NCBI RefSeq assembly: GCF_036507355.1 | Contig: NZ_AP027877.1 | DNA: 64,000 bases | Direction: 5' to 3' (one strand) | Source: Escherichia coli | GTDB lineage: Bacteria > Pseudomonadota > Gammaproteobacteria > Enterobacterales > Enterobacteriaceae | In this document: positions 1 through 64,000 of the stretch, one piece after another | How positions within the stretch are numbered: the first letter of the stretch is position 1 | How the letters are laid out: each line of letters begins with the position of its first letter | Position numbers and translations under genes: made by a program | The notes under the pieces: generated by a model | Database searches by the model: none | The model's input: the letters and a program-made list of their open reading frames with translations, nothing else | What the model was told of the DNA's origin: nothing

Positions 1-1204
1 CATCACCGATTTTTATCGCTCATGGCGCGGTGTTCGGGCAGCGACAGAATTTGCCCTGTTGTTACAAAACTGGACCTTAAGCGTGATTTTCAGCGCCGGA
101 CTGGTGGCGTTCAACAATGATTTCGACACGCAACTGAAAATCTGGCTGGCGTGGTATGGGCTGACCAGTATCGGACTGGTGGTTTGCCGTTCATGTATTC
201 GTATTGGGGCGGGCTGGCTGCGTAATCATGGCTATAACAAGCGCATGGTCGCCGTAGCGGGGGATTTAGCCGCCGGACAAATGCTGATGGAGAGCTTCCG
301 TAATCAGCCGTGGTTAGGGTTTGAAGTTGTGGGCGTTTACCACGACCCGAAACCGGGCGGCGTTTCTAACGACTGGGCGGGTAACTTGCAACAGCTGGTC
401 GAGGATGCAAAAGCGGGCAAGATTCATAACGTCTATATCGCGATGCAAATGTGCGACGGCGCGCGAGTGAAAAAACTGGTCCATCAATTGGCGGACACCA
501 CCTGTTCGGTGCTGCTGATCCCCGATGTCTTTACCTTCAACATTCTCCATTCACGTCTCGAAGAGATGAACGGCGTTCCGGTGGTGCCGCTGTATGACAC
601 GCCGCTTTCCGGGGTTAACCGCCTGCTAAAACGTGCGGAAGACATTGTGCTGGCGACGCTGATCTTGCTGCTGATCTCCCCGGTGCTGTGCTGTATTGCG
701 CTGGCGGTGAAACTCAGTTCACCTGGGCCGGTTATTTTCCGCCAGACTCGCTACGGCATGGATGGCAAGCCGATCAAAGTGTGGAAGTTCCGTTCCATGA
801 AAGTGATGGAGAACGACAAAGTGGTGACCCAGGCGACGCAGAACGATCCGCGCGTCACCAAAGTGGGGAACTTTCTGCGCCGCACCTCGCTGGACGAATT
901 GCCGCAGTTTATCAATGTGCTGACTGGCGGGATGTCGATTGTCGGTCCGCGTCCGCATGCGGTGGCGCATAACGAACAGTATCGACAGCTCATTGAAGGC
1001 TACATGCTGCGCCATAAGGTGAAACCGGGCATTACCGGCTGGGCGCAGATTAACGGCTGGCGCGGCGAAACCGACACACTGGAGAAAATGGAAAAACGCG
1101 TCGAGTTCGACCTTGAATACATCCGCGAATGGAGCGTCTGGTTCGATATCAAAATCGTTTTCCTGACGGTATTCAAAGGCTTCGTTAACAAAGCGGCATA
1201 TTGA
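1..1204 (+). CDS. wcaJ: Colanic acid undecaprenyl-phosphate glucose phosphotransferase, 5'-truncated by window start
   Basis: Frame open to position 1; C-terminal sugar transferase sequence; sits upstream of wzxC-wcaKLM as in the colanic acid operon. Confidence 0.85.
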   Translation, partial: ITDFYRSWRGVRAATEFALLLQNWTLSVIFSAGLVAFNNDFDTQLKIWLAWYGLTSIGLVVCRSCIRIGAGWLRNHGYNKRMVAVAGDLAAGQMLMESFRNQPWLGFEVVGVYHDPKPGGVSNDWAGNLQQLVEDAKAGKIHNVYIAMQMCDGARVKKLVHQLADTTCSVLLIPDVFTFNILHSRLEEMNGVPVVPLYDTPLSGVNRLLKRAEDIVLATLILLLISPVLCCIALAVKLSSPGPVIFRQTRYGMDGKPIKVWKFRSMKVMENDKVVTQATQNDPRVTKVGNFLRRTSLDELPQFINVLTGGMSIVGPRPHAVAHNEQYRQLIEGYMLRHKVKPGITGWAQINGWRGETDTLEKMEKRVEFDLEYIREWSVWFDIKIVFLTVFKGFVNKAAY

Positions 1205-1205
1205 T

Positions 1206-2684
1206 ATGAGCTTACGTGAAAAAACCATCAGCGGCGCGAAGTGGTCGGCGATTGCCACGGTGATCATCATCGGCCTCGGGCTGGTGCAGATGACCGTGCT
1301 GGCGCGGATTATCGACAACCACCAGTTCGGTTTGCTTACCGTGTCGCTGGTGATCATCGCGCTGGCAGATACGCTTTCTGACTTCGGTATTGCTAACTCG
1401 ATTATTCAGCGAAAAGAAATCAGCCACCTTGAACTCACCACGCTGTACTGGCTGAACGTTGGGCTGGGGCTTGTGGTGTGTGTGGCGGTGTTTTTGTTGA
1501 GCGATCTCATCGGCGACGTGCTGAATAACCCGGACCTGGCACCGTTGATTAAAACATTGTCGCTGGCGTTTGTGGTGATCCCCCACGGGCAACAATTTCG
1601 TGCGTTGATGCAGAAGGAGCTGGAGTTCAACAAAATCGGCATGATCGAAACCAGCGCGGTGCTGGCGGGCTTCACTTTTACAGTGGTTAGCGCCCATTTC
1701 TGGCCGCTGGCGATGACCGCGATCCTCGGTTATCTGGTCAATAGTGCGGTGAGAACGCTGCTATTTGGCTACTTTGGCCGGAAAATTTATCGCCCCGGTC
1801 TGCATTTCTCGCTGGCGTCTGTTGCGCCGAACTTACGCTTTGGTGCCTGGCTGACGGCGGACAGCATCATCAACTATCTCAATACCAACCTTTCAACGCT
1901 GGTGCTGGCGCGTATTCTCGGCGCGGGCGTGGCAGGGGGATACAACCTGGCGTACAACGTGGCCGTTGTGCCGCCGATGAAGCTGAACCCGATCATCACC
2001 CGTGTGTTGTTTCCGGCATTCGCCAAAATTCAGGACGATACCGAAAAGCTGCGCGTCAACTTCTACAAGCTGCTGTCGGTGGTGGGGATTATCAACTTTC
2101 CGGCGCTGCTCGGGCTGATGGTGGTGTCAAATAACTTTGTACCGCTGGTATTTGGCGAAAAGTGGAACAGCATTATTCCGGTGCTGCAATTGCTGTGTGT
2201 GGTGGGTCTGCTGCGCTCCGTAGGTAACCCGATTGGCTCGCTGCTGATGGCGAAAGCGCGGGTCGATATCAGCTTTAAATTCAACGTATTCAAAACATTT
2301 CTGTTTATTCCGGCGATTGTTATTGGTGGGCAGATGGCGGGCGCAATCGGCGTCACGCTTGGCTTCCTGCTGGTGCAGATTATCAACACCATTCTGAGTT
2401 ACTTCGTGATGATTAAACCGGTTCTTGGTTCCAGTTATCGCCAGTACATCCTGAGTTTGTGGCTGCCGTTTTATCTCTCGCTGCCGACGCTGGTGGTCAG
2501 TTATGCACTGGGCATTGTACTGAAAGGGCAACTGGCGCTGGGGATGCTGCTGGTGGTGCAAATAGCCGCAGGCGTGCTGGCGTTTGTGGTGATGATTGTG
2601 CTGTCGCGCCATCCGCTGGTGGTGGAAGTGAAGCGTCAGTTTTGTCGCAGCGAAAAAATGAAAATGCTTTTACGGGCGGGGTGA
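1206..2684 (+). CDS. wzxC: Colanic acid repeat-unit flippase (492 aa)
   Basis: Polytopic membrane protein; position and length match the colanic acid operon. Confidence 0.85.
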   Translation: MSLREKTISGAKWSAIATVIIIGLGLVQMTVLARIIDNHQFGLLTVSLVIIALADTLSDFGIANSIIQRKEISHLELTTLYWLNVGLGLVVCVAVFLLSDLIGDVLNNPDLAPLIKTLSLAFVVIPHGQQFRALMQKELEFNKIGMIETSAVLAGFTFTVVSAHFWPLAMTAILGYLVNSAVRTLLFGYFGRKIYRPGLHFSLASVAPNLRFGAWLTADSIINYLNTNLSTLVLARILGAGVAGGYNLAYNVAVVPPMKLNPIITRVLFPAFAKIQDDTEKLRVNFYKLLSVVGIINFPALLGLMVVSNNFVPLVFGEKWNSIIPVLQLLCVVGLLRSVGNPIGSLLMAKARVDISFKFNVFKTFLFIPAIVIGGQMAGAIGVTLGFLLVQIINTILSYFVMIKPVLGSSYRQYILSLWLPFYLSLPTLVVSYALGIVLKGQLALGMLLVVQIAAGVLAFVVMIVLSRHPLVVEVKRQFCRSEKMKMLLRAG

Positions 2685-2693
2685 ATGGTTGTT

Positions 2694-2900
2694 TTAGGCT
2701 CCGACAACGGTTGCCGGGTGCAGCGTAAAACGCCTTATCCATCCTACGGTTCTGTGCTCGGGACCTGTAGGCCTGATAAGACGCGTCAGCGTCGCATCAG
2801 GCACTGAATGCCGGATGCGGCGTGAACGCCTTATCCGGCCTACGGTTCTGTGCTCGGGTCTTGTAGGCCTGATAAGACGCGCCAGCGTCGCATCAGGCAA
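2694..2900. repeat. REP/BIME-type palindromic repeats, about two copies
   Basis: Near-identical GC-rich palindromic units (gcctgatgcgacgctg...cttatcaggcctaca) repeated in the wzxC-wcaK spacer. Confidence 0.55.
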
Positions 2901-2959
2901 AAAACGGCAACGAACACAACAAACACAGCCTCACCTGGCATCAAATTTATGAGGAAAAA

Positions 2960-4240
2960 ATGAAATTACTTATTCTGGGCAACCACACTTGCGGCAATCG
3001 TGGCGACAGCGCCATCCTGCGCGGCTTACTTGATGCCATCAACATCCTCAATCCACACGCCGAAGTGGACGTGATAAGCCGCTATCCGGTCAGTTCTTCC
3101 TGGCTGCTCAACCGCCCGGTAATGGGTGATCCGCTGTTCCTTCAAATGAAACAACACAACAGCGCAGCGGGCGTTGTCGGGCGCGTTAAAAAAGTCCTCC
3201 GTCGCCGCTACCAGCATCAGGTATTGCTCTCACGCGTCACCGACACTGGCAAGCTGCGTAATATCGCCATCGCCCAGGGATTCACCGACTTCGTGCGCCT
3301 GCTGTCAGGTTACGACGCCATTATCCAGGTCGGCGGATCGTTTTTTGTCGATCTCTATGGTGTGCCGCAGTTTGAACACGCGCTATGCACGTTTATGGCG
3401 AAAAAGCCGCTGTTTATGATTGGTCACAGCGTCGGTCCGTTCCAGGATGAGCAATTTAACCAACTGGCGAACTACGTTTTTGGTCACTGCGACGCGCTGA
3501 TCCTGCGCGAATCGGTCAGCCTTGAACTGATGAAACGCAGCAATATCACCACTGCAAAAGTTGAACATGGCGTCGATACCGCGTGGCTGGTCGATCACCA
3601 CACCGAAGATTTCACCGCCAGCTATGCCGTCCAACACTGGCTGGACGTTGCCGCACACCAGAAAACGGTGGCAATTACCCTGCGCGAACTGGCACCGTTC
3701 GACAAACGTCTCGGCACCACTCAGCAAGCGTATGAAAAAGCCTTTGCCGGGGTGGTCAATCACATTCTCGATGAAGGGTATCAGGTGATTGCGCTCTCCA
3801 CCTGTACGGGCATCGACAGCTATAACAAAGACGACCGCATGGTGGCGCTCAACCTGCGCCAGCATATCAGCGATCCTGCCCGTTATCACGTAGTGATGGA
3901 TGAACTCAACGATCTGGAAATGGGCAAAATTCTCGGTGCCTGTGAACTCACCGTCGGTACGCGCCTGCACTCCGCCATTATCTCAATGAACTTTGCTACT
4001 CCGGCGATTGCCATCAACTATGAACATAAATCCGCCGGGATTATGCAGCAGCTGGGACTACCGGAGATGGCAATTGATATCCGTCATTTATTAGACGGCA
4101 GCCTGCAAGCGATGGTTGCGGATACCTTAGGCCAGCTTCCGGCGCTGAACGCACGACTTAGCGAAGCCGTCAGTCGTGAGCGTCAGACGGGAATGCAGAT
4201 GGTGCAGTCCGTACTGGAACGCATCGGGGAGGTGAAATGA
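2960..4240 (+). CDS. wcaK: Colanic acid pyruvyl transferase (426 aa)
   Basis: Length and position in the wca operon. Confidence 0.85.
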   Translation: MKLLILGNHTCGNRGDSAILRGLLDAINILNPHAEVDVISRYPVSSSWLLNRPVMGDPLFLQMKQHNSAAGVVGRVKKVLRRRYQHQVLLSRVTDTGKLRNIAIAQGFTDFVRLLSGYDAIIQVGGSFFVDLYGVPQFEHALCTFMAKKPLFMIGHSVGPFQDEQFNQLANYVFGHCDALILRESVSLELMKRSNITTAKVEHGVDTAWLVDHHTEDFTASYAVQHWLDVAAHQKTVAITLRELAPFDKRLGTTQQAYEKAFAGVVNHILDEGYQVIALSTCTGIDSYNKDDRMVALNLRQHISDPARYHVVMDELNDLEMGKILGACELTVGTRLHSAIISMNFATPAIAINYEHKSAGIMQQLGLPEMAIDIRHLLDGSLQAMVADTLGQLPALNARLSEAVSRERQTGMQMVQSVLERIGEVK

Positions 4241-5457
4241 AGGTCGGCTTCTTCTTATTGAAATTTCCGCTGTCGTCAGAAACCTTCGTTCTTAACCAAA
4301 TCACTGCGTTTATTGATATGGGCTTTGAAGTGGAGATTGTCGCGCTGCAAAAAGGCGACACACAAAACACCCACGCGGCATGGACGAAATACAACCTTGC
4401 CGCCAGAACCCGCTGGTTACAGGACGAACCTACGGGCAAAGTGGCGAAACTGCGCCACCGAGCCAGTCAGACCTTGCGCGGCATTCATCGTAAAAATACC
4501 TGGCAGGCGCTCAACCTCAAACGCTATGGTGCCGAGTCGCGGAACCTGATTTTGTCTGCCATTTGCGGCCAGGTCGCAACACCGTTTCGCGCCGATGTGT
4601 TCATCGCTCATTTTGGCCCGGCGGGGGTAACCGCAGCAAAACTACGGGAACTGGGTGTCATTCGCGGCAAAATTGCCACTATTTTCCACGGCATTGATAT
4701 TTCCAGTCGGGAAGTGCTCAACCATTACACTCCCGAATATCAGCAACTGTTTCGACGTGGCGACCTGATGTTACCGATAAGTAATCTGTGGGCCGGAAGG
4801 CTGCAAAAAATGGGCTGCCCGAGGGAAAAAATTGCCGTATCGCGTATGGGCGTGGACATGACGCGTTTTAGCCCGCGTCCGGTGAAAGCGCCAGCAACGC
4901 CGCTGGAAATCATTTCCGTCGCACGCTTAACCGAGAAAAAAGGCCTGCATGTGGCGATCGAAGCCTGCCGGCAGTTGAAAGAGCAGGGCGTGGCATTTCG
5001 CTATCGCATCCTCGGCATTGGCCCGTGGGAACGACGCCTGCGCACCCTCATCGAACAATATCAACTGGAAGATGTGGTAGAGATGCCGGGCTTTAAACCG
5101 AGCCACGAAGTGAAAGCGATGCTCGACGACGCGGATGTCTTCCTGTTGCCATCGGTAACGGGCGCGGATGGCGATATGGAAGGCATTCCGGTAGCGCTGA
5201 TGGAAGCGATGGCGGTCGGCATTCCAGTGGTTTCTACTCTGCATAGCGGAATACCGGAATTGGTGGAGGCCGATAAATCCGGCTGGCTGGTGCCTGAGAA
5301 CGATGCTCGCGCACTGGCGCAACGCCTGGCGGCATTTAGCCAACTGGACACCGACGAACTGGCTCCGGTTATCAAACGTGCGCGCGAAAAAGTCGAACAC
5401 GATTTTAACCAGCAGATGATCAATCGAGAACTCGCCAGCTTGCTGCAAGCTTTATAG
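4237..5457 (+). CDS. wcaL: Colanic acid glycosyltransferase, GT4-like (406 aa)
   Basis: Overlaps wcaK stop by 4 nt; glycosyltransferase family 1/4 C-terminal motifs. Confidence 0.85.
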
Positions 5458-5467
5458 AGGAGAACGC

Positions 5468-6862
5468 ATGCCATTTAAAACACTCTCCCGACGCACCTTC
5501 CTGACGGCAAGCTCGGCGCTTGCCTTCCTCCATACCCCTTTCGCTCGCGCACTTCCCGCCCGACAAAGCGTTAACATTAACGACTACAACCCTCACGACT
5601 GGATCGCCTCATTTAAACAAGCCTTCAGCGAAGGGCAAACGGTCGTCGTGCCTGCTGGATTCGTTTGTGACAATATCAACACCGGCATCTTCATCCCTCC
5701 CGGCAAAACGTTACACATCCTTGGAAGCCTGCGCGGCAACGGCAGAGGGCGATTTGTCTTACAGGACGGCAGCCAGGTGACAGGGGAGGAGGGCGGCAGT
5801 ATGCATAACATCACCCTGGATGTGCGTGGTTCTGACTGCACCATCAAAGGGCTGGCGATGAGCGGCTTTGGCCCGGTAACGCAGATTTATATCGGCGGCA
5901 AAAACAAACGGGTCATGCGCAACCTGACCATCGATAACCTGACCATTAGCCACGCTAATTACGCCATCTTACGGCAGGGATTTCATAACCAGATTATCGG
6001 TGCCAACATCACCAATTGTAAGTTCAGCGACTTACAGGGGGACGCTATTGAATGGAACGTGGCGATTAACGACAGTGATATTTTGATCTCCGACCATGTC
6101 ATCGAGCGCATCAACTGTACCAACGGCAAAATCAACTGGGGCATCGGTATAGGCTTTGCGGGAAGCACTTACGATAATAATTACCCGGAAGACCAGGCAG
6201 TGAAAAACTTTGTCGTGGCGAATATCACGGGATCGGATTGTCGGCAGTTGATCCATGTTGAAAATGGTAAACATTTTGTTATTCGTAATATCAAAGCCCG
6301 CAATATCACGCCGGATTTCAGTAAGAAAGCAGGCATTGATAACGCGACAGTTGCTATTTACGGTTGTGACAATTTCGTGATTGATAATATTGAAATGATT
6401 AATAGCGCCGGGATGTTAATCGGCTATGGGGTAATTAAAGGCAAATATCTCTCGATACCGCAAAATTTCCGAGTGAATAATATTCAACTGGATAACACCC
6501 ACCTTGCTTACAAATTGCGCGGCATCCAAATCTCCGCCGGGAATGCTGTCTCCTTTGTGGCGCTGACTAACATTGAGATGAAGCGTGCCTCGCTGGAGTT
6601 ACACAACAAGCCGCAACATCTTTTTATGCGTAATATCAAGGTGATGCAGGAATCCTCTGTTGGACCCGCATTGATCATGAACTTCGACATGCGCAAAGAC
6701 GTTCGAGGCGTCTTTATGGCGAAAGAAGAAACACTGCTGTCTCTTGCAAATGTTCATGCGGTGAATGAAAGAGGGCAAAGCTCCATCGATATCGACAGGA
6801 TTAATCACCATATTGTTAATGTGGAAAAGATTAACTTTAGATTGCCGGAACGGAGAGAGTAG
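5468..6862 (+). CDS. wcaM: Colanic acid biosynthesis protein WcaM (464 aa), beta-helix type with signal peptide
   Basis: N-terminal twin-arginine-like signal ([13 protein letters not shown]); last gene of the wca operon before galF. Confidence 0.8.
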
Positions 6863-7036
6863 ATTTGCGACCATTCCTGGAAAAATGGAGCCATACTTAA
6901 GAACAATGCTACTGCAATCCACAACGAAGCGGCGTAACATCACAAGTAATTCAGTAATCAATTCAGGGTAATTGATGCTGGCGAAGAAAATCGAACAAGC
7001 TATAATTCAGCAACCATTTTACAGGTGGATGAAATA

Positions 7037-7930
7037 ATGACGAATTTAAAAGCAGTTATTCCTGTAGCGGGTCTTGGGATGCATATGTTGCCTGCCACTA
7101 AGGCGATTCCCAAAGAGATGCTACCGATCGTCGACAAGCCAATGATTCAGTACATTGTTGACGAGATTGTGGCTGCAGGGATCAAAGAAATCCTCCTGGT
7201 AACTCACGCGTCCAAGAACGCGGTCGAAAACCACTTCGACACCTCTTATGAATTAGAATCTCTCCTTGAACTGCGCGTGAAGCGTCAACTGCTGGCGGAA
7301 GTACAGTCCATTTGCCCGCCGGGCGTGACAATTATGAACGTGCGTCAGGGTGAACCTTTAGGTTTGGGCCACTCCATTTTATGTGCACGACCTGCCATTG
7401 GTGACAATCCATTTGTCGTGGTGCTGCCAGACGTTGTGATCGACGACGCCAGCGCCGACCCGCTGCGCTACAACCTTGCTGCCATGATTGCGCGCTTCAA
7501 CGAAACGGGCCGCAGCCAGGTGCTGGCAAAACGTATGCCAGGTGACCTCTCTGAATACTCTGTCATCCAGACCAAAGAGCCGCTGGACCGCGAAGGTAAA
7601 GTCAGCCGCATTGTTGAATTCATCGAAAAACCGGATCAGCCGCAGACGCTGGAATCAGACATCATGGCCGTTGGTCGCTATGTGCTTTCTGCCGATATTT
7701 GGCCGGAACTTGAACGCACTCAGCCAGGTGCATGGGGGCGTATTCAGCTGACTGATGCCATCGCCGAACTGGCAAAAAAACAGTCCGTTGATGCCATGCT
7801 GATGACAGGTGACAGCTACGACTGCGGTAAAAAAATGGGCTATATGCAGGCATTCGTTAAGTACGGACTGCGCAACCTGAAGGAAGGGCCAAAGTTCCGT
7901 AAGAGCATTGAGAAGTTGCTCGGGGAATAG
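7037..7930 (+). CDS. galF: UTP-glucose-1-phosphate uridylyltransferase paralogue GalF (297 aa)
   Basis: ATG at 7037 preceded by GGTGGA; protein begins [14 protein letters not shown]; conserved position before the O-antigen cluster. Confidence 0.9.
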
Positions 7931-8184
7931 ATCCAAGCCAATGTAACAATAATTTAGATAAATAGCGGCAGCTAACATTCCGGCGTCTATGCTTTAAACA
8001 AAGGAATGTTACTGTCGTTTTTCTTTTTAAAACAAAGAATAACAACGAGTTAACCTACTAAGTTTAATCTATTTTTTGTTGGATTTATCCTTGTTTCTGA
8101 CAGCATTTGGTAAGACAATTGGCGTTTGAATTTAAGATAGCTTTGCGATAGCTAGCGGGGCGGGGTACATCTTTGGCATTTTGC

Positions 8185-8223
8185 TAGTGCACTGGTAGCT
8201 GTTAAGCCAGGGGCGGTAGCGTG
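8185..8223 (+). promoter_or_regulatory. JUMPstart element with ops (GGCGGTAG) upstream of the O-antigen cluster
   Basis: Sequence cagtgcactggtagctgttaagccaggggcggtagcgtg; ops core at 8212-8219. Confidence 0.65.
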
Positions 8224-8322
8224 GTAAGATTGTGTTTATATGATGCGTTCTCAAAATAAGAAATAATAATCCTGACTATTTTTATACTATTGATAATATC
8301 TGAAATAAACTTAAGAGCAAAC

Positions 8323-9327
8323 ATGAAAGTAATTGTAAATAATTTTTTTGATGGTATTTTGAAAAGAGGAATACCGATCTATACTTCTGAACTTGTGCAA
8401 AAGTTAAGAGACAATAATGTTCAGGTTATTTATGTTGCATGTCCAAAAGCATTCCATAAGCTGCCTTCATGGTTTCTGAATGTTCTTTTTATAATAGTAG
8501 AGCAGCTTTTAATACCAATTATGGGTATATTTTATAGAACTAAGTATAATATATATCCCTATAATAGTAGTTCCATCATTGACTTGTTATTAGGTAAGGC
8601 AATTGTTATAATTCATGACTTCATTAGTCTTAAGAAAAATAAACGAAATCTTGCTGCCATTTATGTGAAAGTCTGTATTTATTTTTCATCTTTTTTAGCA
8701 AAGAAAGTAATATTTATTTCTCAAAGCACTCAGCGAGTATCTAAGAGAATATCGCTATTTAAGTGTATAGAATCTATCCTGCTCCCAAATCCATTTTTCT
8801 CATTTGAGAAAATTGCTAATGTTACCGAAATAAAAGATCTTGGATATTTACTTCTAGTTTCAGGTTTAGGGGATAATAAGGATCTAGGCACAGCTCTGGA
8901 CTATTATTTTTCAATCCCAAGGGAAGAAAGAATACCATTAAAAATATTAGGTTGTGGGAATGGTATTAGCAAGGTTAACGACTTAATTGATGGGCGGGAT
9001 ACAGATAAAGAAATTGAAATTATTGGTTTTGTTTCTTTAGAGGAAGTCGTCAAACTATATTGTAATTCTAAAATTGTTTGGGCTCATTCGCTTGCCGAGG
9101 GGTATGGGAGGACTTTAGCTGAAGCAAAACTCACATGCAAAAATGTTATATGCACACGGATCTCTGCTTTCCGCGAACAAAAGGATTCGAATATTTTCTT
9201 TTATACTTACTATTCTGAGTATTATGAAGTCTATTCATACTTGGTAGATAATTCACCCAGTGTCGAAAGGAAAGCTCTGCATGAACATATTTTATTTGAA
9301 AATGAATTGAGAAAGATTTATGAGTAA
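8323..9327 (+). CDS. Putative O-antigen glycosyltransferase (about 334 aa)
   Basis: Low-GC ORF, first gene after JUMPstart; ATG at 8323 (track start 8290 is TTG). Function inferred from context only. Confidence 0.5.
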   Translation: MKVIVNNFFDGILKRGIPIYTSELVQKLRDNNVQVIYVACPKAFHKLPSWFLNVLFIIVEQLLIPIMGIFYRTKYNIYPYNSSSIIDLLLGKAIVIIHDFISLKKNKRNLAAIYVKVCIYFSSFLAKKVIFISQSTQRVSKRISLFKCIESILLPNPFFSFEKIANVTEIKDLGYLLLVSGLGDNKDLGTALDYYFSIPREERIPLKILGCGNGISKVNDLIDGRDTDKEIEIIGFVSLEEVVKLYCNSKIVWAHSLAEGYGRTLAEAKLTCKNVICTRISAFREQKDSNIFFYTYYSEYYEVYSYLVDNSPSVERKALHEHILFENELRKIYE

Positions 9328-10522
9328 TATTGATATAAATAAGAAACAGATCTTAGTTTTGACTCCACGGTTCCCGTTTCCTGTCATTGGTGGGGATCGA
9401 TTACGTATCTATAAGATCTGTAAAGAACTGTCTAAGCATTATGATCTTACGTTGCTGAGTCTGTGTGATAAACGCGAAGAGCTCAACTATGAATATGATC
9501 GTGAAGTTTTTAGTAGTGTTCACAGAGTATATCTTTCAAAGAAAAAATCTATTTTAAATGTCATATTCTCTTTGTTTTCAAATACTCCCCTACAGATTGG
9601 GTATTATAAATCTAAAGAATTTGAAGATAAACTTAAGCAGTTATTACCTGAACATTCTGCAACTCTTTCACATTTGATAAGGGTTGGTGATTATGTGAAA
9701 GAGAATAAAGATATAAATTTTTTAGAGATGACCGATGCCATTTCACTTAATTATAAACGAGTAAAGGAAAAAGCATCTTTATTGAGTTTAAAAACATTTG
9801 TATATTCTTTTGAACAAAAAAGACTCGAACGATATGAGCGAACTATAAATAACAAGTTCAGCTTGACTACTTTAGTATCACAGGTTGACTCCGATTATTT
9901 ATATCCAGACCGTCCGAATAATGTATTAGTCTGTGGAAATGGTGTTGATGCCGTTAGCTTACCTTTTTCAGAACGAAAAATAGCTAAAGATAAAAAGATA
10001 ACCCTTGTATTTATAGGTAATTTATATTCTTTGCAAAATATGGATGGTGTGAGATGGTTCACCAAGGAAGTTTTACCATTTCTTAACAAGCATGGTAATT
10101 TTGAATTTAAGGTCATCGGACGTATTACAGATAAAGATAAGAGTTGGTTAGAAAGCCAGCCTGGCGTTGTTGTCACAGGTGAAGTTGATAGCATAACTTA
10201 TGCAGCAGCTGATGGGCATATTGGTGTATGTCCTATTAGATTAGGGGCAGGTATCCAAAATAAGGTACTTGAATATATGGCGTTGGGATTACCTTGTATC
10301 TCTTCTACTGTAGGCTTTGAAGGCTTGGGAGCAGAGGAGGGTAAGGAGATTTATGTTGCCAATACAAAAGAAGAATATTTACGTGTATTAAATTATTTTA
10401 TAACAAATCTGGATAAATATACCGAAACAGCATTAGTTGCGAAAAAGTTCATCGGTGAGAATTTTTCATGGGAAGCTAAATTGAGCCCATATATCCAGAA
10501 AATTAAGGAGTCTGTTAAATAA
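9320..10522 (+). CDS. Glycosyltransferase, GT4 family (400 aa)
   Basis: C-terminal GT4-type region (GxxE...E motifs); low GC; inside the O-antigen cluster. Confidence 0.7.
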
Positions 10523-10523
10523 A

Positions 10524-11939
10524 ATGATTATCCCAATTATTATGGCCGGTGGTTCTGGTACTCGCTTATGGCCTCTTTCGCGTTCGTTATACCCGAAACA
10601 ATTTTTATCATTGATTAATGAAAATAGTTTGCTCCAGGAAACGTTGAAGAGACTTGATGGATTAAATTGTTTGCCTCCTGTCATTGTTAGCAATAATGAG
10701 CATAGATTTATTGTTGCTGAACAATTGCGCCAGTTCGGTGTGGATGACTTCCAGATTATTCTAGAACCTGTAGGTAGAAATACTGCGCCCGCCGTTGCGC
10801 TGGCTGCTCTAAAGTCTCTAGAACTCCATGGCGATCATCATATGCTGGTTCTTGCTGCTGACCATGCTATTCAGGATATTGAAGCCTTCCATGCAGCTGT
10901 TTTAGCTGCAGAACAAGAGTCCGTTGACAATAAGTTAGTGACTTTTGGCATCGTCCCGACCAAACCTGAAACTGGGTATGGCTATATTAAAAAGGGCGAA
11001 CAAGTTAAAAACTCTGTATTTAAAGTAAATTCTTTCGTCGAAAAACCTGATTTAGAAACGGCTAAAAATTATCTCGAACAAAAATGCTATTTGTGGAATA
11101 GTGGTATGTTCATGTTCAAGGCGAGCGTATATTTAGATGAATTGAAAAAATTTCGCCCTGATATTTTAGCAGCGTGTAAAGAGTCGCTTTCCAGTGCTAG
11201 TACTGATCTAGATTTTATCAGATTAAATTCTGATGTCTTTGCAGAATGTCCCGATGAGTCAATTGATTATGCGGTAATGGAAAAAACTCAGGATTGTGTA
11301 GTTATTCCACTTGATGCTGACTGGAGTGACATCGGTTCATGGACATCACTTTGGGAAATATCAGAGAAAGATGAACATGAAAACGTATCGCATGGCGATG
11401 TAATTAACTATAACAGCAGGAACAACTACATTTACTCTGAAGGTTCACTGATCAGCACTGTAGGAGTTAATAACCTTATTATAGTTCAAACTAAAGATGC
11501 GCTCCTGGTAGCACAGCAAGACAACGTACAAGACATAAAGAAGATTGTCGAAATTCTTAAAAAGCAAAAACGTAGCGAACATGTATCCCATCGCGAAGTC
11601 TATCGTCCTTGGGGACGTTATGATTCTGTAGAACGTGGCGACCGTTATCAGGTAAAACGTATTACCGTTAAGCCTGGTGAATGTCTCTCAACACAAATGC
11701 ATCATCATCGAGCTGAGCATTGGGTGGTTGTCGCTGGTACTGCAAAGGTGACTTGCGGCGAACGCACTTTTTTCGTCACTGAAAATGAGTCAACTTTCAT
11801 ACCAATTGGCACAGTTCATACCTTGGAAAATCCAGGAAAGATACCATTAGAAGTAATTGAGATTCAGTCGGGTGTATATCTAGGTGATGATGATATTGTG
11901 CGCCTAAGTGATAAATATGGTCGTGTTGAGGATAAATAA
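10524..11939 (+). CDS. manC: Mannose-1-phosphate guanylyltransferase / mannose-6-phosphate isomerase (471 aa)
   Basis: N-terminal nucleotidyltransferase motif ([15 protein letters not shown]) and C-terminal cupin isomerase region. Confidence 0.85.
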
Positions 11940-11943
11940 TTAT

Positions 11944-13365
11944 ATGAATATTACCAATGATGTAATTAAAAATAGCGGAATTGCATTTGGTACAAGTGGT
12001 GCTCGTGGATTAGTGAAAGATTTTACACCCAACGTGTGTGCTGCATTCACTTATGCTTTTATCGATGTAATGATGAAGGATTTTTCTTTTAAAGAGGTTG
12101 CGCTCGCAATAGATAATCGGCCAAGCAGCTATGCTATGGCACAAGCTTGCGCAGCAGCATTGTTGGAATGTAGTATTAAACCTATTTACTACGGTGTAAT
12201 TCCAACTCCAGCTTTGGCAAATCAAGCGATTGCCGATGGGATTCCTGCAATAATGGTTACTGGAAGTCATATTCCATTTGATAGAAATGGTTTGAAATTC
12301 TATCGTCCAGACGGGGAAATTTCAAAAGAAAATGAGAACAGCATTATACATGCTGAAAAAGAGTATCCTGATGTAACTGTATTGCCAGAATTACAATGTT
12401 CAAAGCGTGCCGCTGATACTTATATCGAGAGAAACACTTCAATTTTTTCAAATATATTTAAAGGTAAACGTATCGGGATTTATGAACATTCAAGTGCGGG
12501 ACGGGATCTTTATTCAGAAATATTCAGTAAACTTGGTGCTGAAGTTGTAAGTATTGGTAGAAGTGATAAGTTTGTGCCTATTGATACTGAAGCAGTATCA
12601 AAAGAAGATGAAGAAAAAGCTTTACACTGGTCATCTGAGTATGACCTCGATATGATTTTTTCTACCGATGGTGATGGCGATCGTCCTTTGGTTGCTGACG
12701 AAAATGGCGTTTGGTTACGGGGTGATATATTAGGACTATTTTGCTCAAAGGCAATGAATATTGAAGCGGTAGCTGTACCTGTAAGTTGTAATACGGTTAT
12801 TCAGACTTGCGGGTGGTTTAATCATGTAACGCTGACTAAAATTGGTTCACCATACGTCATTTCAGCGTTTGATTCTCTGAATAATAGTTTTGATAGGGTT
12901 GCAGGGTTTGAGGCTAACGGTGGGTATCTTTTAGGTAGCGATGTAAATTATAACAGCGGTATGATTAAAGCGCTTCCAACAAGAGATGCTGTTTTGCCTG
13001 CTTTAATGGTACTGGCACTGGCTATAAAAAATAATGTGACTATTTCAAAACTCTTGGCGGAGTTGCCACCACGATTTACCTACTCAAATAGAGTTCAAAA
13101 TTTTGCAACAAGCAAAAGCAAAAGCATTATCGCGTCAGCTCAAGAAAATCCTCAAGAATTTATCGAAAGAATAGGCTTTGTCGATCTTCATGTACAATCG
13201 GTGGATACAATTGACGGGTTAAGATTGACACTAAGTGATGGTTCAATAATCCATTTGCGACCGTCAGGCAACGCACCTGAATTGCGATGCTATGCAGAAG
13301 CAGATAACATAATAAAAGCTGAAAAATTAGTGTTAGAAGTTTTGCATAAAGTTACTCTTTTGTAA
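11944..13365 (+). CDS. manB: Phosphomannomutase
   Basis: Phosphohexomutase motifs ([22 protein letters not shown]); start set at ATG 11944. Confidence 0.85.
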
Positions 13366-13547
13366 AAAATATAAACTTTTTTCTACTCTTGAGCGGTTTG
13401 TCATTTAACCGCTCAGTAATAGATTGTTTATAAATTGTTTATATTTAGCATTGGTGTTTTTATTTGCGTTCATCCCGAATAAGAGATTGTAAAATTAACT
13501 GTTTCTTATTTTTCAAATGAGTTACTTCACTAGTAAAGCTAATTACT

Positions 13548-14879
13548 ATGCATAAGCAATATTATTTATTATTGTGCAATAAAATACAGTTTAAACATCT
13601 GGCTATATATTTTTCTGTATTTCTTTCACTATCCTCATGTTTCTTGTGGGGAGGGGCGGATACATTTGTATCGCAAGTGTATATTGATATTTTAGCCACT
13701 ATATCTACAGCGCTATTAGTTATTTTGATGTTCTATTATTATATTAATAGAGTTCGCTATTTATCACTAACCTTACTTTTTGCATTCGTTTTTTCTTTGA
13801 TTATTGGTTTGCCATCGATTTATCTTTACTATTTTAAAAACGCAAATCATGGGTTTGAAATAATTTGTATCTGGGGGATGTTGATCAATTCCATCCTTTA
13901 CTTGCAAACAACAGAGACTGTCATAAAAGAAGAAAAAAGATATTTAACTAGTTTATTTTATATTTTGTTTTCTATTGTTGCACTGTGTCAATTATACAAA
14001 ATATTAATTTATCTTATGTTTATATTGAATTCAGGAGAAGGGCATTTAGCAATTTATACTGAAAGCGAAGAATTGCTATCCCAAGTTCCATTTTTTATTC
14101 GTGCTATTAGTGGTTTTGCAGTTGTAATGTCATTGTCCACTTTTTATTTTAAAACACCGACCTACATTAAAGTTATTGCATTTGTTTTACTTGCATCTGA
14201 TTTAGCTATTGGAATACGTAATAAGTTTTTCTTTTCAGTGATTTGTATTTTTATACTATATATGTACTCTAATGAGTATAGAGTAAGAAATTTATTTAAG
14301 CAGCTCTCAAAACCAATATTTCTCATCGCCGGTTTTTTATGCTTCTCGATGGTATCGTATTTCCGTGAAGGGTACCAAATCGATTTTATGATTTATATTG
14401 GCATTGTTTTAGATTCGCTATCCTCTACTCTTGGGGGGATGCAGAATTTGTTTGATATGCAATCATCAGGATGGGATCAACTTCATCCCGCTGTGGTATT
14501 CACACAAGTATTACCGCTAAGCGGTCTTGGTTTTCTTGATGATCAACAAATCGCAAAAGATTTTTCAATAATTGTTTTAGGTGATGTATCCTCTGGTATT
14601 GCGTTGTCATCTTCAGGATTGTTAGAGTCATCGTTGCTGAGTCTAAACTTGGGAGTGATTATTTATTTACTGTATTTATCAGGGGTGATGCTATTTATTA
14701 AATGGGGACTAAATAATCAACGGATAATAATAAACTTTGTTGCCATCTCCATGATATCTGGATTTTTTTATGCTGTTCGTGGTGAACTGATTTTGCCATT
14801 GGCTTTTCTTCTAAAATCATTGCCGATTGTTCTTATATCTCCATTACTTGTTAAAAATAAAATTTATCATGGTCAGTAA
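13548..14879 (+). CDS. wzy: Putative O-antigen polymerase (443 aa, polytopic membrane protein)
   Basis: Very hydrophobic, low-GC, many predicted TM segments, located in the O-antigen cluster; assignment by context. Confidence 0.5.
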   Translation: MHKQYYLLLCNKIQFKHLAIYFSVFLSLSSCFLWGGADTFVSQVYIDILATISTALLVILMFYYYINRVRYLSLTLLFAFVFSLIIGLPSIYLYYFKNANHGFEIICIWGMLINSILYLQTTETVIKEEKRYLTSLFYILFSIVALCQLYKILIYLMFILNSGEGHLAIYTESEELLSQVPFFIRAISGFAVVMSLSTFYFKTPTYIKVIAFVLLASDLAIGIRNKFFFSVICIFILYMYSNEYRVRNLFKQLSKPIFLIAGFLCFSMVSYFREGYQIDFMIYIGIVLDSLSSTLGGMQNLFDMQSSGWDQLHPAVVFTQVLPLSGLGFLDDQQIAKDFSIIVLGDVSSGIALSSSGLLESSLLSLNLGVIIYLLYLSGVMLFIKWGLNNQRIIINFVAISMISGFFYAVRGELILPLAFLLKSLPIVLISPLLVKNKIYHGQ

Positions 14880-14920
14880 GTGGTTTATTTTTCGACCAGG
14901 ATCTCACCAGTAGGCATGAC

Positions 14921-16156
14921 ATGATCAAAGAAATTTTCTCCGATGGCATTTTTTCGCTATTTAATAAAATATGTTACTTCGGTTTTAAAACACTTGCAAT
15001 AATTCTGATTACTCGTTCCTTAGGAGAAGATGTAGGCGGAGAGTTCATTTTTTTAGTTGGTTTTCTCGAAGTCCTTCGGGTGGTTACTGATTTTGGTGTG
15101 GATCTGTTTGTTATAAAAAAATATAATGATTCTACAGATAAAATAAAACTATTAAATGTAACGTTTGCACAAAAAATTCTTTCTGGAGTAATTGTTTTAC
15201 TACTGTTTTGTTTGTATTCTTTTGTTCAGGGTTATCAATATAATGTCTATATTCCTATTGTGTTAGCCTTACCTGTTGCTTTATTTTTTAATTTCTCAAA
15301 TAGCTATTTTCAATCTCTAAATTCCAATAAATCTCTCACGTTTCCGATCGCAATTGCATCTATTGCAACGTGTACGATCTTCGCTATTCAGTATTTTTTC
15401 AACGTTAAATTTAACGCATGGGATTACCTGTGTGTTGAACTATTATTCGTATCGCTGGTTACACTAAAACTATTCGTTAGTGTCAAGTTTAGGTTTATTA
15501 GAACGTCAGCTTTTGATGTGCTAATGTCAATTCTTTCTTTATATAAATATACATTAAGTATAGGTCTTACAGCTGTTGTTGTAATTATTTATAGCCGTAT
15601 AGATAATTTTTATCTCAAGACATTTGCCCCAGGGGATCTTGCAGCATATGGCCAGATATTTAGGATGGTTGATCCACTGGTTATGGTTTCTTCTGTATTT
15701 TCTACAGTTGCCTATGCAAGATTTTGCCGAATTAACTTACAAGAAAAAAATACTTTTACTAAGGTGTTTCAGTTCCTGTTATGTATTGTGGCATATGGCG
15801 TGCTGAGTTCATTAGTTTATTTCTTTATAATAAAATACCTGGGTCATTTTGTATTGATTTCTAATGTTAATAATGATTTCTTGATAATGATGTTCTTGAT
15901 TGTTGCATGTGTGAAATGTATCAATGGTGGTACAACTGCAATAATTCAGTCACAGGGGTTTTATAAAGTGGGTTTGTATGTTTCGTATGTTTGCATTTTG
16001 ACATCGATACCAACTATGTATTTCTTAATAATGAAGTACGGTGTTAAAGGTGCTGCTATGACGATTCTGCTTGTAGAGTGTATTAGTTTCATATTACTTC
16101 TCTGCAGCTTTTTTATGATAAAAAAGATGCGTCCTAAAAAAACATTCGAAATGTAA
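14921..16156 (+). CDS. wzx: Putative O-antigen flippase (411 aa)
   Basis: Polytopic membrane protein with polysaccharide-biosynthesis-protein-like N-terminus; last gene before gnd. Confidence 0.55.
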   Translation: MIKEIFSDGIFSLFNKICYFGFKTLAIILITRSLGEDVGGEFIFLVGFLEVLRVVTDFGVDLFVIKKYNDSTDKIKLLNVTFAQKILSGVIVLLLFCLYSFVQGYQYNVYIPIVLALPVALFFNFSNSYFQSLNSNKSLTFPIAIASIATCTIFAIQYFFNVKFNAWDYLCVELLFVSLVTLKLFVSVKFRFIRTSAFDVLMSILSLYKYTLSIGLTAVVVIIYSRIDNFYLKTFAPGDLAAYGQIFRMVDPLVMVSSVFSTVAYARFCRINLQEKNTFTKVFQFLLCIVAYGVLSSLVYFFIIKYLGHFVLISNVNNDFLIMMFLIVACVKCINGGTTAIIQSQGFYKVGLYVSYVCILTSIPTMYFLIMKYGVKGAAMTILLVECISFILLLCSFFMIKKMRPKKTFEM

Positions 16157-16308
16157 TCAATGAGTCCTCTTTGAATAGAATTAGTTTGTTCTATTTATGA
16201 ACACTTAGCTTGAGTAAGTTCTAACATAGATTACTAATTGTTTGATACTATCTGCTTTACAAGCATAACCGCGTATGTCGCGGTGACCACACCTGACAGG
16301 AGTATGTA

Positions 16309-17715
16309 ATGTCCAAGCAACAGATCGGCGTCGTCGGTATGGCAGTGATGGGGCGCAACCTGGCGCTCAACATCGAAAGCCGTGGTTATACCGTCTCCGT
16401 CTTCAACCGCTCCCGCGAAAAAACTGAAGAAGTTGTTGCCGAGAACCCGGGTAAGAAACTGGTTCCTTATTACACGGTGAAAGAGTTTGTCGAGTCTCTT
16501 GAAACCCCTCGTCGCATCCTGTTAATGGTGAAAGCAGGTGCAGGCACGGATGCTGCTATTGATTCCCTCAAACCATATCTCGATAAAGGTGACATCATCA
16601 TTGATGGTGGTAACACCTTCTTCCAGGACACTATTCGTCGTAATCGTGAGCTTTCAGCAGAGGGCTTTAACTTCATCGGTACCGGTGTTTCCGGCGGTGA
16701 AGAGGGGGCGTTGAAAGGGCCTTCCATCATGCCTGGTGGGCAGAAAGAAGCCTATGAACTGGTTGCACCAATTCTGACCAAAATCGCCGCAGTAGCTGAA
16801 GACGGTGAGCCATGCGTTACCTATATTGGTGCCGATGGCGCAGGTCACTATGTGAAGATGGTTCACAACGGTATTGAATACGGCGATATGCAACTGATTG
16901 CTGAAGCCTATTCTCTGCTTAAAGGTGGTCTGAACCTCACCAACGAAGAACTGGCGCAGACCTTTACCGAGTGGAATAACGGTGAACTGAGCAGCTACCT
17001 GATCGACATCACCAAAGATATCTTCACTAAAAAAGATGAAGACGGTAACTACCTGGTTGATGTGATTCTGGATGAAGCAGCAAACAAAGGTACCGGTAAA
17101 TGGACCAGCCAGAGCGCGCTGGATCTCGGAGAACCGCTGTCGCTGATTACAGAGTCTGTGTTTGCACGTTATATCTCTTCTCTGAAAGATCAGCGCGTTG
17201 CCGCTTCTAAAGTTCTCTCTGGCCCGCAAGCGCAGCCAGCAGGCGACAAGGCTGAGTTCATCGAAAAAGTTCGTCGTGCGCTGTATCTGGGCAAAATCGT
17301 TTCTTACGCTCAGGGTTTCTCTCAGCTGCGCGCAGCGTCTGAAGAGTACAACTGGGATCTGAACTACGGCGAAATCGCGAAGATTTTCCGTGCTGGCTGC
17401 ATCATCCGTGCGCAGTTCTTGCAGAAAATCACCGATGCTTATGCCGAAAATCCACAGATCGCTAACCTGCTGCTGGCTCCGTACTTCAAGCAAATTGCCG
17501 ATGACTACCAGCAGGCGCTGCGTGATGTCGTTGCTTATGCAGTACAGAACGGTATCCCGGTTCCGACCTTCGCTGCTGCGGTTGCCTATTACGATAGCTA
17601 CCGTGCCGCTGTTCTGCCTGCGAACCTGATCCAGGCACAGCGTGACTATTTCGGTGCGCATACTTATAAGCGCATTGATAAAGAAGGTGTGTTCCATACT
17701 GAATGGCTGGATTAA
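16309..17715 (+). CDS. gnd: 6-phosphogluconate dehydrogenase, decarboxylating (468 aa)
   Basis: N-terminal Rossmann motif [15 protein letters not shown]; conserved position after the O-antigen cluster. Confidence 0.95.
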
Positions 17716-17744
17716 TCCGATTTAACCAACAATAAAATTGAGGC

Positions 17745-17775
17745 CCGGCGTATATTGCACCGGGCTTTTTTTTTG
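17745..17775 (+). terminator. Rho-independent terminator after gnd
   Basis: Hairpin ggcccggcg...caccgggc followed by a T9 run. Confidence 0.55.
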
Positions 17776-17955
17776 CCAATTATCTTATAGACTAAATGTC
17801 ACTGCTTAATATTAACTTAATAAATATCAGCTATTCTTATAAAGAAAATCTGAATTGTTTTTCGTTGCGTTGACCATCGAACAACGTAGCGTTAAAACTT
17901 TTAGCTCTTATCAGGATGCTAAAAACATCATGATTCACAGTTAAGTTAATTCTGA

Positions 17956-19131
<1,176 letters not shown>

Positions 19132-19273
19132 CATCTTGTTATCAGGGCTATTTACGCCCTGATTGTCTTTTGTTACTTACGCAACAATTCATTATTTTTA
19201 TCACTTATCCTATAGCATTCGCGAGGATTATCGCTAAACTATGCGGACTTGGAAATTTCCGTCAGTTAGGGTA

Positions 19274-20254
19274 ATGATGAGAGTAGAAAATAATAATGTT
19301 TCTGGGCAAAACCATGACCCGGAACAGATTGATTTGATTGATTTACTAGTGCAGTTGTGGCGTGGCAAGATGACAATCATCATTTCCGTCATTGTGGCTA
19401 TTGCCCTGGCTATTGGATATTTGGCAGTAGCGAAGGAGAAATGGACGTCAACAGCAATTATCACTCAGCCCGACGTGGGGCAAATTGCTGGCTATAACAA
19501 TGCCATGAATGTTATCTATGGTCAGGCTGCGCCGAAAGTATCGGATTTACAGGAAACGTTGATTGGTCGCTTCAGTTCTGCCTTCTCTGCATTAGCAGAA
19601 ACGTTGGATAATCAGGAAGAGCCAGAAAAACTTACCATCGAACCTTCTGTTAAGAACCAGCAATTACCATTGACTGTTTCTTATGTTGGGCAAACTGCAG
19701 AGGGCGCACAAATGAAGTTGGCCCAATACATTCAGCAAGTTGACGATAAAGTGAATCAAGAGCTAGAAAAGGATCTCAAGGACAACATTGCTCTGGGACG
19801 GAAAAACTTGCAGGACTCTTTAAGAACGCAGGAAGTAGTCGCGCAGGGGCAGAAAGATCTGCGTATCCGTCAGATTCAGGAAGTGTTGCAGTATGCGAAT
19901 CAGGCGCAGGTGGCAAAGCCACAGGTTCAGCAGACTGAAGATGTGACGCAAGATACGTTGTTCCTTTTGGGTAGCGAAGCGCTGGAGTCGATGATTAAGC
20001 ATGAGGCGACCCGTCCGTTGGTGTTCTCATCAAACTACTATCAGACACGTCAAAACCTGCTGGATATCGAAAGCTTAAAGGTTGATGATCTTGATATTCA
20101 TGCTTACCGCTATGTGATGAAACCGACGTTACCTATTCGTCGCGATAGCCCGAAAAAGGCAATTACCTTGATTCTGGCGGTGCTGCTGGGTGGCATGGTT
20201 GGCGCGGGGATTGTCTTGGGGCGTAACGCTCTGCGTAATTACAACGCGAAGTAA
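19274..20254 (+). CDS. wzzB: O-antigen chain-length determinant (326 aa)
   Basis: Two TM segments flanking a coiled periplasmic domain; start set at ATG 19274 rather than track start 19241. Confidence 0.85.
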   Translation: MMRVENNNVSGQNHDPEQIDLIDLLVQLWRGKMTIIISVIVAIALAIGYLAVAKEKWTSTAIITQPDVGQIAGYNNAMNVIYGQAAPKVSDLQETLIGRFSSAFSALAETLDNQEEPEKLTIEPSVKNQQLPLTVSYVGQTAEGAQMKLAQYIQQVDDKVNQELEKDLKDNIALGRKNLQDSLRTQEVVAQGQKDLRIRQIQEVLQYANQAQVAKPQVQQTEDVTQDTLFLLGSEALESMIKHEATRPLVFSSNYYQTRQNLLDIESLKVDDLDIHAYRYVMKPTLPIRRDSPKKAITLILAVLLGGMVGAGIVLGRNALRNYNAK

Positions 20255-20350
20255 TCTTTTCGGTTTTAAAGAAAATGGGCAGTGTGGTGACACCTTGCCC
20301 ATTTTTTTGGCCGGATGCGACAACAATATCGCATCCGCTTACCCCGCAAC

Positions 20351-20955
20351 TCACTGATGCCGTTTACGCAGGTTTTCAATTACCGTCGTTAAATCCAGAT
20401 CCTGATCCTGCAACAGCACCAGCAGGTGATACATCAAATCAGACGCCTCGTTGGTCAGCTCAAAGCGGTCATGTACAGTCGCGGCCAGTGCGGTTTCCAC
20501 GCCTTCTTCGCCCACTTTCTGCGCAATGCGTTTGGTGCCGCTGGCATACAGTTTGGCAGTGTAAGAGGTTTCCGGGTCGGCAGATTTGCGTTCGGCGAGC
20601 AGTTGTTCCAGTTGATACAGGAACAGCCACTGGTGAGCGGTGTCGCCGAAGCAGCTGCTGGTGCCTTTGTGGCAGGTCGGGCCGATGGGATTCGCCAGCA
20701 CCAGTAAAGTGTCGTTGTCGCAGTCCGGCGCAATATTTACTACGTTGAGGAAATTGCCCGACGTTTCGCCTTTGGTCCACAGCCGTTGTTTAGTGCGCGA
20801 GAAGAAGGTGACTTTGCCGCTTTCGATGGTTTTGTCTAAAGCTTCCGGGTTCATATAGCCCAGCATTAGCACTTCGCCGGATACCGCGTGTTGCACAATC
20901 ACCGGCATAAGTCCGTCGATTTTTTCCCAGTCCAGTTCGCGACGTTGTTGTTCTG

Positions 20956-20962
<7 letters not shown>
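20351..20962 (-). CDS. hisI: Bifunctional phosphoribosyl-AMP cyclohydrolase / phosphoribosyl-ATP pyrophosphatase
   Basis: 203 aa; last gene of the his operon. Confidence 0.95.
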
Positions 20963-23040
<2,078 letters not shown>

Positions 23041-23041
<1 letters not shown>

Positions 23042-24107
23042 TACAGCACTCCTTTCGACGAGGGCAGGGTGTCGCCTTCCACGCGGATGGCCTGGCGCAG
23101 AGTGCGACCAAAGGCTTTGAACAGGCTCTCTACACGGTGATGATCGTTTTTACCTTTAGTTTTCAGGTGTAGCGTCACGCCCATGGTGTAAGAGAGCGAA
23201 CGGAAGAAGTGCTCGATCATCTCGGTGCTGAGATCGCCCACGCGCTGGTAGGTAAACTCGGCTTTATATTCCAGGTGCGGGCGACCAGAGATATCCAGTG
23301 CACAGCGGGCAAGGCATTCGTCCATCGGCAGCACAAAACCAAAGCGGCAAATACCGCGTTTGTCGCCGAGGGCGATTTTTAATGCTTCGCCCAGCGCCAG
23401 GCCGGTATCTTCGACGGTGTGGTGATCGTCGATATAGAGGTCGCCTTTGACGTTGATTTCCATGCGGAAACCGCCGTGGGTGGCGATCTGATCCAGCATG
23501 TGATCAAAGAAGCCAACGCCGGTATTAATCTTGCTGCCACCTTCACGATCCAGCCACACCTGGACGTCAATTTGCGTCTCTTTGGTGTTGCGCACTACAT
23601 GGGCGTAACGGTCTCGTTTAGTGAGTTGCTCACCAATCATCGGCCAGTTCAGGGTTTCGCGGTCGTAGCGTAAACCAGTAATGCCCATGTTTTCAGCGAG
23701 TTGAATATCGGTCGCGCGATCGCCAATCACATAACTGTTGGCACGATCCATCGCTTGCTCAGCAAGGTAACGCTCCACCAGTTTTACTTTCGGCTTACGG
23801 CAGTCGCACTCATCGGCGGGCAGGTGCGGACAAATCAGCACTTCATCAAACTGCACGCCTTGCGAGGTGAAGATCTGCATCATCAGGTTGTGCGGGCCAT
23901 CAAAATCCGCCTGCGGGAAACTTTGTGTTCCCAGACCATCCTGATTAGTGATCATCACCAGCTTGTAGCCCGCTTTTTGCAGCTTCAGCAGCTCCGGGAT
24001 CACGCCCGGTTCAAAGGCGAGTTTGTCAAAACGATCCACCTGAAAATCACTCGGCGGTTCGCTAATCAGGGTTCCATCGCGATCGATAAAAAGATACTTC
24101 TGACTCA

Positions 24108-24108
<1 letters not shown>
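23041..24108 (-). CDS. hisB: Bifunctional histidinol-phosphatase / imidazoleglycerol-phosphate dehydratase
   Basis: 355 aa; operon position. Confidence 0.95.
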
Positions 24109-26479
<2,371 letters not shown>

Positions 26480-26484
26480 GGCGA

Positions 26485-27384
26485 TCACTCCATCATCTTC
26501 TCAATCGGCAGGACCAGAATCGAACTGGCACCCAGCGCTTTCAGTTTTTCCATCGTTTCCCAGAACAGGGTTTCGCTACTGACCATGTGCATCGCTACGC
26601 GCTGTTGATCACCCGCCAGCGGTAGAATAGTTGGGCGTTCGGCACCTGGCAGCAGGGCGATGACTTCATCCAGACGTTCGGTCGGTGCGTGCATCATGAT
26701 GTATTTTGATTCGCGCGCCTGGATCACACCCTGAATACGGGTCAGCAGTTTGTCGATCAGTTGCTGTTTGGATTCTTCCATTTCGCCATCGCGTTGTATC
26801 AGGCAGGCTTTCGAGCGATAGATAACTTCGACTTCGCGCAGGCCGTTTGCTTCCAGCGTGGCACCGGTGGAAACCAGATCGCAAATCGCATCCGCCAGTC
26901 CGGCACGCGGGGCGACTTCAACAGAACCGTTCAGTAAGCAGGATTTAAAAGAGATGCCTTTCTGGTCGAGATAACGCTTGAGCAGGTGAGGATAAGAGGT
27001 GGCGATACGTTTACCGTTTAAGGAGAGCGGGCCATCCCAGGCTTCATCAACCGGCGTTGCCAGTGAAAGTCGGCAGCCGCCGAAATCCAGACGACGCAGG
27101 GTAAAGTAGCGCGGATCTTCACCTTGGGCGCGGCGATTAAGCAACTCTTCTTCCAGCACGTTTTCGCCGATAATCCCAAGGTCTACCACGCCATCCATTA
27201 CCAGACCGGGAATGTCGTCGTCACGCACGCGCAGAATATCAATCGGCATGTTTTCTGCCATCGCGATCAGGCGCTGGGTGTGAAGATTGATTTTAATGCC
27301 ACAGCGCGCCAGCAATTCGCGTGAGTCATCACTTAAACGGCCGGATTTCTGCATAGCTATGCGTAAACGAGTGTTGTCTGTCAT
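26485..27384 (-). CDS. hisG: ATP phosphoribosyltransferase
   Basis: 299 aa from [17 protein letters not shown]; first structural gene of the his operon. Confidence 0.95.
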
Positions 27385-27431
27385 TTTCTTATTCCTCTTT
27401 AAACCTGTCTGAACCGTTATCAACCGCGCAA

Positions 27432-27466
27432 TAAAAAAGCCCCCGGAAGGTGATCTTCCGGGGGCT
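27432..27466 (-). terminator. his attenuator terminator hairpin
   Basis: Minus strand reads gcccccggaag-atcac-cttccgggggc followed by a T-run, between hisL and hisG. Confidence 0.85.
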
Positions 27467-27529
27467 TTCTCATGCGTTCATGAACCACTGGAAGATCTGA
27501 ATGTCTTCCAGCACACATCGCCTGAAAGA

Positions 27530-27580
27530 CTAGTCAGGATGATGGTGATGATGGTGGTGTTTAAATTGAACGCGTGTCAT
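27530..27580 (-). CDS. hisL: his operon leader peptide (MTRVQFKHHHHHHHPD)
   Basis: Minus-strand 16-codon ORF with seven consecutive His codons, read directly from the sequence. Confidence 0.95.
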   Translation of the reverse strand: MTRVQFKHHHHHHHPD

Positions 27581-27789
27581 AAAAGTCTCTGTGAATGTTT
27601 ATTCAACTGATGTCTTTTAACCTAAACCACTTTCACGTTAGAAAGCAAGGGCTTTTTTATATATTTTATGGCGATGGATTTGTTTAATGAATGAGCGGGG
27701 AAAGGAGGGGGCTAAGAGTGACTAGGTTAAAAAAGTAATCGTGAAAATATGTCATTAAACCCTCAAGAACATTGTGTTCTGTAACTAAA

Positions 27790-27900
27790 GTGGGCTTTGT
27801 TCCTGCCGGATGCGGCGTGAATGCCTTATCAGGTCTACAAATGTTGCCTAAATTCAATATATTGATGTTTTTGTAGGACTGATAAGCGGAGCGCATCAGG
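27790..27900. repeat. REP/BIME palindromic repeats in the hisL-yeeZ spacer
   Basis: gccggatgcggcgtgaa...cttatcag units in inverted arrangement. Confidence 0.5.
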
Positions 27901-28005
27901 CAATGGTATATTTGCTAACAGTTTCGATTTCATTCATAGAATGAATTGTCAGTTTTGATACGCTAGCGTAGCCTTATAGATCTAAGGTGTATCAGGAGAT
28001 AACGG

Positions 28006-28830
28006 ATGAAAAAGGTCGCAATTGTCGGGTTAGGGTGGTTAGGCATGCCGCTGGCGATGTCACTTTCAGCGCGAGGCTGGCAAGTCACCGGGAGTAAAAC
28101 CACACAAGATGGTGTCGAAGCGGCCCGAATGAGTGGCATTGATAGCTATCTGCTTCGCATGGAGCCTGAGTTAGTTTGCGATTCTGACGATCTGGATGCC
28201 CTGATGGATGCCGATGCGCTGGTCATTACGCTTCCGGCACGTCGTAGCGGCCCCGGCGATGAGTTCTATTTACAAGCGGTACAAGAGTTAGTGGATAGCG
28301 CGCTGGCCCATCGTATTCCCCGAATTATTTTTACCAGCTCAACATCTGTCTATGGCGACGCGCAAGGCACGGTGAAAGAAACCACCTCGCGTAATCCGGT
28401 AACCAACAGTGGACGAGTATTAGAAGAACTCGAAGACTGGCTGCACAATTTACCCGGTACTTCGGTCGATATTCTGCGTCTTGCGGGCCTGGTCGGACCG
28501 GGACGTCATCCCGGACGCTTCTTTGCCGGAAAAACCGCGCCTGATGGTGAACATGGTGTTAATTTAGTCCATTTAGAAGATGTTATTGGCGCTATCACTC
28601 TGTTGTTACAGGCACCTAAAGGCGGACACATCTATAATATATGTGCGCCATCTCACCCTGCGCGTAATGTTTTCTATCCGCAGATGGCCCGTTTACTGGG
28701 GCTGGAACCTCCGCAGTTCAGAAATAGTCTGGACAGCGGCAAAGGTAAGATTATTGATGGCAGTCGGATTTGTAATGAACTGGGATTTGAATACCAGTAT
28801 CCCGATCCGCTGGTAATGCCGCTGGAGTAA
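28006..28830 (+). CDS. yeeZ: NAD-dependent epimerase/dehydratase family protein (274 aa)
   Basis: N-terminal Rossmann GxxGxxG (VGLGWLGMPLA); conserved position next to his. Confidence 0.85.
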   Translation: MKKVAIVGLGWLGMPLAMSLSARGWQVTGSKTTQDGVEAARMSGIDSYLLRMEPELVCDSDDLDALMDADALVITLPARRSGPGDEFYLQAVQELVDSALAHRIPRIIFTSSTSVYGDAQGTVKETTSRNPVTNSGRVLEELEDWLHNLPGTSVDILRLAGLVGPGRHPGRFFAGKTAPDGEHGVNLVHLEDVIGAITLLLQAPKGGHIYNICAPSHPARNVFYPQMARLLGLEPPQFRNSLDSGKGKIIDGSRICNELGFEYQYPDPLVMPLE

Positions 28831-28875
28831 ACGATCACGCCAGCAGGACGCCGCATGCACTGCAAGGGGGCGTGT

Positions 28876-29805
28876 ATGAAACCACTGCTGGATGTGTTGA
28901 TGATCCTCGATGCCTTAGAAAAAGAAGGCAGTTTTGCGGCGGCGTCGGCCAAACTCTACAAGACGCCGTCCGCTCTGAGTTACACCGTTCACAAGCTGGA
29001 AAGCGACCTTAATATTCAATTACTTGATCGTAGCGGTCACCGCGCTAAATTCACCCGTACCGGAAAAATGTTATTAGAGAAGGGGCGGGAAGTTCTGCAT
29101 ACCGTGCGAGAACTGGAAAAGCAGGCGATCAAACTGCATGAAGGCTGGGAAAACGAGCTGGTGATTGGCGTGGACGACACGTTTCCTTTTTCTCTGCTTG
29201 CGCCACTGATTGAAGCTTTTTATCAACATCATAGCGTGACGCGCCTGAAGTTTATCAATGGCGTACTCGGTGGTTCCTGGGATGCCCTGACTCAGGGGCG
29301 AGCGGATATTATTGTTGGCGCGATGCATGAGCCACCATCTTCCAGTGAGTTTGGTTTCTCGCGGTTGGGCGATCTGGAACAAGTCTTTGCGGTCGCGCCT
29401 CATCATCCGTTAGCCCAGGAAGAAGAACCGTTAAACCGTCGTATCATTAAACGATATCGGGCGATTGTGGTGGGGGACACTGCGCAGGCCGGCGCTTCTA
29501 CGGCCTCACAACTTCTCGACGAACAAGAAGCCATTACCGTTTTCGATTTTAAAACCAAGCTGGAGCTGCAAATTAGCGGCCTCGGCTGCGGCTATTTACC
29601 CCGTTATCTGGCGCAACGTTTTCTCGATAGTGGCGCGTTAATCGAGAAGAAAGTGGTCGCCCAAACTCTCTTTGAACCCGTCTGGATTGGCTGGAATGAA
29701 CAGACCGCAGGGCTTGCCAGCGGCTGGTGGCGGGATGAAATTTTAGCAAATAGTGCGATCGCCGGTGTTTATGCAAAATCTGATGACGGAAAATCAGCCA
29801 TTTAA
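28876..29805 (+). CDS. yeeY: LysR-family transcriptional regulator (309 aa)
   Basis: LysR HTH N-terminus plus substrate-binding domain; position. Confidence 0.85.
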   Translation: MKPLLDVLMILDALEKEGSFAAASAKLYKTPSALSYTVHKLESDLNIQLLDRSGHRAKFTRTGKMLLEKGREVLHTVRELEKQAIKLHEGWENELVIGVDDTFPFSLLAPLIEAFYQHHSVTRLKFINGVLGGSWDALTQGRADIIVGAMHEPPSSSEFGFSRLGDLEQVFAVAPHHPLAQEEEPLNRRIIKRYRAIVVGDTAQAGASTASQLLDEQEAITVFDFKTKLELQISGLGCGYLPRYLAQRFLDSGALIEKKVVAQTLFEPVWIGWNEQTAGLASGWWRDEILANSAIAGVYAKSDDGKSAI

Positions 29806-30071
29806 AGAAAAATTATTATGACAAGCCTCTCATTCTCTTGTCATTCCCCCCCCATTTAGGCACAATGCGCCGCTGTCAAAAAATGACTAAAAACCGACGT
29901 TTCATCAGCGTCGGTTATTTTTTGCTTCAAACCAATCATTCATACCAAGAGGCCGGGCTTCGTACCGGATAGATATTTACTAAAAATCGACAGTTGTTGT
30001 CGCTGAGGAATCCAAAAAAATGGGGCAATTTTTTGCTTACGCGACGGTTATCACCGTAAAGGAGAATGACC

Positions 30072-31430
30072 ATGTCGCATAACGTTACTCCAAACACCTC
30101 TCGCGTGGAATTGCGTAAAACGCTTACGTTAGTTCCGGTTGTAATGATGGGTCTTGCCTATATGCAGCCGATGACGCTGTTTGATACTTTTGGTATCGTT
30201 TCAGGCCTCACGGATGGTCATGTGCCGACAGCCTATGCGTTCGCATTGATTGCGATCCTGTTTACGGCTCTGAGCTACGGGAAGCTGGTTCGCCGCTATC
30301 CTTCTGCTGGCTCTGCATACACTTACGCCCAGAAATCCATTAGCCCGACTGTCGGCTTTATGGTGGGTTGGTCTTCTCTGCTCGACTATCTGTTCGCGCC
30401 GATGATCAACATTCTGCTGGCGAAAATCTATTTTGAAGCTCTGGTGCCTTCCATCCCATCGTGGATGTTTGTGGTGGCGCTGGTGGCCTTTATGACCGCC
30501 TTTAACCTGCGTAGTCTGAAATCCGTAGCGAACTTCAACACTGTAATCGTCGTGTTGCAGGTAGTGCTGATCGCGGTGATTCTGGGCATGGTTGTTTATG
30601 GCGTATTTGAAGGTGAAGGCGCTGGTACGCTGGCGAGCACTCGTCCATTCTGGTCTGGCGATGCGCATGTTATCCCGATGATTACCGGGGCGACAATCCT
30701 GTGCTTCTCCTTTACCGGCTTTGACGGCATCAGCAATCTGTCGGAAGAAACCAAAGATGCAGAGCGCGTGATCCCGCGTGCGATTTTCCTGACCGCGCTG
30801 ATCGGCGGCATGATCTTCATCTTTGCAACTTACTTCCTGCAGCTGTACTTCCCGGATATCTCTCGCTTTAAAGATCCGGATGCGTCACAGCCTGAAATCA
30901 TGCTGTACGTTGCGGGTAAAGCGTTCCAGGTTGGCGCGCTGATCTTCTCCACCATTACCGTACTGGCGTCCGGTATGGCGGCGCATGCAGGCGTAGCGCG
31001 TCTGATGTACGTAATGGGTCGTGACGGCGTATTCCCGAAAAGCTTCTTCGGTTATGTACACCCGAAATGGCGTACTCCGGCGATGAACATCATCCTGGTT
31101 GGCGCGATTGCCCTGCTGGCAATCAACTTCGACCTGGTAATGGCTACGGCGCTGATCAACTTTGGTGCGTTGGTGGCGTTCACCTTCGTTAACCTGTCGG
31201 TCATCTCGCAGTTCTGGATCCGTGAGAAGCGTAATAAGACGCTGAAAGATCACTTCCAGTATCTGTTCCTGCCGATGTGTGGTGCGCTGACCGTTGGTGC
31301 GCTGTGGGTTAACCTGGAAGAAAGCTCAATGGTTCTGGGTCTGATCTGGGCTGCTATCGGTCTGATTTACCTGGCTTGCGTCACCAAGAGCTTCCGTAAC
31401 CCGGTTCCGCAGTACGAAGACGTAGCATAA
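30072..31430 (+). CDS. plaP: Putrescine importer, APC family (452 aa)
   Basis: 12-TM amino acid/polyamine permease; position. Confidence 0.85.
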
Positions 31431-31608
31431 TCATCTTTTCTAATAATCAACCGGAGTCGAATGAATATTTGGCTCCGGTTTTTTTATTCTTTTTTATCGA
31501 AATCCTCATTAAGAACCATTTGTTCTAATTTAGAGAATTTGGTTATTGGTCTGCATTCCACCAGTCATGAATAATTTCCTCATTAACATTCATCTGGTTA
31601 ATTAATTT

Positions 31609-32667
31609 ATGTTTTCAATGATATTAAGCGGGCTAATTTGTGGTGCTCTGCTGGGATTTGTCATGCAGCGTGGGCGTTTTTGCCTGACTGGTGGTTTTCG
31701 CGATATGTATATCGCGAAAAATAATCGCATGTTTTACGCCTTGCTGATTGCAATTTCGGTACAAAGTGTGGGGGTTTTTGCGTTAATTCAGGCGGGCCTA
31801 CTGACTTACGAAGCCGGGGCGTTCCCGTGGCTTGGTACTGTTATAGGTGGGTATATCTTCGGGCTGGGAATTGTTCTGGCGGGTGGATGTGCCACCGGGA
31901 CCTGGTATCGCGCGGGTGAGGGATTGATCGGCAGTTGGATCGCGCTTTTCACTTATATGGTGATGAGTGCGGTGATGCGTTCTCCACATGCCAGTAGTTT
32001 AAATCAAACCTTGCAGCACTACAGTACTGAACATAACTCTATTGCTGAGACTTTTAATTTGTCTGTGTGGCCGTTGGTTGCCGTTTTGCTGGTGATAACG
32101 CTCTGGGTGGTGATGAAAGAGTTGAAGAAGCCAAAACTGAAAGTCGCGACCTTACCGCCGCGCCGAACCGGGATCGCTCATATTCTGTTTGAAAAACGCT
32201 GGCATCCCTTTGTCACTGCTGTACTCATCGGTTTGATTGCGCTTTTAGCCTGGCCCCTGAGTGAAGCAACCGGACGCATGTTTGGGTTAGGAATCACTTC
32301 CCCAACGGCCAATATTCTGCAATTTCTGGTCGCGGGTGACGTGAAATACATTAACTGGGGCGTTTTCCTGGTGTTAGGGATCTTCGTGGGGTCATTTATT
32401 GCAGCCAAAGCGAGCCGTGAGTTCCGCGTTCGCGCAGCTGATGCACGAACAACAGTACGTAGCGGGTTAGGTGGTGTACTGATGGGCTTCGGTGCCAGTA
32501 TTGCAGGTGGTTGCTCTATCGGTAATGGACTGGTTATGACTGCAATGATGACCTGGCAGGGCTGGATTGGCCTTGTATTTATGATTCTCGGAGTCTGGAC
32601 TGCGTCCTGGCTTGTGTATGTTCGACCGCAGCGTAAGGCGCGACTGGCAACTGCTGCGGCAAATTAA
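31609..32667 (+). CDS. yeeE: YeeE/YedE family inner membrane transporter, thiosulfate uptake type (352 aa)
   Basis: Polytopic membrane protein with paired conserved Cys-containing GGC motifs; followed by the TusA-like yeeD. Confidence 0.85.
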   Translation: MFSMILSGLICGALLGFVMQRGRFCLTGGFRDMYIAKNNRMFYALLIAISVQSVGVFALIQAGLLTYEAGAFPWLGTVIGGYIFGLGIVLAGGCATGTWYRAGEGLIGSWIALFTYMVMSAVMRSPHASSLNQTLQHYSTEHNSIAETFNLSVWPLVAVLLVITLWVVMKELKKPKLKVATLPPRRTGIAHILFEKRWHPFVTAVLIGLIALLAWPLSEATGRMFGLGITSPTANILQFLVAGDVKYINWGVFLVLGIFVGSFIAAKASREFRVRAADARTTVRSGLGGVLMGFGASIAGGCSIGNGLVMTAMMTWQGWIGLVFMILGVWTASWLVYVRPQRKARLATAAAN

Positions 32668-32680
32668 GTAAGGTGTAAAG

Positions 32681-32908
32681 ATGGCGATTAAAAAGCTGGA
32701 TGTGGTGACGCAGGTCTGTCCGTTTCCACTCATAGAAGCAAAAGCAGCACTGGCAGAAATGGCCAGCGGCGATGAGTTGGTAATTGAGTTTGATTGCACC
32801 CAGGCAACAGAAGCAATCCCACAATGGGCGGCAGAAGAAGGACATGCCATCACCGATTATCAGCAGATTGGCGATGCTGCGTGGAGCATCACCGTTCAAA
32901 AAGCCTGA
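32681..32908 (+). CDS. yeeD: TusA-like sulfurtransferase (75 aa)
   Basis: CPxP motif (VCPFPLIEAK) typical of the TusA family. Confidence 0.85.
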   Translation: MAIKKLDVVTQVCPFPLIEAKAALAEMASGDELVIEFDCTQATEAIPQWAAEEGHAITDYQQIGDAAWSITVQKA

Positions 32909-32950
32909 CCCAACATTGTCCTCCGCCGTACCAGCGGCGGAGGCTTCAAA

Positions 32951-34375
32951 TTAGACAATCTCTTCCGCGTACTGCCAAAGCGCTTTTAACAGCGCCACTT
33001 TTTCTTTATCGTCGGCATACTGCTGCGCCAGCATCTGAATCTCTTCTGCATAGCCTTGTAAAAACACGGGTGTGAATACCTGGCGGCGGTGTTCCAGCCA
33101 GCGTTGCTGCTCGGCATAATCCAGCGTCCCCGGGAAGTTGCGCGCCCGATAATTGAACAACAGCTTTTCAATCCGTTTATCGACAAAAGTGATATCCAGT
33201 GCCGGTAAATTACGTGGCTCGGTTTCCAGCACAATTTTCATTGCTGCACGATCGGCGTCACTGAAAAAGCCGTTATAAAGCTGTGCATCCACGTTATCTG
33301 AAGGCGTAAACGGTTCGGCTTCCGCGAATATCGCCACCACTTTTTCGCGCACTTGCGGATTTTCACGCAGAATTTTCAGGTTATCGAGGCAATGCTGACG
33401 ATTAATTCCCAGTCGGTCGGCATCTTCCGGGCGTAGCGTATTCGCCTGGGCCAGCACCGGACATTTATTGATATGCACCAGCTTAACCGGAACGGCGGCG
33501 TTATCGCCAAGATCGGTTTTTGCGGTATATAAACGCTCGCGCAATGTGTCGCTATCCAGTTCCAGTAATGGCGAAATGTCTCCTGCCAAATCCACCATAA
33601 TTACGGCATTGCGATTTTCAGGATGCCACGCCAGCGGTGCCACCCAGCTGGTATTGCCGCGCCATGCCCCAAACATTCCGGAAACGTGAACCAGGGGTTT
33701 CATCTGCGGAACATCAATCAACGCCATCAGTTTGTGTTTATTGCGATGGGTAAAGAGATAATCAAACAGGCGTGGCTGACGCGTTTTTACCAGCTTTGCC
33801 ATCGCAATAGTGGCGTACACATCAGCCATCGCATCGTGGGCGTTGCTATGTTCAATTCCATTCGCTTTGGTTAAATGCTCAAGGCGAAAGCTCGGTAGAC
33901 CGTCATCATTTTCAGGCCAGTTTATTCCTTCCGGGCGCAGGGCATAACAGGCACGCATAACATCAAGTAAATCCCAGCGCGAGTTATCATGCTGCCAGCT
34001 CCAGGCGTAAGGATCGTAGAAATTACGATAAAAAATGTTGCGTGTGACTTCGTCGTCGAAACGCACATTGTTGTAGCCCAGAATACAGGTCTTCGGTACG
34101 GTAAAAAGCGAGTGAATACGGGCGGTAAACGCGGCTTCGTTTTCTCCTTTCGCCCGTGCTTCCTGCGGGGTAATACCGGTAATTAATATGGCTCCAGGCT
34201 GGGGTAAATAGTCATCCGCAGGCTTGCAGTAAAAGACTTCGGGTTCGCCGATGACATTGAATTCGCTATCGGTGCGAATGGCTGCGAACTGTGCAGGGCG
34301 ATCTAACGCGGGGTGCGTGCCAAAGGTTTCGTAATCGTGAAAGAGGAAGGTAGGTTGTTTATCTGTGTCTGTCAT
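32951..34375 (-). CDS. sbcB: Exodeoxyribonuclease I (474 aa)
   Basis: DEDDh exonuclease N-terminus (FHDYETFG); position. Confidence 0.9.
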   Translation of the reverse strand: MTDTDKQPTFLFHDYETFGTHPALDRPAQFAAIRTDSEFNVIGEPEVFYCKPADDYLPQPGAILITGITPQEARAKGENEAAFTARIHSLFTVPKTCILGYNNVRFDDEVTRNIFYRNFYDPYAWSWQHDNSRWDLLDVMRACYALRPEGINWPENDDGLPSFRLEHLTKANGIEHSNAHDAMADVYATIAMAKLVKTRQPRLFDYLFTHRNKHKLMALIDVPQMKPLVHVSGMFGAWRGNTSWVAPLAWHPENRNAVIMVDLAGDISPLLELDSDTLRERLYTAKTDLGDNAAVPVKLVHINKCPVLAQANTLRPEDADRLGINRQHCLDNLKILRENPQVREKVVAIFAEAEPFTPSDNVDAQLYNGFFSDADRAAMKIVLETEPRNLPALDITFVDKRIEKLLFNYRARNFPGTLDYAEQQRWLEHRRQVFTPVFLQGYAEEIQMLAQQYADDKEKVALLKALWQYAEEIV

Positions 34376-34556
34376 TGTCTATCATTGTCCACTGTAGTTA
34401 ATTAACTGTCTGTTATAACTCGAAAAACAACCCTTTTTTCACCTGAGTATGTCTACGAACGTCAAATATAGTTGTTTACTGTGCGCTGTTGTCCATGTGA
34501 TATTGTGTACCAGATGTGTACCAAACTATTATTTCTGAGCGTACCAAATATTATTT

Positions 34557-34853
34557 ATGGCTATAAGCGACACAAAACTGCGTACTATTTATGGTAAACC
34601 ATATTCGGGCCCACAAGAAGTGGCTGATGCCGATGGCCTCAGCGTACGAATTTCACCGAAGGGGGTCATCCAGTTCCAGTACCGCTATCGCTGGCATGGC
34701 AAGCCTAATCGACTTGGGCTTGGTCGATACCCATCCCTGTCTTTGAAGGATGCCAGACAGATCACTGCTGACTTGCGAAAGCTCTATTTCTCAGGAACGG
34801 ATCCACGCACCTATTTTGAAGAGAAGGTGGAGAACTCCATGACGGTACGTTAA
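34557..34853 (+). pseudogene. Integrase N-terminal fragment (arm-binding domain only, 98 aa)
   Basis: Resembles the N-terminal arm-binding domain of P4-family integrases (SDTKLRTIYGKP...GLSVRISPKG...YRYRW); ORF stops before any catalytic domain. Confidence 0.6.
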
Positions 34854-34902
34854 TTTCTTCCGGTGTGAGCGTTGGGGAAGTCCATTCCTTGGGCGCGCGG
34901 AT

Positions 34903-35739
34903 TTGAATACTGTGGAGTTCATCAGTGAAGCACCTAAGTTTCTTATGTGTTTCAGTTCTAATTCACCTATAGACGTATGGGACACCGCTGATTTATTTAT
35001 TAGTGAATGCTCAATGTTTGCTGGAGATTTTGCGGTAAGAACACGCACAACACTTGGTGGGATGGGTGGAACAGACCAATTCGCGGGTTATCCGGTTATA
35101 ATTTCAAATAGCGTTTTTGATGCCATCAACGGTACTGCTTTTGATATGGAGAGTCTAGCTTACGCTACCATCAGCGGTAACATTATTAGTGCAGGGAGGA
35201 TAAACAATAGTCGTGGAATTAATATTAAAGGGGCAAGAAACCTAACATTTACAGGAAACACTATCACTTACTGTGGTGAGTTCGGCATGGTATTGGAAAA
35301 TGCTGAACAATGTTCTTTGTCTAATAATATATTCAACGGAAATAAGACTGGTGGGCTATCGTTGGTAAACTGTAAAGAAATATCTGTTATTGGCGGCTCT
35401 ATGGGTACGTCTTATATCAAAGGTGGGTACTACGTGCAACCACTTGGGATCACAGACCCTGCTGATAACTGTAACGGCATAACCATCAATGGCGTTTCTT
35501 TCGATAGCGATATGACAACCAAGATTTACCTTAATACATCGGAAGAGCGCAAAAACCGTATTATAGCTTGTCTAGGTGTTAATGATACTCAGACGACTTA
35601 TCAAAACCGTGGATCTACTGCGCAGCGCCCTACAGCACCAGTCAGTGGGCAGATGTATTATGATACAACGCTAGGTCTTCCAATATGGTATAACACAGTA
35701 TCATCTGAATGGAAGAGGGCGGATGGTACAAGTGTATGA
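34903..35739 (+). CDS. Phage tail fibre / tailspike fragment (beta-helix repeats), probably truncated
   Basis: Low-GC ORF with repeated NxxGxxxxG beta-helix-like segments; no credible N-terminus; directly precedes gtrC as in serotype-converting phages. Confidence 0.55.
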   Translation: MNTVEFISEAPKFLMCFSSNSPIDVWDTADLFISECSMFAGDFAVRTRTTLGGMGGTDQFAGYPVIISNSVFDAINGTAFDMESLAYATISGNIISAGRINNSRGINIKGARNLTFTGNTITYCGEFGMVLENAEQCSLSNNIFNGNKTGGLSLVNCKEISVIGGSMGTSYIKGGYYVQPLGITDPADNCNGITINGVSFDSDMTTKIYLNTSEERKNRIIACLGVNDTQTTYQNRGSTAQRPTAPVSGQMYYDTTLGLPIWYNTVSSEWKRADGTSV

Positions 35740-35770
35740 TAATGCGGGTGCTTAGCACCCGCTTATTTAA

Positions 35771-37237
35771 TTAATTGCAGTTGAATGTAATGTTTTTATC
35801 GTAAACAAAAATCTTCTTATCTCCGACGTCAATAACCTTTGATGGATTACCAATCTCTTTAATTGTTATATTTCTCATAACCTCATCATCTGTAATTATG
35901 AAATTTCCTCCGCGCTCATACCAATAGTTTTTTGACAACCATTTATTGCATGCAAGTATATTCAAACCTCGGTTTACATCAATCGGAGCAATTGATATGT
36001 CTCCATCTATACTTGCTGATGAAGCAAACCAGAAAGATGCATACCCGTTTGTGAGGTTATTCTGCCTTACAGTGTGTTTTATCTGATTTATAATATCATT
36101 AGAATTGTCTTTTTTTTCATGCATATAAATAGAACAAAAGAGAATAAATGTTGTAACAACCCCTAATGCGATGAATTTCCACCCTCTGGAGTTGTTAGAT
36201 CTGCCAATAACAACAGGTGCTAGTATAAAAAATGGAACGATATATCTTATAGTCCATTCATCTATTGGACGGTTACTTGCAAGGTATGCTGGTATCATTA
36301 TAATACAAGCTATACATATAGCCATATTGACCATGGAGGTTTTGAATATTTCCTTTACTGACATTGCAACTAATATAAGAAGTAAAATCATTACAACAAA
36401 ACAAAAAACAGAAATAAGCGCTGTAATATCAGAAGGTGGTTTGCCAAAGAAGAAAGCTCCACTGTATAGGAGGAATCCTTTTACGAATAAGTATAAATTA
36501 TTCAGGATATCATCAAATGCAACAAATGTTGGATCTGGAACGCCTGGCAAAATGTACCAGTTATGAGCTCTTGCGTACATGGTCATAATTTTTGATGCAA
36601 CATATGCAAATATAGTTGCAACTAGTATGATCAGATTTTTTTGGCTTTTGGTTTTTACTATAAAAATCACTGATGATATTGCTACTGGTGCAATAATGAG
36701 TAGCTTTATGATGTCATCACTGAAACAAGCTAGAACTAACACTAAAATATAAAGAGATAGAGAAATTAACGATCTTGTTTTGGAAAAATTGTCTAACATT
36801 ATGAAGCAAAACAACATGGATACATATGTGCCGACATGTATCACAGGTATTAATACGTTTAATACTGCAAACCCAGAAGGCAGCGCAACGCAAAATGAAA
36901 TGGCCCATAACGATGAAAGCCTTTCTTTTGAAAGATAAAATGTCATCAATGTAACCATTGAATACATAATTGCCGGTATGCAGTATGCTTGGTACTGTCC
37001 GTACCAGAATACCTTTGAAGCAAGTCCGTACCATATTATGTCTGTAAAATAGAATGATACTGTAGAGAGATACCATCCACTAAGCGTCCAATTTCCGTCC
37101 GCAATGTCCTTACCCTCAAGAAGTCCAGAAACAGCATCCGAACTTGGCAAAATCTGTTTTGAAATCGAGGCGTAGAAGAAAGTCAAGAATATAAATCCAA
37201 TGATATATATGGCTGTTTTTTTTATATTTAAAGTCAT
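35771..37237 (-). CDS. Serotype-specific O-antigen glucosyltransferase, GtrC-like (488 aa, polytopic)
   Basis: Large low-GC multi-TM protein immediately downstream of gtrB and gtrA in the same operon. Confidence 0.65.
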   Translation of the reverse strand: MTLNIKKTAIYIIGFIFLTFFYASISKQILPSSDAVSGLLEGKDIADGNWTLSGWYLSTVSFYFTDIIWYGLASKVFWYGQYQAYCIPAIMYSMVTLMTFYLSKERLSSLWAISFCVALPSGFAVLNVLIPVIHVGTYVSMLFCFIMLDNFSKTRSLISLSLYILVLVLACFSDDIIKLLIIAPVAISSVIFIVKTKSQKNLIILVATIFAYVASKIMTMYARAHNWYILPGVPDPTFVAFDDILNNLYLFVKGFLLYSGAFFFGKPPSDITALISVFCFVVMILLLILVAMSVKEIFKTSMVNMAICIACIIMIPAYLASNRPIDEWTIRYIVPFFILAPVVIGRSNNSRGWKFIALGVVTTFILFCSIYMHEKKDNSNDIINQIKHTVRQNNLTNGYASFWFASSASIDGDISIAPIDVNRGLNILACNKWLSKNYWYERGGNFIITDDEVMRNITIKEIGNPSKVIDVGDKKIFVYDKNITFNCN

Positions 37238-37238
37238 T

Positions 37239-38153
37239 TTACTTATCCTTTAGAATGTATCTTGGTCGTTGCTTAACTTCAACATAAATTCTTCCTATAT
37301 ACTCTCCAAGAACTCCTATGCCTATTAACTGAACTCCACCAAGAAACAATATTGATACAATGATAGAAGGGTAACCTGGAACACTATTTCCAAACATCAA
37401 TTTATCAGCAATCATCCATGTTCCATAAAGGAATGATAAGGTTGCCACAAACAGGCCTATATAAGTCCACATGCGCAAAGGGAAAGTAGAAAAGCTAGTG
37501 ATCCCTTCCAGCGCTAAGTTCCAGAGCTTCCATCCATTGAACTTTGTGCTTCCTGCAACGCGTTCTGCTCGCGCATATTCTACGACATCGGTTCGACCAC
37601 CAACCCAGCTCAGCACACCCTTCATAAACAGGTTTCGTTCTGGCATGAGCTTAATGTTTTCTACTACTTCGCGAGACATGAGCCGGAAGTCGCCAACATT
37701 TTCTTCTATCTTAGGGTTGCTGATTTTGTTATGAAGCTTATAGAACCACTCAGCAGATTTACGCTTCAGCCTGCTGTCAGTGGAGCGGTCAGAGCGTTTA
37801 GCCAGAACCATATCTGCACCGGCCTGCCATTTCTCTATCAAGTGAGGAATAACTTCGATAGGGTCTTGCAGATCAACGTCAATCGGGATAATTGCCTCCC
37901 CGGTAGCATGGTCCAGGCCTGCGAACAGGGCGGGTTCTTTGCCGAAGTTACGTGTGAACGACAGCGAAACAACAAGCGGGTCGGCAACAGCAAGCTCGTT
38001 GATAATTGATTCTGTAGCGTCTTTGCTGCCATCGTTTATGAAGACTATCTCGACTTCATGCTGCTGAAGCCCTTCAAATTCGCGCACGGTTTTATAAAAA
38101 ATAGGTATCGTGGCCTCTTCGTTAAAGACCGGAACGACTAAAGAAATTTTCAT
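37239..38153 (-). CDS. gtrB: Bactoprenol glucosyltransferase (GT2) GtrB (304 aa)
   Basis: GT2 N-terminal domain (VVPVFNEE...INDGSKD...DVDLQDP) and two C-terminal TM helices. Confidence 0.85.
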
Positions 38154-38512
38154 TTCGCATCCCTAAAGACAATGAACTTTGAATAGACGAAACCGCACAC
38201 CAGGCTGATGGCGGAGAAGGTGATAAGAGTGACAATTGGAGGAAGTGAACATCTATCAGCAGCCCATCCAACAGTAGCACTGAGTGTTCCCATGAACCCG
38301 ACATATAACATGTAGCGCATCGTTGTAGTTGATGCTTTGAATGTGAATTTTGCATTCGCGAAGAAGCTAAAACTCACAGCCACAACAAAACCTGCGAAGT
38401 TTGCCAGAGCCTGATTGGTATGCGCGGCATAGATACAAACACCAAAAACCACCCAGTGTATAAGGGTGTTCAGCACACCAATAGAGGTGTACTTTGCAAA
38501 TAGCTTTAACAT
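38150..38512 (-). CDS. gtrA: GtrA-family flippase for UndP-glucose (120 aa)
   Basis: Small 4-TM GtrA-like protein; overlaps gtrB start by 4 nt. Confidence 0.85.
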
Positions 38513-38642
38513 TTCTTCTATCAGCTAATAATCAAAGGCATGAAGTCTATCATCCAAGTCTCAATCGATCGATACTTGCTGTAATTGCTGAGACAAAACT
38601 GAGACAAACAAAGCTTTGCACTGGTTTGCAAGTCTTTGTGTC

Positions 38643-38714
38643 ATTCGATAGTTAAGGTGGATCCCTCCACCTTTTCATCAAGCCAATCCGCCCACCACTG
38701 CATCATTTCTCTGC
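38643..38714 (-). pseudogene. Remnant of the 3' end of a P4-family integrase gene
   Basis: Minus-strand translation RREMMQWWADWLDEKVEG... parallels the C-terminus (RIEMMQWWSDYLDAN) of the intact integrase at 55789-57066; the upstream frame is closed by a stop. Confidence 0.5.
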
Positions 38715-39307
38715 GCTTAACGTAGCGGATGCCTCACTATCACACGGTGATGGTTCATTACTGCTTTGTAGAATGGATAGAGAACTGAGGATTAAAAGAT
38801 ATCCCAAAACCCCAAAATCTCATCTTTAGGATTTGCAGAAAGGGAGGCGTGAACAGATACCTGCGCATGAAGACGGAACTAGTCCAGATGTGATATTTGT
38901 GGTGATCACATACATCATCAACGATGCTCGTTATGGTGAGTTTGATGACTACCCGATGAAGTGAAAATTGTGTTGTGTACCAAATTGCGTACCAAACTAA
39001 AATTACAAATCATGAAACCCTTGTTCATGGCGGTTCTCAGGGGTGTTGCGCGTAATCGTGAAACAAAAAGGTAGATTGTTGCTTACCGTCATTCATCATT
39101 AGGTTAAATCCGTTATTTCTGCTGTCTGCCAGAGTATCAAATATCACCGTACTAATCAGCTTTAGCGCCACAATTTGGCAGCGAGTGGCAATAGATCATG
39201 TCAGATAAAAATGAGAGGGTAGTCACATTTTCTTGCACTTTATTCCAGCCAGTTCATAAGTATTTCCGTAAAAAGAACAGCTATTTGAAACTCCTGAGGG
39301 TTTGCTG

Positions 39308-40474
39308 TTGAAACGCCGTCTTATTATTGCTGCTTCTTTGTTCGTTTTTAACTTATCGTCTGGTTTTGCGGCGGAAAACATTCCTTTTTCACCTCAGCCT
39401 CCAGAGATTCATGCCGGGTCCTGGGTACTGATGGATTACACCACCGGACAGATCCTCACCGCGGGTAATGAGCATCAACAGCGCAATCCTGCCAGCCTGA
39501 CAAAGCTGATGACGGGTTATGTCGTGGATCGCGCTATCGATAGTCATCGCATTACGCCAGACGATATTGTCACCGTGGGGCGCGATGCGTGGGCGAAAGA
39601 TAATCCGGTGTTTGTCGGTTCTTCACTGATGTTTTTGAAAGAGGGCGATCGCGTATCGGTACGTGATTTAAGCCGTGGTTTAATTGTTGATTCCGGAAAT
39701 GACGCTTGTGTTGCACTGGCTGACTATATTGCCGGTGGGCAACGGCAGTTTGTTGAAATGATGAACAACTATGTCGAGAAGCTGCATCTCAAGGATACGC
39801 ATTTTGAAACAGTGCATGGCCTGGATGCGCCAGGTCAGCATAGCTCGGCTTATGATTTAGCTGTGCTTTCTCGCGCTATCATCCACGGCGAGCCCGAGTT
39901 TTATCATATGTACAGTGAGAAAAGTCTCACCTGGAACGGTATCACCCAGCAAAACCGTAACGGGTTGTTGTGGGATAAAACCATGAATGTTGACGGCCTG
40001 AAAACGGGTCATACTTCTGGTGCCGGGTTTAATCTCATTGCTTCGGCTGTAGATGGGCAGCGTCGTCTCATTGCAGTGGTAATGGGGGCTGACAGTGCAA
40101 AAGGTCGTGAGGAAGAGGCAAGAAAATTACTGCGTTGGGGGCAACAAAACTTTACTACGGTGCAAATTTTGCACCGTGGGAAAAAGGTCGGAACGGAACG
40201 CATCTGGTATGGCGATAAAGAAAATATCGACCTGGGAACGGAACAAGAGTTCTGGATGGTGCTACCGAAAGCCGAAATTCCACATATCAAAGCCAAATAT
40301 ACCCTTGATGGTAAAGAGCTCACCGCGCCAATTAGCGCCCATCAGCGGGTAGGGGAAATTGAACTTTACGACCGTGATAAACAGGTGGCGCACTGGCCGC
40401 TGGTTACCCTGGAATCTGTCGGGGAAGGCAGCATGTTTTCTCGCCTGAGTGATTATTTCCACCATAAGGCCTGA
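39308..40474 (+). CDS. dacD: D-alanyl-D-alanine carboxypeptidase, PBP6b (388 aa)
   Basis: SxxK, SGN and KTG motifs; start taken as TTG at 39308. Confidence 0.85.
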   Translation: MKRRLIIAASLFVFNLSSGFAAENIPFSPQPPEIHAGSWVLMDYTTGQILTAGNEHQQRNPASLTKLMTGYVVDRAIDSHRITPDDIVTVGRDAWAKDNPVFVGSSLMFLKEGDRVSVRDLSRGLIVDSGNDACVALADYIAGGQRQFVEMMNNYVEKLHLKDTHFETVHGLDAPGQHSSAYDLAVLSRAIIHGEPEFYHMYSEKSLTWNGITQQNRNGLLWDKTMNVDGLKTGHTSGAGFNLIASAVDGQRRLIAVVMGADSAKGREEEARKLLRWGQQNFTTVQILHRGKKVGTERIWYGDKENIDLGTEQEFWMVLPKAEIPHIKAKYTLDGKELTAPISAHQRVGEIELYDRDKQVAHWPLVTLESVGEGSMFSRLSDYFHHKA

Positions 40475-40592
40475 CCTTTCTTTTGCAGCAGACTGGCAGG
40501 AGTGCGAGTCTGCTCGCATAATCAACACTCATTCCTTGTGGTTTTAATATTACAACTATACTGTATATAAAAACAGTATTAATGGAGGCGTC

Positions 40593-41066
40593 ATGAACTA
40601 CGAGATTAAGCAGGAAGATAAACGTACCGTTGCAGGTTTCCATCTCGTTGGCCCCTGGGAACAGACGGTAAAGAAAGGTTTTGAGCAGTTGATGATGTGG
40701 GTAGATAGTAAAAATATTGTGCCGAAGGAGTGGGTTGCTGTCTATTACGACAATCCAGATGAAACACCCGCCGAAAAATTACGCTGCGACACCGTTGTGA
40801 CGGTACCGAATAACTTTACGCTTCCCGAAAACAGTGAGGGCGTCATTCTGACAGAAATTTCAGGTGGTCAGTATGCGGTGGCGGTGGCTCGTGTAGTCGG
40901 TGATGATTTTGCTAAACCCTGGTATCAGTTCTTTAATAGCCTCTTGCAGGACAGTGCTTATGAAATGTTACCAAAGCCCTGTTTCGAGGTTTATTTGAAC
41001 AATGGCGCGGAAGATGGGTACTGGGATATCGAAATGTATGTTGCGGTGCAGCCAAAACATCACTAA
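40593..41066 (+). CDS. sbmC: DNA gyrase inhibitor (157 aa)
   Basis: Length and sequence consistent with SbmC/GyrI; position after dacD. Confidence 0.85.
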
Positions 41067-41263
41067 TTCATCTCAGGGCGGTGTGTTAACGCGATGACCA
41101 CTCTTTTTTTGAAAGCGAAAAGAGTAAGATGCGCCTTTCAAATTTTTCGCTCCTGCCGGGAAATTACACTGTTCCCGGTATGTCAGTCGGATAACTCAGA
41201 GGCGCGCCTTCTGGCCGACAGATGTGTTATGAGCGCTTTTAATCTTCATTACGGAGTTTCTGC

Positions 41264-42322
41264 GTGCGTGCCGATAAGTCATTAAGCCCGTTTGAAATCC
41301 GGGTATACCGCCATTACCGCATTGTGCATGGTACTCGGGTCGCGCTGGCATTCCTGCTCACTTTTCTCATTATCCGCCTGTTTACTATCCCGGAAAGCAC
41401 CTGGCCGCTGGTCACCATGGTGGTGATTATGGGGCCAATCTCGTTCTGGGGTAACGTTGTCCCTCGCGCCTTCGAACGTATTGGCGGTACGGTGTTGGGT
41501 TCGATTTTAGGTCTTATCGCTCTGCAACTGGAGTTAATTTCGTTACCGCTGATGTTAGTCTGGTGCGCGGCGGCTATGTTTCTTTGCGGTTGGCTGGCGC
41601 TGGGCAAGAAACCGTATCAAGGATTATTGATTGGGGTGACGCTGGCAATTGTTGTGGGTTCCCCTACAGGTGAAATTGATACGGCGTTATGGCGAAGCGG
41701 CGATGTGATCCTCGGCTCTTTACTGGCAATGTTGTTTACCGGTATCTGGCCACAACGGGCGTTCATCCACTGGCGTATTCAACTGGCGAAAAGTCTGACC
41801 GAGTATAATCGGGTCTATCAATCTGCATTCTCACCGAACTTACTCGAACGCCCACATCTGGAAAGCCATCTACAAAAACTCTTGACCGATGCCGTGAAAA
41901 TGCGTGGGCTGATTGCGCCCGCCAGCAAAGAAACTCGTATTCCAAAATCGATATATGAAGGTATCCAGACCATTAATCGCAATCTGGTTTGTATGCTGGA
42001 GTTGCAAATCAATGCGTACTGGGCCACGCGCCCCAGCCATTTCGTGTTATTGAACGCGCAAAAACTTCGTGATACCCAGCACATGATGCAGCAAATACTG
42101 CTGAGCCTTGTTCATGCGCTGTACGAAGGTAATCCGCAGCCGGTTTTTGCCAATACGGAAAAATTGAACGATGCTGTGGAAGAGCTGCGTCAGTTGCTCA
42201 ATAACCACCATGACCTGAAGGTAGTGGAAACACCAATCTATGGTTATGTGTGGCTGAACATGGAGACGGCACATCAGCTTGAGTTGCTATCGAATCTGAT
42301 TTGCCGGGCCTTGCGCAAATAA
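41264..42322 (+). CDS. yeeA: FUSC-family inner membrane protein (352 aa)
   Basis: N-terminal TM bundle plus cytoplasmic domain; position. Confidence 0.8.
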   Translation: MRADKSLSPFEIRVYRHYRIVHGTRVALAFLLTFLIIRLFTIPESTWPLVTMVVIMGPISFWGNVVPRAFERIGGTVLGSILGLIALQLELISLPLMLVWCAAAMFLCGWLALGKKPYQGLLIGVTLAIVVGSPTGEIDTALWRSGDVILGSLLAMLFTGIWPQRAFIHWRIQLAKSLTEYNRVYQSAFSPNLLERPHLESHLQKLLTDAVKMRGLIAPASKETRIPKSIYEGIQTINRNLVCMLELQINAYWATRPSHFVLLNAQKLRDTQHMMQQILLSLVHALYEGNPQPVFANTEKLNDAVEELRQLLNNHHDLKVVETPIYGYVWLNMETAHQLELLSNLICRALRK

Positions 42323-42493
42323 TTCCTGAACTTCAGAATCATCTTGCTGCTGCTTCGATTCAGCAAGGATAAAGGGTATGATAGTGAAAAGGGATAAAAG
42401 CATTGTCATCTGCGGCAGCTATGAGTAATGTTGGCCCTAACGAATAGCGGTTGCTTAAACGAATCCGACTCTCACATTATCAGGGGTATAAAA

Positions 42494-42823
42494 ATGGAAA
42501 CTACCAAGCCTTCATTCCAGGACGTACTGGAATTTGTTCGTCTGTTCCGTCGTAAGAACAAACTGCAACGTGAAATTCAGGACGTTGAGAAAAAGATCCG
42601 TGACAACCAGAAGCGCGTCCTGCTGCTGGACAACCTGAGCGATTACATCAAGCCGGGGATGAGCGTTGAAGCAATCCAGGGCATCATCGCCAGCATGAAA
42701 GGTGACTATGAAGATCGCGTTGACGATTACATTATCAAAAATGCCGAGCTCTCCAAAGAACGCCGCGATATCTCCAAAAAGCTGAAAGCTATGGGCGAAA
42801 TGAAAAACGGCGAAGCGAAGTAA
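42494..42823 (+). CDS. yeeX: DUF496 family protein (109 aa)
   Basis: Starts [14 protein letters not shown]; the upstream extension in the ORF track lacks a ribosome-binding site. Confidence 0.8.
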
Positions 42824-42840
42824 TTCCTGTTTTATTCAAT

Positions 42841-42870
42841 GAGGGTTGCCCGGCAACCCTCATTGCTCAT
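42841..42870 (+). terminator. Rho-independent terminator after yeeX
   Basis: Perfect hairpin gagggttgcc-cggcaaccctc, T-rich downstream. Confidence 0.45.
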
Positions 42871-42923
42871 TGATTCTTTTCTGTGTATCACAGTCATCAT
42901 TCCCATCTGATAACCTATCGAAA

Positions 42924-43097
42924 TTAGCGACAGACATCTTCTGTATGCAGCAAGGCAAAAAATTCTGTAACTCCATTGTTATTAACCGCATTGGTTACTA
43001 ACACGTTGTGCGCTCCGGCTTCCCGTAACCAACATTTCACCAAAGATATTTGTTCCATGCTGGCTAAATCTGCTTTGGTGACTACTCCAATGATCGG
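42924..43097 (-). pseudogene. C-terminal fragment of a GTPase gene (yeeP-like scar)
   Basis: Minus strand encodes ...IIGVVTKADLASMEQISLVKCWLREAGAHNV... (TKxD G4 motif) preceded by an in-frame stop; no intact N-terminus. Confidence 0.45.
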
Positions 43098-43281
43098 ACG
43101 TTAACACGAGGAAGTCTGGCTATTCCACAATGCCATCTTCTTTCGTAATGGATTGAGAATGCTGGATTTTTAATTATATTACGCGCAGTATTAATCGCGT
43201 AAATGTTTTGTGGTCAGCAACGGTGGGGGATCCATTGTTCTGTTCAATGAATACCATCATACAATTGAATCAGGAGTCGGT

Positions 43282-43827
43282 ATGATGATTTTGGTGACAG
43301 GTGGAGCACGGAGCGGGAAGAGTCGCCACGCAGAGGCGCTTATTGGGGACTCTTCACAGGTTCTGTATATCGCCACCTCGCAAATCCTTGATGATGAGAT
43401 GGCTGCACGGATAGAACATCATCGGCAAGGCCGCCCGGCGCACTGGCACACAGTGGAGCGCTGGCAACATCTTGATGAATTAATTCATGCAGACATTAAC
43501 CCGCATGAGGCTGTGTTGCTGGAATGCGTTACAACAATGGTGACTAATCTGTTGTTTGATTATGGCGGCGATAAAGACCCTGATGAATGGGATTATCAGG
43601 CGATGGAACAGGCGATTAATGCTGAGATTCAGTCGTTGATTGCTGCCTGCCAACGTTGCCCCGCAAAGGTTGTATTAGTGACTAACGAAGTGGGAATGGG
43701 GATTGTGCCGGAGAGTCGTCTGGCACGTCATTTTCGTGATATTGCCGGGCGGGTAAATCAGCAGCTGGCCGCTGCGGCTAATGAAGTATGGCTGGTGGTT
43801 TCGGGTATTGGAGTAAAAATCAAATGA
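43282..43827 (+). CDS. cobU: Adenosylcobinamide kinase / adenosylcobinamide-phosphate guanylyltransferase (181 aa)
   Basis: P-loop GGARSGKS near the N-terminus; start at ATG 43282. Confidence 0.9.
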
Positions 43828-44567
43828 GTAAATTATTTTGGGCGATGCTCTCATTTATTACGCGTCTGCCTGTACCGCGTCGCTGGTCCCAGGGACTGGA
43901 TTTCGAGCATTATTCTCGCGGTATTATTACTTTTCCTTTAATTGGATTATTGCTTGGCGCGATTAGCGGGCTGGTCTTCATGGTGCTGCAGGCATGGTGT
44001 GGCGTACCACTGGCGGCACTGTTTAGCGTACTTGTGCTGGCGCTGATGACCGGGGGATTCCACCTGGACGGCCTCGCCGATACCTGTGATGGCGTATTTT
44101 CTGCACGTAGCCGCGATCGCATGTTGGAAATCATGCGTGATAGCCGTTTAGGCACCCACGGCGGTCTGGCATTGATTTTTGTTGTACTGGCAAAAATTCT
44201 GGTGTTAAGCGAGTTGGCTCTGCGTGGCGAACCGATCCTTGCATCGCTGGCGGCAGCATGTGCGGTCAGCCGCGGGACTGCCGCATTATTGATGTATCGT
44301 CATCGTTATGCCCGGGAAGAAGGGCTTGGCAATGTATTCATTGGCAAAATTGATGGGCGACAAACCTGCGTCACACTCGGCTTGGCCGCTATTTTTGCTG
44401 CCGTATTATTGCCGGGTATGCATGGTGTGGCTGCTATGGTGGTGACGATGGTGGCGATTTTCATCCTCGGTCAGCTTCTCAAACGTACGCTGGGCGGGCA
44501 AACCGGCGATACGCTGGGAGCTGCTATAGAGCTTGGTGAACTGGTCTTCCTGCTGGCACTGCTATAA
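43824..44567 (+). CDS. cobS: Adenosylcobinamide-GDP ribazoletransferase (247 aa)
   Basis: Polytopic membrane protein; overlaps cobU stop; start MSKLFWAML. Confidence 0.9.
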
Positions 44568-44578
44568 AGAGACGTGAC

Positions 44579-45658
44579 ATGCAAACACTTGCCGATTTAC
44601 TGAATACGATCCCTGCTATCGATCCTGCCGCTATGTCGCGTGCACAACGGCATATTGACGGGTTACTCAAACCTGTTGGTAGCCTTGGAAGGCTGGAGGC
44701 GCTTGCCATACAACTGGCAGGAATGCCGGGGTTGAATGGCATACCGCATGTGGGCAAAAAAGCGGTACTGGTTATGTGTGCCGATCACGGCGTCTGGGAG
44801 GAAGGGGTCGCTATTTCCCCAAAAGAAGTGACAGCCATTCAGGCTGAAAATATGACCCGCGGAACAACCGGCGTGTGTGTGCTGGCAGCACAAGCGGGCG
44901 CTAACGTCCACGTAGTTGATGTTGGTATTGATACTGCTGAGCCTATCCCCGGGCTTATCAACATGCGTGTCGCACGAGGTAGCGGCAATATTGCTTCAGC
45001 TCCGGCAATGAGTCGCCGTCAGGCTGAAAAGTTGCTTTTGGACGTCATATGTTATACGCGGGAGCTGGCAAAAAACGGTGTCACGCTGTTTGGTGTAGGT
45101 GAACTGGGGATGGCAAACACGACACCGGCAGCAGCAATAGTCAGCACAATCACTGGCCGGGATCCTGAAGAAGTGGTTGGGATTGGCGCAAACCTGCCGA
45201 CAGATAAACTGGCTAATAAAATTGATGTTGTGCGCCGGGCGATTACGTTGAATCAACCAAATCCGCAGGATGGCGTTGATGTTCTGGCAAAAGTGGGTGG
45301 ATTTGATTTGGTCGGAATGGCTGGCGTGATGTTAGGCGCTGCTTCCTGCGGTTTACCCGTGTTGCTGGATGGATTTCTTTCTTATGCTGCTGCGCTCGCA
45401 GCCTGCCAGATGTCTCCTGCAATCAAACCGTATCTCATTCCTTCTCACCTGTCGGCAGAAAAAGGGGCGCGTATAGCGCTGTCGCATTTGGGGCTGGAGC
45501 CTTATCTCAATATGGAGATGCGTTTAGGTGAGGGGAGTGGCGCAGCTCTGGCGATGCCCATCATCGAAGCTGCCTGTGCGATATATAACAACATGGGCGA
45601 ACTTGCTGCCAGTAATATTGTTCTACCGGGGAATACGACTTCTGATTTGAACAGTTAA
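44579..45658 (+). CDS. cobT: Nicotinate-nucleotide:dimethylbenzimidazole phosphoribosyltransferase (359 aa)
   Basis: Length and position in cobUST. Confidence 0.9.
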
Positions 45659-45722
45659 AAACGAAAAGTCTGATAAAAGCTATACTTAACGGATAGCTTT
45701 CGCGACTTAGGAAAGGGACATG

Positions 45723-46655
45723 ATGCGTCGTGTAAATATTCTTTGCTCATTTGCTCTGCTTTTTGCCAGCCATACTAGCCTGGCGGTAACTTATCCATTA
45801 CCTCCAGAGGGTAGCCGTTTGGTGGGGCAGTCGCTTACTGTAACTGTTCCTGATCACAATACCCAGCCGCTGGAGACTTTTGCCGCACAATACGGGCAAG
45901 GGTTAAGTAACATGCTGGAAGCGAATCCGGGCGCTGATGTTTTCTTGCCGAAGTCTGGCTCGCAACTCACCATTCCGCAGCAACTGATTTTGCCCGCCAC
46001 TGTTCGTAAAGGGATTGTGGTTAACGTCGCTGAGATGCGTCTTTATTACTACCCGCCAGACAGTAATACTGTGGAAGTCTTTCCTATTGGTATCGGCCAG
46101 GCTGGGCGAGAAACCCCGCGTAACTGGGTGACTACCGTTGAACGTAAACAAGAAGCTCCAACCTGGACGCCAACGCCGAACACTCGGCGCGAATATGCGA
46201 AACGAGGGGAGAGTTTGCCCGCATTTGTTCCTGCGGGGCCCGATAATCCCATGGGGCTGTACGCGATTTATATTGGCAGGTTGTACGCCATCCACGGTAC
46301 CAATGCCAATTTTGGTATTGGGCTCCGGGTAAGTCAGGGCTGTATTCGTCTGCGCAACGACGATATCAAATATCTGTTTGATAATGTTCCTGTAGGTACT
46401 CGTGTACAAATTATTGATCAGCCAGTGAAATACACCACTGAACCTGATGGCTCGAACTGGCTGGAAGTTCATGAGCCGCTGTCGCGCAATCGTGCAGAAT
46501 ATGAGTCTGACCGAAAAGTGCCATTGCCGGTAACCCCATCTTTGCGGGCGTTTATCAACGGGCAAGAAGTTGATGTAAATCGCGCAAATGCTGCGTTGCA
46601 ACGTCGATCGGGAATGCCTGTGCAAATTAGTTCTGGTTCAAGACAGATGTTTTAA
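45723..46655 (+). CDS. ldtA: L,D-transpeptidase (310 aa)
   Basis: YkuD domain with catalytic SQGCIRL motif; signal peptide. Confidence 0.9.
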
Positions 46656-46680
46656 GAGCGTTGGTAATTAGAAAGCAAAA

Positions 46681-46705
46681 AGCCTGCTAGAAAGCAGGCT
46701 TTTTT
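46681..46705. terminator. Bidirectional rho-independent terminator between ldtA and tRNA-Asn
   Basis: agcctgct-agaa-agcaggc hairpin with T-runs on both strands. Confidence 0.6.
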
Positions 46706-46710
46706 GAATT

Positions 46711-46786
46711 TGGCTCCTCTGACTGGACTCGAACCAGTGACATACGGATTAACAGTCCGCCGTTCTACCGACTGAACTACAGAGGA
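46711..46786 (-). tRNA. asnV: tRNA-Asn (GUU)
   Basis: Minus strand is a 76-nt tRNA with anticodon loop CTGTTAA and CCA end; identical to the copies at 57216 and 59041. Confidence 0.95.
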
Positions 46787-47111
46787 ATCGTGTGAACGGG
46801 GCGCATATTAATGGCAGTGCATGGTGATGTCAAAGGGTGAAATGCATTTTTTTGTTTGTTTGCTGTCAATTTCAACAAAGTGGTGAGCTTTCAATCTTAT
46901 TGGCAATGAACCATCGTGGTGCATACCCTCCTTTTATTGGGCAGGGGAACGCGACTGCTGATAAAAAGTACCTATGACGAATCTATCATAATCTCTTATT
47001 TGACAGTTGGTTAGCTTGTACATCAACGCCAAAGCAAAACTGGCAAGCATCTTGCAGTCTGGTTGTAAGTAATGGCGGCACTTGGGCCGATTCTCAAAAA
47101 CCGGAGGCAAC

Positions 47112-48029
47112 ATGAACTTCAGACGCCTGAAATACTTCGTAAAAATTGTAGATATTGGTAGCCTGACTCAGGCTGCTGAAGTATTGCATATCGCACAACC
47201 AGCGCTCAGCCAGCAGGTTGCCACACTGGAAGGTGAGTTAAATCAACAACTTTTGATTCGCACAAAACGGGGCGTTACGCCAACAGACGCCGGAAAAATT
47301 CTCTATACCCATGCGCGGGCCATTTTACGTCAGTGTGAGCAGGCCCAACTGGCGGTGCATAACGTTGGTCAGGCATTATCGGGGCAAGTCTCGATTGGCT
47401 TTGCGCCAGGAACCGCTGCGTCATCTATCACCATGCCCTTATTACAAGCGGTTCGCGCTGAATTCCCGGAGATCGTTATCTATCTTCATGAAAATAGCGG
47501 TGCAGTGCTTAACGAAAAACTGATAAATCACCAACTCGATATGGCGGTGATTTATGAGCATTCCCCTGTGGCTGGTGTATCCAGTCAGGCTTTGCTGAAA
47601 GAAGAGCTTTTCCTGGTAGGAACTCAAGATTGCCCGGGGCAAAGCGTTGATGTTAATGCTATTGCGCAAATGAACCTCTTTCTCCCCAGTGATTACAGTG
47701 CTGTTAGACTTCGTGTTGATGAGGCGTTTTCCCTACGGCGACTCACGGCGAAAGTCATTGGTGAAATTGAGTCTATTGCCACGCTTACCGCAGCGATTGC
47801 CAGCGGCATGGGCGTTGCAGTATTACCCGAATCGGCCGCGCGTTCGTTATGTGGCGCAGTAAATGGGTGGATGTCACGCATTACCACGCCTTCCATGAGT
47901 CTCTCTTTGTCATTAAATTTACCCGCCAGAGCGAACTTATCGCCACAGGCACAGGCAGTGAAAGAGTTGTTAATGTCAGTGATTAGTTCTCCAGTGATGG
48001 AAAAAAGGCAGTGGCAATTGGTGTGCTAA
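47112..48029 (+). CDS. nac: Nitrogen assimilation control protein, LysR family (305 aa)
   Basis: Starts MNFRRLKYFVKIVDIGSLTQAAE; LysR HTH. Confidence 0.9.
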   Translation: MNFRRLKYFVKIVDIGSLTQAAEVLHIAQPALSQQVATLEGELNQQLLIRTKRGVTPTDAGKILYTHARAILRQCEQAQLAVHNVGQALSGQVSIGFAPGTAASSITMPLLQAVRAEFPEIVIYLHENSGAVLNEKLINHQLDMAVIYEHSPVAGVSSQALLKEELFLVGTQDCPGQSVDVNAIAQMNLFLPSDYSAVRLRVDEAFSLRRLTAKVIGEIESIATLTAAIASGMGVAVLPESAARSLCGAVNGWMSRITTPSMSLSLSLNLPARANLSPQAQAVKELLMSVISSPVMEKRQWQLVC

Positions 48030-48130
48030 GCGTTATATCGGGATGGAATAAGATGCGGGTTTTTATTATTTGTTATGCCGGGCGTTAGACTTTAACAATA
48101 ACGGGATATCAGAACTGCCCGGAGTTTACC

Positions 48131-49081
48131 GTGAATTTCCAACAACTAAAGATAATCCGCGAAGCTGCACGTCAGGATTACAACCTGACAGAGGTTGCGA
48201 ATATGCTTTTTACCTCACAGTCAGGCGTCAGCCGTCATATTCGGGAACTGGAGGATGAGCTTGGCATCGAAATATTTGTTCGACGAGGTAAGCGACTGCT
48301 GGGCATGACTGAACCGGGCAAAGCATTACTGGTCATTGCAGAACGTATTCTGAATGAAGCCAGTAATGTTCGTCGGCTTGCAGACCTGTTTACCAACGAT
48401 ACGTCTGGCGTTCTCACTATTGCAACGACGCATACTCAGGCACGTTATAGCTTGCCAGAGGTCATTAAAGCTTTTCGCGAACTTTTCCCGGAGGTTCGGC
48501 TCGAGCTAATCCAGGGGACGCCACAGGAAATTGCGACGTTGTTGCAAAATGGTGAAGCTGATATTGGTATCGCCAGCGAGCGTTTGAGTAATGACCCGCA
48601 GCTCGTCGCCTTCCCGTGGTTTCGTTGGCACCATAGTTTGCTTGTTCCACTCGATCATCCCTTGACGCAAATTACACCATTGACGCTGGAATCAATAGCG
48701 AAGTGGCCATTAATCACTTACCGACAGGGTATTACGGGGCGCTCACGCATTGATGACGCATTTGCCCGCAAAGGTTTGCTGGCAGATATTGTATTAAGTG
48801 CGCAGGATTCTGATGTCATTAAAACCTATGTTGCTCTTGGGCTTGGGATCGGAATAGTTGCCGAACAATCCAGCGGCGAACAAGAGGAAGAGAATTTAAT
48901 CCGCCTGGATACGCGGCATCTTTTCGATGCTAATACTGTCTGGTTGGGACTGAAGCGAGGACAACTTCAGCGTAACTATGTCTGGCGCTTTCTGGAACTT
49001 TGTAATGCAGGACTGTCAGTTGAGGATATCAAGCAGCAGGTGATGGAAAACAGTGAAGAGGAAATTGATTATCAGATATAG
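48131..49081 (+). CDS. cbl: CysB-like LysR-family regulator (316 aa)
   Basis: Starts MNFQQLKIIREAARQDYNLTEVA; CysB-like. Confidence 0.9.
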   Translation: MNFQQLKIIREAARQDYNLTEVANMLFTSQSGVSRHIRELEDELGIEIFVRRGKRLLGMTEPGKALLVIAERILNEASNVRRLADLFTNDTSGVLTIATTHTQARYSLPEVIKAFRELFPEVRLELIQGTPQEIATLLQNGEADIGIASERLSNDPQLVAFPWFRWHHSLLVPLDHPLTQITPLTLESIAKWPLITYRQGITGRSRIDDAFARKGLLADIVLSAQDSDVIKTYVALGLGIGIVAEQSSGEQEEENLIRLDTRHLFDANTVWLGLKRGQLQRNYVWRFLELCNAGLSVEDIKQQVMENSEEEIDYQI

Positions 49082-49118
49082 CAAAAAGCCCGCTATAAAA
49101 GCGGGCTTTTCAGAAATC

Positions 49119-49135
49119 TGGCTCCTCTGACTGGA
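49119..49135 (-). other. 17-bp fragment of the tRNA-Asn 3' end (island boundary repeat)
   Basis: tggctcctctgactgga matches the 3' end of tRNA-Asn; with the 5-bp flank aaatc it is a 22-bp direct repeat of 57211-57232. Confidence 0.8.
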
Positions 49136-49808
49136 TGCGGATTTTGTTGTAGTTTATTGAATTTAAATGATTTTTATGAGTAGAATAAAAATAAGGCCCT
49201 TAGAAAGGCCCCTCAGATATTTTTGCTTAAAAAGATGATGTAAGTCACATTTTCAGGGGCTGTTACCTGGAGGTCTTAAAACCAACGAGAGGTCGTCATT
49301 CCTGGCGTATAGCGGGAATGCACCAGACATACAGAAACAGGGACTTGCACCAGCTTTAATATAGCTGGCTGCACCAGATCCTGGCGCTGCAAAAGTCCAT
49401 GATTGCGCCAGATTCTGAGGGATTACATCGATCTGAGCCAGAGTTGTCCCTTTGGGTTATAGCCTTTTCAGGTCAGGTGCTGTTACCCTTAGCTGGCCTT
49501 TACCCTTTTCCTTTTGACCGTCGGCTATGTGCCAAAAGCGGAATTCCAGTGGTTCTAGAAAAGCTATCATTCCATGGTCAAATTTTGTCGATCACTGCAC
49601 TTATGGAACCGCCATAACATAGGTAGATAGTTGAAGATAGCTAGAACGATGATAGATGATTTTCTTTACAGGGCTGACTTCTAGTCTATCTCATGTAATA
49701 CTCTATATTATATCTAATGTACAATATTAATAGCATTGTGATGTATCGACAACATGGATAGTCCACTGCTATTAAAACTATAATGACATTTAATTGAGAA
49801 ATATAAAA

Positions 49809-50826
49809 ATGACTCTATTAGAAAAATTGTTATCAAAAGGATACTTTCCTAAAGAAGCTCTCCCTCCTTTCTCTACGGAAAAATATGCACGCGCAATTGT
49901 GAATGGATACGATAATCTTCCCCAATTATTTAGAACCGGAAAATTCATAAGTAAGTGCGCTATTCATAATATTTCCAGAAAAGGTACATTACGGAGAAAA
50001 CTTGGAATACCTAATCCCATCAACTTCTTTAGATTAAGTGAGGCAATAACTGAAAATTGGTACGATATATATGAATGCGCAAGTGAATCAACAATATCGT
50101 TGACAACTCCAGACCCTGCCAGCAATGGCGGAAGAGCATTCAACCCAAAGCATTCATTAAATGAGCTTCCAGATATTCATGCAAAACTTAGAAGTAAACA
50201 TAAATATATACTTAAAACCGATATAAGCAGATTTTACCACTCAATATACACTCATAGTATTGCATGGACTTACCATACAAAAGATATTTCAAAAAGAAAC
50301 AGAAGCAATAGTTTATTTGGCAATGTATTAGACAAGCATTCGCAAGATTCGCAAGATGGACAAACAATAGGGCTCCCCATTGGTCCAGATACATCACTTA
50401 TCATAGCAGAGTCTCTGTTATCAAATATTGATCTTAAGCTTAGCGAAAAAGGCATTAGCAATGGCTTACGTTATATAGATGATTATTTCCTAGGGTTCAA
50501 TACAATTGGGGAAGCAGAATCTGCATTAACAATAATGCAGGAACTGTTAAACGAATATGAGTTAGCATTGAACCCCTTGAAAACAGAAATCATACAATTA
50601 CCAATTGAATTCGAGCCATTAGCAATTTCAGAACTAAGGGCATTTTCATTTAGAGATACAGCTGGCGGTCAGAAATCAGATTTAATGCATTATTTCAACA
50701 TAGCTTTCAAGGCAGCAAAAGATTTACCAACGGAACCAATATTAAAATATGCAGTATCAAGGACATTTGAAGTAAATGTTACTGCTGAAAACTATCCTGT
50801 TTTTGAAAATTTTATATTACAATGTG
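49809..50826 (+). pseudogene. Reverse transcriptase, N-terminal 339 codons, interrupted by IS1
   Basis: RT motifs DISRFYHSIY, GLPIGPDTSL, YIDDYF (YxDD) and LNPLKTEI; the frame runs straight into the IS1 end at 50827. Confidence 0.8.
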
Positions 50827-50881
50827 GGTGATGCTGCCAACTTACTGATTTAGTGTATGATGGTGTTTTTGAGGTGCTCCA

Positions 50882-51157
50882 GTGGCTTCTGTTTCTATCA
50901 GCTGTCCCTCCTGTTCAGCTACTGACGGGGTGGTGCGTAACGGCAAAAGCACCGCCGGACATCAGCGCTATCTCTGCTCTCACTGTCGTAAAACATGGCA
51001 ACTGCAGTTCACTTACACCGCTTCTCAACCCGGTACGCACCAGAAAATCATTGATATGGCCATGAATGGCGTTGGATGCCGGGCAACAGCCCGCATTATG
51101 GGCGTTGGCCTCAACACGATTTTACGTCACTTAAAAAACTCAGGCCGCAGTCGGTAA
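50882..51157 (+). CDS. insA: IS1 InsA (91 aa)
   Basis: Zinc-finger N-terminus CPSC...CSHC; canonical IS1 ORF. Confidence 0.95.
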
Positions 51158-51579
51158 CCTCGCGCATACAGCCGGGCAGTGACGTCATCGTCTGCGCGGA
51201 AATGGACGAACAGTGGGGCTATGTCGGGGCTAAATCGCGCCAGCGCTGGCTGTTTTACGCGTATGACAGGCTCCGGAAGACGGTTGTTGCGCACGTATTC
51301 GGTGAACGCACGATGGCGACGCTGGGGCGTCTTATGAGCCTGCTGTCACCCTTTGACGTGGTGATATGGATGACGGATGGCTGGCCGCTGTATGAATCCC
51401 GCCTGAAGGGAAAGCTGCACGTAATCAGCAAGCGATATACGCAGCGAATTGAGCGGCATAACCTGAATCTGAGGCAGCACCTGGCACGGCTGGGACGGAA
51501 GTCGCTGTCGTTCTCAAAATCGGTGGAGCTGCATGACAAAGTCATCGGGCATTATCTGAACATAAAACACTATCAATAA
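51076..51579 (+). CDS. insB: IS1 InsB (transposase catalytic part, made as InsAB by frameshift)
   Basis: Canonical IS1 second ORF overlapping insA. Confidence 0.9.
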
Positions 51580-51602
51580 GTTGGAGTCATTACCTACAAT
51601 GT

Positions 51603-51881
51603 GTTACAGCTGACAGTAGCACATTAAAATACACCGTCAATCAGCTTATAAAATACAAAAGAATAGGTTATGTTCAGAACGTTGAGAACATTTCGCATAT
51701 TTTGAGACAATTAGCAATAACTGAAAGCTCACTTGGCCATGGACACGAAGTTGCTTATTGCCTATGGCTTTATTTGATACTACGCATCCCCATACCAGAA
51801 GTCGTCGTTAAAAATGTGGTACCAATGAGAGATCCATTTGTTGCAATTTTGTTATGCGATTGCAGGCAAAAAACCTCATGA
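51603..51881 (+). pseudogene. Reverse transcriptase C-terminal 92 codons displaced by IS1
   Basis: With one copy of the 9-bp duplication removed, the RT frame continues without stops from 51603 to TGA at 51879-51881. Confidence 0.7.
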
Positions 51882-52171
51882 CTTTTATACCTGATTTCTC
51901 AATTTATGAGCAAATGATGGTGATGGAAGAGCTATCGGGCGATATGTAGATTTTTGTCTATGAGATGCTTGCAAAAGGATGGTTTCAACCATTATCAAAC
52001 CAAAATCCAATTAGTCAAAATGAGTGTTATAGGTTCCTATTGAATTCAGGTGTTTTTTTCTATAATGAACATCTCTCATTAACTATTATGGCTGAAAGTC
52101 CAATTGATACAGATGGCTCGGCAGAGGGATTCAGTGGTTGAAATTAAAAATTATCTGTAAATAACTAACCC

Positions 52172-52210
52172 CCCTCCCTTTAATTTAATATTAAGGGAGG
52201 GTTGTGTTTC
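52172..52210 (+). terminator. Hairpin terminator downstream of the RT gene
   Basis: ccctccctt-(12 nt)-aagggaggg perfect 9-bp stem followed by ttgtgtttc; also marks a GC-content transition. Confidence 0.4.
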
Positions 52211-52449
52211 GATATACATATATGGGCTTTGGTGAATAAATCAGATTTGGGATAAACATCCCTGGAGACAGTTGCAGCTGTCAGGTAATACGCACGCTTT
52301 TTGCTCAGAACCCCATCAATGCGCCGCCAGCACTTTTGCAGCCAGCCCAGTCGGGTTACGCCGTCTGGACTCCCAACTTTTGATGATATCGACGCTGGTT
52401 CCTTAGGGTTATTGCGTAACGATTTATTCTGCGCCAGTCATGAAAGCCG

Positions 52450-53409
52450 TTATTCCTTCTTCCATTCGTGCGCGTAAACCTGCTTCACCCAGCGACCGCG
52501 CCCGTCGCCATGCCCCAGGTCCATCGCCACCATTGCCAGCGCCTCTTTTTCGCTGAATCCCTGCGCCAGATACCGGCGAATATCGTCCTGCGCCAGATAC
52601 CGGCGAATATCGTCCTGCGCCCAGGCGTAACGCAGCGAATGTGGGGAGTATTTGCCCGTCAGCCCCATACGCAAAGTCTGGTTGCGCCAGTATTTCATTG
52701 CCTGTTTAAGGCTTGCCGCATCAATCAGCCTGCCGTTGCGCAGTCCTGCCACCACAATGGCATTATCGAGCGCCCGTTTAACTGCGCCAGCATTCTGAAT
52801 AAGGGTATCGCGGGGCCGCCCGCCTTTGGTGCCAAACACGATGGTTAGCCGGGTGGCTCCACGTTCAAGCGACTGCCGCCACGTCAGCAATGAACGTGAA
52901 CAGCGTACCGCCTCCTGTGAACGTAACCCCATCAGCCGCGCCAGCTCCAGCGCTGCCGCCAGTCCTGCGTCTTTCAGCCGGGCAGTCTCTGCCATCTGTT
53001 GATAATATTCCGGCGTGATGGCTTTCCGTGTACCATTGCGGGATACGCCAGCCAGCCCCAGCGATTTATTCGATATCCGCTCACTCTGCGCCAGTTTTTC
53101 GCGCCCGGCCTGCGTCAGTATTTTACGGATAGCCGCCGTTTCGTTATGCAGCGTCTGTTTCTGAATACCCTGCGCCAGTCGCATCTGAATATACGCCTCA
53201 ATATGCTTCGCCTTTAAATGATGGACATAGCGTATCTGAACGTTCAGTTCCGTCAGTCGTTCGCAGAACCGTTCTGCCATGGCGATACGGTCATGGACAG
53301 TCTTGTGCGCCCCGCCAGCCTGCCGCGCCAGGTTTTTCATCTCTCTTTCCAGCATACCCATTTTGCTTTTCCTCTTATCTCGCTCCTGATTTTCACAAAA
53401 CCACAACAC
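52450..53409 (-). CDS. Tyrosine recombinase / phage-integrase-family protein with internal 9-aa tandem duplication (319 aa)
   Basis: C-terminal HSLRY...LGHGDGRGRWVKQVYAH resembles recombinase box II with catalytic Tyr; DDIRRYLAQ is duplicated through a 27-bp tandem repeat at 52561-52614. Confidence 0.6.
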   Translation of the reverse strand: MLWFCENQERDKRKSKMGMLEREMKNLARQAGGAHKTVHDRIAMAERFCERLTELNVQIRYVHHLKAKHIEAYIQMRLAQGIQKQTLHNETAAIRKILTQAGREKLAQSERISNKSLGLAGVSRNGTRKAITPEYYQQMAETARLKDAGLAAALELARLMGLRSQEAVRCSRSLLTWRQSLERGATRLTIVFGTKGGRPRDTLIQNAGAVKRALDNAIVVAGLRNGRLIDAASLKQAMKYWRNQTLRMGLTGKYSPHSLRYAWAQDDIRRYLAQDDIRRYLAQGFSEKEALAMVAMDLGHGDGRGRWVKQVYAHEWKKE

Positions 53410-54253
53410 ACAACGGATACAGCTTTCCCCGGCGCATAGGCCGATAGCCCCTGATTTTTGTCGGGGCTGCGAGCAGTACCTGAGCGCCGGGGCGACGGCT
53501 GTTGAGGTTTTGCGGGGTATCGGTTGTGCTCTCAGAGCAGCCGCCAGCGTGAGCTGGTCATCCCCCGGACCGTCCTGGTGGTCCCCCTCCGGTACTGGCT
53601 CATGTTCTCCTTTGGTGAATGAATGGTTGAAATAAATGCTGAAAAGCGACGTCAGAAGCTCGCCTGTGGCTGGAACAGTTGATATGACTGGTGCAGATGA
53701 AAATTTCTGCGGGCGTCAGTCTCTCACTCTGCGTGAGCGACTGACGCCCTGGTCTGGCGCAGGCGCTGAAAATTACACTCTGGTGCAGGATGGCGGCCAC
53801 GCGGCAGCAAATGCCTTCGGCAAATGCAGGCCGCAGCCCGTCATGTAAAGGGCGCTGGTAATCAGCAGGGTATAAGTGGGCCGGAGAAATTCCGGCAAAG
53901 AGAAACCGTGCAGCCGGTGAAGGCTGTTGCCGTTAAGCGATGACGATGAAGCCGTCCAGTGTATGTACTCTTAGCCTCAAACGCTTTCGCGTTCCGGTAT
54001 TGCGGAGGTCGTACCGGTAGCAGGGGGCTGGTCGTCCTGATAAATCAGGGGCTTCTTGCAGACCATGAAGCCAAAGGGGCTGTCAACCGACAGCTTATTG
54101 CAGGAGAGAGATTACACCGTAATTTCTGGCGCAGAAAGGGGAAACTCATTTTTCTGGAAATTGAGTTTCCCCCTGAATTTATGGAAAGTTTGTGAATGGA
54201 ACACTGCCGCGCTTCGCTTGTCGTCTCCCGGTGTGCGATTTGCTGTATCAGGA

Positions 54254-54502
54254 TCATCGCTTTCGCATGAACCTTTCCAGGCGATTACCTTTGCCGTCGA
54301 AGTATCTGGAAGGCCAGATGATCTCTGGAGCTATCTCCAGCGCATCTGCAATAAGTTTTTCTCCGCGCGGCCACGGGCGGGAAAGTGCATTTGCCAGTGT
54401 GGAAGAACTCAACCCTGCTTTACGCGATACCTCAGCCAGTGAGGTCCCTTTCTTTCTTAATCCGGCAATGATATCTGCCGGATGCCAGTCATCTTTATTC
54501 AT
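54254..54502 (-). CDS. Ner/Nlp-family DNA-binding protein (82 aa)
   Basis: DWHPADIIAGLRKKGTSLAEVSRKAGLSSSTLANALSRPWPRGE closely matches the Ner/Nlp family signature. Confidence 0.8.
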   Translation of the reverse strand: MNKDDWHPADIIAGLRKKGTSLAEVSRKAGLSSSTLANALSRPWPRGEKLIADALEIAPEIIWPSRYFDGKGNRLERFMRKR

Positions 54503-54614
54503 TGTTTTCCCCTGTTTCCAAATCTGGTTTTTCTGACTTTAGGAACTCTAAAGGCAATGAATCTTAAGGAATGCTAAAGATGGTGTCAATGTAACTATTA
54601 ACCAAACAGGTTAT

Positions 54615-54914
54615 ATGATCCCTGAACGACTCAAGGCAGCGAGGTTGCGGGCTAATCTCACCCAGGAACAACTGGGCGTTCGTGCAGGCATCGCCGAAGA
54701 TACGGCCTGCTCCCGGCTTTCTCAGTACGAAAGTGGAACACACAAGCCCACATTCAAAATGGTTTGTGCCTTTGCTCGTGTTTTGCATGTTCCTGAATGT
54801 TACTTCTATGCACAGGAAGACACTTTCGCCGAAGCGATTTTAAGGCTGTATGACGGTGAAACTGTGCAGTGGAATATAAAAACAGAGATCGTTCATCATA
54901 CTGAACGGGTATAA
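54615..54914 (+). CDS. XRE-family HTH regulator, copy 1 (99 aa)
   Basis: HTH region LTQEQLGVRAGIAEDTA...YESGTHKP; paralogue of the next gene. Confidence 0.7.
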   Translation: MIPERLKAARLRANLTQEQLGVRAGIAEDTACSRLSQYESGTHKPTFKMVCAFARVLHVPECYFYAQEDTFAEAILRLYDGETVQWNIKTEIVHHTERV

Positions 54915-55013
54915 ACCTCTTGCCTCATCCATCCTCTTTATGAACTCTAAAGAAAAATGCTCTTGAGGAATGCTAAAGATTACCGTCATAAATTCAAACT
55001 GATGGTAATTTCA

Positions 55014-55283
55014 ATGATCCCCAAACGCTTAAAAGAAGCCAGATTGCGGGCTAAACTCACTCAGGAAAAATTGGGGGTACTGGCGGGTATTGAAGAAGCC
55101 ACGGCTTATTCGCGTCTGTCACATTACGAGAGTGGTACGCATAAACCAACTTTTGATCTCGTTTGTGAGTTTGCCCGAGTACTCAATGTACCAGAATGCT
55201 ATTTCTATACGGTGGATGATGATTTCGCGCAGGCGGTGTTGGATCTTCATGCCAGGTGGACAAAGAGAACTACGGAAAGATAG
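55014..55283 (+). CDS. XRE-family HTH regulator, copy 2 (89 aa)
   Basis: MIPKRLKEARLRAKLTQEKLGV... about 60% identical to copy 1; start aligned to copy 1. Confidence 0.65.
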   Translation: MIPKRLKEARLRAKLTQEKLGVLAGIEEATAYSRLSHYESGTHKPTFDLVCEFARVLNVPECYFYTVDDDFAQAVLDLHARWTKRTTER

Positions 55284-55304
55284 ATCGCAGAAAATAAAAA
55301 ACCC

Positions 55305-55390
55305 CGCTGGTGAGGCAGGGTTCTTTATTTTTCGTTCTCAGACTGCTTATAGCGACCTGAGCAACGTTGCGCGACAATACAATCCTAGCA
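55305..55390 (-). ncRNA. Candidate antisense sRNA antitoxin (Orz/IstR-like), predicted from promoter, repeat and terminator
   Basis: Minus-strand promoter-like elements (-35 ttgcaa, palindromic, at 55419-55424; -10 taaact from 55396-55401); transcript would begin inside repeat 55369-55392 and end at a hairpin plus T-run near 55300-55335. Confidence 0.3.
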
Positions 55391-55418
55391 GAATAAGTTT
55401 AACCCGCTTTGTTTCCCG

Positions 55419-55448
55419 TTGCAAACAAACGCTCCCGGTCTTTATAAT
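55419..55448 (+). promoter_or_regulatory. Sigma70-like promoter for the toxin mRNA (-35 TTGCAA, 18-bp spacer, -10 TATAAT)
   Basis: ttgcaa at 55419-55424 and tataat at 55443-55448 on the plus strand; gives a 5' UTR of roughly 180 nt. Confidence 0.45.
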
Positions 55449-55634
55449 GCCAGACGCTGGGTTTATCACGTTTCAGGCCAGACCGATTTCAAGCCCTGAC
55501 TGCCGGACGGGTGGTGCCGCAGGCAGTGCCCCGGTCTGGAGCGTGATAATACAATCCTAGCAGATGTGATCCTGCGCCGACAGGCAATGTAAGGGTAAGG
55601 TGCAGGCGTTGCGCTCCTTTCATAAGGAGAGCGG

Positions 55635-55724
55635 ATGGACATGTTGACGCGAAAGCTGATCGTGCTCATCGCCGTACTGGAGCTTTTGCTGGCTCTGCTG
55701 CGGTTGATTGATCTGTTGAAATAA
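55635..55724 (+). CDS. Candidate type I toxin, 29-aa hydrophobic peptide MDMLTRKLIVLIAVLELLLALLRLIDLLK
   Basis: ATG at 55635 five nt after AGGAG; single predicted TM helix; similar in length and composition to ZorO/DinQ/TisB-type toxins; followed by a hairpin terminator. Confidence 0.55.
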   Translation: MDMLTRKLIVLIAVLELLLALLRLIDLLK

Positions 55725-55744
55725 TTCTCAGATTGAAACGCACC

Positions 55745-55770
55745 AAAGGGGAAACACCCGTTTCCCCTTT
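55745..55770. terminator. Bidirectional hairpin terminator between the toxin ORF and the integrase gene
   Basis: aaaggggaaac-accc-gtttccccttt with A/T runs on both sides. Confidence 0.6.
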
Positions 55771-55788
55771 AATAAATACGCTGCTTTG

Positions 55789-57066
55789 TTACGACGCCTG
55801 TTTCAGGCGGCGGGCATACTGGTAAGCTGAAACATACCCGTCACTGTTTGCATCAAGATAATCTGACCACCATTGCATCATCTCGATCCGCTCTTCCAGA
55901 TATTCAGCCTTGTGAATATACGCAGCGCGGACGCTGTTTCTTTCCTGGTGACTCATTTGTTTTTCAATCGCTTCTTTGCTCCACAGCCCCGATTCACTCA
56001 ACGCACTACATGCCATCGCCCGGAAGCCATGCCCGCAGACGTCTTTTTTGGTGTCATAGCCCATCACCCGCAGCGCTTTATTCACGGTGTTGTCGCTCAT
56101 GCACTTATCCTGGTCGTACTCGCCGGGAAAGATAAAGGCCAGATGACCGGAGAGGGCTTCGATCTGTTTCAGGATCGCAATTGCCTGATCCGACAGCGGC
56201 ACGATATGTTGAATTTTCATTTTCGACCCCCGGTAAGAGAAGCGCACATTTTCGATCTGCTCGCGTTCTTCCGCGATCACCCACAGCTTTTGCTGCCAGT
56301 CGATTTCACTCCAGCGAGCAAAGCGTAGCTCGCTGGAGCGCACAAAAAATATCAGTGACAACTTAAGGGCGTATTTCGTCAGCAGCCTGCCGCAGTAGTT
56401 ATCCGTACGGGTTAAAAGCTCTGGCAGCCTGTCCAGCGACAGGGCCGGGTAATGATTAGTCTCTGGCGCAGCAAATTCACCATCCAGATACAGCGCGGGG
56501 TTCGCTTTGAGCAACTGCTTTTTCATCGCGTAGTGCATGATGTCGGTGACATAGTTTTTCAGCCGGGCGGTGATCTCCAGAAAGCCTTTGCTCTCCACCT
56601 TACGCAGCGTGACCAGCAAATCCTCTGTTTCGATCTCCCCGATAAGGCGATCCCCGATATCCGGGAAAACATACATTTCCAGTCTGCGCATAACCGTTTT
56701 CGCGTAATGTTCAGACCAGCGTTTATGCTCGCCATGCCAGTTAGTGGCGACCTGGCTGAACGTCTGTCCGTTTTTCTTCTTCTGTTTCTCCGTCTGCTTC
56801 ACCGCAGCAGGATCGACGCCTGCATGAATGTTATTGCGTGCCGCTTCCCGTAAACGGCGAGCCTGCAACAGCGAGATCCCCGGGTAGGGGCCAAAGGCCA
56901 GCTTTTTCTCTTTCCCGTCGATACGGTACTTCATGTACCAGAGTTTTGAGCCATTAGGTTTGATCAACAGGTACAGTCCGGAACTGTCTGTCATTTTGAA
57001 AGGTTTGTCGGAGGGTTTGATCTTGCGAATCGTGGTATCTGTTAATGCCATAGCGGGGGGCTCCAT
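55789..57066 (-). CDS. P4-family tyrosine integrase (425 aa)
   Basis: N-terminal arm-binding domain (LTDTTIRKIKPSDKPFKMTDSSGLYLLIKPNGSKLWYMKYR) plus C-terminal catalytic domain; adjacent to the tRNA-Asn 3' end. Confidence 0.9.
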   Translation of the reverse strand: MEPPAMALTDTTIRKIKPSDKPFKMTDSSGLYLLIKPNGSKLWYMKYRIDGKEKKLAFGPYPGISLLQARRLREAARNNIHAGVDPAAVKQTEKQKKKNGQTFSQVATNWHGEHKRWSEHYAKTVMRRLEMYVFPDIGDRLIGEIETEDLLVTLRKVESKGFLEITARLKNYVTDIMHYAMKKQLLKANPALYLDGEFAAPETNHYPALSLDRLPELLTRTDNYCGRLLTKYALKLSLIFFVRSSELRFARWSEIDWQQKLWVIAEEREQIENVRFSYRGSKMKIQHIVPLSDQAIAILKQIEALSGHLAFIFPGEYDQDKCMSDNTVNKALRVMGYDTKKDVCGHGFRAMACSALSESGLWSKEAIEKQMSHQERNSVRAAYIHKAEYLEERIEMMQWWSDYLDANSDGYVSAYQYARRLKQAS

Positions 57067-57215
57067 TTGCTCACCGAACCGTGAGGCCCCCGATTAAGCC
57101 CACAAAAACTATGGATGTCAAGAAACCCGGTAGCCTCTTGTGAGACAACCGGGTAAAGATAAGTTCTTGTTTTTTAACTATCTCGAGACTCATAGAGATG
57201 TCTCAAAACTAAAAT

Positions 57216-57291
57216 CTGGCTCCTCTGACTGGACTCGAACCAGTGACATACGGATTAACAGTCCGCCGTTCTACCGACTGAACTACAGAGG
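57216..57291 (-). tRNA. asnU: tRNA-Asn (GUU), island integration target
   Basis: 76-nt minus-strand tRNA identical to the other copies. Confidence 0.95.
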
Positions 57292-57452
57292 AATCGCTGT
57301 TGAGGCACATCTTAACGGCGAAAAATCTTTTGTCAAACCCGATTTTTAAATTCCCCAACTGTTTGCCGTTTCTATCAACAGTTTGTTGCATTTGCAGACA
57401 ATTTGTTGGCGAAAATCTTTGCAGCTTTGCTGATTCTCCCTCATTATTTGAA

Positions 57453-58940
57453 ATGTGGTTTCACTTTCTGCAATTAAGGTCGGCTTTGAATATCTCCTCT
57501 GCTTTACGCCAGGTTGTTCACGGCACTCGCTGGCACGCTAAACGCAAGAGCTACAAAGTGTTGTTCTGGCGCGAGATAACCCCGCTTGCTGTTCCTATCT
57601 TCATGGAGAATGCCTGTGTCCTGTTGATGGGGGTTCTGAGCACTTTTCTGGTCAGCTGGCTGGGAAAAGATGCGATGGCCGGCGTGGGATTGGCGGACAG
57701 CTTCAATATGGTCATTATGGCTTTTTTTGCTGCTATCGATCTTGGTACTACTGTCGTTGTGGCATTTAGTCTCGGTAAGCGGGATCGACGACGAGCGAGG
57801 GTGGCGACGCGGCAGTCATTGGTGATCATGACGTTGTTTGCCGTACTGTTGGCAACGCTTATTCATCATTTTGGCGAACAAATTATTGATTTCGTCGCGG
57901 GTGATGCCACGACAGAAGTTAAAGCACTGGCGTTGACTTATCTGGAGCTGACGGTACTCAGTTATCCAGCAGCTGCCATCACTTTGATTGGTAGCGGGGC
58001 ACTTCGTGGTGCAGGGAATACGAAAATACCGCTACTGATTAACGGTAGCCTGAATATTCTTAATATTATTATTAGCGGCATATTGATTTACGGCCTTTTC
58101 TCCTGGCCGGGACTGGGATTTGTCGGGGCTGGGTTGGGTTTAACCATTTCTCGTTATATTGGCGCAGTTGCAATTTTGTGGGTGCTGGCGATTGGTTTTA
58201 ATCCTGCGCTAAGGATTTCGTTAAAGAGCTATTTTAAACCGCTGAATTTTAGCATTATCTGGGAAGTCATGGGGATTGGTATTCCCACGAGTGTCGAATC
58301 AGTGTTATTTACCAGTGGTCGGTTATTAACCCAAATGTTCGTTGCCGGGATGGGGACCAGTGTTATTGCCGGAAATTTTATCGCGTTTTCAATTGCGGCT
58401 CTTATCAACTTACCCGGAAGTGCGCTCGGCTCTGCTTCTACGATCATTACAGGCCGAAGGTTGGGGGTAGGGCAGATAGCGCAAGCAGAGATTCAGTTGC
58501 GGCATGTGTTCTGGCTGTCCACTCTTGGATTAACGACCATCGCCTGGCTAACGGCTCCCTTTGCCGGGGTTATGGCATCGTTTTACACCCAGGATCCACA
58601 GGTTAAACATGTCGTTGTGATTCTGATTTGGCTAAATGCTTTATTTATGCCTATTTGGTCCGCCTCATGGGTGCTACCCGCTGGATTTAAAGGTGCTCGT
58701 GATGCCCGTTACGCCATGTGGGTTTCGATGTTGAGCATGTGGGGTTGTCGGGTTGTCGTCGGTTATGTGCTGGGAATCATGCTTGGCTGGGGTGTGGTTG
58801 GTGTCTGGATGGGAATGTTTGCCGACTGGGCTGTGCGGGCCGTGCTGTTTTACTGGCGAATGGTTACTGGACGTTGGCTATGGAAATACCCTCGATCCGA
58901 GCCGCAAAAGTGTGAAAAAAAGCCAGTTGTGTCGGAATAA
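57453..58940 (+). CDS. yeeO: MATE-family efflux transporter (495 aa)
   Basis: 12-TM MATE protein; start set at ATG 57453 because the track start 57300 abuts the tRNA. Confidence 0.8.
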   Translation: MWFHFLQLRSALNISSALRQVVHGTRWHAKRKSYKVLFWREITPLAVPIFMENACVLLMGVLSTFLVSWLGKDAMAGVGLADSFNMVIMAFFAAIDLGTTVVVAFSLGKRDRRRARVATRQSLVIMTLFAVLLATLIHHFGEQIIDFVAGDATTEVKALALTYLELTVLSYPAAAITLIGSGALRGAGNTKIPLLINGSLNILNIIISGILIYGLFSWPGLGFVGAGLGLTISRYIGAVAILWVLAIGFNPALRISLKSYFKPLNFSIIWEVMGIGIPTSVESVLFTSGRLLTQMFVAGMGTSVIAGNFIAFSIAALINLPGSALGSASTIITGRRLGVGQIAQAEIQLRHVFWLSTLGLTTIAWLTAPFAGVMASFYTQDPQVKHVVVILIWLNALFMPIWSASWVLPAGFKGARDARYAMWVSMLSMWGCRVVVGYVLGIMLGWGVVGVWMGMFADWAVRAVLFYWRMVTGRWLWKYPRSEPQKCEKKPVVSE

Positions 58941-59040
58941 ACGACAAAATGCAGATTATTTCAGCAAACGATTTCAAATTTAAAAAACAGGCTTTGACAT
59001 TGTGGGTGGGCATCGCTAATATTCGCCTCGTTCTCACGAT

Positions 59041-59116
59041 TCCTCTGTAGTTCAGTCGGTAGAACGGCGGACTGTTAATCCGTATGTCACTGGTTCGAGT
59101 CCAGTCAGAGGAGCCA
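59041..59116 (+). tRNA. asnW: tRNA-Asn (GUU)
   Basis: tcctctgtagttcagtcggtagaacggcggactgttaatccgtatgtcactggttcgagtccagtcagaggagcca. Confidence 0.95.
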
Positions 59117-59564
59117 AATTTTAGTTTTGAGACATCTCTATGAGTCTCAAGGCAGTTAAAAAATAAAAATTATTTTTACCCGGTCACTTTGTAAAAAAGC
59201 GACCGGGTTTTTTGATATCTGTGTTTCGTGCGCTTAATCGAGCCTCACGCTTCAGTGAGCAAATTGCCCTCCCCAACAGACATCACGATTTGCAAGGTCA
59301 AAATCTCTGTTCCATGAAGTACCGTACAAAGATAAAGAGAACAATGCTTTATGCGGGATGTTGCTGTCGTGTCTTTATCGGGAAACTATACGTAATTACC
59401 ACTTGCCTTCTGTAATCAGAAAAAGAAGACCTGGAATTTTAATAAATATTATTTCTCTGGGGGAATTTTTATAATCAATATGACGAGTTGAATATTATAT
59501 TTTTTATAAGGATTATATGAGATTAAAGAAATCTGCCATAAAGACAGATTTCTTTAAAATATAA

Positions 59565-60281
59565 TTAGAGATTTGCGACGTTATGATAAACTTTTTGTAC
59601 ATCGTCGTCATCTTCAAGGGCATCAACAAGCCCTTCAAAGATTTCTAAATCTTCTGGGGAAAGCTCAACTTCTGATTGAGCAATCATTTCTAATTCTGTT
59701 GTTGAGAACTCAGTGATTCCAGCTGCTTTTAGAGCCGCGATTCCTTTATGAAGGTCAGTAGGTTCAGTATAAATAACAATGTTACCTTCTTCTTCAGTCA
59801 CATCACGAACATCAACTTCAGCTTCAAGTAAAATTTCAAAAATATGGTCAGGGTCTGTTCCTTTAAATACAATCACACCCGTATTGTCAAACATATAGCT
59901 GACAGAACCTGCCGCTCCGATATTGCCGCCTTTTTTATTGAAAATTGTGCGAACGTTAGCAATCGTACGGTTAACATTTGAAGTTAATGTCTCAGCGATA
60001 ATCATTGAGCCATTAGGACCAAAGCCTTCATAACGTCCCTGCACGAACGTTTCATCTCCGCCGCCTTTAGCTTTATCAATTGCTTTATCAATAACGTGCT
60101 TTGGAACTTGTGCCTGCTTTGCTCGTTCAATAACGAATTTTAAAGATGTGTTTAATTCTGGATCGGGTTCACCTTGTTTGGCAGCAGCATAGATTTCTAC
60201 ACCGAATTTTGCATAAATTTTAGACGTTGCACCGTCTTTAGCCGTTTTTTTAGCAACAATATTGGCCCATTTACGTCCCAC
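59565..60281 (-). CDS. yeeN: YebC/PmpR-family transcriptional regulator (238 aa)
   Basis: Family signature and position next to amn. Confidence 0.85.
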
Positions 60282-60623
60282 TGGAATGATCTCCTCGAAA
60301 ATTTATTTACATTACTGGTAAATCGTTAACATGTGTTAATTCGGCATATTATATCATAACAGGAAAAATCTCGTCTATTAGAAATAAAAATATTCTAAAG
60401 TCATAATCTCATATTTAATTTTATAAAAACTTATATTGTTGGCGGGATTTTTTATAATTGTGTTTTGAAAGCATACTTGCTTTTAATATGTGGAAATCAT
60501 TAAGACGATAATAAAACTCGTATCCGCCCAAGGAAGCAAACAGCCCGCGTTTATTGCGGGCTATTTGCCAGATGTCTTACTTAATCCTTCACATCTATTT
60601 TTGATAAGAAGGTTCAGAACTTA

Positions 60624-62078
60624 TTATCGGAACGGCGGCTCATTAAAGGTTCGTAATTTACGTGAATGCAGTCGGTCGCCTTCTGCGCGCAGCAAATCGA
60701 TCGCCCGAATGCCAATTTGCAGGTGTTCGGAAATAGCACCTTCATAAAAACGGTTAGCCTGGCCGGGAAGTTTAATCTCGCCATGCAACGGTTTATCTGA
60801 AACACACAGTAGTGTCCCGTATGGCACGCGGAAACGATATCCTTGCGCGGCAATGGTTGCACTTTCCATATCAATTGCTACGGCCCGGCTTAAGTTAAAA
60901 CGAAGTGCAGAAGCTGAGTAACGTAATTCCCAGTTCCTGTCATCAGTGGTTACTACAGTGCCAGTACGTAGCCGCTGTTTAACTTCCTCACCGGGCCTGC
61001 CGCTCACCAGCTTGGTGGCGTCATAAAGCGCACGTTGCACTTCAGCAATGCTCGGAATAGGAATATCGGGCGGCAGAACCGCATCAAGAACGTGGTCATC
61101 GCGTAAATAAGCGTGTGCAAGTACATAATCGCCAATGGCCTGACTTTCACGTAATCCGCCACAGTGACCAATCATCAACCAGACATCCGGGCGTAGCACT
61201 GCCAGATGATCGCAGATGGTTTTAGCATTTGACGGTCCCACGCCAATATTCACCAGAGTAATACCCTGACCATCGGCGGTAATTAAATGCCATGCTGGCA
61301 TCTGGTGTTTTTTCCATGCAAGGTCGGAAATGGCTTCTTCTGGCGCTTCGGTTTCGGCGGTGATCCAGTTCCCGCCAGCACAAGAAAGGGCAATGTAGGG
61401 ACTATCAGGATCGAGGATCTGGCTGCATCCCCAACGAACGAATTCATCCACATAACGTGTGTAGTTGGTAAACAAGACGAACGGCTGAAAATGTTCAACT
61501 GGCGTACCGGTATAATGGCGCAACCGTGCGAGGGAAAAATCGACGCGGCGCGCATCAAAATGCGATAGCGGGGAGAATTCAGTTGGATGATAAATGCCGT
61601 CTGCAGTTTCATCGCCAATTTGCGCCAGTTCTGTTGTCGGGAAGTAGCGAGTTAACCCAGCGCTCATTGAGCGATCAAGTGTCAATTCAGAGCCATCGAT
61701 GACATAAGGATAAGGGATTTCATGCTGCGAGGGTTGCACCGAGATATGCGCACCATAATCCTGATACAGCAACGTAAGTTGTTCATTAAGATACGAACGA
61801 AAGAGAGTAGGGCGAGTAATCGTGGTGGTGTAGCTGCCTGCGTGAGTAAAACGACCAAATGCGCGCGTTTTGGGGGGATTGGTTGTGCTACCGTCCCAGG
61901 TTACGGTCAGTGATGGATAGACAAAAAGACCTTGTTTGCGGGCGTTTTCATCAGGTAATTCGCCACTTGTAATATAGTTGCCAATGGCGTTGCGTAATGC
62001 GACTACAGATTGCTCATACAGCGCGTCGAGTTTATCCAGTGCCTGAGCTGGGGTCAGACCGGAGCCCTTATTATTCAT
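60624..62078 (-). CDS. amn: AMP nucleosidase (484 aa)
   Basis: Start at MNNKGSGLTPAQALD; the longer ORF in the track is an upstream extension. Confidence 0.9.
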   Translation of the reverse strand: MNNKGSGLTPAQALDKLDALYEQSVVALRNAIGNYITSGELPDENARKQGLFVYPSLTVTWDGSTTNPPKTRAFGRFTHAGSYTTTITRPTLFRSYLNEQLTLLYQDYGAHISVQPSQHEIPYPYVIDGSELTLDRSMSAGLTRYFPTTELAQIGDETADGIYHPTEFSPLSHFDARRVDFSLARLRHYTGTPVEHFQPFVLFTNYTRYVDEFVRWGCSQILDPDSPYIALSCAGGNWITAETEAPEEAISDLAWKKHQMPAWHLITADGQGITLVNIGVGPSNAKTICDHLAVLRPDVWLMIGHCGGLRESQAIGDYVLAHAYLRDDHVLDAVLPPDIPIPSIAEVQRALYDATKLVSGRPGEEVKQRLRTGTVVTTDDRNWELRYSASALRFNLSRAVAIDMESATIAAQGYRFRVPYGTLLCVSDKPLHGEIKLPGQANRFYEGAISEHLQIGIRAIDLLRAEGDRLHSRKLRTFNEPPFR

Positions 62079-62179
62079 GTGTGTCTCCTGTTCCATACAA
62101 TTACCGCACATCCGATAGTATGTCACAGGAATGTGAAACAAAAGTGTAAGGCGAAGATCGGATGATCTTCGCCAGGCTA

Positions 62180-63496
62180 TCAAGCGCGTTGATTGTCTTT
62201 CATCAACAAAGCGGTTATTGCGGAAATCAGGCATCCAGCCAGCAAATAAATGGCGACGCTATGCCAGTTCCCGGCAAAGTAAGTGATGAGTGCAGCGGCA
62301 ATAAAAGGTGTAAATCCACCACCAACCACACTGGCAACCTGATAACCGACTCCAGCGCCACTATAGCGATAACTGGCACCAAACATTTCGGTAAACATCG
62401 GTTGTTGCACACACACCACCATGTCATGCGCAATGTTTGCCAGCATTATGGAGAAGAAAACTATCCAGAAAATAGATTGTGCTTCAAGCGCCATAAAGAA
62501 AGGAAATGCGCTCAACGTTCCGATCAACGCGCCTGTGATATAAACCCTGCGGCGACCAAAACGATCGGCAAGCCAGGCAAAACAGGGAATTGTCAGGCAG
62601 CTTAATCCACCTACCAGCAAACCAATATTAAGGAAAAGTTCGCGCGGTAACCCCATATTCTGAGTTGAATAATTAAGTGCAAAGGCGGTAACGATGTACA
62701 TTGTCAGCAACTCGCACAGTCGTAGCGCAATAATCTTCAGGAAAGCACCGGGATGTCGTAACAGAGCTTCGATAACCGGGATACGTTTTTTCGCGGCCGC
62801 TTGATTATGTTGCTGTTGTTCGAATTCCGCGGACTCCTCCATGCCATTGCGCACCCACAATGCTCCCAGTACCAGTACGATGCTAAACAGGAAAGGAATA
62901 CGCCAGCCCCAGCTTAAAAACTGTTCGTCAGTCGTCATCATACTGATCAATGAAACTAGTCCGGTTGAAAGCAGTAAACCTACACCGTAGCCAACTTGTA
63001 CACCGCTACTGTAAAAGGCTTTTTTATTTTTTGGTGCACTTTCAACGGAAAGCAACGCCGCGCCTCCCCATTCGCCGCCGACGGCAAATCCCTGAATGGC
63101 ACGCAGCGTCACCAGTAAAATAGGTGCCCACCACCCAATGGTCGAGAATGAAGGAAGAATACCAATCAAGGCTGTCGCGATGCCCATCATCCAGACGGTC
63201 AGCATTAACATGCGCTTACGTCCCAGTCGGTCGCCAAAGTGACCGAAAATGACACCGCCGAGCGGACGGAAAAGGAATCCGACGCCAAAGGTAGCAAATG
63301 CGGCGAGCGTTCCCATCGCCGGGCTTACTTGCGGGAAAAACTCGCGATTAAACACCAGTGCGGCGGTAATGCCATAGAGTAAAAAATCATACCAGTCGAC
63401 GACGGCACCAGCGAAACTGCCTAACGCAGCTCGTCGGGCGCGACTTAACGAAACCGTCCTTTCATCGGGACGAGTGGAGATGAGCGTGGAGTCCAT
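62180..63496 (-). CDS. shiA: Shikimate transporter, MFS (438 aa)
   Basis: 12-TM MFS sugar-porter-like sequence; position next to amn. Confidence 0.85.
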   Translation of the reverse strand: MDSTLISTRPDERTVSLSRARRAALGSFAGAVVDWYDFLLYGITAALVFNREFFPQVSPAMGTLAAFATFGVGFLFRPLGGVIFGHFGDRLGRKRMLMLTVWMMGIATALIGILPSFSTIGWWAPILLVTLRAIQGFAVGGEWGGAALLSVESAPKNKKAFYSSGVQVGYGVGLLLSTGLVSLISMMTTDEQFLSWGWRIPFLFSIVLVLGALWVRNGMEESAEFEQQQHNQAAAKKRIPVIEALLRHPGAFLKIIALRLCELLTMYIVTAFALNYSTQNMGLPRELFLNIGLLVGGLSCLTIPCFAWLADRFGRRRVYITGALIGTLSAFPFFMALEAQSIFWIVFFSIMLANIAHDMVVCVQQPMFTEMFGASYRYSGAGVGYQVASVVGGGFTPFIAAALITYFAGNWHSVAIYLLAGCLISAITALLMKDNQRA

Positions 63497-63587
63497 AATG
63501 ATCCTGTTTGTACTGTCTTTTTATAATTAGTATGGAAAAGGTAACTCACATTGCCGTCGATCTATAAACTGAATCGCCACGGATAAT

Positions 63588-64000
63588 CTAGACACTTCCG
63601 AGCCGTTGATAATACTGGTTTTCATATTCTGTCGGTGACATCTGATCGCTGGAACCATGCCGACGCTTACTGTTATAAAACATTTCGATGTAATCAAAAA
63701 TATCGCTGCGGGCTTCTTCCCGCGTTCCGTAGATCTTTTTCTTTATCCGTTCGCGTTTCAACAACTGGAAAAAGCTTTCTGCAACCGCATTATCATGGCA
63801 GTTACCGCGACGGCTCATGCTGCCCTCCAGGCCGTGTGATTTCAGGAACGACTGCCACTCATGGCTTGTGTACTGACTGCCCTGATCCGAATGAACCAGC
63901 ACCTGTTTTTGGGGATTACGGCGCCATACAGCCATCAGCAGTGCGTTCAGGACAATGTCCTTTGTCATCCGGGATTGCATGGACCAGCCGATAATTTTGC
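63588..64000 (-). mobile_element. IS3-family insertion sequence, transposase OrfB C-terminal part (runs off window end)
   Basis: Integrase-core sequence (HSDQGSQYTS...RRGNCHDNAVAESFF...); frame is open to position 64000. Confidence 0.75.

Follow-up and report, generated by a model that had tools for sequence, protein, structure and literature searches.

Assignment of a low-GC Escherichia coli galF–gnd interval to the O77-group O-antigen gene cluster

Between galF (7037–7930) and gnd (16309–17715), a 64-kb stretch of Escherichia coli DNA (the window, 64,000 nucleotides, numbered from its first base) carries a compact interval at 8185–16156 with the appearance of an O-antigen locus. The question raised by this interval is which O antigen it specifies, whether the gene set is complete, and how far the expressed serogroup can be read from it.

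Identity and integrity of the locus

The + strand has exactly six long ORFs between galF and gnd, preceded by a JUMPstart element. The features of the locus are as follows.

8185–8223, + strand: JUMPstart element (Rfam RF01707, 59.2 bits, gathering score 35, E 1e-11)
8323–9327, + strand: GT1, a 334-aa GT-B (GT4-like) transferase (Pfam PF00534 Glycos_transf_1-type match, 41.7 bits)
9320–10522, + strand: GT2, a 400-aa GT-B transferase of a distinct subfamily (Pfam PF13692, 69.3 bits; TIGR03087, 209 bits, below cut-off)
10524–11939, + strand: manC, mannose-1-phosphate guanylyltransferase / mannose-6-phosphate isomerase (TIGR01479, 754.6 bits, cut-off 373)
11944–13365, + strand: manB, phosphomannomutase (four PGM_PMM domains; RefSeq 'phosphomannomutase')
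13548–14879, + strand: wzy, O-antigen polymerase of the O17/O44/O73/O77/O106 family (near-identity to RefSeq-named genes)
14921–16156, + strand: wzx, O-unit flippase of the O17/O44/O73/O77/O106 family (named so by RefSeq in loci with 99.8% identity)
19277–20254, + strand: wzzB, chain-length regulator, downstream of gnd and ugd (Pfam Wzz, 67.8 bits; RefSeq wzzB at the matching K12a position)

Start codons follow RefSeq, with GT1 beginning at ATG 8323 and not TTG 8290, and manB at ATG 11944 and not GTG 11908. The GC content of the interval is 0.346 (34.6%), compared to 0.521 in galF, 0.507 in gnd, 0.53 in the wca genes, and about 52% in the flanks of the cluster. The first-pass annotation of this DNA had described six low-GC genes running from JUMPstart to gnd, and RF01707, the ORFs, and the GC content reproduce that description to the base. 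The ops octamer GGCGGTAG is found at 8212–8219, inside JUMPstart, and is the sole copy in the 64-kb window; taken alone the octamer is within chance, with at least one copy in 76 of 100 shuffles. In O-antigen operon leaders JUMPstart/ops serves as an RfaH-dependent antitermination signal, and transcription from upstream would read through the six genes with RfaH recruited at this element.

We identify the interval as the E. coli O77-group O-antigen gene cluster (Iguchi Gp9; O17/O44/O73/O77/O106), operating by the pathway given below, with a probability of about 0.93. It is a Wzx/Wzy-dependent locus in the usual galF–gnd position, no ABC transporter genes (wzm/wzt) were found in the galF–gnd interval, and the cluster is an intact, ordinary copy of one already described rather than a new one. 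Across 8,301 bases, the nucleotide sequence is 99.8% identical to that of 92 complete E. coli genomes, the O17 reference K12a among them, with 17 SNPs and one single-base indel, which is intergenic. No 100%-identical copy was found among complete RefSeq genomes. K12a carries these six genes, likewise between galF and gnd and in this order (GT1, GT2, manC, manB, wzy, wzx), and the two are co-linear over 8.3 kb of annotation. The sole gap, and only indel, is one intergenic base in a poly-A run just past the manB stop, at 13363. All six proteins are intact relative to K12a with 0–2 substitutions each, including one in ManC, one in ManB, and none in GT1 (WP_000864846.1) or GT2 (WP_000065081.1).

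The published O77-group cluster, described by Wang et al. 2007 (cited in PMC7685785), contains exactly these six genes. Clusters of O17, O44, O73, O77, and O106 are >99% identical (PMC7685785), and within Gp9 the glycosyltransferases are 100% identical (PMC4379981). Membership in an Iguchi group is defined by wzx and wzy with ≥95–97% DNA identity to the reference genes of the group (PMC4379981), and the wzy and wzx genes here are 99.7–99.8% identical to those of K12a (O17) and 042, among 93 genomes. The strain thus falls in the 'O77g' genoserogroup, home of ST69 uropathogenic and STEC lineages and of the 2025 French HUS outbreak strain.

Assignment of wzy rests on 99.7% nucleotide identity to genes with the RefSeq name O17/O44/O73/O77/O106 in 93 of 5,426 complete E. 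coli genomes; the protein has about 10 hydrophobic segments, no Pfam match, and a TIGR04370 score of 30.8 bits where the cut-off is 40. The wzx product has about 12 hydrophobic segments and matches Pfam PF01943 Polysacc_synt (29.3 bits, cut-off 28.2). These matches bear on a reading that we consider extremely improbable, namely that the locus is what remains of a once larger O-antigen cluster, truncated or no longer functional, or that the wzy and wzx labels are swapped. Decay of this locus does occur, as strain G4/9, which has the closest flanks (99.7%), carries the same cluster with an IS3 in manC and many frameshifts. In the window, however, none of the six ORFs is broken, all are co-linear with the locus in the O17 reference and in 92 complete genomes, and both the published cluster and a syntenic Salmonella cluster have these six genes; the cluster is full length and is therefore not the deletion derivative that the first-pass annotation had named as a possible objection. 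The same annotation had labeled wzy and wzx from topology and context. RefSeq names at 99.8%-identical loci give the same order, so the labels are not reversed, and the Polysacc_synt match falls on 14921–16156 and the polymerase-family match on 13548–14879. The relic and swapped-label readings are refuted at the sequence level by the intact, co-linear ORFs and by family matches that fit the labels.

Precursor supply and assembly of the repeat unit

No rml genes and no sugar-nucleotide pathway other than that for GDP-mannose were found in the galF–gnd interval, in agreement with the earlier claim that GDP-mannose is the only precursor encoded and that dTDP-rhamnose genes are absent. ManC combines NTP_transferase and MannoseP_isomer domains, and together with ManB would supply GDP-mannose. 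The published repeat unit of the group is →6)-α-Man-(1→2)-α-Man-(1→2)-β-Man-(1→3)-α-GlcNAc-(1→ (PMC7685785). Among the six cluster proteins there was no match to the Bac_transf or MraY-type initiating transferase families (Pfam, NCBIfam). Because the cluster has no initiating transferase and the published unit starts with GlcNAc, WecA, encoded elsewhere, would place GlcNAc-1-P on undecaprenyl phosphate. A short mannose repeat on a WecA-initiated sugar had been predicted from the gene content, and the Man3-GlcNAc unit in the literature is what that prediction calls for.

Three mannose residues would be added by the two GT-B transferases to give Man-(α1→2)-Man-(α1→2)-Man-(β1→3)-GlcNAc-PP-Und. 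From their family memberships, Wzx would flip this unit, Wzy is expected to polymerize it by forming the α-GlcNAc-(1→6)-Man linkage that joins repeat units, WzzB would act on the resulting O77-group polymer to set chain length, and WaaL would ligate the polymer to the core. Both wecA and waaL lie outside the 64-kb window.

With three Man linkages and only two GT-B transferases, one enzyme would have to act twice, and addition of two Man per unit has been proposed as the work of one glycosyltransferase (PMC7685785). The first-pass annotation had not covered this disparity, nor that the locus was already named and published. E. coli O9a WbdB, among other mannosyltransferases, likewise adds two successive Man, but it forms α-1,3 links in an ABC-transporter pathway, whereas the links here are α-1,2 and the pathway is Wzx/Wzy.

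The two transferases match the Pfam families Glycos_transf_1 or Glyco_trans_1_4, and no significant sequence similarity to solved or characterized enzymes was found for either. We tentatively assign both α-1,2 steps to GT1 and the β-1,3 step on GlcNAc-PP-Und to GT2, at slightly better than even odds. In GT1, residues 259–267 (EGYGRTLAE) form an EX7E motif of the canonical kind seen in retaining GT4 enzymes, and searches against PDB gave weak alignments (E 0.095 and 0.39) to GT4 enzymes across these residues. The family alignment of GT2 shows a distinct invariant motif, R-L-G-A-G-V-Q-N-K-x-L-E-Y-M, and an invariant Ala (Ala310 in GT2) where EX7E has its first Glu. The reverse allocation, with GT2 as a retaining α-1,2-mannosyltransferase acting twice and GT1 forming the β-1,3 bond to GlcNAc, is a serious competitor at somewhat under even odds. 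The AlphaFold model of GT2 (pLDDT 90.5) has as its nearest solved folds only retaining GT4/GT5 enzymes, including the mannosyltransferases 7qsg (E 8e-18) and PimA (2gej), although a GT-B fold alone does not separate retaining from inverting chemistry. The RefSeq label of GT2 is 'family 4', its N-domain retains a GG loop as well as an invariant His118, and the N-terminal half of GT1 is short and atypical, with two hydrophobic stretches; set against these are the canonical EX7E of GT1 and the Ala substitution and Q-N-K motif of the GT2 family. Both proteins look like retaining GT4-type enzymes, though one of the two must form the β-Man bond. To our knowledge, formation of such a bond is not known for GT4 enzymes.

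The gtr operon and the expressed serogroup

The five serogroups are not told apart by wzx/wzy (PMC13094856; PMC4732683), so the cluster alone does not give a serogroup call, as had been conceded at first pass. Glucose side-branches of O17, O44, O73, and O106 have been assigned to gtr genes outside the cluster (PMC7685785; PMC13188871), which supports the earlier suggestion that the polymer is glucosylated by a gtr module elsewhere. One such module is visible in the 64-kb window, with no second one, in the following remnant.

34360–39050, no strand: degraded prophage remnant with gtr operon, in the 5' end of sbcB (boundaries by comparison to an empty site)
35771–37237, − strand: gtrC-type gene for a 488-aa polytopic membrane protein, a putative backbone-specific glucosyltransferase (gtrC position)
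37239–38153, − strand: gtrB, bactoprenol glucosyltransferase of family GT2 (Pfam PF00535 Glycos_transf_2, 106.4 bits; Sf-phage homology)
38150–38512, − strand: gtrA, Und-P-glucose flippase component (Pfam PF04138 GtrA_DPMS_TM, 51.8 bits)

The operon lies 20 kb from the O-antigen cluster. Boundaries of the remnant were set against the empty sbcB–dacD site of strain G4/9, and an imperfect repeat of about 30 bp flanks it (34330–34359 and 39051–39080). It consists of an N-terminal integrase fragment (34557–34853; Arm-DNA-bind_3, 68.5 bits), a truncated tailspike (34903–35739; Beta_helix domain), and gtrCBA. At the nucleotide level the gtrA/gtrB segment is about 80% identical to Shigella phages SfI, SfII, SfIV, and SfV, and the gtrC-type gene had no match in the phage collection searched. 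Its product has about 10 hydrophobic segments and no Pfam family.

The gtrC-type gene was identified in 24 of 5,426 complete E. coli genomes, one cryptic clade I strain and ST69 strains among them, and all 24 also carry the O77-group wzy (hypergeometric P 1.7e-44, a figure that ignores shared ancestry). An 89% homologue of GtrC occurs in Salmonella serovars Carrau and Florida, in the same assemblies, by accession prefixes, as the syntenic O cluster. This co-occurrence ties the GtrC type to the O77-group backbone. That this GtrC acts on the backbone at all appears likely, and the module (35771–38512) probably adds, in the periplasm, a glucose branch that sets the serogroup.

We consider it unlikely that the module is silent or has another substrate, in which case the strain would make O77 polymer without branches, or its serogroup would depend on a different gtr locus beyond the window. 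Some evidence does point that way. The host prophage is heavily decayed, with only fragments of integrase and tailspike, and a gtr module at the 5' end of sbcB was seen in none of the 5,426 complete genomes. This gtrC is missing from 69 of the 93 genomes with this wzy, and phase variation can occur in the gtr operons of related systems. O73 and O106 moreover require two glucose branches (PMC10304059), and the window shows one module. Yet gtrA, gtrB, and gtrC each have their full length and share 99% identity with alleles in many genomes, and persistence of an intact operon within an eroded prophage suggests selection. The exclusive pairing of this gtrC type with the backbone cluster (24/24 in E. 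coli), together with the 89% homologue that accompanies the syntenic cluster in Salmonella genomes, also argues for a working module acting on this backbone.

On that favored reading, the expressed serogroup is probably a glucosylated member of the group and not plain O77. The gtrC-type gene is absent from K12a (O17) and 042 (O44), which leaves O73, O106, or an unnamed form. The side-branch enzymes of O73 and O106 were reported as unidentified in 2023 (PMC10304059), and our search found no published assignment of a gtrC to either. This gtrC is present in the 2025 French HUS outbreak strain, and none of the five antisera agglutinated it (CNREC_004-43; PMC13094856), while typing of a related strain gave O73. 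The 488-aa protein may be a glucosyltransferase specific to the O77-group backbone and could define O73 or O106; that it defines an unrecognized sixth antigenic form of the group seems improbable. Typing by wzx/wzy cannot split O77g, and the strict co-occurrence of this gtrC type with the backbone cluster in both E. coli and Salmonella makes it a candidate sequence marker for doing so.

The Salmonella locus has the same gene order (GT-GT-manC-manB-wzy-wzx-gnd-ugd-wzz). Its six genes are 70–82% identical to those here at the amino-acid level and about 71–74% at the nucleotide level, and it is a homologue from another genus with a different allele. Serovars Carrau, Florida, and Uzaramo presumably have O:6,14 formulas in the Kauffmann-White scheme. 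Salmonella enterica O:6,14 (group H) shares the four-sugar backbone (PMC4732683). A gtr mechanism like that of Shigella flexneri has been proposed for the O77 group (PMC7685785). The S. flexneri modules of SfI, SfII, SfIV, SfV, and SfX are likewise three-gene operons at a prophage end with a variable, polytopic, serotype-specific third gene, but their acceptor is a rhamnose backbone, in contrast to the mannose backbone here, and the prophage in the window, unlike the Sf phages, is a 4.7-kb stump.

The O-antigen cluster and its known relatives

Six long plus-strand ORFs, and no other sizeable ORF, lie between galF (7037-7930) and gnd (16309-17715). They are preceded by a JUMPstart element and are arranged as follows.

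Features of the galF-gnd interval
8185-8223, plus strand: JUMPstart element (Rfam RF01707)
8323-9327, plus strand: GT1, first of two glycosyltransferases (Glycos_transf_1 / Glyco_trans_1_4 in Pfam and NCBIfam)
9320-10522, plus strand: GT2, second glycosyltransferase (same matches)
between GT2 and manB, plus strand: manC (TIGR01479, 754.6 bits)
from 11944, plus strand: manB, phosphomannomutase with four domains (Pfam/NCBIfam)
13548-14879, plus strand: wzy, without a Pfam match; TIGR04370 (O-unit polymerase family) at 30.8 bits, below the cut-off of 40
14921-16156, plus strand: wzx, Polysacc_synt (29.3 bits, cut-off 28.2)

The start codons of GT1 (ATG at 8323) and manB (ATG at 11944) were trimmed to those used by RefSeq. 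The JUMPstart match reaches 59.2 bits (E = 1e-11), above the model's gathering score of 35. The ops octamer (GGCGGTAG) lies inside it at 8212-8219 and occurs once in the window; because 64 kb yields one by chance, the octamer was rejected as independent evidence, and the covariance-model match is the evidence for JUMPstart. A promoter and terminator scan of 7900-16400 gave the same counts as shuffled sequence and was uninformative. GC content is 0.346 across 8185-16156, compared to 0.51-0.53 in galF, gnd, and the wca genes. ORF, Pfam, and NCBIfam scans found no rml genes and no further nucleotide-sugar pathway between galF and gnd. The first-pass annotation had placed a low-GC cluster of these six genes here, without rml and with GDP-mannose as its sole precursor pathway; its coordinates and gene content were exact, and its reading of composition and of precursor supply (manC and manB) was borne out.

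Megablast of positions 8000-16300 against 5,426 complete E. coli genomes returned full-length matches at 99.8% identity in 92. RefSeq names in the matching loci are "wzy: O17/O44/O73/O77/O106 family O-antigen polymerase" and "wzx: O17/O44/O73/O77/O106 family O-antigen flippase". One of the 92, K12a, is the O17:H18 reference strain (PMC13248637). Its annotated genes run in the same order as those of the window (galF, GT, GT4-family GT, manC, manB, wzy, wzx, gndA, ugd, wzzB, his), and base by base the two clusters are separated by 17 substitutions and a single-base indel. This indel, at 13363, leaves the window one A shorter in a poly-A run directly 3' of the manB stop and does not affect coding. 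At the protein level, GT1 and GT2 are identical to those of K12a, the remaining four differ at one or two residues, and all six are intact. By its sequence, then, the cluster is an already known locus, as the first-pass annotation had correctly read it. Two alternatives named beforehand are excluded by the same comparisons: a deletion derivative of a larger cluster by the intact, co-linear match to K12a and the full-length matches in 92 genomes, and a swap of wzy and wzx by K12a gene order and by RefSeq naming at 99.8%-identical loci, which agrees with the order originally assigned. The cluster copy of strain G4/9 (NZ_CP060073.1, 8840-17347) has an IS3 in manC and numerous frameshifts; these defects are possibly real, possibly assembly errors, and the window copy is intact.

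According to a review, the clusters of the five serogroups are more than 99% identical and specify the common backbone ->6)-D-Manp-(a1->2)-D-Manp-(a1->2)-D-Manp-(b1->3)-D-GlcpNAc-(a1-> (PMC7685785). The same review describes O77 as linear and the other four as carrying D-Glc side-branches, for which prophage gtr genes are the proposed source, confirmed for O44 (PMC7685785). The short mannose repeat, WecA-initiated sugar, and glucosylation by a gtr module elsewhere that had been proposed from the window match this published picture (PMC7685785). Iguchi et al. designate the group Gp9, with transferases 100% identical among O17, O44, O73, and O77 (PMC4379981). The five are inseparable by genoserotyping and are labelled "O77g" (PMC13188871, PMC13094856).

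According to DebRoy et al., the backbone is common to Salmonella O:6,14 (PMC4732683). The closest non-E. coli relative of GT2 is a Salmonella protein (78% identity), and Salmonella contigs encoding it have the order GT-GT-manC-manB-wzy-wzx-gnd-ugd-wzz, as in the window. Compared with the window, the products of the six cluster genes share 70-82% amino-acid identity, those of gnd 96% and those of ugd 89%. This syntenic cluster fits the counterpart known from the literature.

Roles of the two transferases

Two transferases face three mannose linkages, which a review explains by one transferase adding two mannoses (PMC7685785). In GT1, residues 259-267 (EGYGRTLAE) form a canonical EX7E motif, as in retaining GT4 enzymes. 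Neither GT1 nor GT2 matched a PDB sequence at E <= 0.01. At E <= 10, GT1 aligned weakly over EX7E to GT4 structures (two PDB matches); GT2 matched only SarA, which was rejected as spurious, and its family profile gave weak GT-B matches (E >= 0.0014). An alignment of 22 GT2-family sequences (45-78% identity) shows an invariant Ala at the position of the first Glu of EX7E and, in place of EX7E, an invariant R..AG.QNK..E motif (RLGAGVQNK.LEYM). No solved relative of the GT2 subfamily was detectable by sequence. An AlphaFold model of GT2 (pLDDT 90.5) had only generic retaining GT-B neighbours (GT4/GT5) in a Foldseek search of the PDB, with TM scores of ~0.6-0.7, and did not reveal which enzyme makes the beta-mannose bond; fold does not decide between a retaining and an inverting mechanism. 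Because GT1 keeps EX7E and the GT2 family has the Ala and the QNK motif, we put at slightly better than even odds that GT1 would form both alpha-1,2 links and GT2 the beta-1,3 link. Members of the GT2 subfamily with 45-55% identity are widespread and occur in Enterobacteriaceae, Vibrio, Shewanella, Aeromonas, and Burkholderia.

A gtr module in a prophage remnant within sbcB

The glucosylation (gtr) module is found in a ~4.7 kb insert (34360-39050) in the 5' end of sbcB, with boundaries defined by comparison with G4/9, which has the closest flanks (99.7%) and a sbcB-dacD gap of 208 bp.

Features of the insert
34557-34853, plus strand: P4-type integrase fragment, 98 aa, arm DNA-binding domain only
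34903-35739, plus strand: truncated right-handed beta-helix tailspike
35771-38512, minus strand: gtr module of three genes
35771-37237, minus strand: gtrC-type gene, assigned by position
37239-38153, minus strand: gtrB (PF00535)
38150-38512, minus strand: gtrA (PF04138)

Imperfect repeats of ~30 bp (34330-39080 overall, core CGTAATCGTGAAA) border the insert. In the right-hand copy the native opening codons of sbcB survive, displaced to 39051-39100; the left-hand copy supplies a phage-derived N-terminus, with which the sbcB ORF stays intact. Both the integrase fragment and the tailspike are left over from the phage that carried in the gtr genes. In G4/9, a 98.9% identical segment with the tailspike fragment and gtrCBA belongs to what remains of a P22-like prophage at thrW/proA, and DLI.6n has a full prophage adjoining dacD that carries gtrABC with another gtrC. 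The window's arrangement occurs in 0 of 5,426 complete E. coli genomes. Its gtrA and gtrB have ~80% nucleotide identity to those of Shigella phages SfI, SfII, SfIV, and SfV; the gtrC-type gene (488 aa, about 10 hydrophobic segments, no Pfam family) matched none of 50,697 phage records.

Association of gtrC with the backbone, and serogroup

A concatenated gtrC and wzy query against the 5,426 genomes matched 117 places in 93 genomes. The window's gtrC type was present in exactly 24, all of which (24/24) also carry the O77-group wzy; in the remaining 69 genomes only wzy is present (hypergeometric P = 1.7e-44, shared ancestry ignored). The carriers are not one clone: among them are STEC of ST69, the commensal strain G4/9, isolates from ducks and cattle, and 2013C-4282, which belongs to cryptic clade I (PMC10100065).

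With 24 protein clusters among 5.8 billion sequences, the GtrC-type family is small. One homologue, at 89%, carries the names of the Salmonella serovars Carrau and Florida, and its accession prefixes correspond to those of the Salmonella GT2 homologue, partly named from serovar Uzaramo, indicating that both are in the same assemblies; we take all three serovars to be O:6,14. Further homologues (31-33% identity) are named from Oranienburg and Choleraesuis, presumably group C1 with a likewise mannose-rich backbone, which hints at a family specialised for mannose-rich O units. Beyond the literature searched, the only addition is one uncharacterised GtrC type that appears strictly tied to this backbone in two genera, together with the unusual location of the prophage stump in sbcB.

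One glucose is present in O17 and O44 and two in O73 and O106, and as of 2023 no enzymes had been assigned to the O73 side-branches (PMC10304059). The window's gtrC type is absent from K12a (O17) and 042 (O44), so the module does not specify a K12a- or 042-type branch. It is carried by the 2025 French outbreak strain CNREC_004-43, which was agglutinated by none of the five antisera and has a related older strain typed O73 (PMC13094856). No published gtrC-to-serogroup map for O73 or O106 was found in the literature searched. If the module is active, the serogroup of the window's strain can be narrowed only to O73, O106, or an unnamed form.

An island (49794-57066) lies downstream of nac and cbl; it may represent a retron, or an element resembling a group II intron, within an integrative island.

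Features of the island
49794-50831: reverse-transcriptase ORF (RVT_1)
51076-51579: IS1 transposase
52450-53409: integrase gene
55789-57066: integrase gene

Follow-up and report, generated by a model that had tools for sequence, protein, structure and literature searches.

Between hisL and yeeZ, E. coli K-12 carries the type II toxin-antitoxin (TA) pair yefM-yoeB. We asked whether a 64-kb stretch of an E. coli chromosome, hereafter the window, has this pair at the same position, what occupies the site if it does not, and which of the two arrangements is the older. The initial annotation of the window had placed the pair at this position in K-12, had found no counterpart between hisL and yeeZ and had called the absence a strain difference. 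The K-12 record agrees with that placement, as the gene order in MG1655 is yeeZ - yoeB - yefM - hisL (NC_000913.3). K-12 has both genes at the site and the window has neither.

Layout of the spacer and absence of the TA pair

The hisL-yeeZ spacer of the window spans 27581..28005 (425 bp, 38% G+C) and is non-coding; the interval considered in the initial annotation (27585..28005) falls inside it. The flank on the his side begins with hisG (26485..27384, minus strand), found in the list of open reading frames, which encodes ATP phosphoribosyltransferase, is the first structural gene of the his operon and is 98.1% identical to K-12 hisG. The matching gene is annotated as hisG in commensal strain G4/9, whose locus is near-identical to that of the window. 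The His operon leader, or attenuator RNA, was located at 27431..27554 (minus strand) by a match to Rfam RF00514 over its full length (1-126). The assignment is supported by a score of 131.2 bits against a gathering score of 49, together with a His-rich leader peptide. This peptide, hisL (27530..27580, minus strand), translates as MTRVQFKHHHHHHHPD followed by the stop codon, is encoded with seven consecutive His codons and is annotated as hisL in the matching RefSeq genomes. On the other side of the spacer, the yeeZ reading frame (28006..28830, plus strand) specifies a 274-aa protein of the SDR / NAD-dependent epimerase family (Pfam PF01370, E = 1.1e-11) and is 99.4% identical to K-12 yeeZ; yeeY lies beyond it.

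The spacer separates divergent promoters and is made up of four parts: the his promoter side, a 60-bp stretch, a 205-bp segment with a BIME at its core, and the yeeZ upstream block. The his promoter side (27581..27663, minus strand) aligns with the Salmonella and Citrobacter spacers, where it is conserved, and the earlier statement that the spacer holds the his promoter region was borne out. We take the likely his promoter to have its −10 element, TAGGTT, as the complement of 27619..27624 and its −35 element, TTGCTT, as the complement of 27643..27648. A scan of the spacer for promoter and terminator consensus sequences yielded no hit that rose above shuffled sequence and did not pick up the expected his promoter. 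The following 60 bp (27664..27723) are specific to Escherichia by alignment, being common to the BIME and yefM-yoeB alleles and absent from Salmonella and Citrobacter. The 205 bp at 27724..27928, delimited by blastn breakpoints, are allele-specific and stand in place of the yefM-yoeB segment of K-12. K-12 has the same sequence in the last part (27929..28005, plus strand), which is likely to contain the promoter and 5′ UTR of yeeZ, and most of it is conserved in Salmonella and Citrobacter. The promoter-like CTAACA-16-TAGAAT at 27915..27942 is no more than a match to the consensus.

Searches of the 64-kb window by tblastn with YefM and YoeB from the K-12 record came back blank, in agreement with the initial annotation. 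The best E-value across the whole window was 1.8 for YefM and 0.75 for YoeB, with no YoeB match in the spacer; neither a gene for a Phd/YefM-family antitoxin (about 83 aa) nor one for a YoeB/Txe toxin (about 84 aa), which would overlap or abut the antitoxin gene, was found. The yefM promoter is reportedly autoregulated, with TGTACA operator palindromes upstream, in studies by Kedzierska from 2007 and by Bailey and Hayes from 2009. TGTACA, the core of the YefM operator, was not found in 27581..28005, nor was any autoregulated promoter of this type recognised there, and the 140-bp region upstream of yefM in K-12 had no homology in the window's spacer.

The spacer had also been described as free of open reading frames. 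This holds in the sense that matters, although mechanical reading frames of up to 70 aa do exist; the longest (27684..27896, minus strand, 70 aa) passes through the REPs. None of the mechanical spacer reading frames matched a Pfam family in a search for coding potential, and no RefSeq annotation fell in the 205-bp segment in the listed matching E. coli genomes. As there was no Pfam match, we rejected coding potential for these reading frames. For annotation, the empty spacer is genuine and there is no call to hunt for small genes in it.

Alignment to the K-12 hisL-yeeZ region showed that K-12 carries the TA genes where the window has 205 other bp. By blastn, window 27301..27723 was 99% and 27929..28235 was 99.7% identical to K-12, with breakpoints at 27723/27724 and 27928/27929; at the left edge of the replaced part, the two sequences are identical up to approximately 27718-27723. 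The K-12 segment opposite 27724..27928 is 648 bp long and consists of 140 bp of upstream sequence, yefM, yoeB and 5 bp. The K-12 yefM-yoeB locus (b2017/b4539) thus has the same chromosomal position as the window's spacer, with matching flanks, but its genes, its 140-bp upstream region and its TGTACA operator are all missing from the window. We looked for residual homology between the 205 bp and the 648 bp on either strand, and between the first 80 and the first 140 bp of the two allele segments. All local alignment scores equalled those of shuffles, and this was therefore rejected. Because the allele segments align no better than shuffled sequence, the difference between the window and K-12 is a replacement by unrelated DNA and not a clean indel. 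We also considered whether a palindrome at the left junction in K-12, GCTAAGAGGAC-T-GTCCTCTTAGC, betrays how the insertion took place. Only K-12 has it in perfect form: in other TA alleles and in Escherichia whittamii the sequence is GTCCTCTAAC(T/C), giving 7-bp arms, and only AGAG of the left arm unambiguously belongs to the shared flank. We regard it as uninformative.

A BIME in the 205-bp segment

The interval 27804..27902 is one BIME, composed of a y-type REP, a linker and an inverted z-type REP. The y REP, TGCCGGATGCGGCGTGAATGCCTTATCAGGTCTAC (27804..27838, plus strand), aligns with the y REP of the BIME in the K-12 cmoB-torZ intergenic region. The 34-bp linker (27839..27872) includes AATTCAATATATTG, a motif also present in the linker of the cmoB-torZ BIME. 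The z REP (27873..27902, minus strand), whose reverse complement is TGCCTGATGCGCTCCGCTTATCAGTCCTAC, forms the inverted repeat I2/I7 with the y REP. Both REPs match CGNCTTATCNGGCCTAC, the REP consensus tail of the REP2-I primer; the matches lie at 27822..27838 (plus strand) and 27873..27889 (minus strand). Across the 64-kb window this pattern was found 6 times against 0.08 matches expected by chance. The REP-type palindromes noted earlier in the spacer correspond to these two units. REP units are described as imperfect palindromes of 30-40 nt with a GTAG/CTAC end (PMC3333891), and in the spacer CTAC closes 27804..27838 and GTAG opens 27873..27902.

Assignment of the pair to a BIME is supported by the inverted repeats I2 and I7, the 34-bp linker and the alignment with the cmoB-torZ element. 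The REP pair also folds as single-stranded DNA (z = -4.7). The K-12 cmoB-torZ BIME has the same architecture as that of the window (y REP, AATTCAATATATTG linker, inverted z REP), and a three-sequence alignment with it gave a mean column identity of 85%. It differs in lying at another locus with other flanks and in a linker length that is off by a few bases.

The second REP of the spacer BIME resembles the short z2 form and not z1. BIME-1, or RIP, elements are defined as a pair of z1 and y REPs joined by the long L linker, which is conserved and contains an IHF site (PMC3333891). On either strand, the linker in the spacer fits the IHF consensus WATCAANNNNTTR only if 1 mismatch is allowed, and for this reason we did not call the element a BIME-1/RIP. 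From its sequence, the most suitable name is a single or atypical BIME. Lying between divergent promoters, those of his and yeeZ, it may act as an insulator or as a site for protein binding, and this role is putative. Elsewhere in the window, four matches to the REP consensus in alternating orientation form a tandem BIME array at 2731-2879, in the colanic-acid region (wcaK-wzxC area). This cluster corresponds to REP insertions reported there by Iguchi et al. (PMC3158064).

Distribution of the two alleles

A TA-free spacer at this site is an ordinary feature that has already been described, and the initial annotation was correct about it. In O157 Sakai, yoeB and yefM are absent between yeeZ and hisL, and REPs are present in the spacer (Iguchi et al. 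2011, PLoS One 6:e23250, PMC3158064). The spacers of O157:H7 Sakai and EDL933 have the same allele as the window, with REPs and no TA genes. They differ from it by a few point differences only (98.1% identity for O157:H7 over the 205 bp), and the closest genome to the window is that of commensal G4/9 (100% over the 205 bp). In a review figure, no type II TA system is conserved across MG1655, W, EDL933 and UTI89 (PMC7167474).

We counted the two alleles in 5,426 complete E. coli genomes. The window's 205-bp allele was present in 1,196 of these (22%) at 96-100% identity and is thus not rare; its carriers include O157:H7 strains, BL21-AI and G4/9. The yefM-yoeB segment was found in 4,212 genomes (78%), at a median of one place per genome and a maximum of two. 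Together these make 5,408 of the 5,426 genomes, which is consistent with mutually exclusive alleles. A comparable alternation is that of ccdO157, which Mine et al. reportedly described in Genetics in 2009: a chromosomal type II TA system lies between folA and apaH in some E. coli, and a short unrelated intergenic sequence is said to be there in others. The likeness to hisL-yeeZ is the alternation of a TA system with a short spacer; the two cases differ in TA family and locus. Polymorphism of yefM-yoeB by phylogroup is also probably described in work of Ramisetty and Santhosh from 2016 and of Fiedoruk from 2015.

Two genomes had unusual spacers. In HH97 (NZ_CP116409.1, 2325-2973 of the extracted locus) the hisL-yeeZ spacer is 649 bp long, has no intact open reading frame and reads as a base-by-base interleaving of both alleles. 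We rejected it as a third allele, since such an interleaved consensus is probably an assembly artefact of mixed reads or a mixed sample in a RefSeq "complete" genome. In MEI4BO-21 (NZ_CM149565.1) identity to the window across the his leader region is only 89.6%, the spacer measures 178 bp, a length like that in Salmonella and Citrobacter, and there is no yeeY. Its his/yeeZ segment looks like an import from a distant lineage or another genus, and it was set aside as uninformative on the window's allele.

A scan for the hisL coding pattern in one genome per species recovered loci from 75 species; the chromosomes of E. fergusonii and E. marmotae and a typical E. coli representative are not among them. 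In about 65 species of Enterobacteriaceae, yeeZ directly and divergently adjoins hisL with no YefM or YoeB. The genera with this arrangement include Salmonella, Citrobacter, Enterobacter, Kluyvera, Raoultella, Kosakonia, Leclercia and Atlantibacter. E. whittamii was the only one of the 75 recovered species with the TA pair at hisL-yeeZ. The Salmonella and Citrobacter spacers are about 180 bp long and wholly lack a counterpart of window 27664..27929. In E. albertii, E. coli E69, Escherichia sp. MOD1-EC7003 and E1V33, the spacer is collinear with that of the window, BIME included. Spacer identity to the window in these four lineages was 92.5-97%, similar to or above that of hisG and yeeZ (92-97%).

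Both junctions are the same in every TA allele examined, namely those of K-12, of three divergent E. coli strains and of E. whittamii, which indicates a single event. The 648-bp TA segment differs by 3.5-4.6% among E. coli strains and the adjacent 5′ ends of yeeZ by 0.3-1.9%. The TA segment of E. whittamii is 97-98% identical to the E. coli alleles and its yeeZ about 92%; the segment is nested within E. coli diversity and its flanks are not. Relatives of yefM-yoeB with 83-86% identity were found on plasmids of Salmonella, Citrobacter and E. marmotae. Their homology sets in some 64 bp ahead of yefM and stops at the yoeB stop codon. This span matches the published form of mobile TA cassettes, which consist of a promoter/operator and open reading frames without a terminator (PMC5120126).

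Insertion or loss, and consequences for the strain

The window's allele is probably the ancestral Escherichia state, and the K-12 allele probably arose by a horizontal insertion that displaced the BIME segment. We read the window's allele as ancestral because the outgroups and most other Escherichia are without the TA pair, the latter having the BIME allele, and because the cassette has plasmid-borne relatives. We infer this polarity by parsimony from the sequences. K-12-type strains would have acquired yefM-yoeB in one horizontal event that replaced the 205-bp BIME segment. The acquired unit would have comprised roughly 64 bp with the promoter/operator, the two genes as far as the stop codon of yoeB, and a further 76 bp. 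Recombination would then have spread the TA allele to about 78% of sequenced E. coli.

Several observations speak against this ancestral reading, however. Both alleles are old, with TA segments up to 4.6% apart within E. coli, and the TA allele is also present in E. whittamii. The 60-bp Escherichia-specific stretch (27664..27723) is common to both alleles, and the right junction coincides with the edge of Escherichia-specific DNA. These last two features would also be compatible with a TA pair that was inserted early and later replaced.

We weighed these observations under two other histories. In one, hisL-yeeZ would be a long-lived two-allele polymorphism (BIME versus yefM-yoeB) across Escherichia, maintained or reshuffled by recombination beside the O-antigen/his hotspot. 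This would accommodate a TA segment whose divergence between E. coli strains is 2-10 times that of the neighbouring yeeZ, and equally an E. whittamii TA segment that is nested in E. coli diversity while its flanks are not, with identical junctions that point to one origin. The excess divergence could stem from rapid evolution of the TA segment or from an old allele that passed between species, and we consider a maintained polymorphism doubtful. If true, it would suggest balancing or frequency-dependent selection on TA carriage.

In the other, the ancestor of this strain, or of all lineages with the BIME allele, would have had yefM-yoeB and deleted it, the BIME-bearing 205 bp filling the gap. 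Such a secondary loss would agree with the shared 60 bp and the right junction, with a TA allele that is the E. coli majority and extends to E. whittamii, and with a depth of TA-allele diversity in E. coli that equals or exceeds that of the BIME allele. It appears unlikely, as the window retains no trace of yefM, yoeB or the TGTACA operator, and the BIME allele occurs in E. albertii and three other Escherichia lineages with a divergence that matches the flanks, so that a loss would have to predate the radiation of the genus. Furthermore, the roughly 65 outgroup species never had the TA pair at this site, and plasmid-borne relatives of the cassette are as expected for an incoming element. Assembly artefacts do occur at hisL-yeeZ, as the garbled HH97 spacer indicates. 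That the pair is missing only through a local assembly error, or is located elsewhere in this strain's genome, is very improbable, given 205 bp that are 100% identical to G4/9 and that over 1,100 further complete genomes match at 96-98%, a spacer collinear with other species, and allele counts (5,408/5,426, TA segment at one place in the median genome and at most two) that fit mutual exclusivity.

The absence of the pair would leave the strain without the YoeB ribosome-dependent mRNA interferase, an mRNA cleavage module, at hisL-yeeZ. In K-12, yefM-yoeB is likely to be co-transcribed with yeeZ, and read-through into yeeZ from the yefM promoter has been suggested (PMC5120126). In the window, yeeZ would be driven only by its own upstream block (27929..28005) and not by such read-through. 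The importance of the finding is small; it bears out the accessory status of yefM-yoeB in E. coli. Conclusions on K-12 YoeB (Lon-dependent mRNA cleavage, persistence) are not transferable to approximately one fifth of sequenced strains, O157:H7 and BL21 included. An ancestral BIME allele, as preferred above, would make the locus a neat case in which an intergenic BIME gave way to a plasmid-type TA cassette beside the O-antigen/his recombination hotspot.

The wider window resembles G4/9 (99.7% identity over the first 25 kb), and an O-antigen cluster of the O17/O44/O73/O77/O106 family adjoins the his operon. Between sbcB (32951..34375, minus strand) and dacD (39302..40474, plus strand), the window has 4.9 kb (34400-39300) where G4/9 has a gap of 209 bp. 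This stretch encodes a beta-helix protein (34903..35739, plus strand), a 488-aa protein with no Pfam match (35771..37237, minus strand) and a GT2 glycosyltransferase (37239..38153, minus strand), and it may be a gtr-like O-antigen modification module. Serogroups of the O17/O44/O73/O77/O106 family differ by side-branch glucosylation, so a module of this kind would fit the cluster next to his. Further along, beyond the region that holds tRNA-Asn, nac and cbl in G4/9, lie a reverse transcriptase (RVT_1, 49794..50831), an IS1 transposase (51076..51579) and an integrase (52450..53409, minus strand). G4/9 has the reverse transcriptase and the integrase in the matching position, and 49794-53409 looks like a retron- or RT-bearing islet.

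Follow-up and report, generated by a model that had tools for sequence, protein, structure and literature searches.

A prophage remnant of about 4.7 kb occupies positions 34330-39063 of the window, the 64-kb stretch of Escherichia coli DNA analysed here, and is bounded by a 13-bp att core at each end. The two copies of the core, CGTAATCGTGAAA, lie at 34330-34342 (attL, within sbcB, spanning the minus-strand codons F-H-D-Y) and at 39051-39063 (attR, placed by core comparison and by comparison with the empty site of K-12), and both junctions fall within the 5' end of sbcB. The core is identical to the attP core annotated 'type 2851' in phage mEp234, and an sbcB integration module with a 13-bp core is described in the Sf101 paper (PMC4159516). 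When the two flanks are joined, the K-12 empty site is restored exactly, with the insertion point at about codons 12-16 of sbcB. A sequence-only reading of this DNA had proposed a decayed prophage with an intact-looking gtrABC module in the spacer between sbcB and dacD. The prophage remnant and its listed features are all present at or near where that reading had put them, but the element sits inside the 5' coding end of sbcB and not in the spacer.

The present sbcB open reading frame begins in phage-derived DNA (34343-34375, minus strand) that is 99% identical to the mEp234 and Sf101 DNA beside the attP core. Comparison of N-termini shows that SbcB now starts with MTDTDKQPTFL..., which replaces the native MMNDGKQQSTFL..., and the reading frame is restored intact by the phage end. 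Beyond attR, as defined by comparison with K-12, lie the displaced native 5' end of sbcB (MMNDGKQQSTFLFHDY..., 39064-39105) and then the original sbcB-dacD intergenic DNA (39064-39301 together, minus strand); the DNA from the core to dacD is 99.2% identical to that of K-12.

Three repeats resembling GTGTACCAAA lie between the attL core and the start of int (34505-34548, plus strand) and, judged by their sequence, are candidate arm-type integrase-binding sites of a P' arm. The opposite P arm of the attP region (38587-39050) carries two arm-type repeats at 38975-38996. Repeats of this kind match ten times in the 64-kb window; five of these matches lie in the two att arms, and the two exact matches are both among the five. 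The P arm also includes an integrase-like relic (38643-38714, minus strand) that translates to ...KRREMMQWWADWLDEKVEGSTLTIE* and matches the P4-type integrase profile PRK09692 weakly, in its last positions only (381-403 of 413, E=0.0015). An integrase 3'-end remnant had been noticed here. The remnant is real but is an old one that did not come from this prophage's own integrase, because it belongs to an attP arm that intact mEp234 and Sf101 also carry; the DNA at 38587-39080 is 94.6% identical to mEp234 and 90.5% identical to Sf101.

The integrase itself is represented by an N-terminal fragment (34557-34853, plus strand) of 97 authentic codons followed by a TAA just beyond a deletion junction. 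Residues 1-97 are 100% identical to the 392-aa integrases of mEp234 and Sf101, and the fragment matches positions 16-101 of the 413 in NCBIfam PRK09692; PF13356 (Arm-DNA-bind_3) was found on the same integrase-junction ORF in another contig. Since nothing else of the 392-aa cognate integrase is left, autonomous excision of the element is not expected. At the junction (34845-34846), which was defined by a three-way comparison of the window with mEp234 int and the ST3 tailspike gene, int nucleotide about 289 is joined to tailspike codon 291 with an overlap of 1 nt, and the lost segment extends from integrase codon 98 through tailspike codon 290. The following 297 codons (34846-35739, plus strand) encode the C-terminal, β-helix receptor-binding part of a P22-like tailspike without a start codon or head-binding domain. 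Their counterpart in the ST3 prophage, whose tailspike has 587 aa, is codons 291-587, from which they differ by 3 amino acids in 297 residues; they have no internal stop, match phrog_7173 ('tail spike protein', positions 370-626 of 626, E=1.7e-65) and contain TIGR03804 β-helix repeats. Comparison with these phage genes thus substantiates both the integrase N-terminal fragment and the tail-fibre fragment that had been read from the sequence. A GC-rich hairpin (35744-35762) separates the stop codons of the convergent tailspike and gtrC genes; identified by a search for terminator-like sites and by inspection of the sequence, it is likely a bidirectional terminator.

Because the tailspike differs from its intact homologue at so few residues, the loss of the phage genes is read as one clean event and not as slow decay. 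The earlier suggestion that selection had kept only the O-antigen modification genes is not sustained: one deletion with a 1-nt overlap accounts for the anatomy, and because the gtr genes lie directly beside attR, they would usually survive an internal deletion, so that their retention can be explained by position without selection. By the same token, the near-unchanged tailspike fragment means that open frames say little about selection since the deletion, which favours a reading of the gtr module as a silent fossil, its frames open because the deletion is recent and its operon unexpressed or without effect on this O-antigen. The rarity of the arrangement counts in the same direction, as the junction ORF is carried by one other public contig and no more and may therefore be young.

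The gtr operon lies on the minus strand between the hairpin and the P arm. GtrA (38150-38512, minus strand) is a small membrane protein of 120 aa, presumably responsible for translocation of undecaprenyl-phosphate-glucose (Und-P-Glc), that matches PF04138 over positions 1-117 of 117 (E=1.4e-13) and phrog_2224 ('GtrA-like') over positions 1-120 of 120 (E=1e-70). It has the length (~120 aa) and the GtrA/DPMS transmembrane domain characteristic of the family and the expected position at the prophage end beside att, with its start 540 bp from the attR core. The gtrA gene overlaps the start of gtrB by 4 nt. GtrB (37239-38153, minus strand; 304 aa) is a GT2 bactoprenol-phosphate glucosyltransferase close to the ~305 aa typical of such polyprenyl-phosphate enzymes, and matches phrog_841 ('GtrB-like', positions 2-306 of 309, E=1.9e-166), phrog_34335 ('GtrB', E=1e-179) and the NCBIfam PgfS and ArnC-type polyprenyl-P glycosyltransferase models. 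The third gene (35771-37237, minus strand) starts directly after the gtrB stop and encodes a polytopic membrane protein of 488 aa. As the sequence-only reading had held, the three frames are uninterrupted: they contain zero internal stops, their lengths equal those of counterparts in intact prophages, and a check of gtrA and gtrB revealed no frameshift in either.

The leader and presumed promoter region of the operon (38513-38650, minus strand), aligned with SfV, P22-like SPN9CC, G4/9 and DLI.6n, is of the SfV type with a single GATC and is conserved with SfV and the intact-prophage copies. The P22-type phase-variation cassette found in SPN9CC, with four GATC sites in two pairs plus OxyR half-sites, is absent upstream of gtrA, which distinguishes the window from Salmonella gtr operons. 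A search of the DNA upstream of gtrA gave no consensus sigma-70 promoter, leaving the conservation of the leader with SfV-type modules as the sole argument for expression. This lack of a promoter match speaks for a silent operon, as does the report that some Salmonella gtr operons have no visible effect (Davies et al. 2013). The conserved leader, however, points the other way, together with the complete gene set, the matching O-antigen cluster that is intact in the window, and the dN/dS of gtrC (0.18 against the Salmonella Carrau orthologue and 0.14-0.28 across the family). On balance, it appears unlikely that the module is a silent fossil.

The gtrA gene is mosaic in sequence. The gtrC and gtrB genes are closest to those of G4/9, gtrC differing from the G4/9 allele by 1 aa, but gtrA shows 12 nt differences from the sbcB-resident DLI.6n prophage and 22 nt from G4/9, and homology to G4/9 ends at 38646, where the sbcB-type arm starts. 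Frequent recombination within gtrA and gtrB has been documented (Davies et al. 2013). These patterns would also fit a locus assembled by homologous recombination between resident elements instead of by one deletion in one phage; an older remnant at sbcB might, for instance, have acquired its gtr cassette by exchange with a prophage at thrW or att-lambda. Such an exchange is possible but doubtful as the origin of the locus. It is compatible with the deletion model and does not replace it, as the exchange may predate integration and have taken place in the phage, and the int-tailspike junction still requires one illegitimate deletion.

The 488-aa protein is labelled 'hypothetical protein' in every record and database examined, and neither Pfam nor NCBIfam gives a match for it; Pfam likewise gives none for any of its 21 homologues. 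Its AF2 model (pLDDT 86.7, pTM 0.88) places it among GT-C glycosyltransferases. In the PDB, the top 18 Foldseek matches all belong to the GT-C enzymes that use polyprenyl-phosphate sugars (probability 0.99-1.00), among them STT3, PglB, AftA and ArnT, and the AFDB50 matches include a protein named 'Glucosyl transferase GtrII' (TM 0.85) and E. coli 042 D3GZ10 (TM 0.94). DSSP applied to the model assigns transmembrane helices up to residue 372 followed by an alpha/beta domain, as in GT-C architecture. The protein is modelled as an 11-TM GT-C enzyme with its N-terminus in and its C-terminal domain out, and the positive-inside rule is satisfied at every loop of this topology. All or nearly all of the 21 homologues share four residues, D34, D44, H134 and D174 (D34 and D44 at least 90%, D174 invariant), and these lie on the periplasmic side of the modelled topology. 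D34 and D44 fall in the first extracytoplasmic loop, where GT-C enzymes carry conserved acidic residues, suggesting a putative catalytic role in the model.

Similarity to solved GT-C structures (ArnT, PglB/STT3, AftA/AftB and DPY19) extends to the overall fold (TM about 0.5), the acidic residues of the first external loop, the soluble C-terminal domain and, by inference, a sugar donor linked to a lipid phosphate. Sequence identity to them is only 8-14%, the 488-aa protein is smaller, with about 11 predicted TM helices, and donor and acceptor differ. PDB chains yielded no sequence-level match, none of the sequenced phages in INPHARED encodes a relative, and no close structural analogue was found in BFVD. 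Two other assignments are not supported. Membership of the classical Shigella-type Gtr family (PF14264, Glucos_trans_II) finds no backing in sequence, with no Pfam match and an hhalign probability of 0.1% against both SfV GtrV and the DLI.6n 'glucosyltransferase domain-containing protein'; the likeness to that family is confined to structure, in the match to the AFDB protein named GtrII. The GT-C fold and the lack of an Acyl_transf_3 match in Pfam speak against the acyltransferase-type GtrC of Salmonella family II and BTP1.

Sequence relatives connect the protein to known O-antigen modification systems. It shares full-length homology with the gtrC product of E. coli 042 (O44), known as 'WbbG' (D3GZ10), at 32% identity, E=6.6e-71 and 96% coverage; paralogue P0018 is the 042 gene, at 99.6% nucleotide identity. 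This kinship and the GT-C fold uphold the earlier supposition that the ORF is related to GtrC-type transferases. Orthologues that are 89% identical lie beside gtrAB in Salmonella group H serovars (in Carrau after gtrAB, at the proA/thrW locus), and relatives of about 31% identity occur in Salmonella group C1 serovars, where that of a Choleraesuis-type prophage adjoins a P22-like tailspike. Wang and colleagues are said to have reported in 2007 that Salmonella group H has the same backbone as O77. The Salmonella relatives would correspond to the C1-specific GtrC family V or VI of Davies and co-workers. GtrC families correlate with the O-antigen backbone, and the C1-specific families shift the LPS ladder (Davies et al. 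2013).

In every genomic context examined, six besides the window (E. coli G4/9, M7424 and ST3, Salmonella Carrau, and the E. coli paralogues P0017 and P0018), a gene of this family follows gtrA-gtrB. The carriers use three insertion sites and a P22-like or SfV-like prophage chassis, and they include an ST69 lineage (phylogroup D), a K-12-like commensal and a cryptic clade I strain. The full P22-like prophage of ST3 contains the same module in the order tailspike, gtrC-gtrB-gtrA, att; together with a comparable arrangement in Sf101, this confirms the proposed resemblance to the gene order of serotype-converting phages.

These contexts also bear on whether the enzyme has another task, such as the transfer of a different sugar, modification of another acceptor (ECA, core or capsule) or the acetyltransferase activity of the Salmonella family II 'GtrC'. 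The lack of a sequence match to characterised Shigella GtrC would allow this, and the best PDB structures are OST, PglB, arabinosyl- and aminoarabinose-transferases, not glucosyltransferases. Some so-called GtrC proteins are acyltransferases (Davies et al. 2013; PMC4413052). Yet the fold is GT-C and not acyltransferase-3, the operon always includes gtrA and gtrB, whose products make and flip Und-P-glucose, the 042 paralogue is the reported O44 glucosyltransferase, and the gene co-occurs strictly with one O-antigen backbone and not with a capsule or core type. A different task is therefore highly improbable.

The backbone in question is encoded in the same window by an intact O-antigen cluster of the O17/O44/O73/O77/O106 family (8290-16156, plus strand; two GTs, manC, manB, wzy and wzx), the inferred source of the acceptor polymer. 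Along its full length (100%) it shares 99.8% identity with clusters that have wzx and wzy annotated as O17/O44/O73/O77/O106. Among complete E. coli genomes the 488-aa gene has 24 carriers, and all 24 have the O77-group wzy, as against 93 of 5,426 genomes overall; the hypergeometric probability of this co-occurrence is 1.7e-44, a value that ignores relatedness. Genomes carrying the 042-type gtrC have an O77-group cluster in 10 of 12 cases. The two gtrC genes are mutually exclusive among the complete genomes examined, so the two transferases presumably glucosylate different positions.

Taken together, the locus is probably a single-deletion stub of a temperate P22-like phage whose retained gtrABC glucosylates the O77-group O-antigen. 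The structure of the locus, its intact frames, the fold and family of the third protein, the conserved gene order and the strict association with the O77-group cluster are demonstrated; we infer that the operon is expressed in this strain and that the sugar is glucose, as well as the position that accepts it and any selective benefit. A P22-like temperate phage with a 2851/Sf101-type integration module would have entered the first codons of sbcB, and a single internal deletion would then have produced a stub incapable of excision or virion production, with the gtrA-gtrB-gtrC operon left intact at the attR end. By analogy with the established Gtr pathway, GtrB would transfer glucose from UDP-glucose onto undecaprenyl phosphate at the cytoplasmic face, and GtrA would move Und-P-glucose across the inner membrane. 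The 488-aa protein, modelled with invariant acidic residues on the periplasmic side (D34 and D44 in the first external loop, and D174), may then attach this glucose at a single, defined site on the Man-Man-Man-GlcNAc O-antigen as it grows, a polymer that is made by the O77-group cluster lying 20 kb away in the window. The resulting glucose side branch would be expected to alter the serotype and to shut out phages with tailspikes that depend on an unbranched backbone.

The module is a Gtr serotype-conversion system of the ordinary kind and a second member of the 042 transferase family. Like the Shigella flexneri cassettes of SfV, SfII, SfIV, SfI and SfX, it is a gtrA-gtrB-gtr(type) operon at a prophage end that adjoins attP and faces the tail genes, its gtrA and gtrB DNA is about 80% identical to theirs (for gtrB, to SfV, SfII and SfIV), and its leader is SfV-type; remnants retaining gtr alone are common among them. 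It departs from those cassettes in a third protein whose sequence bears no detectable resemblance to GtrV, in an acceptor backbone of mannose-GlcNAc and not rhamnose-GlcNAc, and in integration at sbcB and not at thrW or argW. The gtr cluster of E. coli 042 (O44:H18), which lies in a prophage between ybhB and ybhC (PMC10304059) and is credited in published work with the O44 glucose branch (PMC7685785, PMC10304059), shares the protein family, the position after gtrAB and an O77-group host cluster, although the two proteins are only about 30% identical. The sbcB integration module of phage Sf101 and Stx2c phage 2851 agrees with that of the remnant completely in the 13-bp core and in integrase residues 1-97 (100%), and at 99% in the arm DNA. 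Sf101 occupies the same sbcB site with the order tailspike, O-antigen modification gene, attP, int, but it is a complete phage with the acetyltransferase gene oacB instead of gtrABC, whereas in the window the integrase is truncated and the replication, lysis and head genes are all gone.

The O-antigen clusters of O17, O44, O73, O77 and O106 share more than 99% identity, so that genome-based serotyping cannot tell these serogroups apart. What distinguishes them is attributed to prophage gtr genes, and within the literature searched the O44 gene alone has been pinned down. Neither the O17 reference strain K12a nor the O44 strain 042 carries the 488-aa gene, which leaves O73, O106 or an unnamed variant as the candidates for what it specifies. 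Tentatively, the gene is proposed as the missing determinant of the group, responsible for one of the glucose branches of O73 or O106 or for a sixth, unnamed form, although this identification is less probable than not. O73 and O106 have two glucoses each, so one gtrC may not equal one serogroup.

Besides its strict tie to the O77-group cluster, the gene occurs in the ST69 O77g:H18 STEC/ETEC lineage of the 2025 French HUS outbreak, an emerging HUS-associated lineage with an O-antigen that agglutination could not type. In M7424, M00057, M11957 and CNREC_004-43 (ST69 O77g:H18), the gtr cluster with the 488-aa gene is the only one detected. These isolates agglutinated with none of the five group antisera, and the older relative C165-02 is labelled O73. 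If the gene is the missing determinant, it would provide a sequence marker that divides 'O77g' in silico and would account for the untypable phenotype. An assigned specificity would permit sequence sub-typing of 'O77g' genomes and be of use for vaccine and phage-receptor work. The locus further illustrates how a serotype-converting cassette can turn into a fixed chromosomal trait through one deletion, and how 2851-type phages restore the sbcB reading frame that their own insertion breaks.

The prophage remnant at the 5' end of sbcB (34330-39063) carries a gtr system of a well-known kind, and its third gene encodes a 488-aa transferase that is an unassigned, unannotated member of the family containing the O44 enzyme. 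The island is best explained as a standard Gtr pathway, in which GtrB would make Und-P-glucose, GtrA would flip it, and the 488-aa protein would be the GT-C enzyme that works in the periplasm, joining the glucose to a single site on each O77-type repeat. The sequence-only reading, which had taken the region for a decayed prophage retaining an O-antigen glucosylation module, is supported in its overall interpretation, with corrections. All of its components are present: an integrase N-terminal fragment, a tail fragment, a gtrC-like gene, gtrB, gtrA, and the 38643-38714 stretch.

The window's six-gene O-antigen cluster (8290-16156), preceded by wcaM and galF and followed by gnd, ugd, wzzB, and the his operon, matches annotated O17/O44/O73/O77/O106 clusters at 99.8% identity across its full length. 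Three mannose linkages are served by just two glycosyltransferase genes, in agreement with a review's remark that one enzyme adds two mannoses (PMC7685785). These serogroups have a common Man-Man-Man-GlcNAc backbone and are told apart solely by glucose side branches, which O77 lacks and which number one in O17 or O44 and two in O73 or O106. Prophage gtr genes are given as the source of the branches, an attribution confirmed for O44 only.

Of 5,426 complete genomes, 24 carry the 488-aa gene, at an identity of at least 99.3%. All 24 carriers possess the O77-group wzy, compared with 93 of the 5,426 genomes overall; this co-occurrence would have a chance probability of 1.7e-44 for independent genomes, which these are not. 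Even so, the carriers represent three insertion sites and two phage chassis, and their lineages are distant from one another: they include ST69 (phylogroup D), a commensal resembling K-12, and cryptic clade I. The paralogue of the E. coli 042 type shows a similar association, with an O77-group cluster in 10 of its 12 carriers, and none of the genomes listed holds both genes. The copy in the cryptic clade I strain 2013C-4282 (NZ_CP027579.1 1828284-1829749) measures 1,466 nt against 1,467, which implies a 1-nt indel, either a frameshift or an assembly error.

The 488-aa ORF itself (35771-37237, minus strand) is uninterrupted and lies where GC content falls from about 0.50 to 0.33 (35750-37250), marking this segment as foreign DNA. 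Sequence resources say little about the protein, which is labeled "hypothetical protein" in every record holding it. Pfam gave no match for it or any of 21 homologues, NCBIfam none for the protein, and a PDB sequence profile only a chance HMG-CoA reductase match (E=0.78). A tblastn search of 50,697 phage records found no homologue, PHROGs returned three "unknown function" fragment families only, and the BFVD viral structure library held no close analogue. A search of 5.8 billion proteins for its relatives yielded just 24 clusters, every one of them from Enterobacterales. When profiles were compared, neither SfV GtrV nor a GtrC of the Glucos_trans_II type showed a relationship to it, which fits the known diversity of GtrC proteins (PMC7685785; Davies et al.).

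An AlphaFold model built from the 21 homologues is confident (pLDDT 86.7, pTM 0.88), and its 18 best solved-structure matches are all GT-C enzymes that use polyprenyl-phosphate-linked donors, including STT3, PglB, AftA, AftB, DPY19, and ArnT (probability 0.99-1.00, TM about 0.5 each). Matches in AFDB50 comprise an 89% orthologue in Salmonella Uzaramo, a "Glucosyl transferase GtrII" (TM 0.85), and D3GZ10 of E. coli 042 (30% identity, TM 0.94). The earlier assignment of the protein as GtrC-type is borne out by its predicted GT-C fold and its place in the family of the O44 enzyme, and not by sequence similarity to SfV GtrV or Glucos_trans_II-type proteins. The model suggests 11 transmembrane helices, with the N-terminus inside and a C-terminal domain outside. 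This topology obeys the positive-inside rule at each cytoplasmic loop and places the invariant or near-invariant residues D34 and D44 (both in the first loop), H134, D174, and R331 on the periplasmic side, the arrangement that a GT-C enzyme with a periplasmic reaction should have. Estimates of dN/dS within the gene family (0.14-0.28) show purifying selection on the gene in general, a signal not specific to the time since the deletion in this prophage.

In every context examined, the 488-aa gene or a relative follows gtrA-gtrB. The gene itself does so in a thrW remnant of E. coli G4/9, in an SfV-like prophage at ybhB in M7424, and, in ST3, in a P22-like prophage at ybhB that is complete and has its whole tailspike. 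Relatives do so in a remnant at proA/thrW in Salmonella Carrau and in the E. coli paralogues P0018 and P0017; in a Choleraesuis-type P22-like prophage, a relative lies beside the tailspike at a contig end. Outside E. coli, the closest orthologues belong to two group H (O:6,14) serovars of Salmonella, Carrau and Uzaramo. Wang et al. (2007) reportedly found that the O:6,14 O-antigen shares the backbone of the O77 group. P0018 corresponds to the E. coli 042 gene (99.6% nucleotide identity) beside yfdH/gtrB, and the 042 gtr cluster has been reported to make the O44 glucose branch (PMC7685785, PMC10304059). P0017 (487 aa, 40% identical to the 488-aa protein) follows gtrAB in a prophage at bioA-ybhB (5001-6464 of its comparison locus) and is present on at least 24 contigs from draft E. 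coli genomes and metagenomes. It was considered as the O17 determinant and excluded, being found in 0 of 5,426 complete RefSeq genomes, among them the O17 strain K12a.

Upstream of the 488-aa gene, gtrA (38150-38512, minus strand) aligns over the full length of Pfam GtrA_DPMS_TM and also matches the PHROG family "GtrA-like O-antigen conversion", and gtrB (37239-38153, minus strand) matches PHROG GtrB families with E=1e-166 to 1e-179. GtrB also matches the NCBIfam polyprenyl-phosphate glycosyltransferases PgfS and ArnC. At the DNA level, both genes are about 80% identical to the copies in the Shigella phages SfIV, SfII, SfV, and SfI. As proposed from the sequence, their frames are uninterrupted, and gtrA, gtrB, and the 488-aa gene are each as long as their intact-prophage counterparts. 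The gtrA stop overlaps the gtrB start, and a single base separates the gtrB stop from the 488-aa start, which fits a single operon. Set against other gtr loci, gtrA is a mosaic, with 12 nt separating it from the gene of the DLI.6n prophage resident at sbcB and 15-22 nt from the copies beside the same gtrC in G4/9, M7424, and ST3. This pattern points to recombination within the conserved gtrA/gtrB as cassettes move between phages.

By alignment, the gtr regulatory region belongs to the SfV type and has just one GATC. The P22-type cassette, whose four GATC sites with OxyR motifs are responsible for phase variation in Salmonella (Davies et al.), was sought upstream of gtrA and is absent there. 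Because the leader is SfV-type without this cassette, constitutive expression of the gtr genes appears more likely than phase-variable expression. A consensus promoter scan upstream of gtrA found nothing convincing.

As to the serogroup that this gene might specify, neither K12a, the O17 reference strain, nor the O44 strain 042 carries it. Its gtr cluster is the only one detected in the ST69 O77g:H18 STEC/ETEC lineage, to which M7424, M00057, M11957, and CNREC_004-43, an isolate from the 2025 HUS outbreak in France, belong. In M7424 (NZ_CP063153.1 1441334-1444075) and CNREC_004-43 (NZ_CM195844.1), the gene has 99.6% nucleotide identity and resides in an SfV-like prophage at ybhB. The outbreak report states that none of five O77-group antisera agglutinated the outbreak isolates; an older relative, C165-02, is the source of the name for the stx2d-O73 variant. 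The K92 capsule could mask agglutination, so the untypable O-antigen is a lead rather than a conclusion. A literature search found no assignment of gtrC genes to O17, O73, or O106; according to a 2023 paper, the enzymes for O73 have yet to be identified, a 15-strain announcement gives in-silico "O77g" only, except for K12a as O17, and the Symbioflor literature gives no usable serotype for the carrier G4/9. The mechanism is ordinary; the gene's value is that of a candidate marker by which the O77 group could be divided, and it bears on an emerging lineage associated with HUS.

The remnant that carries these genes retains little else of its phage. An integrase start (34557-34853), a 98-codon ORF corresponding to the N-terminal part of NCBIfam PRK09692, is identical over residues 1-97 to the 392-aa tyrosine integrases that intact phages mEp234 and Sf101 encode. 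Next comes a tailspike C-terminus. Read in its native frame (34846-35739), it corresponds to codons 291-587 of a 587-aa tailspike, that of the complete P22-like ST3 prophage, with three amino-acid differences and without a stop, and it spans positions 370-626 of a 626-position PHROG tailspike family. A GC-rich hairpin (35744-35762) separates the convergent tailspike and 488-aa genes. By BLAST, integrase homology ends and tailspike homology begins at 34845/34846, with a single T in common. An in-frame fusion of the two is excluded, since the integrase frame reaches TAA two codons past the junction and the tailspike lies in another frame.

Prophages of this type run attL, int, early genes, late genes, tailspike, gtrCBA, attR, as the ST3 prophage and Sf101 show, in agreement with the proposed resemblance of the tail fibre-gtrC-gtrB-gtrA-att order to serotype-converting phages; a single int-tailspike deletion therefore eliminates everything else. 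The tailspike fragment is almost unchanged, suggesting that the loss was one clean event and not slow decay. The junction occurs in 0 of 5,426 complete RefSeq genomes, and the exact junction ORF is found elsewhere in one short public contig and one GenBank chromosome. A prophage in sbcB with the same integrase is present in 564 of the 5,426 complete E. coli genomes.

The insertion site differs from the one first proposed: the remnant is real, and it lies within sbcB rather than in the sbcB-dacD spacer. The 13-bp CGTAATCGTGAAA, annotated as the "type 2851" attP core in mEp234, is present at 34330-34342 and 39051-39063. The segment 34330-34846 is 99% identical to mEp234 and Sf101 DNA right of their core, and 38587-39080 is 94.6% (mEp234) and 90.5% (Sf101) identical to the DNA left of it. 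Joining the window's flanks through a single core restores the empty K-12 site, in which the core lies within sbcB (codons F-H-D-Y, directly 5' of the conserved ...ETFG motif) and the spacer to dacD is 208 bp. The present sbcB (32951-34375, minus strand), which lies beyond plaP and tsuA/tsuB (yeeE/yeeD), is chimeric; its ORF starts with about 11 codons from the phage arm (MTDTDKQPTFL...). The native start (MMNDGKQQSTFLFHDY) is left as a dead fragment at 39064-39105, part of a dead duplicate of the sbcB 5' end (39037-39105) and upstream DNA that adjoins dacD (39302-40474). With its native 5' end displaced, sbcB must now be transcribed from phage-derived DNA. GTGTACCAAA-like repeats are grouped in both att arms (34505-34548 and 38975-38996), which hold five of the ten such matches in the 64-kb window, including both exact ones; they are candidate arm-type integrase sites. 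An Rfam search of the island gave no match.

The stretch at 38643-38714, proposed as a remnant of an integrase 3' end, translates on the minus strand to KRREMMQWWADWLDEKVEGSTLTIE followed by a stop, and matches a P4-type integrase profile at its last positions only (381-403 of 413, E=0.0015). The weak C-terminal match holds, and the idea that it is debris of this prophage does not: the stretch (24-30 codons) bears no resemblance to the C-terminus of the element's own integrase type and lies inside an arm common to intact mEp234 and Sf101, where it is conserved. It is plausibly an ancient integrase remnant that the mEp234/Sf101 group carries in its attP arm, apparently a fossil left when an integrase was exchanged earlier in that group.

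Beyond dacD, the window continues with sbmC, yeeA, cob genes, and three tRNA-Asn genes. A small island (49794-57292) adjoins one tRNA-Asn (57217-57292, minus strand) and contains a full-length P4-type integrase (55789-57066; PRK09692, 1e-74). Its ORF at 49794-50831 resembles the antiviral reverse transcriptase Drt4 (2e-57, under the family cut-off) across profile positions 4-333 of 489 only, and may be truncated.

Follow-up and report, generated by a model that had tools for sequence, protein, structure and literature searches.

The attP of phage lambda contains the arm-type sites P1 and P2 together with P'1, P'2, and P'3, which were reportedly described by Ross and Landy in 1982. The attachment core of P4 targets a tRNA-Leu gene, and the P4 arm repeats are said to have been first described by Pierson and Kahn in 1987. 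In the KplE1 (CPS-53) prophage of Escherichia coli K-12, the arm-type P' sites of IntS overlap the intS promoter and mediate autorepression (PMC2951348). For the Stx2c phage 2851 and the Shigella phage Sf101, a 13-bp attP core, CGTAATCGTGAAA, has been published (PMC4159516). In the papers that could be searched, this core alone had been described for the sbcB-targeting integrase.

Here we analyzed a locus within a 64-kb stretch of E. coli DNA (the window), whose flanks share 97-98.6% identity with E. coli. A full-length exodeoxyribonuclease I gene, sbcB (32951-34375, minus strand), and dacD (39302-40474, plus strand) enclose three minus-strand genes of O-antigen glucosylation cargo: a gtrC-like gene (35771-37237), gtrB (37239-38153), and gtrA (38150-38512). 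A preliminary description had placed the gtr genes between these neighbors, as we did, and the repeated motif strings that it quoted from both ends of the gtr remnant are present as quoted. Its coordinates held for the start of the right string, which spans 38971-39004, while the left string begins at 34504 rather than 34509. The trailing (C/T)T that it gave as part of the motif is not common to all copies.

We found exactly five matches to G[TC]GTACCA[AG]A in the window, all on the plus strand, with three copies in a left cluster (34505-34548), two in a right cluster (38975-38996), and none in the rest of the 64 kb. The left copies are the candidate arm-type Int sites P'1 (GTGTACCAGA, 34505-34514), P'2 (GTGTACCAAA, 34516-34525), and P'3 (GCGTACCAAA, 34539-34548), which start at -52, -41, and -18 from the ATG of the integrase gene (int), P'3 ending 8 bp before it. 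The right copies, in the int-distal arm, are the candidate sites P1 (GTGTACCAAA, starting at 38975 and ending at 38984) and P2 (GCGTACCAAA, 38987-38996). Consecutive copies are 11 and then 23 bp apart in the left cluster and 12 bp apart in the right one, or approximately one or two helical turns. Since GTAC is palindromic, the orientation of the motif can be read only from its flanking bases. In a repeat search, four of the copies formed the top direct-repeat family (D1). The motif is short and AT-rich and lies in an AT-rich region, which would favor its recurrence by chance or an origin in the native spacer between sbcB and dacD. However, dinucleotide-preserving shuffles (n = 100) gave an expectation of 0.31 copies of G[TC]GTACCA[AG]A with a maximum of 3, and 0 of 100 reached 5. 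The 8-mer GTACCAAA occurs 7 times in the window compared to 1.76 expected, and 4 of the 7 copies fall inside the two clusters. The native spacer, examined below, also lacks the motif, which leaves this explanation with next to no probability.

The preliminary description had proposed aligning both ends with an sbcB-dacD spacer that lacks the insertion, and a three-way alignment with the empty site of an ST131 strain does define the junctions. Both lie at the 13-bp core CGTAATCGTGAAA inside the 5' end of sbcB, with one copy per junction. The int-proximal copy (attL in the lambda convention; 34330-34342, plus strand; repeat family D2) is followed by imperfect homology to 34359, and the int-distal copy (attR; 39051-39063, plus strand), which was also recovered by the repeat search, by imperfect homology to 39080. 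In the record of phage mEp234, the same 13 bp are annotated as 'prophage attachment site (type 2851)'. Core to core, the island measures 4,721 bp. On the minus strand, a phage-supplied sbcB 5' end (34343-34375; MTDTDKQPTF...) replaces the native one (MMNDGKQQSTF...), and sbcB remains an intact ORF of 474 aa after the insertion. The displaced native end (39064-39099, minus strand) persists as an orphan fragment adjoining dacD.

These junctions bear directly on the suggestion of the preliminary description that the motif is a duplicated target sequence delimiting the insertion. Similar short sequences do occur near both island ends, and a duplicated target, or att core, should be present once in the empty site and once at each junction. 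This pattern is shown by CGTAATCGTGAAA but not by the motif: the empty ST131 site contains 0 exact copies of GTACCARA, and its three one-mismatch matches to the 8-mer are at chance level. Furthermore, host sequence gives way to island sequence at CGTAATCGTGAAA; one copy of the core precedes the left cluster by 162 bp, and the other follows the right cluster by 54 bp. Both clusters belong to the island, in DNA that free phages carry as one continuous stretch. We therefore regard the target-duplication claim as wrong, with a negligible chance of being correct. A motif native to the spacer, the finding that the preliminary description had named as counting against its own interpretation, was likewise not what the empty site contained. 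Overall, the shuffles and the empty-site comparison led us to reject all three of these explanations: duplication of the target, native spacer sequence, and chance.

When the right end of the island is joined to the left end, the resulting sequence is contiguous in the free phages mEp234, HK544, HK140, Sf101, E212, EC.P3, and APC_JM3.2 (97-99% identity over 100% of the query). This identity spans the whole rebuilt attP and the first 290 nt of int. The order within attP is P1, P2, 54 bp, the 13-bp core, 162 bp, P'1, P'2, P'3, and the int ATG, and P1 lies at -303 from the ATG in contiguous attPs. The motif sites are thus in the att arms, on both sides of the core and outside the crossover core, and their consensus is unrelated to the core. 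All five are identical to those in viable phages, and both att sites are intact. With the core at both junctions, insertion at the 5' end of sbcB, and matching attP arms and int 5' end, the island belongs with the 2851/Sf101-type sbcB-integrating prophages.

The full-length Int of these phages (392 aa) contains an N-terminal Arm-DNA-bind_3 domain (residues 4-85) and a Phage_integrase domain (Pfam). Since 2851-type copies are nearly identical, conservation within the type is uninformative, and our conservation argument draws on comparison across the family. We surveyed relatives with 30-73% identical Int (SEN34, a Klebsiella phage, P27, ENT39118, cdtI, HK225, and IMG/VR loci). All 20 of the distinct upstream regions contain three direct repeats, at approximately -53, -42, and -19 relative to the ATG; the P'1 position is kept throughout, and P'1 itself is identical in mEp234. 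Most contiguous attPs of the relatives also contain a distal pair at approximately -304 and -292; HK225 has one copy there, and in ENT39118 the pair is nearer (-283 and -271). The GTAC center of the motif is constant across relatives while the flanking bases vary jointly in both arms, giving GTACCAAA in the window, AGTACAnAA in SEN34, and TTGTACAWA in cdtI. The invariant columns in an alignment of the P'-arm footprint are concentrated in the core, the three GTAC blocks, a block abutting P'1, and the start-codon region. The best-conserved part of Int across the family is its N-terminal domain, which fits the shared GTAC center.

Since the motifs lie on both arms of an attP, the cognate Int has an arm-binding domain, and the two arms co-vary, the five repeats are very probably the arm-type sites of a P4-like heterobivalent tyrosine integrase of the 2851/Sf101 type, which targets the 5' end of sbcB. 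The predicted binding of Int at the motifs follows from the anatomy of the locus and from comparison with relatives. The suggestion of integrase arm-type binding sites in the preliminary description is therefore well supported: the arms that carry the motifs are contiguous in free phages, and the arrangement of two plus three sites is kept across relatives, P4 included.

We asked whether the repeats might instead bind another recombination accessory protein, such as an AlpA-family excisionase, IHF, or Fis. In intact relatives, an AlpA/HTH excisionase gene lies shortly downstream of int, and directionality factors such as TorI of KplE1 also recognize tandem direct repeats in att arms (PMC2951348). 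However, sites of directionality factors are typically confined to one arm, whereas the motif is on both, in the two-plus-three arrangement of lambda and P4 Int, and the motif center follows the highly conserved Int N-terminal domain. Furthermore, a second repeat, TGTCYA, is a better excisionase candidate in that it is restricted to one arm. Four direct copies on the plus strand (34376, 34386, 34450, and 34490, within 34376-34495) occur in the int-proximal arm, where approximately 0.06 are expected, and the other arm has 0. We consider these repeats candidate sites for excisionase or another accessory protein, and an accessory-protein function for the GTAC motif itself improbable. Since the TGTCYA copies share an arm with the P' sites, other proteins are likely to bind there too, and we count this against the arm-type assignment.

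Another explanation is that the three int-proximal copies serve only as operators of the int promoter, with the two distal copies being incidental. The 8-bp gap between P'3 and the ATG would suit operators, as would the conserved block that adjoins P'1 (GTCCATGTGATATTG, 34491-34505, plus strand; invariant columns of the footprint alignment), within which TGTGATATT is possibly the extended -10 of an int promoter. KplE1 and P4 also regulate int at such sites (PMC2951348). However, the distal pair is conserved in position and co-varies with the proximal triple in unrelated-looking attPs, unlike an incidental pair. In addition, the known regulator at such sites is Int itself, acting via its arm sites, so this explanation largely coincides with the arm-type assignment. 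A purely operator role is thus even less probable than binding by an accessory protein. When 34300-34620 was scanned with strict sigma-70 and terminator criteria, nothing was returned, and no int promoter overlapping the sites was found. Given the empty sigma-70 scan, the autoregulation step is weak, supported by analogy and by a single conserved -10-like block.

Our data indicate that the island is a P22-like prophage stripped of everything from int codon 96 to the middle of the tailspike gene, with gtrABC retained. The truncated integrase ORF, int' (34557-34853, plus strand), encodes 98 aa comprising the Arm-DNA-binding domain alone (PF13356, Arm-DNA-bind_3, residues 4-85, E = 5.5e-19). Its DNA is approximately 99% identical to 2851-type phage int up to 34846, and all 564 E. 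coli int matches end at query position 471, which is window position 34846. A three-way alignment places the internal deletion junction, from int codon ~96 to mid-tailspike, at 34846/34847. Beyond it lies the C-terminal fragment of a beta-helix tailspike gene (34847-35739, plus strand; Pfam Beta_helix) with 98.8% identity to a prophage module of E. coli G4/9. With int truncated at 34846 and the excisionase missing, the island is a remnant and not a mobile element by itself. The deletion junction was absent from all 5,426 complete E. coli genomes, and exact-match scans found it 0 times in GTDB species representatives and 0 times in JGI metagenome contigs; a single short Logan contig (SRR26926489) encodes the same int'. 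There is no support for a deletion mediated by an IS, as the window retains no IS. Hints behind this idea were an IS1203 that lies 5 bp away in Z1723 and an IS3 in the G4/9 tailspike gene.

From these features, we propose the following sequence of events. The analogy with lambda, P4, and KplE1 suggests that Int docks on the arm sites with its N-terminal domain while its catalytic domain acts at the core, a bridging of arm and core that would build the intasome. Int probably also represses its own promoter through the three int-proximal sites. Integration split attP at the core, leaving P'1-P'3 beside sbcB and int' (attL) and P1-P2 beside dacD (attR). A single internal deletion (34846|34847) then probably removed approximately 35 kb, a size suggested by the 38-40-kb genomes of related free phages. 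The resulting remnant, consisting of int', the tailspike fragment, and gtrCBA, cannot move alone, its motif sites being relics, but has kept both att sites.

With intact att sites at both ends and five motif sites identical to their counterparts in viable phages, this O-antigen-modifying island could plausibly be excised or mobilized by a co-infecting phage of the 2851 type. We also considered the possibility that int', which directly follows its three arm sites, is expressed and works as a decoy by occupying arm sites; this seems quite unlikely. If true, such a decoy would engage the sites of incoming phages that target sbcB (Stx2c phages, Sf101, mEp234) or those at the resident att, and would interfere with phage integration or excision or with removal of the gtr island in trans. 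One hint comes from E. coli O157:H7 Z1723, in which an independent IS1203 cuts int at a nearby position and leaves the same ~98-aa ORF; an IS target preference accounts for this coincidence equally well. The weight of these results for basic biology is small, as the mechanism is the textbook lambda/P4 intasome and the integration system is well known. Their use is that the island is exactly delimited, that sbcB is seen to be intact thanks to its phage-supplied 5' end, and that a predicted arm-site consensus and two-plus-three layout are now available for the integrase that places Stx2c phages and Sf101 at sbcB. Judging by title and abstract, none of the papers returned by a full-text literature search for GTACCAAA with 'integrase' dealt with this integrase or att site, and no paper in the literature searched names the motif sites.

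The closest described systems are 2851, Sf101, mEp234, and HK544 ('attP type 2851'), together with P4, KplE1, and lambda. The first four are complete phages with stx2c, oacB, or other cargo, whereas the window island is a 4.7-kb deletion remnant with gtrABC cargo. Published descriptions of 2851-type phages name only the core and leave the arm repeats unnamed. P4, the record of which (NC_001609) annotates 'attP arm sequence repeat' features, has the same order of two distal repeats at a 12-bp step, core, two proximal repeats, and a third that adjoins or overlaps the int start, and int again lies directly beside attP. P4 Int is a distant homolog (BLASTP, 26% identity over 330 aa, E = 2e-13) with the same architecture of Arm-DNA-bind_3 and catalytic domains. 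The P4 motif is GGGGGCA rather than GTACCAAA, its third proximal copy is inverted while that in the window is direct, and its annotated core is 20 bp compared to a 13-bp core in the 5' end of a protein-coding gene here. KplE1 is likewise a gtr-carrying prophage remnant with int adjoining attL, and its gtrA/gtrB DNA is 83% identical to the window genes. It differs in its argW tRNA target, its motif (conserved TAAA), and its site orientation, and IntS is intact in K-12 while the window Int is cut down to the N-terminal domain. Lambda differs in the family of its Int N-terminal domain, in its motif, and in its distances, the P' sites of the window being 162-205 bp from the core and abutting the int ATG. 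Lambda and the window system nevertheless share a heterobivalent Int, two int-distal and three int-proximal sites, and an approximately 10-bp consensus that is unrelated to the core.

We found the pattern G[TC]GTACCA[AG]A five times in the 64-kb window, all on the + strand, with three copies in a left cluster (34505, 34516 and 34539; P'1-P'3) and two in a right cluster (38975 and 38987; P1 and P2). Only 0.31 copies are expected, and 0 of 100 dinucleotide-preserving shuffles reached five. The shorter GTACCAAA alone occurs seven times (1.76 expected), four of them within the two clusters. Copies are spaced by 11, 23 and 12 bp, or approximately one or two helical turns. The strings quoted in the preliminary description are present at the coordinates reported there, except that the left string starts at 34504, not 34509.

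We aligned both island ends with the unoccupied sbcB-dacD site of E. coli ST131. Host sequence reaches the island up to a 13-bp core, CGTAATCGTGAAA, at 34330-34342 and restarts at the same 13 bp at 39051-39063; beyond this core there are 17 further bases of imperfect homology (repeat family D2). The remaining island is 4,721 bp (core-to-core spacing). It had been proposed that the motifs were either integrase arm sites or duplicated target sequence. The latter is refuted, since the GTACCAAA motif has no exact counterpart in the empty site (near-matches occur at chance level only) and the clusters lie on island DNA away from the cores, the left one 162 bp right of the left core and the right one 54 bp left of the right core.

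The core lies within the 5' end of sbcB (32951-34375, - strand), which matches exodeoxyribonuclease I over its full length. Because the island brings in a start of its own, MTDTDKQPTFLFHDYETFG, to replace the native MMNDGKQQSTFLFHDYETFG, sbcB remains intact; the original 5' end survives as an orphan at 39064-39099. The resulting N-terminus is phage-derived (MTDTDKQP... versus native MMNDGKQQS...; 34343-34375, - strand); because it retains the conserved FHDYETFG motif, exonuclease I is probably functional, though expressed from phage-supplied upstream DNA. The displaced 5' end and upstream spacer (39064-39300, - strand), adjoining dacD (39302-40474), face through attR toward gtrA-gtrB-gtrC on the same strand, so transcription from the former sbcB promoter could run on into the gtr operon.

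When the right end, taken up to 39063, and the left end, taken from 34343, were joined in silico, they rebuilt an attP that is contiguous, at full length and 97-99% identity, in the genomes of free phages mEp234, HK544, HK140, Sf101, E212, EC.P3 and APC_JM3.2, while Stx2c and Stx2a prophage records (e.g., 2851 and 1717) match it from the core onward. Its order is P1, P2, 54 bp, core, 162 bp, P'1, P'2, P'3, 8 bp and the int ATG. In the mEp234 record, exactly the 13 core bp carry the annotation 'prophage attachment site (type 2851)', and all five window 10-mers are identical to their mEp234 counterparts. We place the element among the known 2851/Sf101-type sbcB-integrating phages, whose published att description does not mention arm sites (PMC4159516).

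We compared att regions from relatives that share 30-73% Int identity (Salmonella phage SEN34, a Klebsiella phage, P27, ENT39118, cdtI, HK225 and IMG/VR loci). In 20/20 distinct upstream regions a triple of direct repeats precedes the int start (at about -53, -42 and -19), and most relatives with a contiguous attP have a distal pair at about -304/-292 (-283/-271 in ENT39118; one copy only in HK225). The GTAC centre is constant while the flanks vary among phages, but jointly in both arms of each: GTACCAAA in the window, AGTACAnAA in SEN34 (a phage with the same sbcB core), GTACAnAA in the relative locus L030 and TTGTACAWA in cdtI. Aligned int-proximal arms have their invariant columns mainly in the three GTAC blocks, the core, a GTCCATGYGATATTG block abutting P'1 and the start-codon region, with unconserved stretches between them. 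Full-length Int (392 aa) comprises an N-terminal Arm-DNA-binding domain and a tyrosine-recombinase catalytic domain, and the N-terminal domain is its best-conserved part across the family (41-69% identity versus 20-55% in the middle domain).

In the window, this integrase is reduced to int', a 98-aa ORF (34557-34853) with the Arm-DNA-binding domain only (Pfam PF13356, residues 4-85). It is followed by a beta-helix tailspike fragment ORF (34903-35739) and by a gtrC-like gene (488 aa), gtrB and gtrA (35771-38512, - strand). Homology to int stops at 34846, and from 34847 the sequence is instead homologous to a P22-like tailspike-gtr module; at 34846 the window also parts from all 564 E. coli genomes that share its arm and int 5' end. 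A single internal deletion therefore took out everything from int codon ~96 to mid-tailspike. Neither GTDB representatives nor JGI metagenomes contain the deletion junction, and the exact int' product is present in one Logan run. The remnant has intact att sites without catalytic Int or excisionase; its motif sites are relics, and the event behind them is recent.

At the E. coli O157:H7 Z1723 locus (L095, 2682-4290), int is interrupted by IS1203, flanked by a CCC target duplication, at a point 5 bp downstream from where the window's deletion ends, and the same ~98-aa ORF remains; the near-identity may reflect coincidence, an IS hot spot or N-domain retention. The tailspike-gtrCBA module (34847-38646) is 98.8% identical to that of E. 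coli G4/9 (L003, 5001-8802), where both the attached integrase and the site are different, which shows that the O-antigen module is exchanged in mosaic fashion between att/int cassettes. Upstream of gtrA lie ATCGATCGAT and GGATCC (38570-38580 and 38659-38664). Dam/OxyR phase-variation regions are described in Salmonella gtr operons, and by analogy this may be a region of that kind.

We propose that the Int N-domain would bind the five arm sites while the catalytic domain works at the core, and that this simultaneous contact would drive intasome assembly. The three int-proximal sites, which stop 8 bp short of the ATG, probably also give negative autoregulation of int, as shown for KplE1 IntS, with the P4 case reported in the same paper (PMC2951348); a strict promoter scan found no int promoter, which leaves this step weak. 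Separately, four direct TGTCYA copies (34376, 34386, 34450 and 34490; 34376-34495, + strand; about 0.06 expected) occur in the int-proximal arm and none in the other; the last (34490) falls within a block that the family conserves. They may bind the AlpA-type excisionase, in the way that TorI binds its sites in KplE1 attL.

The attP anatomy, the Int arm-binding domain, the conserved repeats of relatives and the P4 layout all support the reading of the clusters as predicted integrase arm-type sites. In the P4 record, features named 'attP arm sequence repeat' follow the same arrangement, with two distal to the core at a 12-bp step and two plus one beside the int start, and P4 Int is a distant homologue. 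Lambda has the same 2+3 count (P1, P2 and P'1-P'3). Since the phage type is known, the sites fit the lambda/P4 arm-site paradigm and we found no paper naming these particular sites, we predict that they are a further case of known arm-type sites, like those of lambda and P4, in a known phage type.

Follow-up and report, generated by a model that had tools for sequence, protein, structure and literature searches.

The tmaR-cobU interval in pdu-positive strains and in K-12

In the pdu-positive Escherichia coli strains A0 34/86 and LF4-1, which came up when the longer R32_14_1F allele (see below) was used as a query, a complete propanediol-utilisation (pdu) operon is found at exactly the position of the locus described here. 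The order is the following: tmaR, facing the oppositely oriented genes pduV, pduU, pduT...pduB and pduA; pduF and pocR, which run in the direction of tmaR; a cobalamin riboswitch; a 145-aa ORF; and then cobU, cobS and cobT. The intact PduV of A0 34/86 is a 147-aa protein with the motifs GPSQCGKT (G1), DTPG (G3) and TKAD (G4); it scores 185 bits on the PF10662 and TIGR02528 models, and a PDB sequence search with it gave no match. The 145-aa ORF, which RefSeq calls 'hypothetical' or 'cobalamin biosynthesis protein', matches a cobalt-precorrin 5A hydrolase model of NCBIfam (NF004463, positions 1-126 of 351, E=1.3e-20) and gave no match in a Pfam search. It is an N-terminal fragment of CbiG, located directly between the riboswitch and cobU (19510-20340 region of the A0 34/86 locus, L005), and even pdu-positive E. 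coli therefore keep one sliver of the cbi operon (cbiA-P).

In K-12, a short gene lies directly after tmaR, named yoeF in one RefSeq record (WP_001016348.1, a 60-aa 'EutP/PduV family microcompartment system protein'). From there the order is an IS-transposase fragment, yeeW, cbtA, cbeA, yeeT, yeeS, yeeR, agn43 and the yeeP pseudogene, and, beyond the latter, IS2, IS5, a 48-codon cbiG' remnant and cobU. The short gene is thus at the yeeX-proximal edge of the CP4-44 island and yeeP is near its cobU-proximal end. K-12 gene lists place yoeF with the CP4-44 prophage region (PMC11551758). A gene table for STEC strains gives the order yeeA, hypothetical, yoeF, cobU, cobS, cobT (PMC5359238), which is the island-free order encountered below. 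Our literature search found yoeF in gene lists only, and no papers on pdu with CP4-44 or on the pdu operon with cobUST.

The fragment between tmaR and cobU

The DNA analysed here is a stretch of 64,000 nucleotides of an E. coli genome, hereafter the window; its features are listed in Table 1. Positions 42400-43700 are 99.9% identical to strain G4/9, where RefSeq labels the orthologous fragment as a partial 'EutP/PduV family microcompartment system protein'. The spacer between tmaR and cobU is 458 bp long. The hairpin at its left end, also seen as an inverted self-match with blastn, is probably the tmaR terminator; it was missed by a simple terminator scan in spite of its strong fold, because no T-run adjoins it.

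Table 1. Positions of the features of the window, in window coordinates
Feature	Position	Strand	Basis or remark
Integrase Arm-DNA-binding fragment	34557-34853		In the 34359-39051 segment
Beta-helix tailspike-like ORF	34903-35739		In the 34359-39051 segment
488-aa membrane protein	35771-37237		In the 34359-39051 segment
GT2/GtrB-like gene	37239-38153		In the 34359-39051 segment
GtrA	38150-38512		In the 34359-39051 segment
tmaR (yeeX), intact DUF496 gene	42494-42823	+	ORF list; 99.9% identity to the annotated tmaR of G4/9; left of the scar
13-bp perfect hairpin between convergent tmaR and pduV'	42837-42865	.	RNA fold, -21.7 kcal/mol, z=-4.8
pduV 3' stub, homologue of K-12 yoeF	42924-43093	-	PduV residues ~92-147 and native stop
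Deletion junction	43093/43094	.	Alignments; pduV on one side, 3' tail of the cbiG-fragment ORF on the other
cbiG-fragment tail (last 17 codons and stop of the 145-aa ORF)	43094-43148	+	Dead tail in the window
Candidate promoter TTGAGA-16-TATATT	43153-43180	+	Consensus scan; ~100 bp upstream of cobU
cobU, intact, first gene of cobUST	43282-43827	+	ORF list; G4/9 annotation; right of the scar
Island between cbl and tRNA-Asn	~49000-57300		~8 kb
Reverse-transcriptase ORF (RVT_1)	49794-50831		Broken by IS1
IS1 insertion	50826-51595		InsA and IS1 DDE transposase domains
EFASI RNA	53470-53603	-	Rfam; inside the ~8-kb island
tRNA-Asn	57217-57292		
IS3-family element	63570-64000		Contains the window end

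The comparison with G4/9, the closest genome, revealed a few other particularities of the window. A 4.7-kb segment (34359-39051) between sbcB and dacD is missing from G4/9; its gene content resembles that of an O-antigen glucosylation cassette of the gtrABC type lying in a prophage remnant. An IS1 is inserted relative to G4/9; its flanks overlap by 9 bp (L006 7096-7104), as would be expected of a target duplication, and the insertion breaks a reverse-transcriptase gene which is intact in G4/9 (431 aa). In the G4/9 annotation, the island between cbl and tRNA-Asn contains HTH regulators and two integrase genes besides the RT gene; it might be a retron or a defence island occupying the asn tRNA site. 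The IS3-family element within which the window ends is inverted relative to the G4/9 copy.

The minus strand of the tmaR-cobU spacer contains a short open frame: after an in-frame TAA (43103-43101), it reads RPIIGVVTKADLASMEQISLVKCWLREAGAHNVLVTNAVNNNGVTEFFALLHTEDVCR (58 aa, 43100-42927) up to a stop at 42926-42924, and includes the TKAD (G4) motif. A preliminary description of this DNA had seen there a C-terminal GTPase fragment preceded by an in-frame stop, which the 58-aa frame and its motif bear out; the limits it gave, 42924-43097, were correct to within 3 nt, the 5' end being 3 nt short of the true one (43100). The longest ATG-initiated ORF of the stub encodes 44 aa (42924-43058). Against the Pfam family PF10662 (PduV-EutP) the stub gave an E-value of 1.2e-10 (41.8 bits, for a cutoff of 21), the matched part being limited to profile positions 90-142 of 143. 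TIGR02528 was matched over about the same part (positions ~90-142 of 143, E=1.6e-9), with a score under its full-length cutoff, as expected since the stub is a fragment. When intact E. coli PduV was compared with the window by tblastn, the stub was found with 87% identity (E=1e-32), which, like the PF10662 match, is well outside what chance would give; its DNA is ~97% identical to the 3' end of the intact pduV of A0 34/86. The nucleotide-binding core of the EutP/PduV family is incomplete: G4 is kept, and the G1 P-loop and G3 are missing. The N-terminal two-thirds of the GTPase, with G1 and G3, were found by tblastn neither in other frames nor elsewhere in the window; likewise, an intact gene that a corrected frame might have restored, an outcome that the preliminary description had named as telling against its reading, was not recovered from the window by tblastn. 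Apart from the stub, a BLAST search revealed no pdu genes in the window.

Judged by these alignments, the fragment is the remaining 3' end of pduV, the final gene of the pdu microcompartment operon. The position in a pdu or eut operon, downstream of pduU, that goes with the EutP/PduV family is observed in pdu-positive E. coli and not in the window; since pduV follows pduU at the orthologous pdu-positive locus, it is descent that is established, not current operon membership. The Pfam and TIGRFAM families take in EutP and PduV alike, which would also accommodate an origin from eutP, the paralogue of the ethanolamine operon. This is extremely improbable, given that the nearly identical DNA is that of the gene next after pduU in pdu-positive E. 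coli, which occupies the same place in the chromosome, and that this intact gene scores merely 45 bits on the EutP equivalog NF012011 (cutoff 258). The eutP origin was rejected on the basis of the synteny with the pduV of pdu-positive strains.

The fragment had previously been related to yeeP, the GTPase pseudogene of CP4-44, as a stub left once the prophage was lost. It does possess a GTPase G4 motif and does lie at the CP4-44 site of K-12. BLASTP, however, aligned it with K-12 YeeP over nine residues, at the G4 motif only (E=0.23), and when an intact YeeP homologue of 290 aa was run against the whole window with tblastn, nothing significant came up (best E 2.2). An absence of similarity to YeeP had been named beforehand as the result that would tell against this identity, and it is what was obtained. 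Moreover, YeeP matches other GTPase models (Era, EF-Tu) and not PF10662, and K-12 holds both yeeP and the pduV stub, at opposite ends of the island and not side by side. The chances that the stub derives from yeeP are negligible, and this candidate was rejected on the negative BLASTP and tblastn results. What stands from the earlier reading is that the locus is the CP4-44 position of K-12, since the K-12 island lies in the same tmaR-cobU gap, and that island genes, among them flu/agn43, yeeR-W and cbtA/cbeA, are lacking: neither the 12.7-kb island of K-12 nor the 24-kb island of strain GTEN_23 has any blastn match in the window. With the fragment being the 3' end of pduV, and yeeP lying at the far end of the island, the scar records the loss of pdu, pocR, the riboswitch and cbiG' rather than that of a prophage.

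The K-12 gene directly after tmaR is the same stub, with about 97% identical DNA. This, together with the synteny, indicates that yoeF (L002 6525-6707) is chromosomal pdu debris and not prophage DNA. By synteny, the true boundary of CP4-44 in K-12 is the IS-transposase fragment just past yoeF. The feature amounts to an unremarkable pseudogene remnant (pduV' = yoeF), annotated before, in a deletion allele that is common. Its significance is mostly one of annotation hygiene, with nothing surprising to specialists; it is nonetheless worth recording that yoeF, usually listed with CP4-44, is in reality a chromosomal pduV remnant.

Being devoid of P-loop and switch regions, the stub should not be able to bind or hydrolyse GTP as PduV does; the established architecture of P-loop GTPases implies that GTPase activity is lost without G1 and G3. 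Could the stub be kept for another function, as a micro-protein of 44 aa (here) or 60 aa (K-12), or for the tmaR 3' sequence and termination? Its frame is without stop or frameshift in 11 of the 11 diverse alleles examined, the last ~56-99 codons are kept in all three pdu-negative allele classes (see below) with two independent breakpoints only 14 nt apart, and some RefSeq records call a 44-aa or a 60-aa protein, so that a small peptide may be expressed. An unbroken frame is, however, expected by chance because the divergence is merely 3-5% over 165 nt; the start codon varies between alleles, since the Met used in K-12 is deleted in the window; and pN/pS is based on 6-9 substitutions per comparison, which is too few to reveal constraint, comparisons between intact genes giving a similar picture. 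The P-loop is missing, and the tmaR hairpin falls outside the stub. We therefore regard a retained function as quite improbable; the same low likelihood applies to the view that selection maintains the 3' end of pduV, as a micro-protein or because the convergent tmaR transcript needs it to form its 3' end or to be stable, and that it is not neutral debris.

The junction and its presumed consequences for cobUST

Alignment of the window with the A0 34/86 locus by blastn places 42400-43100 on positions 1925-2624 of that locus (L005) and 43094-43700 on positions 20286-20892. The window is thus short of ~17.66 kb relative to the pdu-positive locus, and of 410 bp relative to the R32_14_1F-type allele; none of the 17.66-kb sequence was found elsewhere in the window by BLAST. 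The two arms of the join (marked by a slash) are ...CCAATGA/CCGGGCG on the left and ...CATTTTG/TCGGACG on the right, and they display an imperfect microhomology of 5 nt out of 7. Distant sequences are therefore directly joined, with short homology at the join only, as in a deletion scar. Because of the imperfect near-repeat, the frame of the stub stays open for two extra codons (RP) before the TAA. On the other side, residues 129-145 of the 145-aa ORF were recovered with 100% identity at 43095-43145 (tblastn), and beyond the tail of cbiG' the native cobU leader extends for 133 bp.

These features suggest that a single event of illegitimate recombination fused pduV, at codon ~91, with the final 17 codons of the cbiG-fragment ORF; the sequence removed in the process would amount to about 17.66 kb, i.e. 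the remaining pdu genes, pduF, pocR and the riboswitch. We are highly confident that the fragment represents the non-functional last ~56 codons of pduV, left by an illegitimate-recombination deletion of pdu, pduF, pocR and the riboswitch.

After the deletion, cobUST retains 188 bp of native upstream sequence in the window, and an Rfam search of the window revealed no cobalamin riboswitch. The TTGAGA-16-TATATT sequence, unchanged in the window, G4/9, R32_14_1F and K-12, may act as the cobUST promoter once the riboswitch and the upstream promoter are lost; the consensus scan which detected it found one promoter-like site for 1.2 expected by chance, a weak result. The presumed consequences of the deletion are an inability to use 1,2-propanediol and the loss of the PocR and riboswitch control of cobUST. 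With pocR and the B12 riboswitch gone, the regulation of cobUST must differ from that of pdu-positive strains. In a separate observation, the cobU gene of the island-bearing strain GTEN_23 is annotated as frameshifted (L013 1512-2058), a hint that decay of cobUST may be continuing in some lineages.

Distribution, history and relationship to known alleles

To estimate how common each arrangement is, junction-specific queries were compared with 5,426 complete E. coli genomes, of which 5,349 (98.6%) were accounted for. The hierarchy was: K-12-type stub/island junction (4,174 genomes, 76.9%), pdu-positive, i.e. with an intact pduC (642 genomes, 11.8%), window-type 43093/43094 junction (331 genomes, 6.1%) and R32_14_1F-type pduV'-cbiG' fusion (202 genomes, 3.7%). 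The difference between 530 and 202 agrees with the number of window-type genomes. The stub is present in all three pdu-negative classes, which together make up about 87% of the 5,426 genomes; pdu-negative E. coli therefore derive from the pdu-positive arrangement by deletion or replacement. This bears on interpretations such as that of a study of ST372, where the patchy distribution of pdu was read mainly as repeated acquisition (PMC9997745).

Between window-type genomes, 10-14 positions out of 994 nt differ on the left of the junction and 15-31 out of 1,467 nt on the right, and the window allele is a shared, old polymorphism. The flanking haplotypes of the 11 alleles compared are mosaic: the differences among window-type alleles are as large as those with other classes, and the right flank of one window-type strain almost matches that of an R32-type strain.

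Three routes could have led to the window allele: a one-step 17.66-kb deletion from a pdu-positive ancestor, a nested 410-bp deletion within an R32-type scar, or the loss of an island. According to the third, the ancestor carried a CP4-44-type island with a K-12-type junction, which was later deleted together with 14 nt of pduV and ~107 nt or more of cbiG'. The K-12-type left junction is indeed merely 14 nt past the breakpoint of the window. The K-12-type allele keeps more of both pduV and cbiG', which makes it a possible precursor; for the same reason it cannot derive from the window type, and the window junction cannot be a precise island excision site. The junction of the window is not the K-12-type island/chromosome junction. 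As to the flanks, the SNPs of the right arm closest to the junction are the same in the window and in the island-bearing GTEN_23, but the left flank of the window is nearest to that of an R32-type strain (7 differences in 994 nt), and both flanks are recombinant mosaics. Furthermore, not a single island-derived nucleotide is left in the window, and the junction is equally well explained by the one-step deletion from a pdu-positive locus or by the 410-bp deletion in an R32-type allele. Loss of an island is a conceivable but rather unlikely history, and each of the three routes may have led to the junction.

Comparison with the known arrangements places the window allele as follows. With respect to the PduV of the pdu-positive strains A0 34/86 and LF4-1, the stub corresponds to the C-terminal ~56 residues, TKAD included; residues 1 to ~90, with GPSQCGKT and DTPG, are lacking, as are ~20 other pdu genes. 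YeeP of CP4-44 shares with the stub the P-loop GTPase superfamily, a [TN][KQ]xD G4 motif and, in K-12, the same gap; it belongs to a different family, is located at the other end of the island and has no significant similarity to the stub. The R32_14_1F/FORC_041-type empty site is, like the window, island-free and consists of a clean pduV'-cbiG' fusion; its junction is a different one, with a TTTT microhomology, where 99 aa of PduV are retained along with 119 aa of the cbiG fragment. Finally, yoeF of K-12 corresponds to the stub of the window both in being the 3' stub of pduV and in its place, convergent with tmaR. It is 14 nt longer and keeps an internal Met of PduV (MNHPVIGVV...), and the cbiG' remnant of K-12 is ~107 nt longer than that of the window; whereas yoeF adjoins the IS-transposase fragment and CP4-44, the stub of the window adjoins the cbiG' tail and cobU.

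Follow-up and report, generated by a model that had tools for sequence, protein, structure and literature searches.

An 8.1-kb island at asnU and a probable relic of the same island family behind asnW in the asn tRNA cluster of Escherichia coli

The window, a stretch of 64,000 nucleotides of Escherichia coli DNA (contig NZ_AP027877.1), was found with ARAGORN to contain exactly three tRNA-Asn(GTT) genes, each scoring 72.6 bits with the Rfam tRNA model (gathering score, 29). The gene order, read from the RefSeq annotation of matching genomes, was cobUST-ldtA-tRNA-nac-cbl-[island]-tRNA-yeeO-tRNA-yeeN-amn-shiA, in agreement with a published description (PMC8209727), and by this order the region corresponds to the E. 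coli asnV-nac-cbl-asnU-yeeO-asnW cluster. Removal of the island and one repeat left 4,308 bp, compared with 4,309 bp for the asnW-asnU-asnV region in the same publication. The window holds three of the four identical E. coli tRNA-Asn genes, asnT lying outside it. The tRNA genes and their native signals are as follows.

46677-46704, minus strand: native intrinsic terminator of asnV (12-bp stem, then a T run)
46711-46786, minus strand: asnV, tRNA-Asn(GUU), found by ARAGORN and Rfam and named by synteny (ldtA and nac on either side); unoccupied
46805-46833, minus strand: sigma-70-like promoter of asnV (TTGACA-17-TAATAT; consensus match only)
57217-57292, minus strand: asnU, tRNA-Asn(GUU), flanked by cbl and yeeO; occupied by an island
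57309-57336: promoter-like site of asnU
58994-59022: promoter-like site of asnW
59041-59116, plus strand: asnW, tRNA-Asn(GUU), flanked by yeeO and yeeN

Alignment of the three genes showed 76 of 76 columns to be invariant (100% identity), which bears out the earlier note on this DNA, where the copies had been called identical; the E. coli asn tRNA gene copies have been reported to be 100% identical (PMC8209727). That note had placed the first and third copies correctly, while its middle copy (57216-57291) was one base off. Owing to this identity, an integrase directed at tRNA-Asn meets an identical 17-nt attB at the 3' end of every copy.

The 17-mer TGGCTCCTCTGACTGGA occurs exactly four times in the window, in the three tRNA genes and at 49119-49135 (0.01 expected from shuffles). 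This last copy, which the earlier note had listed as a 3' fragment, is real and marks the far end of an island inserted in asnU.

49083-49111, minus strand: native asnU terminator, 8.1 kb away from asnU with the island in between; 85.7% identity to the asnV trailer
49114-49135, minus strand: distal direct repeat (att junction), made of 17 nt of tRNA 3' end (49119-49135) and 5 nt of trailer
49136-49247: distal arm, conserved in the island family (74-88% identity to the islands of strains SC477, CREC-2 and A30)
49136-57216, minus strand: genomic island inserted in asnU, 8,081 bp, delimited by junction alignment to the empty site

Comparison of the asn flanks across strains, as the earlier note had suggested, yielded empty asnU sites in strains 2017.01.04CC and A30 and occupied asnT, asnU or asnV sites elsewhere. 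Strain 2017.01.04CC provided the precise empty site: the cbl terminator adjoins asnU, and both window junctions match its two halves. The full direct repeat is 22 nt long (49114-49135 is identical to 57212-57233), and on the island side of the distal core lies a conserved ...aaaatccgca. The fragment at 49119-49135 could be taken for what is left of a fifth tRNA-Asn gene after decay, since it reproduces a tRNA 3' end exactly and is followed by a terminator of tRNA type, similar to that of asnV. However, in island-free strains the same terminator stands directly behind an intact asnU, with which it is contiguous; the sequence bordering the fragment on its other side is the family's conserved distal arm, and no further tRNA-like sequence was detected beside it by ARAGORN or Rfam. 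We consider a fifth gene to be virtually out of the question, and read the fragment as the distal att repeat of the asnU island, as also indicated by the integrase gene that adjoins the tRNA.

As judged from these alignments, an 8.1-kb island with a P4-type tyrosine integrase sits precisely at the 3' end of asnU. Integration would have proceeded by Int-catalysed recombination of attP with attB within the 17-nt core. The island supplies its own copy of the final 17 nt, leaving the asnU tRNA intact, and the original 17 nt with the native terminator are displaced by 8.1 kb, to 49083-49135. In A30, CCA is followed by the island's G at the tRNA-side junction and by the native A at the distal one, the outcome predicted if the crossover fell inside the 17-nt core. 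In the window, a G follows CCA at both junctions, which a simple crossover in the core does not predict.

The island carries the following genes and elements.

49809-51881, plus strand: gene of a DRT4/DRT6-like antiviral reverse transcriptase, interrupted by IS1 (cargo)
50827-51594, plus strand: IS1 (insA/insB), 768 bp, with a 9-bp target duplication (TACAATGTG) at 50818-50826 and 51595-51603
52450-53409, minus strand: second tyrosine-recombinase-like gene (Pfam Integrase_1 and Phage_int_SAM_2)
53470-53603, minus strand: EFASI RNA motif (Rfam RF02957; 112 bits, gathering score 51)
54254-55283: regulatory module, with a Ner/SfsB-like HTH_35 gene (54254-54502, minus) and two HTH_3 genes (54615-54914 and 54957-55283, plus)
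55296-55724: zorO-orzO-like type I toxin-antitoxin, with an OrzO-like sRNA (55296-55371, minus) and a 29-aa toxin ORF (55635-55724, plus)
55789-57066, minus strand: P4-type tyrosine integrase (Pfam Arm-DNA-bind_3, Phage_int_M and Phage_integrase; phrog_1 integrase)

The P4-type integrase gene lies 150 nt downstream of asnU, in the same orientation. From there the backbone runs as integrase, toxin-antitoxin slot, two HTH genes, Ner-like gene, EFASI RNA (just upstream of the Integrase_1 gene), Integrase_1 gene, variable cargo slot and distal arm. The toxin ORF is identical to published ZorO at 25 of 29 residues, including the ALLRL motif. The OrzO-P-like sRNA scored 47.8 bits, under the Rfam gathering score of 60, and a 24-nt repeat links the sRNA gene region to the 5' UTR of the toxin with 22/24 complementarity. 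The cargo region is low in GC (0.35-0.39). Its reverse transcriptase matched the PADLOC profiles Drt4 (E = 2.4e-148) and Drt6 (E = 3.8e-148); with the NCBIfam Drt4 model it reached 209.6 bits against a cut-off of 450. IS1 splits the gene in the window. Strain G4/9 has an otherwise identical island without IS1. Profile searches revealed no phage-satellite functions (primase, capsid-size or packaging genes) in the island, and a domain search of the scanned island ORFs found no AlpA/Xis-type directionality factor.

Among 5,426 complete E. coli genomes, the integrase was present at 80% coverage or more in 83 (megablast) or 105 (blastn) and the whole island backbone in 25; the exact island was matched in G4/9 only, most genomes being without it. 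Members of the same family were found in SC477 (at asnV and asnU), CREC-2 (asnT) and A30 (asnV), and the backbone and both arms are conserved across these islands and that of the window. What differs is the cargo: the window island has a DRT-like reverse transcriptase and SC477 an ABC-three-component system, and the islands of A30 and CREC-2 encode large uncharacterised proteins. In the A30 island a RelE/ParE pair fills the slot that holds the zorO-orzO-like locus in the window. The cargo borders vary among islands, with no single fixed point, which suggests exchange by homologous recombination between conserved flanks. For the same reason we favour less the idea that the Integrase_1/EFASI module beside the variable slot actively exchanges cargo, which seems only remotely possible. 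By these sequence comparisons they are a rare family of small islands that keep their backbone, swap a defence-type cargo in one slot and can use asnT, asnU or asnV.

The DNA between asnU and the integrase gene forms the integrase-side arm, which contains two hairpins.

57180-57209, minus strand: hairpin 1, containing a palindrome; without U-tract
57125-57154, minus strand: hairpin 2, terminator-like by its fold (ACCCGG...CCGGGUUUCUUG)

The earlier note had reported a conserved palindromic terminator at the second and third tRNA copies. The sharing itself was confirmed: the 20-nt palindrome GAGACTCATAGAGATGTCTC is exact at 57185-57204 and 59129-59148, on opposite strands (0 expected by chance), and its offset from the tRNA 3' end is equal at asnU and asnW. 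Hairpin 1 has 12 pairs in the MFE fold, both at 57180-57209 and at 59124-59153, and is followed by AGUUAAAAAA, with no U-tract. Hairpin 2 lies about 25 nt further downstream and does have a U-rich tail, UUUCUU after 57125-57154 and UUUUUU after 59178-59208. The fold z-scores were -5.4 and -5.8; a simple terminator scan listed neither arm hairpin. In an alignment of 14 arms from five genera, 7 of 22 consensus pairs showed double-sided compensatory changes. In hairpin 1 the covariation comprises two allelic types only; it may represent a single event, and the same changes would be seen in a symmetric protein-binding site.

The part of the claim that did not stand is that of a native tRNA terminator. 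If asnU and asnW had inherited such a terminator through tRNA duplication, with asnW as a pristine empty site, one would indeed see an identical 20-mer at the same offset from both tRNAs, folding as a stable hairpin, and the asnW trailer is kept in 5,406 of 5,426 genomes. But the trailers of the empty asnU sites of 2017.01.04CC and A30 are different (aatttctgaaaagcccgc...) and lack the palindrome, and after asnT, asnV or asnU the palindrome is present only where an island is, so that it moves with the island. The missing U-tract and the homology at asnW, which goes on for about 200 nt into integrase coding sequence, also speak against it. The palindrome as native tRNA terminator was ruled out on these grounds, and we regard the duplication scenario as very unlikely. 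The palindrome is instead part of the first of two conserved hairpins of the island's integrase-side arm: the DNA directly after the asnU tRNA is, by its distribution among strains, island DNA, whose two hairpins apparently keep their pairing through compensatory changes. A flank common to two tRNA copies need not be a native terminator but can consist of island DNA, a point to bear in mind where comparison is used to define att sites or "empty" reference sites.

What lies behind asnW can be described as follows.

59117-~59344, plus strand: relic of a same-family island, with hairpin 1 (59124-59153), hairpin 2 with a U6 terminator (59178-59213), and a decayed integrase 5' region from which ~66 nt are deleted

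Aligned with the island's tRNA, arm and integrase 5' end, asnW and its trailer showed 81.7% identity over 278 nt, 76 of which are the identical tRNA. A second HSP (59298-59344 against 56949-56903) falls inside the integrase ORF, and the decayed matches, to integrase codons ~9-19 and ~39-55, are colinear, the deletion of about 66 nt lying between them. At the protein level the tblastn matches to the integrase (E = 0.28 and 0.38) were not significant alone. Nucleotide homology and colinearity mark the asnW trailer as a likely ~230-nt fossil of the island arm and the start of the integrase gene, found in the same 5,406 genomes, that is, in nearly all E. coli, and unannotated in K-12. The palindrome is shared by asnW because this trailer descends from an island of that family; asnW is therefore not a pristine empty site. 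The earlier statement that only the middle copy is occupied thus held for the asnU island and for the unoccupied asnV, but not for asnW as simply empty.

We also weighed descent in the opposite direction, the two-hairpin trailer being native to a never-occupied asnW and captured from there by the island family, for example by imprecise excision. Trailer and island arm differ at just one base in the first 33 nt after CCA, and the trailer is fixed in the species, which both fit such a capture. Against it, the asnW flank also holds the colinear decayed integrase codons; an Enterobacillus stump consisting of arm and integrase residues 1-36 adjoins a copy of the tRNA-Asn 3' core; and Klebsiella, Phytobacter and E. 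whittamii have arms of this type as well. Reversed descent was accordingly given little credence, though a shade more than the duplication of a native terminator. We are highly confident in the account as a whole, namely an island at asnU from a rare asn-targeting family, an island-derived arm, and a fossil of the same family at asnW. It provides a map of the asn-tRNA hotspot in this strain, with its empty, occupied and fossil-bearing sites.

As to function, hairpin 2 would end transcription of the tRNA and keep transcripts that start at the tRNA promoter from running on into the co-oriented integrase gene. Hairpin 1 could be an element for RNA processing or stability, or else a site within the att arm to which a protein binds. 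The island body and the native trailer would have been lost from asnW by deletion, and the island's hairpin 2 would now act as the asnW terminator. We tentatively suggest, while thinking it somewhat less probable than the contrary, that the arm goes beyond att-site DNA and is a portable cassette for tRNA 3' ends, in which a hairpin for processing or protein binding is combined with a terminator; it would be needed since integration replaces the host trailer, and would have been domesticated at asnW. If this were true, virtually all E. coli, K-12 included, would have a core tRNA gene whose 3' end and termination depend on sequence derived from a mobile element.

The use of asn tRNA genes is known biology, exemplified by HPI, pks and ROD21-like islands, and the present results leave the current understanding of tRNA-targeted integration unchanged. 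ROD21 sits at an Asn-tRNA gene. The pks (colibactin) island and the High Pathogenicity Island (HPI) of E. coli and Yersinia lie at the 3' end of asnT, asnU, asnV or asnW, with a P4-type integrase directly downstream and 17-bp direct repeats, any identical copy being usable (PMC8209727). The window island resembles them in its position at an asn tRNA 3' end, its integrase next to the tRNA and its 17-nt tRNA repeat. It differs from these virulence or metabolite islands of 35-54 kb in its size of 8.1 kb and in its cargo, an anti-phage-type reverse transcriptase. The HPI arm (asnT to integrase) did not align to the window arm beyond the tRNA core and lacks the palindrome, and HPI integrase DNA matched over only 27% of the query, at 73.6%. 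EARL (Enterobacteriaceae-associated ROD21-like) islands, an excisable family of Enterobacterales with a conserved integration/excision module, almost always encode a SEN1998-type directionality factor of 60-72 aa (PMC8844411). In contrast, no SEN1998-type gene was detected in the window island by the search for AlpA/Xis-like domains, and the backbone is different (Ner-like and HTH_3 genes, EFASI RNA and Integrase_1). Defence islands with a variable cargo slot likewise have a conserved backbone and one slot that differs between strains. Finally, the zorO-orzO locus of E. coli O157:H7 has a similar toxin (25/29) and an opposite-strand sRNA, whereas the locus in the window lies inside a presumably mobile island.

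Between 44 and 64 kb, the window matched E. coli chromosomes, and RefSeq annotation of the matching genomes gave the gene order cobU-cobS-cobT-ldtA-tRNA-nac-cbl-[island]-tRNA-yeeO-tRNA-yeeN-amn-shiA. Auvray et al. described the asnW-asnU-asnV region as 4,309 bp with yeeO, cbl and a second LysR-family gene (PMC8209727), and we named the three tRNA-Asn genes found with ARAGORN on that basis; asnT lies outside the window.

46711-46786, minus strand, tRNA-Asn(GTT), asnV
46677-46704, canonical terminator of asnV, retained (scan and folding)
57217-57292, minus strand, tRNA-Asn(GTT), asnU
59041-59116, plus strand, tRNA-Asn(GTT), asnW

The span 46711-59116, minus the island and one repeat copy, amounts to 4,308 bp, in agreement with the published 4,309 bp (PMC8209727). 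The three genes are identical, as an earlier note had claimed (76 of 76 aligned positions invariant; 72.6 bits each with the Rfam tRNA model), and each has a promoter-like site whose -35 hexamer is a perfect TTGACA. The coordinates given in that note were correct for the outer two genes, while the middle one had been placed one base too low. The 17-nt 3' fragment was also recovered: TGGCTCCTCTGACTGGA, a 17-mer complementary to the tRNA 3' end, was found exactly four times, in the three genes and at 49119-49135, where shuffled sequences would yield 0.01.

We aligned the window with strain 2017.01.04CC, which lacks the island at the middle copy; there, the stop codon of cbl is followed without interruption by a terminator hairpin and asnU. 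The left half of this empty site aligned with the distal junction of the window through the 17 nt, and the right half with the tRNA junction. Since both junctions match halves of the empty site, the insertion is precise and comprises 8,081 bp (49136-57216), which bears out the earlier assignment of an island to this gene. The same alignment ruled out that the 17-nt fragment is a decayed fifth tRNA. At both junctions, 49118 and 57216, CCA is followed on the tRNA strand by the island-type base, G, so that the direct repeat extends to 22 nt (49114-49135 and 57212-57233). In strain A30, which has a related island, this G was found only at the tRNA-side junction, with the native A at the distal one, a pattern that fits a crossover inside the 17-nt core. 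A simple crossover of this kind does not explain the two G junctions of the window. The displaced terminator (49083-49111) shares 85.7% identity with the asnV trailer, which is consistent with an old duplication of the tRNA together with its terminator. Islands in asn tRNA genes such as pks and HPI have 17-bp repeats and use several identical asn genes (PMC8209727); the repeats and gene choice of the present island are the known behaviour of these elements. Overall, the arrangement is a textbook case of integration targeted to a tRNA gene, at a hotspot that is well known in E. coli.

The earlier note had also pointed to a palindrome common to the asnU and asnW flanks. It was indeed found, 20 nt long and exact, at 57185-57204 and 59129-59148 (0 expected), but its interpretation as a conserved tRNA terminator proved wrong: it is missing from the native trailer of the empty asnU (aatttctgaaaagcccgc...) and has no U-tract. 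Behind asnT, asnU or asnV, the palindrome occurred solely where the island was present. Together with its absence from the empty asnU trailer, this indicated that the palindrome is island DNA. A simple terminator scan of the window flagged neither the palindrome nor the next hairpin, and we used folding and covariation in its place. The palindrome makes up the core of hairpin 1 (57180-57209, 12 pairs), which is followed by AGUUAAAAAA rather than a U-tract. A second hairpin (hairpin 2, ACCCGG...CCGGG, 57125-57154) follows at a distance of about 25 nt and has a U-rich tail. Both were retained in a consensus fold of 14 arms from five genera, and double-sided compensatory changes were observed in 7 of the 22 pairs, 5 in hairpin 2 and 2 in hairpin 1, the latter representing just two allelic types. 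Hairpin 2 would terminate tRNA transcription and insulate the co-oriented integrase gene. Hairpin 1 could act at the RNA level, in processing or stability, or it could be a symmetric site in the arm that a protein binds. Not all asn-tRNA islands share the palindrome: in strain 118UI, the arm of the HPI is unrelated.

Only the middle tRNA copy had been thought to be occupied. asnU does hold the island, but asnW is not pristine, as its trailer carries a relic of the same island family (59117 to about 59344, plus strand). asnW and its trailer aligned with the tRNA, arm and integrase start of the island with 81.7% identity over 278 nt, of which the identical tRNA accounts for 76 nt. Inside the integrase ORF lies a second match (59298-59344 against 56949-56903), with a deletion of about 66 nt between the two. 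When the island integrase was compared with the asnW-yeeN spacer by tblastn, colinear matches to residues 9-19 and 39-59 were non-significant (E = 0.28 and 0.38), so that the relic was called on nucleotide homology. The relic was found in 5,406 of 5,426 complete E. coli genomes (at least 80% coverage in 5,190), including K-12, which has no annotated feature there. The interval between asnW and yeeN retains no distal repeat. The simplest history is an old insertion of the island family at asnW and a later deletion of the native trailer and the body of the island, which would have left the island's hairpin 2 with U6 (59178-59213) as the sole terminator-like element at asnW. The reverse descent, in which the island borrowed the trailer of asnW, is unlikely because integrase-derived sequence lies behind asnW and a comparable stump exists in Enterobacillus. 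We regard this species-wide fossil of an insertion as a modest curiosity.

The asnW-yeeN spacer (59117-59520) shows only 90-95% identity to nearly all other E. coli, as compared with about 98.5% for the flanking genes, and is thus evolving unusually fast. We also noted an inverted repeat of about 278 nt around yeeO, formed by asnU with the arm (57016-57292) and asnW with the relic (59041-59302), with 82% identity overall and 100% over the 76 nt of tRNA. Inversions in the asn region have been reported for pks-positive strains (PMC8209727), and this repeat is a possible substrate for them.

Outside E. coli, an island-type arm was found in E. whittamii with a full-length integrase gene and in Klebsiella spallanzanii with one that runs off the end of the locus compared. 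Arm stumps beside a copy of the tRNA-Asn 3' core were present in Enterobacillus tribolii (locus L008, 11409-11675), where integrase residues 1-36 alone remain, and in Phytobacter massiliensis (locus L007, 8481-8609), where the integrase is absent; truncation of this kind is therefore recurrent. An exact-pattern scan for the arm in about 100,000 species genomes gave six loci and missed the E. coli representative, likely due to single-base variants such as AGCTTT in A30.

Genomes with at least 80% query coverage among 5,426 complete E. coli genomes
Exact island (query window 44000-64000): 1 (G4/9)
Reverse transcriptase (RT) cargo DNA: 1 (G4/9, sole match)
Integrase, megablast: 83
Integrase, blastn: 105
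Whole backbone: 25

Related islands, their sites and cargo
CREC-2, asnT: 438-aa unknown protein
A30, asnV: 1,210-aa unknown protein; RelE/ParE pair in the toxin-antitoxin slot
SC477, asnV: ABC-three-component system
SC477, asnU: unnamed hypothetical genes

Among islands of a known kind, this one is new and rare. We considered the EARL family, but a domain search detected no SEN1998-like gene in the island. A literature search for a defence hotspot at yeeO or tRNA-Asn gave nothing specific. From the tRNA, the island comprises the two-hairpin arm, an integrase gene, a toxin-antitoxin, HTH genes, the EFASI motif, a second recombinase-like gene, cargo and a conserved distal arm.

55296-55724, zorO-orzO-like type I toxin-antitoxin
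53470-53603, EFASI RNA motif (112 bits)
50827-51594, IS1 (768 bp, insA/insB) within the RT gene, with a 9-bp target duplication TACAATGTG (50818-50826 and 51595-51603)

The integrase (425 aa) has Arm-DNA-bind_3, Phage_int_M and Phage_integrase domains, and the regulatory genes are two HTH_3 and one Ner/SfsB-like HTH_35. In the toxin-antitoxin, a 29-aa ORF (MDMLTRKLIVLIAVLELLLALLRLIDLLK) is identical to published ZorO at 25 of 29 residues. The OrzO-P-like sRNA scored 47.8 bits, less than its gathering score (60); it would base-pair with the 5' UTR of the toxin through a 24-nt repeat (55369-55392 and 55541-55564).

The AT-rich cargo region (GC 0.35-0.39) codes for a DRT4/DRT6-like reverse transcriptase. 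The G4/9 island lacks IS1 and is otherwise 99.9% identical. At the RT locus (window 49809-52141; 6810-8365 in comparison locus L001), a 431-aa protein is annotated, followed by an overlapping 87-aa ORF. Single Drt4/Drt6 profiles are matched by the two in succession (positions 3-436 and 443-507 of 541), and the G4/9 gene may therefore already be frameshifted too.

The second recombinase-like gene, just downstream of the EFASI motif, has Integrase_1 and Phage_int_SAM_2 domains. An integron-like, site-specific exchange of cargo by this gene appears unlikely, since cargo borders vary between islands (52305 versus 52466-52473 on one side, 49247 versus 49543 on the other) and no shared boundary repeat was seen. 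The EFASI/Integrase_1 module of about 1.8 kb (52408-54200) recurs, 90-95% identical, in many further islands of E. coli, for example in a larger one at asnT that carries a PAAR effector, and beside tRNA-Thr at a dnd/dpt system; in comparison loci L013 and L014, it occupies 9001-10775 and 9001-10770, respectively. The Integrase_1 gene contains a perfect 27-nt tandem duplication (52560-52613), so that YLAQDDIRR (nine residues) is repeated in frame. Between the Ner-like gene and EFASI, a near-perfect 17+17-nt palindrome (53711-53749; 94% complementary, 5-nt spacer) may be an operator or a hairpin.
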